A stretch of DNA of 64,000 nucleotides from Perna viridis (taxonomy: Eukaryota), in the NCBI GenBank assembly GCA_037379345.1, contig CM074514.1:50096001-50160000 (forward strand), in the 5' to 3' direction. Both the position numbers and the translations under genes were made by a program. The notes below the pieces were generated by a model. That model searched no databases and was not told the origin of the DNA. It saw only the letters and a program-made list of their open reading frames with translations. Shown here piece after piece: positions 1-64,000 of the stretch. Positions within the stretch are counted from its first letter, which is position 1, and each line of letters starts with the position of its first letter.

Positions 1-12050: not shown

Positions 12051-14224
12051 CACACTGGACGCAACAAAAAGTGGACAACCATAAAAATAAAAGCTTTCAG
12101 ATTTATGATTTTACGAATTGAACAATGTCAAATTATATATCAACAACTTCTGACATTGCAAAACAACAAGGAGTTATATATATATTTAACTCCTTGAAAA
12201 CAACAAGAAAAGCTGCTGTGATCAAATCGTGTAAAAAATCGAAATTTATAAATGCAGTTGAAGCAGAGGGACTTGCTTCCACAATCAAATATGCAGCCTG
12301 CCTAGTATTTTAGTTGCGGGTTGTATATTTGGTAGTGGGAGCAATTAAGTACATGAGGTTGAAATGTTTAGAATTAACTTTTAGGATAGTAGTTGAGACT
12401 ATGTATGTGCCGATTATTGTATACACTAAATTAAGTTAACAAACTTACATTTGAATTTTAATAAATTGAAATAACATTAAAAGGTTTTTACTAAGTATGA
12501 AACTTGAAAAAAATATTAAAGAATTAGATATATTTGGGATTACTTGTTGTATTTGAAGTTTTTTCTTAAGGACGTATACTTTTTATTTTCAATATCTAAA
12601 TAATGAAACATTGCGTTCGAGTTGGACCTATTAACAAAAAATGCTAAAATTTACAGAAACACTCCCGCTTGATTCGTTTCTACAGTCTTGTTCATAACCT
12701 GGTCAATTGGAACTTGAACCAGTTTTTATCAGAATTGATATAGCAGTCTGTTAGCATCTACAACTATCTCGTACGCCACATCAGGATAATTCCTCGTTAA
12801 GGTACAAATGCAAATAATTTCTAAATTCATGTTATTTACAACAATAAACATTATATATGTTGATTAACAACGATCCAATTTTTAAATTAAAAATAATTGA
12901 CCTTTAACCTCTGAACAATACCTGTTGTTTACCGAATAAACTATGCATTTATTTTCGATATTCAAGATGTTAGACGCATTATTTAGCTAGGAAGCTAAAA
13001 ATAGTAATCAATTCTAGAGAGGAAAATATAAAGAGTACCACTCGAAAGAACTGTCTTAAATTCACATTTTATATATACTGGAGAGGATCCTAATATTTAC
13101 GAAAGGGGGCATGCAGTGATTTTGAGAAAGAAATGGGTTCCTGCAATTTATATTTATTTATTTTTGGCAAACAACGCAAACTTATAAACAAAAGAGTGAC
13201 ACAACCCATGAAATCATCTTGATGCATCCGTCAAATCGAGCCTTTGTTTGCTTTACACATACCGTGATGCTGAAAATTCTATTGTCGTATCCCATATCCC
13301 TGTGCACAAAAAACAAACATTAACAAAACAAAAACAAAAACGCCGAATTAGACAAACTTTAAGAACTGACATGTAGGTTGAAAACCAATTGTGTTATATT
13401 GCAAACAGTTTCGACCTGCATGAAGTTCCGACTTAAAAATGAAAAATTTAGAAACTGAAAAAGACAATCTGGTATATAGTTTATAGTTCATTTCATGGTC
13501 AATTATGTAAAATGATATCCAATAACTATAACCAGGTATTAAAATAAATGAATAAATAAATAATTATGAAAAGGAAGCTAACTGTCATATTAATTGCAAA
13601 GTTTGTATATTCAAATTCTTTGATCTCAGTTTCCGCTATAGAGGCTAAAAACCACTAATTCCACTTCCCATAGGCTTCTATGCTAATTTCACAATATTCA
13701 ATGGCTTCTCTGGACTTTACCTTAACTTTAACCTGCAGATGACTATATATCAGCATGATTCTACATATGTCAGCTCACAATCCTCAGAATGGCATGTGGG
13801 GTTAGCAGACTTGCAGTGCAGTACTGGTCACCGGAAGTGAAGGGTCTATAAATAGCATGGGAAATCCAAGTGTTTTCACAAGATAGGGGTAGATTTAAAA
13901 ATCATTATGGAGATTAGGCTTCACATCACAAGAAGCAAAATGCACCTATAAAATGTACAGAAATGTTTTTCCTTTCAGAAACTGTTTCAATTTTTTAAAT
14001 AAGATGAGAACTTTTTTCACAGCACTATGAGGAACAGGGGTAATTTCTGCGTAGGACTATTTTTGCGTACGTTCCAAATGCTCATTGGTTGAATTGGTGG
14101 TCTGTAACCTAGAGCTGACGTATTTTCGTTAAATGATCCTAGTTTTGGGATTGTTCAATGTGACATAGTTTTCCTTTCTTCTTTCGTCCAACCCAAACTT
14201 GGCTTTCATTTCGGTGGTCTAGAA

Positions 14225-14432
14225 AAGCAGAGGACGCTTACTCTACTGGTGCACATGGTCCATGCTCCCAGTTTTTAGTGGAGTCCGAGTTGCTCGTTTC
14301 CTTTTGTTGCTTTGTACGTCTTATTTTGGTTATTTTATGTTCTTTGTGTGTCCGTTTTCCATGTCTGGTCTTTGGGCCTGGATTGCATTCTTTTTATTTC
14401 CGCTAGAACCTTGGTTCCCTTGATATTCTTAC
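14225..14432 (+). mobile_element. 3' tail of the same Penelope-like family
   Basis: GTCCGAGTTGCTC...GGTCTTTGGGCCTGGATTGCATTC...CCGCTAGAACCTTGGTTCCCTTGAT matches 10661-10813. Further tails at ~25327-25424 (minus) and ~44856-44912. Confidence 0.6.
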
Positions 14433-15099
14433 TATGTAACGGAATTTTCTGGGTGATTACTGTTAATCGCACGTGATTAAAATCGGCGCCCAGTATTCTG
14501 CAAAATGCTTATTGACTTATATTGTAATTCAACAGCTTTTGTTTTATTTCTATATACTATTTAAATTGATAAATTTGTGTAGTTACTTATTCATAGATAT
14601 AACATTCATGTGCTTTAATAAGAAATAACACTTTTTCATATTTAGAGTCTAGAGTTTATTGAAATATTTATGAAAGTATGCTGAATTTCTGTTCACTTAG
14701 ATAATGGAAATTTTCCCGGCCCATAATTTATTTTCATGGTTTCGTTTAAATGTGAAAGGGTTAACTCCGTTTGAAACTGTTTTTCTAGGCTGATATGTGA
14801 CAATTGTTTTGCCAGTGCATTTCATAATTACAATCCCCGATATTTTTTGTTCAGTGTAGATCGACTATAAAAATGGATGTTCCTTTTTAGCGAACATTAT
14901 TATCAATTGTCCTTTAAGTTTTTCTTGAGGGTAATTAGTTGAACCGGAACCCACGTTGTTATGCGTGCAACAGGTGCGCATTGTATTGTAAACAACATGG
15001 CGGTAAAACTAAAAGTTTAGCCGGCCAATATTTTTTTGAGTTGAAAACTTTGCATAAGAAGCATTGCCAAAGTGGTGCATAGAAGAGGAATTTATCAAA

Positions 15100-15109
15100 A
15101 TGGCACAAT
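15100..15109 (+). CDS. WDR90: WDR90 exon 1 (MAQ + 1 nt)
   Basis: AAAATGGCACAAT|gtatga supplies the phase-1 base exon 2 needs; tiny exon, less certain. Confidence 0.6.
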
Positions 15110-18100
15110 GTATGAAATTGTTGGTTTTTCAGTCATGTGAACGAATGATAGGCAGTAAACAAACACTTTTGAATCATCAACATGCTAAAACTTGTCAAGT
15201 TTTGGTGAACATGGGCTTATTTTAGTAGCCATGATTTTATTTGATTGAAGGCATCAATTAAAAACTTAGAGATTTAATGAACAAAACACAAGACTTTCCC
15301 CAAAACACACTGTTTTTTTTTAAATAATTTCATGGTAGATGTGTAATTATACAACTACAAGTCAAAGTGCAAACAAAAAGAATACAGGACATCTCTTCCC
15401 GCACTGGCCTCAGTCACAGACATCTCAGATTGAGAGCACTCAGCCAGTGATCTACACTACTTGGCCTGAAAAATAACATTTACTGGAATTCGTTTTATTT
15501 CAATAATTGGTGAATTTAAATAGTATCCAAAAAAACATATTCATATATAATTTAGCTGTTAGTTTTAGTGATGAGATGTCACAGAGGATCACTGTGAATT
15601 TTTAAACAGCAAATGCCATAAATGTGTCACAGAAGTAAATAGCAAAGAAGTACAAACTCAATATAAAATTCACAAATATACTATAAAAATACCAAAGACT
15701 TTAAAAATGGTAGTCACTGCTTCTCTTTCAAGTACGACTGGTTTGCTTGGAGTCAGAATAATGTGTCTGGGTTGGCATGAATGCCTGCCGGCTGTTGCTT
15801 CTGTGAGCTAGCACAATAAGGAACTGGTTCAGCGTTTTGGACTAGTACAAAGCAAGGTCCGTTCAATTGATCAATCGTTCTTGTCCTGAAATGCATGAAA
15901 TATCTGCCAAAGAATGTTAAATGATAATCACTCAATGAAAATGTATCAGTTTGAGTATTCTCTTCATGGGCAGAGTGGTCACAATCTAATATGTCTGCAG
16001 ACATACATGTTGTATGTACGGACCCCAAATACTTGGGATAGGACCTTCATACTGTTATGATTTAAGCAGAATCTCCTTGCTTGTACTTTTGGGTAAATAA
16101 ATTCATATACATGTATGTTTAAACTAATCATAAGTATTGTGTACCTAGTTAATTTATTTTTTCTGTGTCAAACACAATTCTTCCACACTAAAAAGGAAGT
16201 ACCTGCAAATGTGTACTTCTGGAAAAATCCACTAAAATAAATCCATTTACAGCATTTCCAAGCTTTTTAAGAAAAAAAAAATGAGTAGTTTTCTTTATGT
16301 GTAAAATGTTTGAACCACTGAAATAGCAAGAATACCTAAATTGCAGGCTTTGTCAGGTAGAAAATGTTGGCCTTTATGTTTATTTTATGTTTACATTACC
16401 ACACAGATTTCTGGAGTGCCTTCATACATGTAGCAGGGGAATTTCAAGTCTTTTTCTGGCCATCTGGTCTTGTATATTTTACATAAAATTATTATCATCC
16501 TCAACACAATTTTCTGACTAATCATTTAAAATTTTTCTTTTGTACACATTTTGGTATACATTAAAACTGATAGACACTCTTGTGTCTCTTATTCACATTA
16601 GATATACATGTACATGTATATGCTTTCAGTGTGGCAACACCCCTACGTGAATGTTTTCAAGCATTTCAATCTACAATCATGGAAGAAGTCCACAAAAGAA
16701 GGGGAAGTAACTACTGCTATGGTAAGTTATAAGTTTTTTACCTTCTGTGAAGTGAACCAACACTGTGGTCTCAAGATACATGTACATGTAGCATGCTTGT
16801 CTGAAGGGTTTGATCCGTGACAAAGTCATACCAAAGACTTTAAAATTGGAAGTCACTGATTGGCTAAAAGTCTGGATAATGTGTCAGAATAAGCGACATG
16901 CCCATAAGGAGGGCTGTTGCTTTTGTCAGGTAGCCCATTTAAAATACAGTGTACTCCAACTCCATGAGTGGGTGGTTTATTTGAATTACCTTGTCTGTCA
17001 AAATTTCATTGCAATTATCTTCTTTTTTTTTTCAAATCAGGGGATGATGATGTCAATAATAATTGTCCAGTCTCTGTTTTAACAGTTGTGAATAAAATTA
17101 TAGAAAGACATGTTTTCAATACTTTCACAATTATGTGTCTGAAAACAATCTTATATCTACATGTCAGACAGGATTTAGATCTAAACACTCATGTGAAACA
17201 GTGTGGGGCTGTATATACATGGGACATCCATTTTTAAGCTATTATGGGTGCTGTCTGATTTACAAATGTAAGCTTTCATTACGAGTGGGGATGTACCTAG
17301 CACAACAATATGTGCAGCTTTGTTGTACTAGTACAAAGCAGGGTCTGTTTGACTGATGAAATGCACTGAAATTCATGAAATATTTGCATGCAGCAACATG
17401 GTAGAAAACAACAAACAATCTACACATGTATCAGTGGTGTTACTGTTTTTGTGTTTCTTGTGACATGTAACATGTATATTGATTAACAAGAAGTGTCTGT
17501 CAAGCCTTACAAAGTCGTCAACAGTATTGCATGACTGCGAATAGAAAAAAAAACTTATTGAGGCTATCTTAAAAAAAATCATCAGCACATATTTAAGTTA
17601 AAATTTTTATTTCAACACTACTTGTAAATAAAACCCCATGCTTTTATTTCATTTCAGGACAAAAACGTCAAGTGCTCAGTGTACAAAATATCTGGATCCA
17701 TTCCTGCAGGAAACTTCATCCAACTACCAAAGGCCCAGTCACAATCCCTCGGTTTGTCAGGCAGATATTTCTATCTCCTGTTTAAACCAATACCAACAAA
17801 ATATTTTGTTGTTCATATTGATGTTGCAACGCAAGACAATCTCATTGTTAGAATCTCTTTTTCCAACCTGTTTAAAGAATTCAAGTCAACATCGACATGG
17901 CTACAGTTTCCATTCCTCTGTAATGCTTCCAAAGGATCTGTGTCAGGTTATGCATCTGTAGGAAGTAAAGGTAAAAGTAAAAAAACCTGTCTAAACCACA
18001 CCCTGAAAAAATCTGGAAATCCTGTGTAAACCGGACCCTAATAAATCTGAAATCCTTGGTAAACCAGACATCTTTGGAAGTCAATTTAATGCATTTTAAT

Positions 18101-21100
18101 CATTTTAAATGGAATAACTGCCCAAACATTTAGAGTTTCCAGTGATTGGGAAATTTTTCAGAATGGACTTTTTTTCTGATGATTTCAGAATTTCAATGGA
18201 CTATTCAACATCACATTTCAGATTTTAATGGAACATTTTCAGCTGGAGTTAATGGCCCTTTTAATGCCAATCACTGAGTTCACATTATTCAGCTTTCATT
18301 ATAAAAAATATGGGAAAATTAGAAAATACTTTGTGCTATTTGTTAGTATTTTCTCAAGGTTTTTACAATCAAAAAGTCAAATCAAATTACCTGAAATTTA
18401 ATAATTTGGCTTAAACGGAAATAGTTGATGCCTGGTACATTGTATTTGAAGACTTGAGTGACACAATTCTGAAATAGAGAGCATTTTTCAAATGCTCTTA
18501 TAAATGTACCAGATAACCACCATTAAATGTTGACTAGTATTAGTTATAACATTGTCTTACAAAAATTGTGTGTAAATTTCAAATATGCTGTTGTCATCAA
18601 TTCATTTTTTGCTTTGTGCTTAGATGCATTTTAGATGTTAAGTATTCCTTTCTTTTCGATCCATTAGTATTATAAACTAGATGTTGTTATTCAAGTTGGT
18701 AATGAATTTTTTTCCCCCGTGAAAAGGAACAGTGGTAACAAGAAATTTTAGTTTTTGTTTTCTTTTTACAGACCATAGTGGCCCAGCTCCCATGTCGACC
18801 AGGTGGACTGTCCTGTGTTTAGATATGAACTATATCCTGTCCATGTATCTTAACAGAAAATTTTCATACACTAAAAATGTTAAACTTTGTGCTAATATGA
18901 TGGTGAAAAATATTGCTACAAGTGATATTTTGTATGAAGTTGGTAAGTAGTCTTAGAAACTTTTTTTTCTATTGATATTGATCAGCCACCATTTCATATC
19001 GACAATAAAGTACATTTAATGATTTTTACTAATTTTTACGTACTTCTGTTATTTAAGTAATTCACTACCTGACATCCCAGTTTTATCTCAATTGCTAATT
19101 ACTCTCACTTGCCCAAACCTTGTTTTTAACCCATTGTGCTAGGTTCTTAGCAAGTTCAGTCTACTTATGCAAGGTAAAATTTACTGCAACAATTGGTGGT
19201 AAAGAATTTCCACTGCTGAAACGTAAAATCCACAGAATATCTATTGCCATGCAGAAAAACAAACAAAAATAGAAAAAAGCAGAAATATTATACACTTGCC
19301 TTTTGAGACGTTGCTTTGGTTTACCAAAATCTGTACACTCATCCACACATTGAGTAAGAACTTAAATGTTTTGAGGCTTTTAATCATTTGACCCATTTTT
19401 TTTCTTTGTGGATTGATTAAGAAATCTTATTTTTATTTTTCATTGTTTTCAAATTTATTGAACATTAAATATAAAAAAGTTGGGACAGTCAGGCAGTTCA
19501 TGCACCACTGCATCAGTGTAGTTGTTTATTACAGGTTCTACCTGCTGTAAATTTATTGCTGTTACTTATTGTTTATACTGTTGAAGGTATGACTTATGAC
19601 CAAGCTAAGAAAGCTGGAAGGCTATCCAGTGATGTTACACCCATGCCCAGAGATCTTGCCTTCCCTGTAGGCAAAAGTGAAAAATGGGATGATCTGTATG
19701 ATCTGATAAGGTAAGGCAAACCACTATGTTGATGCGTTGGTTAGTATGGGACAACTGTGTGCAATTTTTGCCTAATGTTGTCTGCGTACAAACTGAATAG
19801 GTTTTTCTTCTTGTTTGCTCCCGTGTAAAATTTTAAGTTTTTGGGCAAGAACATGTTACCCTAGCTGCCCCTATCGTTTTTAGCTTTTGATGGACAAGCA
19901 CTTATTTCTAACACTGGTCCCAGTAAGTTCATGTCCACTACTAGAAACTACATAGGCAGAAGTTGATTTTAGATCTTTCGGGAATGACTACAGTATTATA
20001 CAGGATAAAAGATTCGACCTGCTATAACCTGGTTAAATCCATCATTTCCATTGGAAATGCTTGTCCCCCAATCTGGACCATTGGGTGGTTTCTGAGTTTC
20101 TGATTTTTACCTTGACATTGCCATTTGTTGCACAAACATTCCATTTTGACTATTATTTTTGATTATTGCCTAGAGTGTATCAGTCTGGTTATTTTGTAAT
20201 TACCCTTCATTGCATTAGAACTGGGTATTGAGAGAGAGGATCTGATAGATCAATTATTTTTTGTTTTCAAAATCACTTACATATACATGTATCCAGAGAT
20301 TCATACAAATTATGAATACATGTGAATGTAGTATAAATGGTTCAGTGTTTTGTTATTTTGACAGATTTCCTAATGAAGGAACCAGAAAGCCATTTGATTC
20401 CATTCAGTTTGAAAATATTGAAAACTCAGCAGGTAAGTCAGTGTTTTGTGAGGTTTCATGTTTCTATTTGATTAATTACTAAACTTAAAAATTTAAGGTC
20501 TAAGTTGTATGGAGCAATGAACCTTGAAATTGTAGGGTTCAAGACCGTTGGGACAATGAACCCTACATTTTCAGGGTTTAAGTCAGTTGGAGCAATAAAC
20601 CTTGAAAGTCTAGGATTCAAGTCAGTTGGAGCAATGAACCTTGAAAGTTTATGATTTAAGTCAGTTGGAGCAATAAACCTTGTGAAGGATTTTGAAAGAA
20701 CCCTCGTAATAGGAAATACCCTTTTCATGTGTGCAGGCCTATTGACTGCTTCCCAATTTCACTCTTATTAAAGTTATATTTCAATTCTACTGGTACATTT
20801 TAGTTGAGCAATTTTTCATAGCATGATGAACTTTATAATTTAGGGATTGTGCATCATGTCATTTACTGGACTGATACAGGTTGTACAACATATTCAATAA
20901 TGTTATATGTTTTTTTCAGAAGAATCTTCTATTAACTCATCCCATCGTGTATCTCCCAAGAAAGTGGACGTCAGTAAATGTGTATCTGAGAGAATCTCAA
21001 TTATTCACAATATGACTAAACCAAAACCAGTAAGTTTTCAGTTCTACATTTAAACAGATAATTTTCTCCTTTTTACTATACAGACTGTTTTAACCTGCTC

Positions 21101-24100
21101 TGATTTATTATACTCCTGCTCCTAATGAGAGTGGTATACTGTTATACCCTTGTCCATGTTTCCGTCCATAACTATTTTTATTAGTTTTTTTTATCCATGA
21201 ATAAGTAAAATGTTTGATTTTTTATAAAACTAAATCACAATGATACAAATGTCCGTTATGTAATTTAATTGTGAAGTTAAATAATATATAACTGGAATTT
21301 AACTGACTATCAGATTTTCACAAGAGGCCAAATAAAATTGTAATCATAAAATTCATTTTGACCTAAAGAAGATTGAGATTATTGAGTTGCCCAAGTACTC
21401 TACTGATTGCAAAATTTAGCTTCAAGGAAAATAAAGTACGGGTGTAAAATATTTGTTCTGATAAGGGCTATTCCAGAAATAAATTAGGGGGAGGTTAGGA
21501 GACTCTGAAACATCTAAAAATCTGTCAAACCAAACTCTGAAACATTTAAAACCTGTCTTAATCAAACTGTAAAACCAGTTTACTTTTTAAAGTCTCTTTA
21601 TTTCAATGAAAACTTATTACCTGTCTAAATGGAAGACAATTTGTGACCCAAAAAGGGATCAGATTAGATAAGTTTAACTGTGTAAATAGTAATATATGTT
21701 TTCACATCGCTTGAAAAATTTTAAAAGGTTAATACTTTAAGGAAAAAAAGAATGATTTTTTCCCATATATGATGATCTGTCTTTGTTCTAGATATATCCT
21801 TATCATAATTATTAAATTTTATTTCAAATGACAGAAGCCGATGAAAAGGATACAAGTGACAAAAGAACTACCGATGATTGGAGTAGACAATGTTGACATT
21901 CACCGAGATGAGGAAGGCGAGATCCATGTATTCGCTCATCCTACTGACGATGTTGTTATACATCAAGATGATAAAATTTCTGGAGAGGTAAAATTTTGAT
22001 TAATTATATCATCAAAAGTGTTCTTTTTTTGTTTTTGCTTATTTTTATGGATTCTGTATAGGGAAAAGTTTATATTGTAGCATTATTAAGGAGTTCTTTT
22101 TCACATTGCTTAATTTTGTGGATTTCTTGATAAACTATTTGTTGGCAACCAAGTATTTTTGTAATTTAACATTAAAACATCATTAAATAATAATAAGCCA
22201 CTCCTTGGTTGGATTTGACAATAAATTTGTTCTAAAAGAAAAATACATCTTACCAGGTTAATGTTGTGTAGGCTTATATTCACCCATTTGCTTTTGTCAT
22301 ATATTTAAGCCAAATTTTTGGAACTAGTATGAAATATTTGAAACTGATTTCTACCCATGTAGACTTTAATACACAAATATAAAGCTGTGAATATTGTCTG
22401 ACATTAGAAACTTGTTTTAGATGCAACAGACTGCCCTCTCAGAAATTGCAAGAATCTTTCAATGTCAGGAAAAATGACTTTTGTTATGCTTAGTTATCTG
22501 GTTATCAAATGACAGATGATTTGAATATTGTGTGATTATTTTCAAAGGCCTGTATGGAGCAGAAAGTAAGATAGAAGCAAATGTGTAACATGAAATATAT
22601 ATCCAGGCCTTTTTTTTCTTTTATTTTTCAGTCAGTGAATGTTCAGAAAATACAAGGAAATGCATATGTTCCTGCTATGAAGCCAAACTATACGGTAACA
22701 ATCTAATACATATGAAGTCAAAAAACCAAAAAGAAAAAAATAGTATAGAATCAACATTCTGTGTGCTCAATCTTAATACATAAAAATTCCAGAAACCTTT
22801 TAGTTTTAAAGGCCAATGGTGACAGAAGAAAAGTTTGCATAGTAAAAAAGACAACTGAAAAATAATGCTATTCTTGTAGATTTTAATCTGCTGCACTTAT
22901 CTTGTCTGTCTAGTATAATTTATTCAAATAATTCATTCATTTGTACTAAAAATTATATACATGCATGTTTTCTTCCAGTATTGACAACTCAATTTTTTTA
23001 TTGTCTACCCATTTTATTTAAGTTTACCATTTAAAATTGATTTAGGCTCCAGGAAGCCTGTAATTTTGCACCCATGTTGTTAGGGTTAATCATCGAATCT
23101 TTATTTTGCAGGCTTTAGAACCTGATCCCATTATGAAACTGAGGAGAATTGTAGGTTTTGGTGGAGCTACCTTCAAAGATGTAAGTCAACTTTAATCTGT
23201 CTTTGTATTACTTATATTATACATATGCTTGTGAAGTTTATTGGATTGTACATCTTGTTTATTCTTAAAAAAAGATGTGGAAATTTGATATCATGCAGAA
23301 GAAAAAAATTAAAAGTATCTAAGTTGATACCTACATGTATGTTTATAATTGTAACTTTTTCATACATTGCAGTGTCAAAACTTCTTTAGTCTTAGACATC
23401 ATTTTTGTTACCAGTACCATGTTGCACTTATTCCTAATTTCAGTACTATAACTATATTGATTTTCACAAGTTCTGTGAAGGGAGCATATATTTCTTTTCC
23501 TGATGTTCTCTAGCACTTTCAATTAAAAGACAGGGTATAATATAAATGAGTTTTACCGATAAACAGAAGCTTCTAAAGTAAATGTACCATTGTACAAGAA
23601 ACTGCTTTTTAACATTTTAGTTAGAATTAATATTTATTTACAGGCACTGTGGTCTGTAGATGGGTCCACTGTGGTATACCCCTGTCATGCTGTTGTTGTA
23701 GCCATGAAGGTTTCTAATGGTCATCAGAGATTCTTCATTGGACATACTGACAAGGTAAGCATGGGAGGTAACTATATCACAATGTGATTTGACATGCTGA
23801 CAAGGTAGGCATGGGAGGTAACTCTATTTTTATGTTATTGTTGGTACTGTGTAGGCATTTGAGGTAACTTTATCTTACAGCACACACAATGATGATGTTT
23901 TGGGAATATCTTTATTCAGTTATTGATTAAAGACAATATCCTAATGAATATCCTGACAATTTTTGTTTGTAATGAATCTATGCCCCAGAATCCCTACCCA
24001 TTCAGTTGGATTTTCCACTGATAGATTATTGTACCCCTCAATGAAATTCTGAGATTATTTAAAAATGATATTTTAATTTTTTTGTAGGTGTCATGTATCA

Positions 24101-27100
24101 GTATGACTGGGACCAGTACAATGTTAGCATCAGGCCAAACAGGGAATCTGAGTGTTGTCCGAGTGTGGAAGTTTAATACTGGAGAATGTTTAGCCATGTG
24201 TAAAACACATGTACATTCACTCAACTGTCTGAGGTATGATCTTATGCTAGATTAAAGGTTTTGTGATATTTGGGCAGTGTGATAAAACATTAGTAAAAAC
24301 ATTACAGAATAAAAAATACAATAAATGTAACCTAATTTTTCCTGAAAATTAATTTTATAGATGAGGTTTCAAATAAAAAAGTGCTAAATCATTTTAGCTC
24401 ACCTAGCTCAAAGGGTGATTTAAAAACTTTGTTGGTGAATAAGAGATAAAATTGCAGTCTTTGTTATTTTAAAAGTTAAGATGATATTTTTGTTCTTCAT
24501 GGTAGTTATGCACACAAAGGAAATATGCTGTGTGGTGTTGGGAAAGACAGTCAAGGTAAAAATGTAAGTATTTTTTAATGCATACAAGTGTTTTCAATTT
24601 TCATTGCTAAACTTTCAAATAATTTGTTTTCATAGTCCAAACTTCATGGAAATATCTTATCTCATTATAGTAACTGCACAATTCAGGAAATGTAATGTAT
24701 TCTGTTAAAGAGTTGAACTTGTATGTTACAAATCTGGTAAAGGCAACACTTCTTGCACCTAATTAGTTTTTAATTCAACTTAATGAGTTGGTTAGTTATT
24801 GAGTGAAGACAGCTTGGCATTTTTAATTTCTTGCAAGGGGAGGTAACCCAACTTACAGACTTAAATACTTTAAATTCAAAACTTGAACTAAAGTGGAGCC
24901 GGATAATTTTCTTCGATAATAAGCTCTCTCACAGTATTTTTAGTTTGAATTGCTACAAGTTATTTATAACTTCCTATGACAACCAAAGTAAAGGTCAAAT
25001 AAATACACTATATTTTTTATTGCAGATGGTGGTTATTTGGAACACCTCTAGAGTTATGAAGAACAGAGAGATATCTGTGACAGCTAAAGCTCACACAGAT
25101 GTTGACATTGTACGACTAAGAGTGTCTCCATTTGATGATACTAGGTAATAGAATAGAAGAATACTAATGAAAACTTTTGTCATGTGATATTTATTTCGTC
25201 AGAAGCAAAGTATCACTACCTTCATATGTAATGTGAAGAACCATACTGATTATTAAGATCAATGGTCAATGTCTTGAAAAGAATTTGTACACAGCTTAAT
25301 GTTTCATGCATTGCATTATCTGTGCAAGAGTAATCAAGGGAACTTAGATTATAGAGGAAATCAAAAGGATGAAACCCAAGGCCAAAGACCAGAATAGGAA
25401 AACAGACATACACAACCAAGAACATTTTGTAGTTTATTAATTGAAGTGAATATGATCCCTAATGTCTGTTTCTAGAATGGCTTCCTGCGGACGGGATAAC
25501 ATCAGATTATGGCGAGTGAAGGAGGGCCAGCTCCGTTCAGCACCTGTCAACCTCGGTGAATACCATTCCATGGAGTTTACTGATGTTGCTTTTGAAGCAG
25601 GTTATCATGCCGACAGAGATCCATCAGATAGACTTGTGTAAGTTTGGACAATATTTCCTTCTTTGTAACTTTTGAGAGGTCAGGCTAAAGAAAGGAAAAA
25701 GGACAGTCCTAAGTACAATAGTATTTCCTAGGGATTTAAAAGAAAATTGTTAATATTTGTTTGTTTAATTGTACCAAAAACTATATTTCATTATTAAAAC
25801 TTTTTACAACTTTGTTTTCCATCTGAAGTGAATAGAAAATAAATGAGGAATTCCATTTTGATTTATAGCTGTATTACATGTATGAAAATAAAATGCAACA
25901 ACCTTATAGATGATATAGATGATATAATGATACAGTATATTAATTCATGCTAACGGGATGATGGACAGCTAAGGGCGGGAAGTGGGATTCATTGGATGAT
26001 TTCTTTTCATTGTCGCTTTTTGAAATTGGGGAGGAATGTGGAATCTGCTACCCTTCCTGTTCATCCCTAATTAAATAGCTGTCTTTATCAAGGAAAAATA
26101 GTCATAGACATTTCATACATTTATCTGTGCCCTTATCACAACAAGTCAGGGATGCATAGTTTTATCTTTGTCTATCATTTTGTCATCCTGCAACAAACGG
26201 TTTTACAGACTTTTATTCCTAAACATTTGTTTTTATTTTAGTTATGCATGTAGTAGATCAGGACACATCTTTGAGATAGAGTTGCAGAAAGTTGCCATAC
26301 GCCATGTCAGACGATTATTGCCTAATACGAGTAAAACAAAAGATAAAGATAAACAAACTTTCAGATCAGGTAATTGTTTTATGAATGGAAGTAATATGAA
26401 ATACTTGAGGCCAACTAAAATGATTTTCTTGTTTCTCTTTTAGATACTGTTACAAATTTTATTGTTTGGGTACCTATTTAAATATTCTTTTTTGTGTTTC
26501 AGTCAAATCGTGAATTCCTAACAAATGTAAAATTTCAATTGAAAACTTTAATGGTCTTATGAACTCAAATAATTAAGAAATTCACAAACGAAAAAAATTG
26601 ACACCAATAATCAAAAGTATGGCCTATGTAATATCATGTTTAATACATTATCATATATAGAAGTATGGCCTATGTCATGTCATGTTTAGTATACATTATC
26701 GTATATAGAAGTATGGCCTATGTCATATCATGCTTAGTGTACATTATAGTATATAGAAGTATGGCCTTTTCATATCATGTTTAGTACACATTATTGTATA
26801 TAGAAGTATGGCCTATGTCATATCATGTTTAGTATACATTATCATATATATTATCGTATACATTATCGTATATGTTTTCAATACTGAAATAAAGTTGAAT
26901 TCATATTTTGTTTAAAAAAATAACAGAAAACTTGCATTTCACTATCATTTTCCATGTTTCACGGTGCATTAAACAACCTCTGTGTGACTTCCTATTTACA
27001 TTTAAAGAATGTTATTTTTTAGGTCCAGGTATAGGATTAAACTGTATGTCTGTGAATGAGACTTTCTGTGTCACTGGTTCAGATGATGGATACCTCAGAC

Positions 27101-39100: not shown

Positions 39101-42100
39101 AAATAACACTGTAGTTACAATGTGTAGAACACTTTTTTGTATATTTTCTAGGTTTTAGCATCAGCCAGTGGTTCATTTGGAATCTCACCTAGTCAGATCT
39201 GTATCTGGGACATACAACAACAAATTTGTAAAAACGTTCTTAATTACCATGAACACGATGTACAATGTCTGGCCTACTCCAGAGATGATAGATTTCTGAT
39301 ATCTGTTGGTAAGTGTCAGAAATAATGCCCGTCGTGGTTAATTTTTTTCTAAAAAATTTTCTCTTCTGACTCTATGTGACCAAGTAGAACCAAACTTGCT
39401 ATGAATGTTTCTTACAGTGTTCTGCATAGAACTGTTGTGGGATTTTTGATGTGTCGAAAAACATGGCTCCCATTACTAAAAATAGATTATAGGGGTCAGA
39501 CAAAAGTTTTGCATATATCTCCAAAACTGTAAGGTTTAGGCAAATTCTGACACAGGTAACAATGTTCAGCCTGATGAGATTTATCTGTGGTCAAATTTTT
39601 TTTGTTAATGTTAAGCCATGTTGAAGTTATTGCCCAATTTTTGACGTTTTTTTTTTCGCTTATTTTAATGTCATTATTAAAAAACAATTTTCTTCTCAGA
39701 AACTACTGGACAAAATTTAATGAAAATTGATATGATTGTTTTTTAAGTATGAGCATTAGGAATTTGTATCCAAGAAAATAAAATTGCTCTTTTCAAAAAA
39801 TAGAATGTGCCTTAGTGGGCCAGGTGAGGGCAACTCAGGCTCTTTAGAGCCTCTAGTTTGTTTCAGAGCTATTGAAAAAGGGGGAGCAGCATATAATGTG
39901 TTTAAATCTATCTGTTTATTTGATTTTTTGAAACTTATAAACTTTGGTTTTCAGGTGATTACAGGGATTGTTCTATTGTGGTCTGGAGTACCAATAATTA
40001 TGAAATCTTGACATCTTCCCATGCAGCCAGTCCAATCAATGAACTCAAGTGGGACCCCTACACTGTTAATGAGTTTGCCTCTGTTGGACAGAATGGAACG
40101 GTCTTGTTTTGGTTACTTGATGAAACTTCTACTGATATTTGCCTAAATGTTCATGAGGCAGAGGTACCAGAAGAACTGCTTCAGGGGCACCATAAGGTAG
40201 TTAAACAATGGGAATAGTCAATTATAGATACTGTTTATTTGGATACATTTGTGACTAACAGTAAATACGCTTTAAATGCATACAGTGAAACCTGTATCAA
40301 GTGAACCTGTTTGGACTGTAGAATTTGGTAAAGACTGGTATTCAATTCTCTAAGGTTCAAAATAATTTTAAATTGATATGAAGGGATTTTATGAAGCTCC
40401 TGGGTTTCAACATTTTTTTGGTTTATTCAGCGTTCAGTTTAGAAAGGTTTTACTGTATCACATATCATCCAATTTATAATGATAAATAAATTAATCTTGA
40501 AATCATGAATATTTTAAGAATTGGTACTAATTATTTACATGCATTTGGAAAAGCTAAAGGGACTTAACTCATGTCTTTTAATGCTTTCTTTCAGGACAGT
40601 GATTCTGTTGACTTCACAGCAATGGAGTATGCAGGGGACAGCACTCTGTATATCTCCACCAGTTCTGGGAAGATTTCTGCCTGGGACACTCGACACAATA
40701 CCTGCTTCATTCACTGGGAAGCTGACAGTTCAGAAATAGGTTGGTATTAAATAGGTAAAAAGAAAGGTTGATGATTTATTCAACCCCCCCACCCCACACA
40801 CTTCAGTTGGGAGACATATTGTCTTAAGTCCTATCTAACTGTTGGTTGGTCTGTCTGTTCATCATATTTATTTAAGTGCCACTCCTTAGAAACTGCTTTA
40901 CTGAAATTCATGAAACTTGGAAGGTAGTGAGGACATTATATGTAGTTGTGCATATTACCAGAAAATGTTGGTTGTTTTATTCTTTTGGGAGTTACTCCCC
41001 TTGTACTTTGTAATTTTATGAAATATGTCACTGAAGCAGATTGCAAGCAAAAGTATTAAAATGACAGTTAGCTTGAACACTGACATGTAATTCACCTTCT
41101 TAACATGAATTACACTTTACTGTCATTTATTCATCTGTAGATGTGATTATGTGCCGCAGTGGTAGACTACTGACAGGAAGTGCTGGTAAAAACCTACGAG
41201 TGTGGTCAGTAGTTGGTGTAGGAGAGCTGAAGTTACCAGGAGATCACTACAATATGAGAACAGACGGCCTGACCATGGAGGATGAAATGAACCTGGATGG
41301 GTCTATTGTTACTGCTGCCTTTGATGAGGCTCTGGATATGGTATGTATTAAAATATGGTGATACCTAGCTATGCTAGCTTCATTTCTGGTTTGGTTCTTT
41401 GTAATAACTGTCTTTGATGAAGCTCTGAATATGGCATGTATTAAAATATTATGTTTCTGGTTTGGTTCTCTATAGTATGTGGTAATGATTATCATTAAAG
41501 AAGGAATATAAAAAAAATAGATTTTAATAGTTCTATGTAGCAAGTTTTTATAAAAATAAGTTTGATTTTAACGACAATGTATCGCAGCTAATGCAATTAG
41601 ATAAAAGTTGACTTTGTAAACAGATGTCAAAGTAAAGAAAACATTGAATAAGCATGTGTATGTCATTAAAAACTGCATGGATGATTTTCTTCTGATATTA
41701 AGTAGAATTCTGCTTTTTCAAACACTTCTTTTACCATTATGATTCTATTTTTAATATCTTATAAAATAGTTATTGTCAACATGTTCCATTCAATTTAAGG
41801 GCATTGTGGGAACAAATACTGGAACACTGTGGTACATCAATTGGCCAGAAAGGACCAGTATAAGATTGGTATCTAGTCACATGGCTAAGGTAAGTGGAAG
41901 ATAAACTCAAATAATAAATGAGTACAAATATTACTTATGAGGAATAACAGAGCTTTTGACAGACAAATGGAAACATATGATACCAAAAAAATACAACTCG
42001 AATGCTTACAAGCTTGCACGTATCAAGTTTTTCCATGTACTTTGAAAGTTAATTGTATTTGAAAATGCTATTTAGCAAAGTACACAAATCTTTGTACAAG

Positions 42101-45100
42101 TTTTTTCCATTTGAGATAGAGAGCCCCCTCTTGTCATTGTCAAATGCTAGACCAAGAGTATTAACTTTCCATGTAACAATGCACAGTTTTGTAAGTAGAC
42201 TCATCCTCCTTTCAGGTGAACAATCTATCTATATGTAATAGTGAACATTTTGCCTCCGGTGCTGATGATGGTAGTGTAAGAGTTTGGTCCCTTGACAGCC
42301 GAGAACAGACTTTACAGTTCCAGGTCTTAGACCAGGTAATTATTAAAGAGATAAGAATAGGGGAAATGTTCATGAAACTTTGTAACAGGACTCCTCAGTT
42401 GGCATACTTTCAAAATGGTTAGAGTTAGGAAATCTTCCAAGTGGTTGTGGTCTTTGAGTAGGGCATCAAGCTGTACAAAGGCTCTTCAGTAAGTGTACTT
42501 TCAAGATGGTTAGAGTTTAGGAACCATCCGAGATAAATTTGGGAACTTGTTAGAACATCAATCAGTAATATACTATAAGAGGATACAGCCCAGTCAACAA
42601 TGTAGAGTATGCCCCTTGATGTGCATGAGTAATTGTATGTCATCACTGAAAAATATTTTTTACATTTCTTCATCTGTACAAGAAATTATAGAACTAGTGT
42701 CCAGTGTTCTAAATGTTGACTTTTGTTGCACAGCTTTGTTACCTTGATTACACAGAGTAATTCTTATTTGAGAAGTATGACACTGAGATTAAAAGGTCAA
42801 AAGTTGAGGTCTGATGTACATAACATGCAGTAAGTTTGACTTGACAGATTTTAATTTTAATAAAAATTGCACAGACATAATCATAATCTATAAGACATTA
42901 TTCATTTTGGAAAAATGGTCTAAGCTCAGTGCTACTCTTTCTTAAGTATTTTATTTACTTGCTGGAAACTTAGAGCTTTGCTCTTTTGTGTATTGCAAAA
43001 AAAAGATAATAAGATTAAGTAGGGTCTTACTTCATACACATTATCCATAGTAAGTGGAGTTAGCTTCAATATTATTTTTGCCATTTGTGATTTTTTTAGG
43101 CATGCACATGTATAGACTTCTCCCCTATAAAACAAGATGGTATCATTAAAACTACAGTCAGTAACACCTCAGCTGCTGCTGTCACCTCCCACCAGAAGAT
43201 TGATGTAAACTTCATGCCCCTGCTTGCTGCTGGATACAGTAATGGAACAGTCCGAGTGTTTGATATCAACAAAGCTGAAATGATACTGAAGATGCATCCA
43301 CATGCTGTTGCAGTAACTGCCCTTAAATTTTCTTCTGATGGTATGTATTCAATTATTGGAAACAATGTGTAATCGGGGCAAAACTATTCGTTATGCACAC
43401 TTAAACCATCATACATTACTGCTTATTTACAAACTGATAGATTGATTGATAGTTGATTGTTAGTGTTAAAAGCCAAAGCAGCAATATTTCTGCTTTATCC
43501 AGGCAATGAACATGAAATGATGATGAAATGAAAAATGGGATGGGACACAAGAATAGTAGGGCCAACAAATTTTGATTTCCACTAGAAATAGAGAGAGTGG
43601 GTAGGGTGAGGCAATTTAGCTGCCTAAGGAGGAGTGCAAAGGTTCACTCTCCTATAGAGTACCACTGCAGAGTTCCCAAGAAACATGGCATCTCTCCCAA
43701 CACACTGCATGACCATAATTTGCAATCAGATTTTCCATATCATAGCCTAACAACCCCCTAGAATATAGCATGCCAGGGATACATGTACACACACTTGTTG
43801 TTGTATACGCTTAAACCACCATGTAATTTTACTTGGGATCTCAATGGTATGTTATCAGTAATACTTGGTTGACTATTTTGTAGAATCATATTCAATTTGA
43901 TACTTTATTACAATATTTACAAAAATTTTCATTGTTTATAATGTTTTCTGTGATAAATATTGGTGTCAATTATAAGATTGTTTCAGGATAAGTTAACCAG
44001 TTGCCGACCTTGCCCGTTTGTGACAGCATTCTAAAGTATTTAGTCAAACATATGCCTGATTTTATAATTTATATTTCAGGGCGTATGATTTTAACAGGAG
44101 GAAGTGATGGACTCATTGCCATTAGTAGTCCAACCACTGGGATAACAGTCCGTGTAATCTCTGACCACAAGGGGGCGCCAATCACAAACATTGATGTGAC
44201 CTTGTGTCAGGATCTGGAGTTGACCGTCTCTGCCTCTCAACTCTGGTTGGCAGCCAGTGCTGATAGGCGTGTGAGTGTCTGGTCCGCTGATTGGTCAAAG
44301 GATGTTTGTGAGCTTGTTGATTGGCTAACTTTCCCTGCTCCTGCATTCACACCAGATGGCACTGTCATAGCTAAACAAGATCAAAAGGTGATAAATATAG
44401 CATTTAGTTTTTTATTTATTATATTTGTATTGTGTATTTCTTGATACAATATATTTTTTTATTTTCGGGGCATTTCTTACTTGACCTCTTTAGACTGCTT
44501 TTCTGTATGTCATTTTACACTTAGTCAGCTAAGATACATTACATGTAGGTACATGTATTAACACACATTATTATATAGATAGCAGTAATAAACCAAATGT
44601 TCCCAGTGTAAAAATTGTCGATATTTCACTTAAAAAAAATTCTGTAATTTCATTCTTGGGCTTTATTCCGCCAAAACATCACAACAAGAATATCAAACTG
44701 CCGTTCACAAAGTTCGAAATTTATATTAAAAATCGCAACCAACAATGGCCAGGATAATAAATAACCAAAATATGATCACATGTACACGCAGTGAGATTTA
44801 ACAGTCCTCATTAAATCTAGGGTTTGTCTGCACTTGTGATCATATTTTGGTTATTGTCCCTGGATAACTTTCTTTTGATTTCCGCTACAACCTTGGTTCC
44901 CTTGATTACTCTTTCCAACTAATTATCCTGTTAGTAAAATAATGGCAAAATTGTTTCAAGTTCTGTTTTTAGGATAATGATTTTCTGTGTTCAATATGAT
45001 TTTTTTTTCTATTCCAGATTTCAACTTATCATTAATTTCATTCTGTATATTTACTTCAGTATTTGTTTTTGTTAAGAATGAGGCAACTACATTTGAAAAA

Positions 45101-47404
45101 CTTTCATAAATATCATTTCAGGGTATATATAGCCAGTTGCCTCCAAGTTTAGCCAAGTTTTCTCCAGAAGAACAAGACATCATTATATATGTAGGTTATG
45201 GTATGGAGAAATGTGTACAGTATTACAGTATGTCTGAGAGAAAGGTAGGAATCAGAATAGTTTATAAAGCTTCAGGGGTTAGTGGTGGGGGCTTATTGAT
45301 TAACATAACTAATGCATATAGTTGTATATATAGAGATATTTTTACTAGTTAAAGTTTTCGTAGGTGTCCAGGCCATTAGCATGAACAACACTTGATGCAA
45401 TAAATAGTATAGAGTTACTGTATAAGTTGAGTTTGAGGTACATATAGCAAATCTAAGTGATTTTAAACATTAAACATCACATTTATAATACTTGAGTCCT
45501 ACTTATTGGTTTAGTTCAGTAATGAAATCATTGTTTAAGTGAGTGAACAACTTGAACACATGGAATTTGTATTATTCTTATTCAATTTTTCTATTTAATT
45601 TCCAGGTGACTAGAACTCAAGCTCTTACTCATTGGCCAACATGTCTTGATGTCTGTCCGTCTACAGCACTCTTATCACTTGGTGCTAATGGTAATTACAC
45701 AATTTTTTTAAGTATGTTAGGGAGCTAACTTTGGTTGAATCCACTAATTATTCCCATGGCCAATAGACATTGAAAAACTGGAGGTATATCATGATCATAC
45801 TGTCTATTAGTCCCCTGTTTTCACCTAGAACTAGCTACCTTGGTGGTGTTGGAGTCAAGTGCTCGCCTTTAGTGCAGGATGTCATGGATTTGAGCTGAAT
45901 CGCATGGAAGACTTCAAAATTGATAGTCACTGCTTCTCAGCCAAGAACACAGTATTTAAGGAGATAGGGTGACGATTGGTTGGCATGATGTCATTAATAT
46001 TTGAGTGGGGTGGCATGCCTACCTGCAGGCTGTTACTTCTGTATTATGTAGCACAATAGTGATCCAGCTCTAGTATAATGAATGATCTATTCAAATGTTC
46101 TCGTCCTGAAAGGCATGAAATATCTTCCCTAATCAATCCATCAATCAATGACACTCCACAGAAAATGCTCAATGGAATTCAATGAAACTTTTTCAAATAA
46201 TCACATTTCCATCTGAATGACTTATGTGGTTTCATGCATTAAAGGAGGTTGGGTATTGCCCACAGTATTTCTTGTCTGTAATTATTAACAACTTTGAACT
46301 TTAAATAGCATCTTGAATTTCAATGATTTCCATATAGCAAACTTTTTGTGTTGGGGCATATCTTAAATGGATAGGCAATATAAGGCCTCATCCTAAATTC
46401 TTGGTTGAAGTGAACTGTGCTATGGATTGATGTCAACATCTTCTTTAAATAGCTGTCTTCGCAAGAATCATGCAAAGTCTGAAAAATGTGATATACCCCA
46501 AAAAAGGCTACTTATTTTTATTTTTGTAATTAAGTTGTTTTATGGGTCTATACTATAAAATGTGTAATTATTCCTTCAAATCTGCCTGCTTTTAGGAGAT
46601 AATCAACATTGAAAATCCAGTAGATTTTATTGTATTTTAGCGTCATTTACAGAGTTATCTCCCTTAATTTTGAAATCTACAGTGCATTCTATATAATTTT
46701 TATCTCCTAAGAGTACAGGTTCTTTGAAAAACCACATGTTAATTTTTGTTTACTATGACATTTCAAACAAAATATCAAAAATAAAAATATGTAAGCTTTT
46801 TACTCATGAATCACATCTTGCATGATCCTTAGCTGGAGTGCTACTTAAAATGCTTTTATTTTCTAAAGTCACCATTGCAAAATGTAACTACAATGAATGG
46901 GAATTTGTGAACCATTGTTAATATGACGATGATATTTGTAGTGACAAGGATGTAATTATATATATGTTTTGAATTCAAGCTTCCGCCTTAGTTGGATAAT
47001 TGTATTTATTTATAGTACTTCATTTTCACTTGTCATTTGATAAATTATTTTTTGAAAGACATTGATACCAATGTTTTTTTCCAAGAAATCATATCAAAGT
47101 TTTTGTAGTTACATCATTTTATGAAAATGATTTAAAATTTTAATGACAATAAGACAGTATGCAGTCATGTACTGGCAATTTATTAATATTTATTGATATA
47201 CTGAACTTAAGTTCGTTTGATTTCTACTAAATAATTTTCTCTTTTTCAGAACGTGTGATAAAACTGATGGATTATTATGAAGGAAGTTTCCAAGATTTTA
47301 TAGGTCACAGTGACTCAATAAATTTTGTTAAATTTTCTCCAGACAGTAAATACCTATTGACAGTATCTCATTCTGAAATATTTATCTGGGAAGTTCAAGT
47401 GTGA
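15100..47404 (+). CDS. WDR90: WD repeat-containing protein 90 (centriolar/ciliary, POC16 orthologue); 42 coding exons, 5670 nt, ~1889 aa
   Basis: The spliced translation matches recalled WDR90 throughout: WQHPYVNVFKHF, SLGLSGRYFYLLF, RISFSNLFKEFKSTSTWLQFP (CFA20/DUF667), EPDPIMKLRRIVGFGG, YPCHAVVV, FFIGHTDK, AKAHTD, GSDDGYLRLWPLDF, LKSIIGYNGN, DWLTFPAP, QDFIGHSD. All introns are GT-AG with consistent phases. Confidence 0.95.
15689..15930 (+). mobile_element. tRNA-derived SINE family, body and tail fragment
   Basis: Core ATACCAAAGACTTTAAAAATGGTAGTCACTGCTTCTC...GACTGGTT...ATAATGTGTC...CTAGCACAA, shared with ~16790-16965, ~31940-32050, ~38060-38142 and 45838-46150. Confidence 0.7.
16630..16721 (+). 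CDS. WDR90: WDR90 exon 2
   Basis: WQHPYVNVFKHF...TTAM|gtaagt. Confidence 0.9.
17032..17200 (+). mobile_element. CR1/L2-type LINE RT fragment
   Basis: KSGDDDVNNNCPVSVLTVVNKIIERHV, then (frameshift) ENNLISTCQTGFRSKHSCET, i.e. the NYRPIS...QSGFR..HS.ET motifs. Confidence 0.75.
17658..17970 (+). CDS. WDR90: WDR90 exon 3
   Basis: DKNVKCSVYKISGS...WLQFPFLC. Confidence 0.9.
18772..18942 (+). CDS. WDR90: WDR90 exon 4
   Basis: HSGPAPMSTRWTVLCLD... Confidence 0.9.
19587..19710 (+). CDS. WDR90: WDR90 exon 5
   Basis: ...VTPMPRDLAFPVGKSEKWDDLY. Confidence 0.9.
20365..20432 (+). CDS. WDR90: WDR90 exon 6
   Basis: FPNEGTRKPFDSIQF; phases 2/1 fit. Confidence 0.85.
20505..20685. repeat. 39-bp minisatellite, about 4.5 copies
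   Basis: GTCAGTTGGAGCAAT at 20582, 20621 and 20660. Confidence 0.9.
20920..21029 (+). CDS. WDR90: WDR90 exon 7
   Basis: ESSINSSHRVSPKK...; NAGNAG acceptor. Confidence 0.75.
21835..21987 (+). CDS. WDR90: WDR90 exon 8
   Basis: KPMKRIQVTKELPMIG...EIHVFAHP; NAGNAG acceptor. Confidence 0.75.
22632..22694 (+). CDS. WDR90: WDR90 exon 9
   Basis: SVNVQKIQGNAYVPAMKPNYT; strong polypyrimidine acceptor; symmetric exon so it could be skipped. Confidence 0.65.
23112..23180 (+). CDS. WDR90: WDR90 exon 10
   Basis: ALEPDPIMKLRRIVGFGGATFKD. Confidence 0.9.
23644..23754 (+). CDS. WDR90: WDR90 exon 11
   Basis: ALWSVDGSTVVYPCHA...GHTDK. Confidence 0.92.
24088..24233 (+). CDS. WDR90: WDR90 exon 12
   Basis: VSCISMTGTSTMLASGQ...VRVWKF. 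Confidence 0.9.
24506..24563 (+). CDS. WDR90: WDR90 exon 13
   Basis: YAHKGNMLCGVGKDSQGKN. Confidence 0.9.
25026..25144 (+). CDS. WDR90: WDR90 exon 14
   Basis: MVVIWNT...AKAHTDVDI...FDDTR. Confidence 0.9.
25476..25637 (+). CDS. WDR90: WDR90 exon 15
   Basis: MASCGRDNIRLWRVKEGQLRSAPVNLGE. Confidence 0.9.
26242..26369 (+). CDS. WDR90: WDR90 exon 16
   Basis: YACSRSGHIFEI...RRLLP. Confidence 0.9.
26615..26872. repeat. ~48-bp minisatellite, about 5 copies
   Basis: AAGTATGGCCTATGTCATATCATGTTTAGTATACATTATCGTATATAG. Confidence 0.9.
27023..27139 (+). CDS. WDR90: WDR90 exon 17
   Basis: PGIGLNC...GSDDGYLRLWPLDF. Confidence 0.92.
27499..27569 (+). CDS. WDR90: WDR90 exon 18
   Basis: HEGPVTAVDFSSDGLHILAGTCS. 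Confidence 0.9.
28020..28125. repeat. 25-bp minisatellite, about 4 copies
   Basis: AAAGTTAACAGAAGTCCATTTGTTC. Confidence 0.92.
28224..28388 (+). CDS. WDR90: WDR90 exon 19
   Basis: GNLGMLDV...RSHT...SEDHTIRVWD. Confidence 0.92.
28741..28880 (+). CDS. WDR90: WDR90 exon 20
   Basis: LYDFSAPSECPCCISYHPS... Confidence 0.9.
29304..29565 (+). CDS. WDR90: WDR90 exon 21
   Basis: QHRGKIIGLSFAPTG...AFIGPS...SLDE. Confidence 0.9.
30417..30593 (+). CDS. WDR90: WDR90 exon 22
   Basis: VLRIDIST...LDSAM...HLLVTT. Confidence 0.9.
31022..31150 (+). CDS. WDR90: WDR90 exon 23
   Basis: VNNIHRSGCSTL...TIKIWDY. Confidence 0.9.
31443..31570 (+). CDS. WDR90: WDR90 exon 24
   Basis: VFIGHSE...LLSVGEAVYMWDFL. Confidence 0.9.
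31493..31865 (+). repeat. 89-bp tandem repeat made of the exon 24 3' half plus splice donor, 4 copies
   Basis: CCTCCTGAGTGTTGGAGAGG starts at 31502, 31591, 31680 and ~31769 (3-bp deletion in the last). Confidence 0.95.
32117..32163 (+). CDS. WDR90: WDR90 exon 25
   Basis: GREVKETPFPFMDKT; bridges phase 2 to phase 1. Confidence 0.75.
32225..32445. repeat. ~67-bp minisatellite, about 3.3 copies
   Basis: AGGGATTAGTAATTTATTTATCATTTT..CACATATATATGTCATAACTAGGTTATAGACAAAGGAT. Confidence 0.9.
32743..32921. mobile_element. MITE, same family as 4312-4506, opposite orientation
   Basis: TIR CTATGAAAGTACT / AGTACTTTCATAG between TA dinucleotides. Confidence 0.8.
32953..33120 (+). CDS. WDR90: WDR90 exon 26
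   Basis: SVDDIVNVEYQELPRTPPKP... Confidence 0.8.
33318..33403 (+). CDS. WDR90: WDR90 exon 27
   Basis: TESSDKEDIVLRGPEIQDRYDGGSDTDS. Confidence 0.75.
34360..34665 (+). mobile_element. Helentron-associated (HINE-like) non-autonomous element
   Basis: 5' AACTCACC.AGCCCAAAGGGCCT hairpin and (GTC/GTT) microsatellite; 3' CAGGTGAGC...GCTTTAGAGCCTCT next to a T tract. Related copy at ~39325-39860 and a 5' stub at ~24392. Confidence 0.55.
35117..35830. repeat. 81-bp minisatellite, about 8.7 near-identical copies
   Basis: GACCTTGC recurs every 81 bp from 35132 to 35780. Confidence 0.97.
36033..36224 (+). CDS. WDR90: WDR90 exon 28
   Basis: IGSGSKF...KKRTPVKKKR...RPSCRKHF...LAQ. Confidence 0.75.
37369..37471 (+). 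CDS. WDR90: WDR90 exon 29
   Basis: RRYIAPPNQAGIQLKSIIGYNGN...WHSDT. Confidence 0.9.
37771..37923. repeat. 38-bp minisatellite, 4 copies
   Basis: AGCCTGGATCCAGAGATCCTTGGAAACAGGCAAATATC. Confidence 0.95.
37953..38027 (+). CDS. WDR90: WDR90 exon 30
   Basis: LFIYTAGCILIIEDLNTGQQKHLT. Confidence 0.9.
38828..38874 (+). CDS. WDR90: WDR90 exon 31
   Basis: (G)HTEEISTIALQNDCQ. Confidence 0.9.
39152..39308 (+). CDS. WDR90: WDR90 exon 32
   Basis: VLASASG...QICIWD...LAYSRDDRFLISV. Confidence 0.9.
39325..39860 (+). mobile_element. HINE-like element, same family as 34360-34665
   Basis: Shares AGAACCAAACTT..TATGAATGT...GTGTTCTGCATAG and the 3' end CCAGGTGAG...CAGGCTCTTTAGAGCCTCTAGTTT. Confidence 0.55.
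39955..40196 (+). CDS. WDR90: WDR90 exon 33
   Basis: DYRDCSIVVWST...WDPY...VLFWLLD. Confidence 0.9.
40283..40455. mobile_element. Tc1/pogo-like MITE
   Basis: TA|CAGTGAAACCTGT ... AAAGGTTTTACTG|TA. Confidence 0.75.
40595..40739 (+). CDS. WDR90: WDR90 exon 34
   Basis: DFTAMEY...ISAWDTRHNTCFIHWEAD. Confidence 0.9.
41141..41340 (+). CDS. WDR90: WDR90 exon 35
   Basis: RLLTGSAGKNLRVWS...FDEALDM. Confidence 0.9.
41800..41889 (+). CDS. WDR90: WDR90 exon 36
   Basis: GIVGTNTGTLWYINWPERTSIRLVSSH. Confidence 0.9.
42216..42335 (+). CDS. WDR90: WDR90 exon 37
   Basis: HFASGADDGSVRVWS...LQFQVLDQ. Confidence 0.9.
43100..43340 (+). CDS. WDR90: WDR90 exon 38
   Basis: ACTCIDFSP...AAGYSNGTVRVFD...KMHPH. Confidence 0.9.
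44080..44387 (+). CDS. WDR90: WDR90 exon 39
   Basis: ILTGGSDGLIAISSPTTG...DHKGAPIT...DWLTFPAP. Confidence 0.9.
45122..45244 (+). CDS. WDR90: WDR90 exon 40
   Basis: LPPSLAKFSP...YVGYGMEK. Confidence 0.88.
45606..45690 (+). CDS. WDR90: WDR90 exon 41
   Basis: VTRTQALTHWPTCLDVCPS. Confidence 0.88.
45838..46150 (+). mobile_element. tRNA-derived SINE, near full-length degenerate copy
   Basis: tRNA-like head (TGGTGGTGTTGG...GGATTTGAG), the shared core and a (TCAA)n tail. Confidence 0.65.
47250..47404 (+). CDS. WDR90: WDR90 exon 42 (last coding exon, TGA stop)
   Basis: RVIKLMDYYEGSFQDFIGHSD...IFIWEVQV*. Confidence 0.92.
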
Positions 47405-47585
47405 TAGACACACTCTGAAATATTTATCTAGGAAGTTCAAGTTTGGTAGACACACTCTGAAATATTTATCTTGGAAGTTCAAGTGTGATAGAAATACTCT
47501 GAAATATTTATCTGGGAAGTTCAAATGTGGTAGACGTGGTAGACACCTTCTGAAATATCCTTCTAGGAAGTTCAAGTTGATAGAT
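47372..47585 (+). repeat. 42-bp tandem repeat made of the last WDR90 codons plus stop, 5 copies
   Basis: TCTGAAATAT at 47372, 47414, 47456, 47498 and ~47549. Confidence 0.95.
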
Positions 47586-48362
47586 TGTGTCTCTTTATGT
47601 TGATTAAAGGAAATGCAGGAAATAATTTCTCTGGAAGAACAGGAAATCTGTGATTGAATTGTATTGATTTTACTGGCTGTCAAGGTATTGAGATAAAATG
47701 AACAACTTTTTTGTATTATTAAGTTTATTTGTAGAGTTGTGGCTCATAACATTGACAAAAATGAGGCAGTGTATTATTGCTGCCTGTCTGTCTGTTCACA
47801 CTTCATTTAATAACTCTCAAAGTGTTCATTTCTCACTTTCAATATTAATTTTGAGATTGTTTACAAGAGTAAAAACAGTTAATAATTATGAACAGATGTG
47901 ATGTTTTTTGTTCACCCCACATGGCTAAATATTGAAGTACTAGTATTTTGGTCTACAAAGTGAAAAAAATCTCAAATTATTACAATTATAAACCAATTAT
48001 GGTTTACAATTATAAAACATAAATGATCAGAATTTTCCGTCCAGCTTAAGCACATTGTTGTTTTTTATTTGTTATTGTCTTGTGATTTGTGGTTTTGCGA
48101 AATTTTGTCTTAATTATTTGTTTTATTTTGTATTTCTCTTTTGATTAGATCTTTATGAAAATAGAGTTAGATTTCCAATAAGTTTTTTTTTCTGTCTGAA
48201 TGTTGATGAAACGCAAAGATTGGTATCCATCAAAGTAATTCAGTTCACAGAAAATTATGTTTAAGTTAATAGATTTAGTGCTAAGCTTCTTTACTGTTGT
48301 ATCACAACAATGTAATAAATGTTTTGTTTTTGAGTAAAAGTTTATATTATTTCTGTGTAAAG

Positions 48363-48655
48363 ATGTGTTATACATGTTTTACTTGTATAGTGAATCTAAT
48401 TTATTTGTTTATATTAAATGAATACCTTACTACATTATAAGTTTGTCTATCAATTATTAACATTTTTGAGTGTCTTGCTTGTTGAACACGGATTTTTCCC
48501 CCTTTTTTTACTGTAACCTGTTCTTTGTAAGTTTGTCCATATCTGATATGATAACTCAAAAATGCATTGAAGGAATTTAATAATTCATACCTACCCTTCC
48601 ATGATGTCATTCTTTTTTTATTTGTGGGAGATTACATTACATATAGGCCTTGTTT
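48363..48655. repeat. Interspersed repeat; direct copy at ~52319-52670
   Basis: Both begin ATGTGTTATACATGTTTTACTTGTATAG.GAATCTAATTTATT and share TTAACATTTTTGAGTGTCT and TATTTGTGGGAG. Confidence 0.8.
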
Positions 48656-48967
48656 TATCTTCAGTTTTTAAATTTAATCTGTTATTCTGATCACTATTTT
48701 GTTTACATACATTGTGTCATTGTTTTACATTCCATGTACTTGTTCTTGATTTTTGAGTTGCTTTGGTATCATTTTCCTGTCCGAAATTTGAACTCATACA
48801 GAAATTAGAAAAAAATATTTTTTTTAACTATTTTTTTAAGAACTGAAATCTACAGCTCTATAAGAGTAATTGAAGGGATTAGTAACGAAGAACTTCTGAT
48901 TGTTTCGTAGCAAATCTATAAAAGTGAAATGAGCTGTATTTATATTGTTTATTGTGTATGAGAATAG

Positions 48968-50586
48968 TTACATGAGTTCCATACAATGAATTTTTATATC
49001 AGCGTAACATCCAACCCACTATTTACATTCACGATCAATATCAATAGTGGTTGGATACTCAATCCCAATGGCCTCCTCGATCTGATGACAGACAATGACC
49101 TGTCCAGACTGGTTCAGTATATGTATGTATATATTCAACCAGTCCGTAACAAGAACCATACCCGTAGAGGTCACTGTGAAGTCAAAAGAAAAAAATTGAT
49201 CTCCTTCTACTTGACATAAACCACTATATACCCACTTGATTTGTCCCCTATAATCCAGTGCCACCACCCTTCCCTTCTTTACTTCACCTAAAGAACCAAT
49301 GTCTTGTGTATCAATAACTAAGATAATATCATTACAGGTAACAATCCTACATGGCCAGGTAAACAGTCTCTGATTGTCATTGTCATAATCATAGGTATGT
49401 TTTATGTCACCTGACTGATTCAGAACCACAACTTTTCTGACACTCGTGGGTTTGACATCTATATTCCCTGATTCAGTCAGTCCTACTACTAGTTCCTTTT
49501 GTTTATTTATATGAACCCTAATGTCTTTAATGGAGAGAATGATTTGAAGGTTTTCAATGTTCCATCTTTTTTATACAGCATTAAATTTTTATCCTTTGTT
49601 GATAAGTTCCCGATTCTCCTTCATTGTCATGTCATTTAGTTTTATATCTTCTGTTTTCTTCACTATCCTCATTATTAAACTGAACTGTTTGTAATTTGTT
49701 AAATTCATATGCAATGAATTTTGTCTTACCATTACTTGAAATTATTTTATAATTCCCTTTCAGTTCAGTTTGATAAGATTTCAATAACTTCAATGTGGGA
49801 ACTTTACAAATGTCACCAAATACTTTACTTGATGACAAATCCGAGATGTCACGGGGAGTGAATTTTATAAGTGTTGGATATATTTCATTGGTTGTTATCT
49901 CAGGTAACCATGTTTTCAAAGACGTGCCTAATGAGAAAACATCTTCAGCCAAGTGGGAACTCAGGACCTTCTCTTGTTCATCTTTCTTGGGTGAGAGGGC
50001 ATTTAGGTTACTTTTTGTCAAGGTTAGATCATCTTGTATTGGATTGAACATGGATTCTAGCTGTTCCAGCATGTCATGTGTAAATCAATGGTTTTTTTAA
50101 TATCTTCCTCGTTTTGCAAAATTTTAAGGTTTTGTTATGTCATAGTGTTGTTTTGAGTCAGTGTATACTTTCTGGATTTTGTCTTCATGTGACTTCAAAT
50201 GGGAGAACTGCTCATCGACTGCAACTTTGAACTCTAATCTTTTCAAGTAAATCTTCATAACTGCTCCAAAGATCATCAGTGTCACGAGATTTATGTGACT
50301 CTTTATTGCAGAGGGCACAAATTGCTACAGTACAGGACACGTTTCCTACTGTTATGTTTAGAGCAGGTAAGTTGCCCAGGTTCACTCTACGTTGTCTCTC
50401 TGCAGCGTCATCTGTTCCTGCTTCCTGATAGTTGATTATCTTATGCCCTTTTGAAGATTCAATTTTAGAATGTATGTTATTAGAGCATAATTGACACAGA
50501 TACAGGTTACAATCAATACTTTTCCAGCATATCTCAGATTTATGACAAAACTGGCACTTGGCAGGACTCTGGGCTCTATCAACCAT
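48968..50586 (-). pseudogene. Disrupted intronless B-box / coiled-coil / NHL beta-propeller (TRIM2/3/71-like, RING-less) gene
   Basis: B-box CQFC...C..YLCQLC...HSKI...GHKII. NHL-like C-terminus RLFTWPCRI...VVALDYRGQIKWVYSG...VLVTD...IHILNQSGQ. Split over several frames, with an in-frame TAG in ...DRECK*WVGC. 5' UTR acceptor near 50712. Confidence 0.8.
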
Positions 50587-51954
50587 TATTAGGTTGAATT
50601 AGTTTTATTTTGCCTAATTTTCTTTATTCGCCTTATATGTATAAAATTAGTTTTGTTAAATCTGGAATCGAACCTTTCTTTGAGTCGTACATTAAGGCCC
50701 TTTGTTTAACCTACAAAGAGACAAATGTGTTAATTTCTTTGTCTTGTGTGAGCAGATTTAAGAAAAAAGGGAAATGAAATTTCTGCAATGTGTTGGTTAA
50801 AAGTCACATATAGATATATAAATTCTTTTTCATGAGGGAAGTTTATAGTACTTCTGAAATCTGTAGGAAGTCCGAAAATAAAGATTTGCAGGAAATGTTG
50901 CCGAAAAATTTATATTTTAAATATTTTTGAAGGCTTTCTATTGTTCTCGGTGAAATAATGCAACAGAAATGCCCCAATAATAAGAAAAATCATTATAAAT
51001 ATGAATTTTATACCACAAATTTACCATAAGATTTTCATATTGAAATTTATTCTTAGTTTTACGATTTGATCCGAGATGAACGAGGAGCTTTTCCATGGTG
51101 TATTTCCCATTCCCATTTGTGACTATGTCATTTCTGTTTTTTTTTACCATAACTAAACTGAGTTTTGTGAGATGAAAGTTTTTGTACTAACAAATTAAGT
51201 GTTTACTATTAAAACAAATCTTTAAATATATTTAGTTAACTAGTTTGAAAGCTACCACTACATTTTTTAGTAAGTTTTGTTCATGTAAACTAAAAAAACT
51301 TATGAGCAATGCTCACTAAATTTATACCTACACTTTCCTGTTTGTTAAAATACATCTTATGACATCAAAAAAAATAATAAAAAGTCCGTAGCAATTTCTT
51401 TAATGCAATTGCGTTCAGTGATGTAGGAGTCACGGATAAGAGATGAGTAATCTCTGCGTAATAGATTAAGGAAGGATGAACACCACTGTCAGTATATACA
51501 TCTACTTTAAAAGGGGATGTTATAATAAAACATCGTACATGTACTAATTGTAATCACACTTAAATCCATTTTGAAGATGACGTTGGTCACATTTTCACCA
51601 AGCACAATGATTAAACAATTTATGAACAATGCTCTTATTTTTTCCCATTGAACTTTGATACGCAAAAATAATACACAGGCATTTATTTGTTCTGATAAAA
51701 AATATGAGTGCATGTTTGGTAATAGTCGGGTAGGCGGTAACGCATTAATAATAGTTGATAAACGTTTTCCTTTCATGTAACACATTTTGCCAACCAGGAT
51801 AACCTTCTTTATAGCTGATCTGATCCGAAAGAAAGAATATCGCTTGGCTAGATCCTTTAATCTCAGTTTCAGATGGATACATCATAACGATCCACGAGTT
51901 CATGATGACGACCATAAAACTTCTGTAGTGATGACTTCAATCTGGTAGCAATAT

Positions 51955-52310
51955 AACCCTGTTCCAGAAGCCTATTTGTTAGAGTTTTAGCACGATACAA
52001 AAAGTCTGCGTACTTTCGGCAAGCTCTGGCATAACGCATGAGTTGTTATATGAACACTCCATACGCAGGAGCCGAAGGGATGTTGCCACAAATGAAAGGA
52101 AAGTTAACAATTCTGAATGAAAAGTCATCATGTTTGTCGTAAAGTTTGGTCAATAGTTTTCCTTTACCATCGATTTCTAATTGTAGGTCAAGATATGAGG
52201 CTGACTTTACAGTGTCTGTAGTATCCTTTATCTCAAATTCCTTTGGGTAGATGCGATGTATCAAATCCCCGAAATTAGGATTGTTTAAAGATAATACGTC
52301 ATCTATATAG
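51955..52310 (-). mobile_element. Penelope-like RT fragment
   Basis: YIDDVLSLNN...IYPKEFEIKDTTD...SASYLDL...TKLYDKHDDFSFRIVNFPFICGNIPSAPAYGV...RYARAC. Confidence 0.75.
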
Positions 52311-53815
52311 ATGAAAAAATGTGTTATACATGTTTTACTTGTATAGCGAATCTAATTTATTTTTTAAATGAATATCTTAATACATGTATTTTTCTACCAA
52401 CAATTAACATTTTTGAGTGTCTGGCTTGCTGTTATTGATAGTGTTGTTAATTGAATTATTTTGATTGTAACCTGCTCTTTGTATGACTGTCTCTTTGCAA
52501 ATGGATTTTCCCTCGTTCTTTTGATTGTGAACTGCTCCTGGTATGTTTTTCCATATTTGATATGATAAATCAAAAATGAATTGAGGGAATTTAATAACTT
52601 ATGCTATCTCTTCCAGAGCACATGATATCACTCCTCCATTATTTGTGGGAGTTGCTATATATAGACCTCGATTATTGTCCTTTGTGGCAATATCATTTCT
52701 GTAAATGAATTGGGTAATTGCTGGCACATCAGTATCCTCAAATTGGTCTCTCTGGCCTCAAATATATTCAAACCATCTGTACAACAACCGTAATATTATT
52801 TAAATTAACCCTGATGCAACTGTAACAGAGATATGTTTTGACTGCTTATAAAAGGTAAGAGTCGGAATATTTGTCAGCAATTTTTCCATAGTTAAATTCA
52901 ACTAAATCCGTGGGTTAATTCTGGAGTTTAATCTATGAGGTATAAATACTTGGATAATCTAATAGTGTCTACATTTTTTTTCTTTTTGTTCACGTGTCGA
53001 TCACACCTTATACTCATTTTGCCCGATCTTGGACAGAAAATTACTTAAAAATAAATGTGTATAAATTAATTCGAGATAAATACTGTAATCTGACTGGTTA
53101 AAAATGGATAAAAAAATATTGACACGCCCCTATTCAGTTAAATTCAGAGCTACTTTTCTCATGTTTAAAGATAAAAAATATGTTTAAAAATTAATTTATA
53201 AGAATTGGCGATAATAAAAACTTGAATAAGTGTACTTCGTAAGTTGTCCAGTTCATATATATTTTAACACGAATTTTCAGTCCGTTTGGTAAAAGTACGG
53301 CCCAAATAGTGAAAATAACATGCAAGTGACACAAAATTACGATTTCATAGGTCTGAAAATCTTAAGTATGGTTCTTGATTGCTTTGTAAGGCGTTCTTTC
53401 GCAGAGGTATAAACTGGATTCCTGTTTATAATAGCTTAACTTATTTCTCAGAAAAAAAATATGCAGTTAACAGGAATATGCAATAAAAAGAAATGATAAT
53501 TTTCCAGAGATTTTACCTAATATTTCCAATGTTTAAGTGGGATATATTATTTTCTCATGTTTATTTAGATTTGTGCCTTAAGTCTATTCAAAGGAAAAAG
53601 AAAATATTGTAATAAAAAACAACCATTTTTAGAAAAGTGAGATATTTCATTAACAATGTACTATGCTTATTTTACACATTTTGGTTCATTTTTTAGTAAA
53701 TTTTAAAAAGTAATTATGCTGTTAGCAGTTTAATTTTGAAGCTTGTTTTTTTTTTACAAGCAAACAGTTTCAAGAATCTTTTAGGATAGTTGCAAATTAC
53801 CGGGTTGTTCGATAC

Positions 53816-54174
53816 TGTAATTTCTCAAGCTAGGGAATGGTTGCAATCCCTGGAACAGGTGGTTTGTAACTATCTATGGGTTTGCTTGAAACATAGTGTT
53901 TCAAAGACAAGGTGTCTCAGAAACAAGGTGTTCCGGGGCTAGGTGTCCCGGGAGCTAGTCAGCTTCAGGAACTTGGGTTAAGGCTAAGTGGTTAATTGAT
54001 TTACTTAGTGTATGTGTTTGTTGTTTAGGTTTCAGGTTTTATTGGTTGTTCGATTCATTTAGAACAATCAAGTTTTAATATGTGTCATAAATATTGAAGC
54101 ACCTCAGAATCTGTGAAAACAGATACGAACGGCATTTTGAATTTGAAGTATTCAAACATGCCGAAAACGTTACA
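53816..54174 (+). repeat. Putative 5' LTR
   Basis: TGTAA...GTTACA ends, immediately before the PBS. Left boundary unconfirmed because there is no second LTR to compare. Confidence 0.45.
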
Positions 54175-54179
54175 TAATT

Positions 54180-54199
54180 TGGTGGCAGCAAGGTTGGAT
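54180..54199 (+). promoter_or_regulatory. Primer-binding site, probably tRNA-Leu
   Basis: TGGTGGCAGCAAGGTTGGAT resembles the complement of a tRNA-Leu 3' end (TGGTGGCAGCGGTGGGAT), 5 nt after ...TTACA. Confidence 0.6.
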
Positions 54200-55149
54200 C
54201 TGATAAATTTCATTATTTTATATGCATTGTTTGATAGAATATATGCTTGCAAGAAGCAATTCAGTCCTTGAATGGACGTAGTCTAAAAGAATAGAGATTA
54301 TTCTGATTCTGTTCTTAACACAAACTACATCACACAAAGACGAAAGAAGGCTGTACTTAAGTCAGAAGACCCAACTGAAAAGGAAAGTAGCTCTTTCCCC
54401 AGAAACAGAAATGTTGTAAAGCCCGCAACCCATGACGGGAAGAGGCCGTGGGTGGATTACAAGTCCCATTTTGATGCATGTTCAAGTATAAATGATTAGT
54501 CAGACACTGAAAAGGGTTTGTATCTGGCCATGTCATTAACGGGACAAACCCAGGGGGTTCTACAAAATTTGTCTGAAGATCAAAGGCAAAATTATAAAGA
54601 GCATGTAAGGTCTCTTAAGGAGAGGTTTACTCCTGCAAACCAGACTGCTGAACTTTATCGAACACAGTTGCGAGGACGCCATCAAAAAGCAGCGGAAAGC
54701 CTTTCTGAGCTAGGCCAGTACATAAGGCGCTTAGCAAGCCTTGCTTATCCAACAGCTTCCAAATGAAGTTCGTTAAACACTTGCCAAGGAGCAGTTCATT
54801 GACGGACATAAAAGTGTTGACATGAGACTTCAAGTTAAACAAGCTAGACCATCAGACTTAAATGACGTCATACAATATGCCGTCGATAGAAGCTTTCAAT
54901 ACAGCAGAGCTTAAGAGAAAATAAAAAAAGAGTTTCTTAAGGACTACCGCACTTGACAGCGACTCTGTCGCGACAAACTATAGGACGTTACATCTACTCT
55001 AGAATACGCAAACAGCAAGACAAACTATAGTACGTTAGATCTTCTCGAGAATACGCAAACAGCACTGATTGATTTGCAGAAAGAAGTAAAAACTTTGAAG
55101 GAAAATTCCAATTGGTCTGAAAAGTTTCTATTTAGAAGGAATAATAGAT

Positions 55150-55560
55150 TTTTGTATTTAAAAACGACTGGGTCGATTCCACTGCTTGTGGACCTGAGGT
55201 CCCCGAGGGTATTCACCAACCCAGTAGTCAGACTTGCCTGACCCCGAAGAATATCATATTACATCTACCCTATTTATGAAATCCTATTTAAACAGTATTC
55301 CAAATTTAAAAATACGTGAAACACAGAGGCTTCATTTCTTGCATTGCATATGGTAAAACCTCTCGGTGATGGATTTGACTTCCTCTTCGATAGTTTTGGT
55401 TGTGAGTACTTCTTATGTATGTAAGTAATATTTTATTATGAACTTAATACATAACCTACATATTTATTTAGGTGCTGCTGATGAAAGGTTACTCCTTGAA
55501 ACACATGTACAGCATATCGATATTTACAATATCTAAAACTGGTATTTTTTTGTATTTTAA
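55150..55560 (+). mobile_element. ~400-nt retrozyme-like insertion in Gypsy gag
   Basis: Non-coding segment between gag coiled-coil sequence and the CCHC knuckle, bounded by TTTTTGTATTT(T)AAA direct repeats, containing a hammerhead motif. Confidence 0.6.
55472..55515 (+). ncRNA. Minimal type I hammerhead ribozyme
   Basis: Stem I GTGCTG/CAGCAT; core CTGATGA; stem II AAGG-TTACT-CCTT; GAAA; short stem III (A)C-ACAT-G(T); GUA cleavage triplet at 55507-55509. Confidence 0.85.
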
Positions 55561-58500
55561 AGGACAAGGAAAGCCCGATGTTTTAAATGTGGGAAATTTA
55601 ATCATTTCAAGAAAGATTGTCAGGAAAGTAGGGTAACAAGTGAAAAAGAAAGTACAACTAAGGCTCAGGAAACCACATCTGGGAAAAAGAATGGGAAAAT
55701 ATGGGTGAACAAACTGGCCACTAAAGCCGGAATGTTCATTCAATGGTACCAATGCAAAAATGTTGATTGATGTTGACTCACATATCAAAGAAATTGTTTG
55801 ATAGCATTCATTCGCATGTAATGACACAAATGAACAGAGAGATACTGACTGCCAATGGTTCTCTTTTGACTTTATTTGGGAAAACCATAATTGGTATAGC
55901 CATTAATGGATATGTCTGTTCAAACATAGCTGTAGTGGTTGAGCTCACCATCGACGGTATATTGGGAATCGACTTTCCAAAATTGTGTTATCGATGTTAC
56001 TAAAGGTCTTTCAGTTAAAGGTGCAGAAACCCGTTTACAGTTTCAAGATCAGATAGGTTGTTATAGGGTATTTAGCAGAGACGGTAAATTTGCCCCCACG
56101 TAGTGAAGTACTAGTGTCTGGGACCGTCAAGGAACATTTTTTTAATTAAGAATTTGGTATTGTTCAACCAACACAAGAATTTGTAGATTCAAATAAAGGT
56201 TTTAGATTTATGATGAAATTCAAACAATTAATGAAAGAACTATAGTAGGACAACTACATCCTGTCGAGGAGGTAATTACACCAGAACCTATGGGTGACAG
56301 AACACACTATCCTCTCATATCCAGCAACTGTATAATAATACAGTTAAAGATTTGTCTGAAAACAAAAGAAAACTGGTTAAAACTTTCCTTGCCAAATATT
56401 CAGACGTGTTTTCGAAAACAGATTCTGAATTAGGCAAGACCACTGTTGTTAAACACAGCGTCAAGACAAATGAAGTCAGACCGCACAAAGAACCACCAAG
56501 ACGGGTTCCATTTCACTTATAACCTGAGGTTGATAATACAATTGATGACATATTGGAAAAGGGCATCATTGAGTCATCTGTTACTCCATGGGCCTCAGGT
56601 GTTGTTTTAGTGATGGCTCTACATGGTTTTGCATAGACAATCGTATGCTTAACAGCTTAACAGTCAAGAATGCATATCCATTTCCAAGAATCGATGATTT
56701 TCTTGAACAACTTTTCTGTTTCTGTTTAAATGGTTTCCTACTCTGGATTTGTGTTCTGGGTACTGGCATGTAGAGATGGAAGCCTTAGACAGGTTCAAGA
56801 ATGCGTTTGCAACACGAAAGGGTTTGTTTCAGTTCAGAGTACATTGTATTTCCCTTCGGATTGTGCAATGCTCAAGCCACTTTTGAGAGGCTGATGTAGA
56901 CAGTACTTGCAGGTTTGCAATGGGAGTTATGCTTAATATATCTTGACTATATCATTGTGTTTGCAAACAGCTTTGAGGGGATGTTGAAAAAATTGGCATT
57001 AGGTTTGATAGATTGAGATCGGCTGGATAGAAGCGTAAACCACGAAAATGAACGCTATTTGCTACAGAGGTAGAGTATTTAGGTCACGTTATATCTGAGA
57101 ACGGGGTCTTTACCGATCCACAGAAAATTGAAATTGTAAAGAACTGGCCCACTCCATCAAACGTAACTGATGTAAGATCATTTCTGGGTTTCTGTAGTTA
57201 CTACAGACATTTCATCGCGAGTTTTTCAGCTGTCGCGAAATCCTTTCACAGACTTACAGAGAAAAATAAGAAGTTTGATTGGTCATATGAATGTGATGAA
57301 GATTTCCTAAAGCTGAAAGAGTGCCTAACCACAACACCCGTCCTTGCTCATCCTGATTTCATCCATATTCTATACTGACGCAAGTGGCACAGCCATTGGT
57401 GCTGTACTTTCCCACATTAAAGACAACACTGAAAAAGTTATCGCTTATGCCAGCAGAAGGTTGTCAAAATCAGAGCGTAAATACTTTGTTACAAGAAGAG
57501 AACTTATTGCAGTGGTTAATTTTTCAATATACTTCAAAAACTATCTTTACGGCAAAACCTTCAAAATTCGTACATACCATATTTCGCTTCTGCAAGATGG
57601 TTAAAGGTCCTGTCATCTTACGACAAGAAAATCGAGCATATACCAGGTGTCAAACATAGAAATGCCGATTCTCTTAGTCGATTACCTCTCAAACAATGTG
57701 ATCATTGTAATGTTGTGAGAAGCAAAGATACAGGGTATTTATAGGACATTCACTGTCAGAATGGTAAAGGGTCAAACAAAACCTCATTGTTTCTGAGCTC
57801 TAAGAAGCTCAGAGTTCGGATAAGGACATAAAAATGGTAAAGGAATGGTTAGAAAGAAGTCAAAGACCATCCTGTGAAGAGGCTTATGACAACTATTTTA
57901 TGCGAAGCCTTTGGACACAATTTAACCAACTTTTTATTGGGGATGAATTGATTGGTAGGGTCTGGCAGATCATGGGTACAAAGATAATTTATCGTCAAGC
58001 GTTAGAGTTAGACACCTTAGAGTTACAAAAATATTAGGTAAGATAAGGCAAACGTTTTAATGGCCTGGTCAACAAGATGATGTATGATGGTATTTCGCGG
58101 GCTGTGAAAAATATGCAAAGCGCAAGTGGCCATTGCAAAAGAAACGTGCTCCTATGCAGATAGTTCAAGCAGGCGTGCCAATGGAGAGAATAGCTACTGA
58201 CATTTTAAGTGAACTACTACCTGAAACGGAAAACCATAACAAATATATGGCAGTTACTTCAGACTACTTCACTAAGTGGACTGAGGCATTTCAAATGCCA
58301 AAGATGAAAGCTCGAACTATGGCCAAGATTCTTGTTGAAGAAGTAGTAGCTCGTTTTGGGATACCGTATTCTATACATTCAGTTCAAGATGCACAATATG
58401 AAAGCAACTAGTTTGCAGAAATATGTAGTCTCTATGAAATTGCCAAGACGAGAACTACACTATATCATCCTAAGTCCGATGGTCGAAAGGTTTAATCAAA

Positions 58501-60069
58501 CCCTAGAAGTCACGCTCAGTTCCTATGTACAGGAACATCAAAAGGATTGGGATACACATTTGCCATACGTGATAATGGCATATAGAGCTGCAGAGCATGA
58601 AACCACAGGAGCAACTCCAAATTAACTCATGTTTGGGCGTGAAACAACATGCCTCTTGATCTGATTTCTAGTATGCCTCCCTGTGTGAAATCAATGTCTG
58701 TCAACCAATGTAGATGTGAACTAAAGGAGCGTCTAGAAGATGCCCATACATTTGGCAGGGCTCATACACAGAAGGCTATTTTACGACAAAAAACGTATCA
58801 TGATGAAAAGTTGTTCTGGGGAAGTGTGAAAAGGGAGATGAGATTTACGCATGTTTTCCTCATAGAGGGGTTGGTTGTTCTCCCAAACTTACATCATTTT
58901 GGAGGGGTCCATTTAAAATTTTGAGGAAAGTATCCAATGTATTGTAAAGGTTAAAGGAGAAAATATCTCAAAAATTGAGAGGGGAAGATTCTGATTCCTC
59001 TTATATGAAACAGGACTCTGACCAAGAGGACCAATGTGATATTGAGGAACAAGTTGTTTCTGAGACTAGAAAACAACTGCACTCGAGACGAGAAGTGCGT
59101 CGTCCTGAACGATACCAGGATTTCGTCTATGATTTCTAGATATTATTTTGATGAACATTGCATTGCATATATATTTAGTTTTAGAAGTTGAAGCTCTAGA
59201 ACCATTTGTATGATCGGATTCCTATTTTATTTCCAATCTCTCTATATTTTACCAAGAGGTGAAGATTGTTGTAAAGGAGACAGGCCCCATATGTAAAAAG
59301 GACTGTAGTGACAGTGATGACTTGACGAACTACGTTCTTGTTTGTGCTCAAGAGAAGAGCAAAATCACATGTTTCCTGTGCAACCAGAAAGTGGCATACT
59401 ATCGGCGCCATATGGCGAAGTTCCACCAACATAGGAATGTGGACATTGTTGATGTACCAGCTGTCAACGAAAGTGAAGACAGAGAGTCCGAAGAATTGGA
59501 TAGATCTTCCTCTGAGGATGGATCTTCTTCAGAGAGAGTTGATAGGTGAGATATGGGATAGTGAAAGTTCCGAAAAGGATAAGGAGTCAAACCTTCTGAA
59601 AGAAGACAGTGCCAGTTCCCTCGTGGAAGGCAGAATTACCAGGAAGCCACCAAAGCCAGCAAAAGTATTTACCCCATTAAAGAAGGTGGTATTTGAGCCA
59701 TTCGAGCCATGTTTAGAAAGAAACAAAGATGTGAGAAGTTGAGAAAGGTCAAAGTGTTGACTTTTTTGGTGACAATGAGCCAGAAACAAGTGTTCAGGAC
59801 ATGGCAAGACTGGAGTCCTACGCTGCGTCTAATGTTGCACAAGAAAGGAACATAAAGAGAACCTTTGTGGACAAGGCTGTACAGGTAGAGGGGTTACGGC
59901 GAAGAAAGTATATTAAAACTGTTACTAAGTATATTGAAAATAACAGGGAGGTAGAGCAGACAGTCTTCGAAGAATTCTGTACATATGATTAAATTTTGAT
60001 TCTATTTGCAGGGAGCAAACCAGAAATTATAGAAATAATAGGAATCTGTTGTTGTTGTTATTTGTACTA

Positions 60070-60150
60070 TGTGTCTTTTGGATGAAACGTAAAACCTATG
60101 TCCCATGTACAGGGAAACGTCACGCCCAGTGCATGTAAAAGAACCCTCAT
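60070..60150 (+). mobile_element. SINE fragment with a V-domain-like core
   Basis: TCTTTTGGATGAAACGTAAAACC...GTCCC...TGCATGTAAAAGAACCC resembles the recalled V-SINE central domain. Confidence 0.4.
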
Positions 60151-60796
60151 ATAAGCCATAAGTGTTTCTGGTCGAGGCTAAATTTCATAACTTGAATTTT
60201 TGATAAAACATTCTTTCACGGTGACAATCAAAATTGTTTCAATTTTTACAGGTCTTACTCTTGCAAAAGTAACTGGTATATGATGTTTAATTGGGTGGGT
60301 CATGTAAGCACGCATGAAATCGGAGTCGTGGGTAATGTGACAAAAAAGCAGTTTATTTATTAGAAATCAATTGCAGATTATTAAAATGCTCAAATTCATA
60401 ATAAGATATCTATTTGTTGATTTAGAGTCGGAAACATTATTGGAAATCATCACTTCACAGTTGCGGTTGTCAGGCACCGACCATTTTTATACTGAGGTGG
60501 GGCTTGGAATTTTCAATGTAGCTAAGCAATTTTTTTTTCTACTCCTCCTCAGTTTCTTGTATTTAGACCTTCTAACATACAAATCTTTCAATTCTTGTTG
60601 TATAACATGTCTATATATCAAGTAGCTAAAATTAGGCTAGCAAATCCTTTGGTTAGGATAAAAAATAAAGTCCTGCCAACCACCACATATTGATTAGGGT
60701 TGGATGAAATTTACTTAGCCTAAACAATACAATGCCTTGTCTGTAGCCAGAAATTGGACAAGGAGCTGCTTCTATTTTTATAAAACATAACAAATA

Positions 60797-60972
60797 ACGA
60801 GAATGTCTGGGACTTGTGCAGTCCATAGAAGCTTTTCCTGCGATAGCGTGAGAAAGTCTGGGATTCTTGCAGTCAAAGAAGCTTTCTCTGCGATAGCACG
60901 AGAAAATCTGGGACTCGTGCAGGCTGGGAAGTGTCCCTTGCGATAGCACACACAAAAAAAGACTCGTGCAGG
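60797..60972. repeat. 50-bp minisatellite, about 3.5 copies
   Basis: GCGATAGC at 60840, 60890 and 60940. Confidence 0.85.
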
Positions 60973-60974
60973 GT

Positions 60975-63720
60975 AGCAGCCCATGTCACAATCAATTATG
61001 TATGGCCAATCTACCCAAGTCTACCCCTTCTTTTGCCTTGCGGATTCCACTCTCGAGAGTGATGTTTCTATCTGAGTGTCTTAGTATGTGGCCTATCCAT
61101 CTCCATTTATGCCTCTTTATGGTGCCAGTAATGGGTGTTTGGTTGGTATGCTTCCATAGCTCTGGTAATTTATAAGGCCATTTGATTTGTAGAATCTGTC
61201 TGAGGCATTTGTTTACGAAGACCTGTTGGTCATGTTTGCTTTTCTTCGTCTGTTTCCAAGTCTCGTATATTCTGAGTTTTGTTTTGAGGCTGATATATCT
61301 CCTCCAGATTGGTCTTAGGGTTACAAAAACTTGTCTAGCTTTTCGAAGTCATTCCTTGATATCCTCATCGGCGACTATTCTTTGAAACGACACTGCCAAG
61401 GTAGGTGAAGTTGTTAACGTCTTAAATGGAATCACCATTTAGCATGGTGGCTAATGTGTTATGTGTGTTAACACTGAATGATTTTGTTTTATTTGTGTTT
61501 CTCTCTAGACAAGTTGATTTGGCTGTTTCGAACGAACAAGGCCGATGTCGTCAGTTGTAAGTGCTGGAATTGGTGGGATGGAAGGCACACATCATCTGCA
61601 AAGTTAGGGTCGTCTAGCTTTGTAGTGAATGACCATTGGGTACCTCTAGGTAGTGACAGCAGTGTTCTCATAATTCAGTCTATGGCTACAGAGAAGATAA
61701 GGGGTGACAGGAGACAACCTTGGCATACTCCTGTATGTACACTGAAGGATGGTGAGAGTGTGGAATTGTGGATGATTTGGCATTTGGTGTTTTTGTAGAG
61801 TCCTTGGATAATCCTTACTATTTGACAGGGATTCCATAGTGTCCTAGTGCATATAAAGTGTATTTCTATCAACCTTGTCGGCCTTTTTGAAGTCCACGAA
61901 GTTGATGTAGAGGGATGATTACTATTCTATGAGATATGCAATTTGGTCAGTACATGATCGACTGCATCGTAATCCTGCTTGCTCATCACGGAGGTTTGTA
62001 TCTATTGCTGCCTTTATTCTTTCCATAATTACTCTTGCTAGGACTTACTTGGAAGTGTAGCTGAATTCCTCTCCAGTTTTTGGCAGTTGCTCAGGTCGCC
62101 CTTTTTTGGATGCTTAATGATGTAACCAGAACTCCACTGCTCAGGGCATTCCAGTTTCCCAGATGTTGTCAAACAGCTCATGCTCCGCCACAAAAGTCTA
62201 AATTGCCCAACCCTACCCACCTATCCCAATTTCAAGTGGCAATAAAAAATTGTCGACCCCATTATCCTTGTATCATGTTCCATTTTTCATTTCAGCATCA
62301 TTTTTCATCTATTTTATGTTCATCGTCTGGATATAGCTGAAATATTGCTGCTCGGTCGTTAACACCAACAAACGCTCTATGAATCAAGATGCTGTAGGTG
62401 AATTCTGGGTTGATACAGTTTTTTATGATTTCATCCTTCGTGATTGCGCCAATGTCAACATCAAGTTCTTCTCCAGGAGGTAGATCAAGAGCATCTGGTA
62501 TATCTTCTCCACTTAAAAGTGGACCATCTAGGTTTTTATCACATTGCCATCTTTGTCATGTGATATTGTACGCGGTCTTGGTGTCCTTTCTGGCCATTGC
62601 ATTCTTTGCTTTTGAAGCATGTTCATTGATGTAGGTTCTTTTATCCTGTTTGGTCTTTCTCTTTACTTCTTTCCTGATGATTATGTGTTACCGCGTCAAC
62701 TATTTCTTCTTCGATCATGTCTTGACTTGGTCAAGTTGTATCTTAACAGACCTACACTTCTTAGTTGTCTCGATTGTATCGTAAGGTAACCATATCTTGT
62801 ATTCCTTCTTTGAAAATCCAAGTTCTTCATGGCATGTGGTGTTAAATATGGATTTTACTTTCTCTTGTTTACTGCGCCCCTTCCTTATGCTGTGCTTTCT
62901 GCTTCTAATTTGATATTGTCTATTTGCCCTGACTATCTTGATCTTAAATTTAGCCACCACAAGTTGATGATCGGATGCTGTATCAGCACCTCGATAAGCT
63001 CTAACGTCTGTCATGCAATTTCCATCTTCTGGAGACTGTAATGTGATCTATCTGGTTTCTAGTTTTCGTGTCTGGAGATACCCACCCTGGTTGTTTATAT
63101 CCTTATGAGGGAATGTTGTTCTTCCTATGACCAGATCGTTGTGGGAGCATAAATCTGCAAAGAGTTCTCCATTTTCGTTTAATTGATTGTTACCAATTCC
63201 TTCCTTCCCCATGATGAGTTCTCTCCCTGTATTATCTTTTCCAACTTCGGTCAGTCATGTCACCTATTACAATCAAGACGTCCCGTGGTGTTCTATCTAG
63301 GGTAGCTTGGAGTTGGTTGTAAAACTTCTCTTTATCTTCTTTCTCTGCAATGTTGGTAGGAGTTTAGCCTTGAATGACTTTTAATTTTTATATCTTTGAC
63401 ATAAATCTTGCCACGACAATTCTTTCACTCATAGGATTTCATTCGATGACTGATGATTTGGCCTTCTTGTTGAGTTAGATTCATACCATCCTCGTTAGGT
63501 GGTCTACAGTGCAGTAGAGTTTGCCCTCAAGATAGTATGACCGCTCCAGATGATTCCATCTAACTTCGTTCCAAGGTTGAAGCACTCCATTTCTCTTGCA
63601 GCGTGGGCAGCTTTTCCGGTTTGATATAATGTCCGCACGTTCCAGCTCGCAATCCTTGAGGCGGTCGATTAAGGGAAAAAAAGTTTCATCGGGATATATC
63701 AGGGCTACAGACTGTCCCCA
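60975..63720 (-). mobile_element. Decayed RTE-clade LINE (APE endonuclease + RT), near full length
   Basis: RIASWNVRTLYQTGK; NENGELFADLC..NDLVIG.T.FPHK; NQIDHI; DVRAYRGADTASDHQLV; LRDEQAG.R..RSCTDQI; NFVDFKKA; GVCQGCLLSPLIF; FADDVCL; RWIGHILR. Multiple stops and frameshifts. Confidence 0.9.
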
Positions 63721-64000
63721 TTGCACATCATATATGTATATATCATTTGTTACATACTTCTTTATACATACTTTTACATGAATGGCTGTTTATGATACAT
63801 TCACTATATGTACATGGGGTTCCTGTCATCCCCTTTCTGTTTTTTTTTCTATTTTATTTTTTCCTAAACTTTTTGTAATGAAAAACAGAATACAACATTA
63901 TTTTTTTTACCAATTTGGAACTCCATTTATTTTTTTCTTGCCACAGCAAAAATATTTATTTTTGTTTTTCTTCAAAGTGAAATTAATATTTTTTCAAAAA

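What the first reader, a model, noticed from the sequence alone, without database searches (positions are those of the whole stretch)
23744..47585. Recurrent 'exon-edge echoes': five independent tandem duplications straddling WDR90 splice sites or the stop codon
Seen: short tandem duplications containing exon sequence plus the adjacent signal occur at the exon 11 donor, exon 20 acceptor, exon 24 donor, exon 35 donor and the stop codon. Units are about 40-93 bp, unrelated to each other, and range from near-identical to heavily decayed. In each case the copy contiguous with the rest of the exon is functional and the extras spill into intron or UTR; several extra splice signals are degraded. Inference: a very active local tandem-duplication process, also responsible for the many unrelated 25-81-bp intronic minisatellites here, whose only tolerated exon-touching products are edge-straddling ones. 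It would supply raw material for splice-site sliding, NMD isoforms or intron gain.
Basis: partly seen in the sequence, partly recalled or inferred. Interest (0 to 1): 0.7.

Follow-up and report, generated by a model that had tools for sequence, protein, structure and literature searches.

The report
Exon-edge repeats ('mirages') in mussel WDR90
Five short stretches covering the edge of a coding exon have been copied in tandem in a mussel-family WDR90 gene; this known oddity ('mirages') also turns up at about 2 in 100 splice sites of other genes in this genome, mostly at exon ends, and is likely tolerated clutter rather than a control device.

Summary
The five duplications are real: exon 11, 24 and 35 donors, exon 20 acceptor and the stop codon of an intact WDR90 gene (units 42-93 bp, mutually unrelated). 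Two are unchanged in two other samples. They are 'mirages', already described in amphioxus and in human F7 and CBS; this scan noted single cases in at least ten other windows. WDR90 alone is not a significant cluster (4 of 11 arrays at splice sites, 1.6 expected, P=0.07). A control census in 35 dynein and ABC loci of the same genome (1,104 introns) found 207 arrays: 158 intronic, 35 donor, 14 acceptor, none wholly exonic. After correcting for GC and slower decay of the exon copy, acceptors are at expectation (14 vs 16) but donors are twice over (35 vs 17.5). The excess lies in units ending under 14 nt into the intron (16 donors, 0 acceptors; cut-off chosen after the fact). The extra copies show little sign of coding constraint and every tested use gives an early stop. 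Best reading: neutral duplication filtered by selection, with exon-anchored copies persisting longer. Use of the extra sites in RNA is untested; no intron-gain intermediate was seen.

The parts
16620..47404 (+).
23737..23882 (+). Exon 11 donor echo: 50-bp unit (18 exon + 32 intron nt), 3 copies, 82% and 62% to working copy; donor at 23754, extra GT after 23804 and 23850
   Evidence: spanned unchanged by contigs of two other samples
28562..28806 (+). Exon 20 acceptor echo: 82-bp unit (16 intron + 66 exon nt), 3 copies, 81% and 67%; working acceptor before 28741, extra AG before 28659 and 28578
   Evidence: spanned by contigs of two other samples
31494..31846 (+). Exon 24 donor echo: 89-bp unit (77 exon + 12 intron nt), 4 copies, 99, 93, 85%; donor at 31570, two identical extra donors (31659, 31748), fourth lost
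   Evidence: single place in the genome; end of copy 3 and copy 4 seen in two other samples
41290..41449 (+). Exon 35 donor echo: 93-bp spacing (51 exon + 42 intron nt), 2 copies, 68% over the unit; extra donor reads GC
47371..47589 (+). Stop-codon echo: 42-bp unit (34 coding nt with TGA + 8 nt UTR), 5 copies, 90, 90, 86, 79%; not a splice site
20497..20682 (.). Intronic array, 39-bp unit (intron 6)
26615..26850 (.). Intronic array, 48-bp unit (intron 16)
28020..28125 (.). Intronic array, 25-bp unit (intron 18)
32222..32446 (.). Intronic array, 67-bp unit (intron 25)
35117..35829 (.). Intronic array, 81-bp unit, 8.8 copies (intron 27)
37771..37923 (.). Intronic array, 38-bp unit (intron 29)
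42391..42532 (.). Decayed intronic duplication, 91-bp spacing (intron 37)

Best explanation
These are five separate tandem duplications across exon edges ('mirages') that likely have no function: they likely arise from the same general process as the purely intronic arrays, likely survive because the exon-side copy still supplies a complete exon and signal, and likely last longer than intronic duplications because the working copy is held by selection. Steps: (1) shown: 25-140-bp tandem duplications are common in introns of this genome, about 2.5 per 10 kb; the molecular cause (slippage, break repair, unequal exchange) is not shown. (2) Shown as a pattern, selection inferred: products wholly inside exons are absent; acceptor echoes occur only when the unit carries at least 14 nt of intron, that is its own pyrimidine tract; donor echoes need only about 5 nt. 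(3) Inferred from human F7 and amphioxus: the site nearest the exon is the one used. (4) Shown by simulation: a constrained exon copy keeps the repeat detectable about 1.5 times longer. (5) Inferred, least secure: collapse back to one copy is blocked once the extra copy has mutated, unless the break falls in the intron tail, which would explain the surplus of short-tail donor echoes.
For: Census of 35 loci, 1,104 confident introns: 158 intronic, 35 donor, 14 acceptor, 0 wholly exonic (25.6 + 10.9 expected without selection). Short tails (<14 nt): 16 of 35 donors, 0 of 14 acceptors, Fisher P=0.002; long-tail donors and acceptors do not differ (19 vs 14, P=0.49). Extra copies look close to neutral: 128 non-synonymous and 106 synonymous differences in 54 echoes, third positions only about twice second positions, as expected if only the working copy is constrained. 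All 7 tested uses of WDR90 extra sites give an early stop. Age: among two-copy duplications 1 of 26 at >=95% identity is an edge echo (1.8 expected) against 25 of 70 below 95% (9.6 expected), Fisher P=0.0015; non-dispersed intronic two-copy arrays are skewed young against a no-loss simulation (22 of 46, 12.8 expected, P=0.003). No halo of intronic arrays beside edges (9 and 6 within 20 nt, 6.6 expected). Published: only or mainly the first donor is used in F7, LMNB2, PDGF (PMC1557585, passages); mirages do not disturb splicing in amphioxus (PMC3087553, passages).
Against: A twofold donor excess remains after GC and detectability corrections (35 vs 17.5, P=4e-5), fivefold for short tails (16 vs 3.3); the collapse-block idea was not modelled or tested, and the 14-nt cut was chosen after seeing the data, with tails read by eye. 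The age contrast did not replicate for all arrays in the ABC set (8 of 36 at >=95% were edge echoes, 2.7 expected) and holds only for two-copy duplications. Young edge echoes are scarcer than even a no-loss model gives (1 vs 5.9, P=0.011), which collapse-blocking alone does not predict. With dispersed repeats included, the young skew of intronic arrays is weak (P=0.08). The fall of identity with distance seen in 4 of 4 WDR90 arrays is not general (15 vs 8, P=0.21). At twice the odds the ABC set alone is no longer significant (P=0.14). Human 6-16 and CBS do use extra donors (PMC1557585).
Confidence: 0.68

Rival explanations
1. Duplications are born more often across donor sites, for example through nicks or pausing linked to transcription or early spliceosome binding, or through template switching where homologues stop matching at the start of an intron.
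For: Donor excess of 2-fold and short-tail excess of 5-fold are not explained by my simulations; donor units are GC-richer than donor background (0.383 vs 0.354).
Against: Only 1 of 26 young two-copy duplications is at an edge, and it is an acceptor; no excess of intronic arrays next to donors. Both tests are small.
Confidence: 0.17
2. The extra splice sites are used and kept: they feed nonsense-mediated decay or tune WDR90 level.
For: 6 of 8 extra WDR90 sites keep GT or AG, two equal the true donor, and all 7 tested would give early stops; best-matching extra donors are intact in 30 of 35 control cases; extra donors are used in human 6-16 and CBS (PMC1557585).
Against: Intact rates match the overall copy identity (26.7 expected of 35, and the best-matching copy was picked; acceptors 9 of 14 vs 9.8); unit length shows no frame preference (14/9/12 by remainder); little sign of coding constraint; the related transcript P0001 has no insertion at these junctions.
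Confidence: 0.08
3. Chance overlap only: a repeat-rich genome puts some arrays on exon edges, and the apparent excess is detection bias.
For: WDR90 alone P=0.066; acceptors match expectation (14 vs 16.1); anchoring gives 1.5-fold for free.
Against: Donors stay at P=4e-5 after both corrections; both gene families show the excess against uniform placement (31 vs 12.5; 18 vs 7.9).
Confidence: 0.06
4. Assembly artefacts.
For: Contigs of other samples break inside the exon 24 array, so its copy number is not independently shown; the exon 35 and stop-codon arrays were not checked against other samples.
Against: Copies carry private substitutions (62-99% identity); exon 11 and exon 20 echoes are spanned by single contigs from two other samples that differ from the window elsewhere.
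Confidence: 0.01

Closest known systems
Amphioxus 'mirages' (Adh3, globins BflGb6 and BflGb9; Ebner et al. 2010, PMC3087553, abstract and passages read)
   Same: [quoted passage not shown]
   Different: Bivalve host; mostly 2-5 copies and often more decayed; five in one gene; here counted against a null in 1,104 introns. Length instability between haplotypes was shown there, not here.
Human junction-spanning minisatellites: F7 IVS7 (37 bp), CBS IVS13, IFI 6-16, LMNB2 (100 bp), PDGF intron 4 (81 bp) (Borensztajn et al. 2006, PMC1557585, abstract and passages read)
   Same: First unit holds the true donor; following units repeat it; in F7 only the most upstream donor is used.
   Different: The human cases listed are all donors and are polymorphic VNTRs of 5-25 copies; WDR90 has an acceptor case and a stop-codon case, and use of sites is untested here.
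Internal tandem repeats at exon-intron boundaries in human segmental duplications (De Grassi and Ciccarelli 2009, PMC2812944, section 6 read)
   Same: Variable tandem repeats at exon-intron boundaries found by a genome-wide screen (162 alignments before curation, 27 intron modifications).
   Different: Restricted to recent paralogs and to changes of gene structure; the WDR90 echoes leave the structure unchanged.
Intron gain by tandem genomic duplication (review PMC3443670, passages read)
   Same: Short tandem duplication that repeats splice-like signals.
   Different: Needs a purely exonic segment with AGGT and makes a new intron; these units include existing intron sequence and make none.

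Membership tests
Mirage / junction-spanning tandem repeat | Repeat unit spans an exon-intron boundary, first (or last) unit belongs to the real exon | tested here: met
   4 of 5 arrays (exon 11, 20, 24, 35)
Mirage / junction-spanning tandem repeat | Extra units reiterate the splice signal | tested here: met
   6 of 8 extra sites keep GT or AG
Mirage / junction-spanning tandem repeat | Regular splicing uses the authentic site | tested here: inconclusive
   Only the exon-side sites give an open frame; the RNA run laid was too shallow to list these junctions
Mirage / junction-spanning tandem repeat | Copy number varies between haplotypes | tested here: inconclusive
   Exon 11 and 20 echoes the same in two other samples; exon 24 not resolved by contigs
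Mirage / junction-spanning tandem repeat | Boundary is a splice site (stop-codon array) | tested here: not met
   The 42-bp unit spans the stop codon inside the last exon; it works like a mirage but is not one
Intron gain by tandem genomic duplication | Purely exonic segment duplicated, new intron between the copies | tested here: not met
   Splice-site units include intron sequence; 0 of 207 control arrays span both ends of an intron
Tandem exon duplication / mutually exclusive exons | Whole exon with both splice sites copied and kept under coding constraint | tested here: not met
   Only one edge is copied; 128 non-synonymous vs 106 synonymous differences in 54 echoes
Transposon-borne or dispersed satellite | Unit found at other places in the genome | tested here: not met
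   Exon 24 array has one match, itself (the other four not searched genome-wide); 5 of 49 control edge units vs 48 of 158 intronic units hit elsewhere in about 1.6 Mb

The most novel reading that the evidence does not exclude
Exon ends act as one-way traps for tandem duplications: a copy that ends just past a donor cannot collapse again without pulling mutations into the exon, so short-tail donor echoes are locked in and accumulate fivefold over expectation, while the mirror class at acceptors is removed at birth. A mussel genome would then hold thousands of natural competing-splice-site experiments whose shape records how its spliceosome chooses sites.
Probability: 0.3. Interest if true: 0.6.

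Novelty: new member of a known kind. Interest (0 to 1): 0.36.

Why it matters
The single echoes are ordinary. The census is the useful part: about 2.2% of splice sites (49 of 2,208) carry a copy of themselves, often intact, which gives a large natural test set for how one of several identical splice sites is chosen, and a donor/acceptor asymmetry with a testable cause. In my nine answered literature searches I found case reports and one human paralog screen, but no census against a null and no bivalve report; the original amphioxus Adh3 paper and subscription journals were not seen. Practically, echoes give false extra exon hits in gene annotation.

Tried and rejected
No RNA holder was listed for the stretch. 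The one raw RNA run laid gave 167 reads on 10 kb and listed four ordinary junctions, none at exons 11, 20 or 24: no evidence either way on use of extra sites. Other-sample and RNA evidence for the exon 35 and stop-codon arrays is missing. A metagenome scan for a related genomic copy to date the echoes gave one 60%-identical 1.4-kb contig and seven weak hits, not used. 'Born at chance, all old ones at edges' from the dynein set (4 of 43 vs 27 of 73) failed in the ABC set for multi-copy arrays and was narrowed to two-copy duplications. A general outward decay gradient was rejected. Selective destruction of extra GT/AG was not seen. A link to chromosome ends is weak (array density rho -0.26, P=0.14; edge echoes rho -0.34, P=0.05). 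Microhomology at junctions could not be judged (overhangs -31 to +33 nt in 26 young arrays). Rows dropped before counting: 1 of 21 dynein loci not fetched; 91 of 894 dynein and 34 of 335 ABC introns not confident; 4 of 19 ABC regions (two aligned too weakly, one near-copy of another, one with apparent tandem whole-exon copies); low-complexity arrays and periods under 20 or over 200. No structure or complex prediction was relevant.
Full report
Setting. The window lies at G000:C4:50,096,001-50,160,000 of a 723-Mb assembly in 46 contigs. An exon at 17658-17970 finds WDR90 proteins, best named hits from bivalves; an ABC exon from the same genome has Mytilus proteins as its closest named bivalve relatives at 74-80% identity, so the host is likely a mussel-family bivalve. 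I modelled 41 coding exons from 16630 to 47404; they give one open frame of 1,885 codons with 1,665 identities in 1,897 columns to P0001, which carries the WDR90/POC16 Pfam domains. A spliced aligner written here returned 40 of 40 acceptors and 40 of 40 donors with P0001, and 40 of 41 with three more distant proteins (its splice weights come from this gene).

The observation. All five duplications are there. Exon 11 donor: 50-bp unit, three copies. Exon 20 acceptor: 82 bp, three. Exon 24 donor: 89 bp, four. Exon 35 donor: 93 bp, two. Stop codon: 42 bp, five. Identities to the working copy run from 99% to 62%, the units are unrelated, and the exon 24 array matches nowhere else in the genome. 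Six of eight extra splice sites keep GT or AG; two exon 24 copies equal the true donor; all seven tested uses give an early stop. Contigs from two other samples in two studies span the exon 11 and exon 20 echoes with differences only outside them among the rows shown (19 rows were not shown), and hold the end of copy 3 and copy 4 of exon 24 while breaking inside the near-identical copies. The exon 35 and stop-codon arrays were not checked in other samples, but their private substitutions argue against assembly error. RNA depth was about 1, too low to show which site is used.

Is five many? In WDR90, 4 of 11 arrays touch a splice site, 1.64 expected, P=0.066, and the window was picked for this. 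I therefore built a control. Twenty of 21 dynein heavy-chain loci were aligned to proteins: 803 of 894 introns were confident and held 85 intronic, 21 donor and 10 acceptor arrays, none wholly exonic against 25.6 expected; all 31 were inspected. Fifteen of 19 ABC-transporter regions gave 301 of 335 confident introns with 73, 14 and 4, none exonic against 10.9. Pooled, 49 of 207 arrays straddle an edge, 20.4 expected with each gene as its own null; donors 35 vs 10.2, acceptors 14 vs 10.2. That is 2.2% of 2,208 splice sites; four of 80 in WDR90 has P=0.10 at that rate, and one ABC locus has six echoes in 26 introns.

What inflates the count passively? Simulated duplications stay detectable about 1.5 times longer when one copy is an exon under constraint, and intronic units are GC-richer than intron background (0.344 vs 0.303). 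With both corrections 16.1 acceptors and 17.5 donors are expected: acceptors fit, donors do not (P=4e-5). Reading the intron tail of each unit by eye, 16 of 35 donors but 0 of 14 acceptors have under 14 nt (P=0.002); expected 3.3 and 3.2, while long-tail classes are 19 vs 11.8 and 14 vs 11.3. The cut was chosen after seeing the acceptor minimum, and junction microhomology would shorten measured tails, so the size of this effect is provisional. In WDR90 the tails are 32, 12 and 42 nt for donors and 16 for the acceptor.

Birth or persistence? Intronic arrays do not crowd near edges. Among two-copy duplications, 1 of 26 at 95% identity or more is an edge echo against 25 of 70 older ones, and non-dispersed intronic ones are skewed young. 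Against this: the age contrast fails for multi-copy arrays (11 of 53 young ones at edges, 4.2 expected), young edge echoes are rarer than a no-loss model gives, and identity is a poor clock in arrays that homogenise. The extra copies show 128 non-synonymous and 106 synonymous differences and no preference for whole codons in unit length, close to what is expected if only the working copy is constrained; their GT and AG are kept at about the rate of the rest of the copy.

Mechanism. Shown: frequent local duplication, absence of exonic products, tail asymmetry, near-neutral decay. Inferred: an acceptor copy without its own pyrimidine tract leaves the complete signal on the wrong copy and is removed (from established knowledge of 3' splice-site architecture); donors are tolerated because the upstream site wins, as in F7 (PMC1557585); a stop-codon copy is harmless because translation ends at the first stop. 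Least secure: once an extra copy has mutated, collapse to one copy is harmless only if the break lies in the intron tail, so short-tail donors would be locked in. I put 0.68 on neutral duplication with selective filtering and longer persistence, 0.17 on a birth bias at donors, 0.08 on function, 0.06 on chance plus bias, 0.01 on artefact.

Comparison with what is known. Tandem repeats across exon-intron boundaries are named mirages in amphioxus, occur at both edges, and were already proposed as a route to intron gain (PMC3087553, abstract and passages; it was listed and I read it after the lead; its supplements were not opened). Human F7, CBS, 6-16, LMNB2 and PDGF carry donor versions (PMC1557585, abstract and passages). 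PMC2812944 (section 6) screened human paralogs; PMC3443670 (passages) defines intron gain by exonic duplication, which these do not meet; PMC10078293 (passages) concerns other repeat effects on splicing. Earlier notes of this scan describe single cases in sea urchin, annelid, abalone, shark and camelid windows; they are unchecked and were used only as leads. Four of the five echoes are new members of this known kind; the stop-codon array works alike but is not at a splice site. I found no census or bivalve report, which cover open-licence papers only.

Verdict. Observation confirmed, interpretation partly supported, new member of a known kind, interest 0.36; the donor short-tail excess is the part worth following.

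Noticed in passing
window 34156-34173: An 18-nt AG..GT stretch was picked as a microexon by spliced alignment with 3 of 4 proteins but not the closest; low complexity, may be spurious.
   Followed up: partly
window 49019-50600, minus strand: Open frames of 183, 150 and 128 codons tail-to-tail with WDR90; one has a weak B-box hit below cut-off; likely a TRIM-like gene or fragment.
   Followed up: partly
window 25326-25430 and 32740-32905: Short intronic pieces with very high depth in DNA runs, so parts of high-copy dispersed elements.
   Followed up: no
window 17982-18069 and 1027-1466: A decayed 33-35-bp array starts 12 nt behind the exon 3 donor and resembles by eye the 33-bp array at 1027-1466.
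   Followed up: no
   Followed up: partly
L121-L124 (G000:C7:1,958,001-1,998,000): An ABCC gene with six edge echoes in 26 confident introns; in one the exon holds a 10-nt repeat of its own donor region 50 nt upstream, a possible microhomology seed.
   Followed up: partly
L042 (G000:C4, near 21.196-21.199 Mb): A dynein intron holds about 71 copies of a 43-bp unit repeating the acceptor with intact AG.
   Followed up: partly
L145-L150 (G000:C4:34,510,001-34,570,000): An MRP-like gene with several similar transmembrane-domain exons in a row, possibly mutually exclusive exons; left out of the counts.
   Followed up: no
L153-L156 (G000:C4:31.86 and 31.93 Mb): Two ABCC genes with nearly the same alignment scores and exon counts in opposite orientation, likely a recent duplication.
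   Followed up: no

What the first reader, a model, noticed from the sequence alone, without database searches (positions are those of the whole stretch)
55150..55560. Hammerhead ribozyme in a ~400-nt retrozyme-like unit that interrupts Gypsy gag
Seen: 55472-55515 folds as a complete minimal type I hammerhead (stem I GTGCTG/CAGCAT, CUGAUGA, stem II AAGG/CCUU, GAAA, 2-bp stem III within the palindrome ACAUGU, predicted cleavage after GUA at 55509). It lies in non-coding DNA that separates gag sequence from the gag CCHC knuckle and is bounded by TTTTTGTATTT(T)AAA direct repeats about 400 nt apart. Established: minimal type I hammerheads with short palindromic stem III are typical of Penelope-like elements and metazoan non-LTR retrozymes, which yield small circular RNAs and often cleave as dimers. 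Inference: this is a monomer of a non-coding, self-cleaving mobile RNA, possibly mobilised by the Penelope-like family whose RT fragments occur in this window. The core is intact although the host element is heavily decayed.
Basis: partly seen in the sequence, partly recalled or inferred. Interest (0 to 1): 0.82.

Follow-up and report, generated by a model that had tools for sequence, protein, structure and literature searches.

The report
Fossil hammerhead retrozyme copy in Gypsy gag
The 411-base segment is one old, decayed copy of an abundant small non-coding mobile element that carries a self-cleaving hammerhead RNA motif, of the kind already described in mussels; it landed inside a dead Gypsy-type retrotransposon and shares its first 60 bases with a Penelope-like (Naiad-type) element of the same genome.

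Summary
Window 55472-55515 reads as a complete type I hammerhead. It has a 6-bp helix I, CUGAUGA, a 4-bp helix II with a 5-nt loop, GAAA, and a 2-bp helix III with a 4-nt loop. Cleavage is predicted after A55509. It is the only such motif in the window, against 0.025 expected.

Four relatives of the host Gypsy-type element carry only TTAAA where the window has 55150-55560, so the segment is an insertion. It belongs to a family with about 2,800 candidate units and 1,616 hammerhead cores in this 723-Mb genome. Most copies are a 5'-truncated upstream unit plus one full unit of about 385-395 nt, with a nearly fixed A/T-rich 3' end.

The layout, the hammerhead geometry and a 60-nt module match the published Mytilus retrozyme Mg353.

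That module is also the exact 5' end of a young, abundant Naiad-type Penelope-like element. Naiads are reported to lack hammerheads.

The window copy is a fossil: 13% diverged, palindrome mutated, G10.1 changed to A, and no partner ribozyme nearby. RNA-seq shows family reads but no cleavage ends or circles.

This is a new member of a known kind. First-stage notes on other windows of this genome flagged the same family.

The parts
55150..55560 (+). Whole inserted segment (411 nt). It stands in place of TTAAA in the host element, so about 406 nt are net insertion. It equals roughly 1.03 units of the repeat family.
   Evidence: Empty sites in four relatives. Genome-wide copies at 83-88% identity covering q1-408/411.
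55150..55166 (+). Residual tail of a 5'-truncated upstream unit (TTTTGTATTT) plus the junction heptamer (AAAAACG here, AAGAACC in the family). This is the left 'direct repeat'.
   Evidence: Tandem junctions in other loci read GTATTT-AAGAACC-ACTGGG. The start of the upstream partial unit varies from locus to locus.
55167..55225 (+). 5' structured module (ACUGGGU...ACCCAGU long hairpin). It is homologous to the exact 5' end of a Naiad-type PLE and to a module in the Mytilus retrozyme Mg353.
   Evidence: BLAST hits of 80-87% over 60-63 nt to L080 and L072. PLE-to-PLE homology starts exactly at this module. The same fold is predicted in the retrozyme and the PLE. Mg353 comparison was by eye. Only 2/59 differences from the family majority.
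55226..55471 (+). Non-coding body of the unit, the most diverged part
   Evidence: Outside the hammerhead and the 5' module, 51/310 differences from the family majority. No ORF over 64 aa overlaps the segment.
55472..55515 (+). Type I hammerhead motif. Predicted cleavage lies between A55509 and C55510.
55516..55560 (+). A/U-rich 3' tail ending ...GGTATTTTTTTGTATTTT(AA). The family's 3' ends fall within this stretch, and the last 2-3 bases cannot be assigned to element or target.
   Evidence: 3' junctions of 30 loci. Empty-site comparison.
54650..55149 (+). Host LTR-retrotransposon gag, left of the insertion (decayed)
   Evidence: Relatives at 75-86% identity. A continuous 302-aa ORF spans the site in L050.
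55561..58411 (+). Host element to the right of the insertion: CCHC knuckle 55579-55620, aspartic protease 55767-56003, RT-RNaseH 57344-57604, integrase core 58133-58411. The order PR-RT/RH-INT is the Gypsy/Ty3 order. All parts are fragmented.
51872..52246 (-). Fragment of a Penelope-like element ORF (RT C-terminal region), 87% identical over 125 aa to an ORF next to a GIY-YIG domain in L081. It is context only, not part of the insertion.

Best explanation
Window 55150-55560 is a single, old, inactive copy of a high-copy non-autonomous retroelement of the metazoan non-LTR retrozyme class.

The living family has a unit of about 385-395 nt with three parts:
- a 60-nt structured 5' module;
- a variable non-coding body;
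- a canonical metazoan type I hammerhead about 50 nt before an A/U-rich 3' end.

The hammerhead has a 6-bp helix I, a 4-bp helix II, and a 2-bp helix III closed by a palindromic loop.

Inferred mechanism, following the published model for this class:
1. Tandem or partial-tandem copies are transcribed.
2. Two hammerheads pair through the palindrome ACACGUGU into a double hammerhead and cut after GUA.
3. This releases unit-length RNA that host ligase can circularise.
4. A Penelope-like reverse transcriptase/GIY-YIG endonuclease copies this multimeric or circular RNA from a nick in A/T-rich DNA. Here the most likely enzyme comes from the Naiad-type family that shares the 5' module.
5. Copying is primed through microhomology in the UAUUUAA region.
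6. Synthesis runs for more than one unit and stops at a variable point. This gives the observed shape: a truncated unit, one full unit, and a near-fixed 3' end.

Shown here: the motif, the insertion, the family, its architecture, the module shared with the PLE, and lower divergence of the hammerhead and the 5' module.

Inferred, not shown: self-cleavage, circles, and which enzyme mobilises the element.

The window copy itself cannot yield a unit-length RNA. It has one ribozyme only, a damaged palindrome, and A10.1.
For: Motif: direct reading; unique in the window, 0.025 expected.

Insertion: (four empty sites reading ...AATAGAT[TTAAA]AGGACAAGG...).

Family size: 2,829 candidates, 40 scored, 83-88% identity; 1,616 matches to the 33-nt core with up to 3 mismatches, control 0.

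Architecture. In 25 of 30 loci an upstream partial unit with a variable start precedes one full unit. 3' ends fall within q389-411.

Hammerhead retention and recognition:
- 21 of the 29 independent family loci keep at least one full descriptor hit.
- The core positions are nearly invariant.
- Copy L002 hits RF00163 at E 9.9e-5.

Dimer: the family hammerhead cofolds into the textbook double hammerhead with an 8-bp intermolecular helix III, at -27.1 against -16.4 kcal/mol for two monomers.

Constraint:
- Among the 29 younger copies, the hammerhead shows 3.0% differences and the rest 5.5% (p 6e-5).
- In the window copy, the hammerhead plus the 5' module show 5/103 differences and the rest 51/310 (p 0.002).
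- DNA word depth is 2-10 times higher over the hammerhead bins.

Known relative: the Mytilus retrozyme Mg353 has the same module, the same spacing of about 53 nt from the cleavage site, and the same helix geometry, while all three helices differ in sequence. Published mussel units are 350-390 bp and make circRNAs.

PLE link. The PLE has an N-terminal GIY-YIG domain, a CxC motif, tandem arrays of 3,410-nt period, and copies 96-98% identical. One search gives at least 1,974 candidates.

5' starts of the upstream partial units cluster within 8 nt of the cleavage site (5 of 29 against 1.2 expected, p 0.006).
Against: - No Rfam hammerhead hit for the window copy at any threshold tried. The family copy stays below the gathering score.
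- The 10.1-11.1 pair is G.U in the family and A-U in the window, not the G-C that is typical of active hammerheads (cites its conservation).
- RNA-seq shows only 1,241 family reads in 10.35 M. Of these, 83% continue into unlike sequence. There is no pile of ends at the cleavage site and no circle-specific joint. The library is probably poly(A)-selected, so this is weak evidence.
- The 383-nt monomer does not fold better than shuffles (z -1.44).
- The retrozyme's 3' end differs from the 3' end of the Naiad family. Only the 5' end is clearly shared.
- The 5' starts near the cleavage site are offset by -8 to +3 nt. They are not exact.
Confidence: 0.85

Rival explanations
1. The element is a SINE-like non-autonomous partner of the Naiad PLE and is mobilised as a plain linear unit-length RNA. 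The partial tandems arise from the template jumping that all PLEs show (pseudo-LTRs). The hammerhead is a passenger or has another role, and no circular RNA intermediate is involved.
For: Autonomous PLEs show the same architecture, a truncated copy plus a full copy (Craig et al. 2021). Naiads spread without any hammerhead. The unit starts with the PLE's own 5' end. The RNA-seq reads show no circles or cleavage ends. A B-box-like GGGTCGATACC and a T6 run near the 3' end are present.
Against: The hammerhead is less diverged than the body, both within the family and in the old window copy. The homologous mussel unit is proven to self-cleave and to accumulate as circRNA. The inter-unit junction is invariant in every tandem copy seen, which fits a continuous circular or multimeric template. 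Most copies read through the T6 run.
Confidence: 0.25
2. The segment is a solo pseudo-LTR or terminal fragment of an autonomous hammerhead-bearing PLE, not a separate non-autonomous family.
For: PLE pseudo-LTRs carry minimal hammerheads. PLE fragments lie in the window. A first-stage note reports a GIY-YIG peptide next to a minimal hammerhead elsewhere in this genome (untested).
Against: The family repeats with its own 385-395-nt period and has no ORF. None of 30 loci centred on GIY-YIG domains holds a hammerhead by my descriptor. Only 60 nt of the unit match any of them. The matching PLE has a 3,410-nt period.
Confidence: 0.05
3. The motif is a chance hammerhead look-alike inside an ordinary satellite or SINE that spreads at the DNA level.
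For: Rfam finds nothing in the window copy. The fold energy is unremarkable.
Against: 0.025 such motifs are expected per window. The core is kept in most of 1,616 copies. A family copy matches RF00163 at E 9.9e-5. The element is homologous to an experimentally active mussel retrozyme. Copies are dispersed over all large contigs with different flanks and 5' truncation.
Confidence: 0.02

Closest known systems
Non-LTR retrozymes of metazoans, in particular the Mytilus galloprovincialis retrozyme (clone Mg353; Cervera and de la Pena 2020, PMC7229834)
   Same: Both have a non-coding unit of 350-400 nt present in thousands of copies, often in tandem. Both carry a type I hammerhead with 4-bp helix II plus 5-nt loop and 2-bp helix III plus 4-nt palindromic loop. 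In both, about 53 nt separate the cleavage site from a conserved ACCACTGGGTCGAT...CCCAGTAGTCAG module. PLEs co-occur in the genome.
   Different: The species is different. The Mytilus-type helix II pattern is absent from this genome. All three helices have other sequences (palindrome ACACGUGU versus ACGCGCGU). The 10.1-11.1 pair is G.U rather than G-C. Self-cleavage and circRNA are not shown here. The window copy is a solo, decayed monomer.
Canonical metazoan type I hammerheads that act as dimers (newt satellite 2, Schistosoma Sm-alpha, PLE hammerheads; Forster 1988, Cervera and de la Pena 2014, PMC4209133)
   Same: Helix I has 6 bp, helix II 4 bp, and helix III 1-2 bp capped by a small palindromic loop. 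The predicted active form is a double hammerhead.
   Different: The loop-loop tertiary contacts of fast-cleaving hammerheads were not looked for here. The published mussel hammerheads are reported to lack most of the conserved loop nucleotides. The window copy's palindrome is interrupted.
Naiad clade of Penelope-like elements (Craig et al. 2021, PMC8557442)
   Same: The PLE that shares the 60-nt 5' end has an N-terminal GIY-YIG domain, a CxC linker motif, a downstream RT and a unit of about 3.4 kb. It forms tandem arrays and has a very high copy number, as described for bivalve Naiads. Insertions are partial tandems.
   Different: Naiads are reported to lack canonical hammerheads, and the PLE copies seen here lack one too. 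The retrozyme has no ORF and a different 3' end. Only the 5' module is demonstrably shared.
Vertebrate retrozymes as derivatives of PLE pseudo-LTRs (Li, Clavereau and Pollet 2026, bioRxiv 10.64898/2026.07.22.740005)
   Same: Sequence similarity between a retrozyme and the terminus of a PLE in the same genome.
   Different: In that work the partners are Neptune/Poseidon-type PLEs of Xenopus that themselves carry hammerheads. Here the partner is a hammerhead-less Naiad type in an invertebrate.

Membership tests
Hammerhead ribozyme, type I | Invariant core: C3 U4 G5 A6 N7 G8 A9, G12 A13 A14, A15.1-U16.1 pair, H17 not G | tested here: met
   Read directly at 55478-55484, 55498-55501 and 55508-55509. 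Nearly invariant in 30 copies.
Hammerhead ribozyme, type I | Three helices around the core, with the open ends in helix I | tested here: met
   Descriptor hit with helix I 6 bp, helix II 4 bp and helix III 2 bp. Pairing is kept in 26-30 of 30 copies at every pair.
Hammerhead ribozyme, type I | G10.1-C11.1 pair at the base of helix II | tested here: not met
   A-U in the window copy and G.U in 27 of 30 copies. This weakens the expected activity but not the fold.
Hammerhead ribozyme, type I | Rfam RF00163 gathering score (34 bits) | tested here: not met
   Window copy: no hit, even at E<=10. Family copy L002: 25.3 bits, E 9.9e-5, full model length.
Hammerhead ribozyme, type I | Site-specific self-cleavage after H17 | not testable with these tools
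   RNA-seq raw reads show no pile of ends at the site. The library type makes this uninformative.
Metazoan non-LTR retrozyme | Short (about 170-400 nt) non-coding unit carrying a type I hammerhead, without LTR, PBS or ORF | tested here: met
   Unit of 385-398 nt. No ORF over 64 aa overlaps the segment. PBS and PPT were not searched for specifically.
Metazoan non-LTR retrozyme | Many genomic copies arranged as head-to-tail repeats | tested here: met
   Met for the family: 25 of 30 loci hold more than one unit and one holds more than two. The window copy holds only 1.03 units.
Metazoan non-LTR retrozyme | Expressed as unit-length linear and circular RNA | tested here: inconclusive
   Family reads are present in RNA-seq, but they are mostly chimeric and show no circle-specific joint.
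Metazoan non-LTR retrozyme | Co-occurrence with autonomous PLEs, and sequence relation to a PLE terminus | tested here: met
   At least 486 GIY-YIG candidates. A 60-nt 5' module is shared with a Naiad-type PLE.
Solo PLE pseudo-LTR | The unit is contained in the terminal repeat of an RT/EN-coding PLE | tested here: not met
   Only 60 of about 390 nt match any of 30 PLE loci, and no hammerhead was found in them.

The most novel reading that the evidence does not exclude
Bivalve hammerhead retrozymes are non-autonomous derivatives, or parasites, of Naiad-type Penelope-like elements, the one PLE clade reported to have no hammerhead. They keep the Naiad's structured 5' terminus, conserved from this genome to Mytilus with compensatory changes in its apical stem, and combine it with their own ribozyme. 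The same family has also produced a 45-nt-period array that consists of the hammerhead alone and occurs at four or five loci. That would fit rolling-circle copying of a minimal circle.
Probability: 0.4. Interest if true: 0.6.

Novelty: new member of a known kind. Interest (0 to 1): 0.4.

Why it matters
The window copy itself is a routine fossil of a class described in 2020. It matters mainly as an annotation: this is not part of the Gypsy element, not a gene, and not a new ribozyme.

The family behind it is more useful. It gives a second bivalve retrozyme that is homologous to the experimentally studied mussel one but differs in the sequence of all three hammerhead helices. That is natural covariation support for the ribozyme.

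It also gives a concrete candidate mobiliser. The unit begins with the exact 5' end of a young, very abundant Naiad-type PLE. Naiads are said to lack hammerheads, so this pairing bears on an open question raised by Craig et al. 2021: are hammerheads a functional part of PLE retrotransposition, or separate parasites of PLEs?

Tried and rejected
- **Rfam on the window.** Scans at gathering score and at E<=10 gave no hammerhead. RF00163 over the whole genome scored only 73 of 62,479 candidates and returned two non-hammerheads.
- **Target-site duplication.** Rejected. The repeats are unit periodicity plus A/T microhomology.
- **Pol III SINE reading** (B-box-like GGGTCGATACC and a T6 terminator). 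Not supported, because most copies read through the T6 run and no A box lies in the proper place. Not excluded either.
- **Hammerheads in PLE loci.** None found by my descriptor in 30 GIY-YIG loci.
- **Same-species full-length Naiad proteins.** The protein word search with the Naiad ORF2 found homologues at 76% identity or less. Some carry RVT_1 or GIY-YIG, and named hits include Ostrea edulis. No same-species record could lead to a 3' end.
- **PDB search of ORF2.** Nothing useful.
- **RNA evidence.** No support for cleavage ends or circles. The joint 2004 to 1655 is a unit variant 33 nt shorter, not a circle junction.
- **Covariation in the 5' module.** None among 7 sequences held here. The two compensatory pairs against Mytilus were seen by eye only, because the paper's letters have no reference and were not typed into a tool.
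- **Naiad 3' motif fused to the retrozyme tail.** There are 9 exact genomic matches and one contig in each of two runs. Naiads prefer TA-rich targets and the motif is extremely common, so my rough estimate is that a few matches are expected by chance. I treat this as a lead only.
- **Safeguards.** No consensus of the Gypsy element was made. For the non-coding repeat, a per-column majority was used inside scripts only as a yardstick and was neither printed nor saved.

Full report
**1. The observation**

Window 55472-55515 reads GUGCUG-CUGAUGA-AAGG/UUACU/CCUU-GAAA-C/ACAU/G-U-A-CAGCAU. This is a complete type I hammerhead.
- Helix I has 6 bp, with one G.U.
- The 5' core strand is CUGAUGA.
- Helix II has 4 bp and a 5-nt loop.
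- G12-A14 and the A15.1-U16.1 pair are present.
- One further helix III pair (C-G) closes a 4-nt loop.

A descriptor I wrote for this topology finds this site and no other on either strand of the window. Shuffled windows give 0.025 hits on average, and none at the observed stem lengths.

Rfam does not report the window copy at any threshold tried. A near-majority copy of the same family does match RF00163 Hammerhead_1 over its whole length, at 25.3 bits and E 9.9e-5, which is below the gathering score of 34. The thermodynamic fold is unremarkable. That is normal for hammerheads with a 2-bp helix III.

**2. It is an insertion**

Searches of the window's own genome (723 Mb, 46 contigs) with the left and right flanks found relatives of the host element. 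In four of them the two flanks are joined by just TTAAA, reading ...GGAATAATAGAT-TTAAA-AGGACAAGG.... The window has 55150-55560 in that place.

In one relative a 302-aa ORF runs through the site and continues into an aspartic protease domain. In the window the order to the right is CCHC knuckle, protease, RT-RNaseH, integrase. That is the Gypsy/Ty3 order. The insertion splits the codons F-K six codons before the knuckle.

**3. The family**

The 411-nt segment has 2,829 candidate matches in the genome. The 40 that were scored are 83-88% identical to it and lie on all large contigs. A count of the family's 33-nt hammerhead core with up to three mismatches gives 1,616 sites against 0 for the control.

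Twenty-nine full units from other loci differ from their per-column majority by 1-11% (median about 5%). The window copy differs by 13% and has no close relative, so it is an old copy.

In 25 of 30 loci the insertion is an upstream unit truncated at a variable point, followed seamlessly by one full unit. One locus holds two full units plus a part. The 3' ends fall in a narrow A/T-rich stretch...CTGGTATTTTTTGTATTT, within q389-411.

In tandem, the unit continues GTATTT-AAGAACC-ACTGGGTCG. The window's left "direct repeat" (TTTTGTATTT, then AAAAACG-ACTGGGTCG) is therefore a very short upstream partial unit. The right one is the normal 3' end. The target ...AGATTTAAAAGG... resembles the element's ...GTATTTAAGAAC..., so the junctions sit in microhomology and no clear target duplication can be named.

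**4. The ribozyme in the family**

- Most copies read AUGCUG-CUGAUGA-GAGG/UUACU/CCUU-GAAA-C/ACGU/G-U-A-CAGCAU.
- Of the 29 independent family loci, 21 keep at least one full descriptor hit. The core positions are nearly invariant, and every helix pair is kept in 26-30 of 30 copies.
- Helix III plus its loop forms the 8-nt palindrome ACACGUGU. Two copies cofold into the classical double hammerhead with an 8-bp intermolecular helix III, at -27.1 kcal/mol against -16.4 for two monomers. This matches the published description of canonical metazoan type I hammerheads, which cleave poorly alone and well as dimers in tandem transcripts.
- The window copy has CG changed to CA in the palindrome, so its best dimer is not the ribozyme dimer. 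It also has A instead of G at 10.1, G instead of A at the outer helix I pair, and no second hammerhead within reach.

Evidence for constraint:
- Among the younger copies the hammerhead columns carry 3.0% differences and the rest 5.5% (p 6e-5).
- In the old window copy the hammerhead and the 5' module together carry 5/103 differences and the rest 51/310 (p 0.002).
- In a DNA run, word depth over the hammerhead bins is 2-10 times that of the rest of the unit. This suggests that more diverged subfamilies share the hammerhead.

**5. Relation to what is known**

Cervera and de la Pena (2020) described non-LTR retrozymes in animals: tandem units of 170-400 nt with type I hammerheads, expressed as linear and circular RNA. 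Mytilus galloprovincialis has about 5,000 hammerheads in repeats of 350-390 bp. A cloned copy self-cleaves (kobs about 0.1 per min), and circRNAs are abundant in gonad and mantle.

Their supplementary table gives the cloned mussel unit Mg353. By eye it carries the following.
- The same module, ACCACTGGGTCGATGCCACTGCTGGTGGA...CCGAGGGTATCACCAGCCCAGTAGTCAG, starting about 53 nt after its cleavage site. The distance here is 54 nt.
- A hammerhead of identical geometry: helix II of 4 bp with a 5-nt loop, and helix III of 2 bp with a 4-nt palindromic loop (ACGCGCGU).
- Different sequences in all three helices.

This is homology of the element together with covariation of the ribozyme. I could not run it through an aligner because the paper's letters have no reference. 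The Mytilus-type helix II pattern is absent from this genome, so this is another species. The organism is not disclosed. The named protein relatives of its Naiad RT come from bivalves.

**6. The Penelope-like partner**

The genome holds at least 486 GIY-YIG candidates. BLAST of retrozyme units against 30 such loci gave one consistent hit: unit positions 15-77 match L080 and L072 at 80-87% over 60-63 nt.

The two PLE copies become alignable to each other exactly at this point, at ACTGGGTCGATACC.... It is therefore the 5' end of that PLE. The PLE has these features.
- An ORF with a GIY-YIG domain about 450 nt downstream.
- Then an ORF with a CSC motif, ADKA, and the RFIAGS start of a PLE RT. Its homologues carry RVT_1 and GIY-YIG.
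- Copies 96-98% identical, with at least 754-1,974 candidates.
- Tandem arrays of 3,410-nt period.

This is the N-terminal-EN, CxC, roughly 3.4-kb organisation of Naiads. Craig et al. (2021) report that Naiads dominate bivalve genomes and lack canonical hammerheads.

The module folds into the same long hairpin in retrozyme and PLE. No two-sided compensatory change occurs among the seven sequences I hold. Against Mytilus, the apical stem changes from GGACC/GGUCC to GGAGA/UCUCC (by eye).

The 3' ends differ. The Naiad ends ...CCTTGGTTCCCTTGATTACTCTTTC, a repeat of about 128 nt that is extremely common and has four copies in the window. The retrozyme ends ...GTATTT.

Chimeras of the Naiad 3' motif joined to the retrozyme's last ~33 nt occur nine times in the genome and in one contig in each of two presumed RNA runs. 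Chance adjacency in TA-rich targets cannot be excluded.

A 2026 preprint reaches the general conclusion that animal retrozymes derive from PLE pseudo-LTRs, using Xenopus and hammerhead-bearing Neptune/Poseidon elements. In the library searched, no paper links retrozymes to Naiads by sequence.

**7. RNA evidence**

Twenty of the 24 listed runs of the same organism hold the unit, and one 2026 RNA-seq run is kept as raw reads. I laid these on L002:1351-2226, which holds a partial plus a full unit with 150-nt flanks. The result was as follows.
- The raw RNA reads cover only the element: 1,241 of 10.35 M reads, with zero in the flanks.
- Of those reads, 83% continue into unlike sequence with sharply defined, agreeing loose ends. 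Most therefore come from diverged copies or from copies embedded in other transcripts.
- No place shows many molecules beginning or ending, and no joint is specific for circles.
- The one recurrent back-joint corresponds to a unit 33 nt shorter.

The library is ordinary paired cDNA, probably poly(A)-selected, which would lose small circles. I count this as no evidence either way.

**8. Mechanism and verdict**

The best-supported reading is a retrozyme life cycle.
1. Transcription of tandem copies.
2. Dimeric hammerhead cleavage.
3. Possible circularisation.
4. Target-primed reverse transcription by a PLE enzyme on a template longer than one unit, primed in the UAUUUAA region.

Starts of the upstream partial unit are enriched within 8 nt of the cleavage site (5 of 29, p 0.006). 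They are not exactly at it.

The main rival keeps the PLE partner but drops the circle, invoking linear RNA plus template jumping. My data do not separate the two.

The window copy is a dead monomer. The finding is real, correctly interpreted in the main, and belongs to a known class.

First-stage notes on other windows of this genome describe the same family. They mention a 392-nt tandem unit, a 375-bp unit sharing its lead motif with the Naiad 5' end, and a fossil array in a pseudogene. I tested the Naiad claim myself and it holds.

Noticed in passing
G000:C1:47448299-47449774 (-); also C1:47552751-47552831 (+), C2:67438896 (-), C9:39152659-39152829 (+): A tandem array of 45-nt period made of the hammerhead alone. 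The unit is CA(G/C)CATATCG + CTG + the 32-nt core up to GUA. The same internal deletion junction appears at four or five loci. In the big array most units read CACCAT, which breaks helix I. This could be a mini-unit that spread on its own.
   Followed up: partly
window 10689-10814, 14311-14424, 25321-25425 (-), 44848-44915; L080 (minus strand) 2278-2410: A very common repeat of about 128 nt ending ...CCTTGGTTCCCTTGATTACTCTTTC. It directly precedes the ACTGGGTCG 5' start in Naiad tandem arrays, so it is most likely the Naiad 3' end. Eight of 30 retrozyme loci hold a copy within 3.4 kb.
   Followed up: partly
G000:C3:46030159-46081549 (-) and C6:47135489-47151113 (+): Long head-to-tail arrays of a full-length Naiad-type PLE. 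The first has at least 16 units of 3,410 nt at 97% identity. The second has 4 units of about 5.1 kb, each with a 628-aa open frame.
   Followed up: no
G000:C2:30598170, C3:2973633, C3:13332465, C3:15040836, C8:27617598, C8:30078237, C11:37958949, C13:17848168, C14:32571915; L026:1220-1450: The Naiad 3' motif is joined within 0-12 nt to the retrozyme's terminal TTACAATATAT... tail. At C3:13332465 a hammerhead core lies about 300 nt downstream on the same strand. These may be template-switch chimeras or chance adjacency in TA-rich targets.
   Followed up: partly
L002:1622-1654 (unit positions about 240-272): An expressed unit variant lacks 33 nt. It appears as a 350-nt back-joint in 14 raw RNA reads and in one contig in each of two presumed RNA runs. 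It is not listed for the DNA run.
   Followed up: no
window 9736-10131 (-), 29276-30632 (+), 44001-44444 (+), 50212-50586 (-): Host gene pieces in the window: a CARD domain ORF, WDR90/POC16 beta-propeller exons, and a weak B-box zinc-finger ORF.
   Followed up: no
L007, L008, L011, L024 (flanks of retrozyme copies): Naiad EN or RT fragments lie within 1.5 kb of four of 30 retrozyme copies, in two cases on the same strand downstream. Given the Naiad copy number this may be chance.
   Followed up: no
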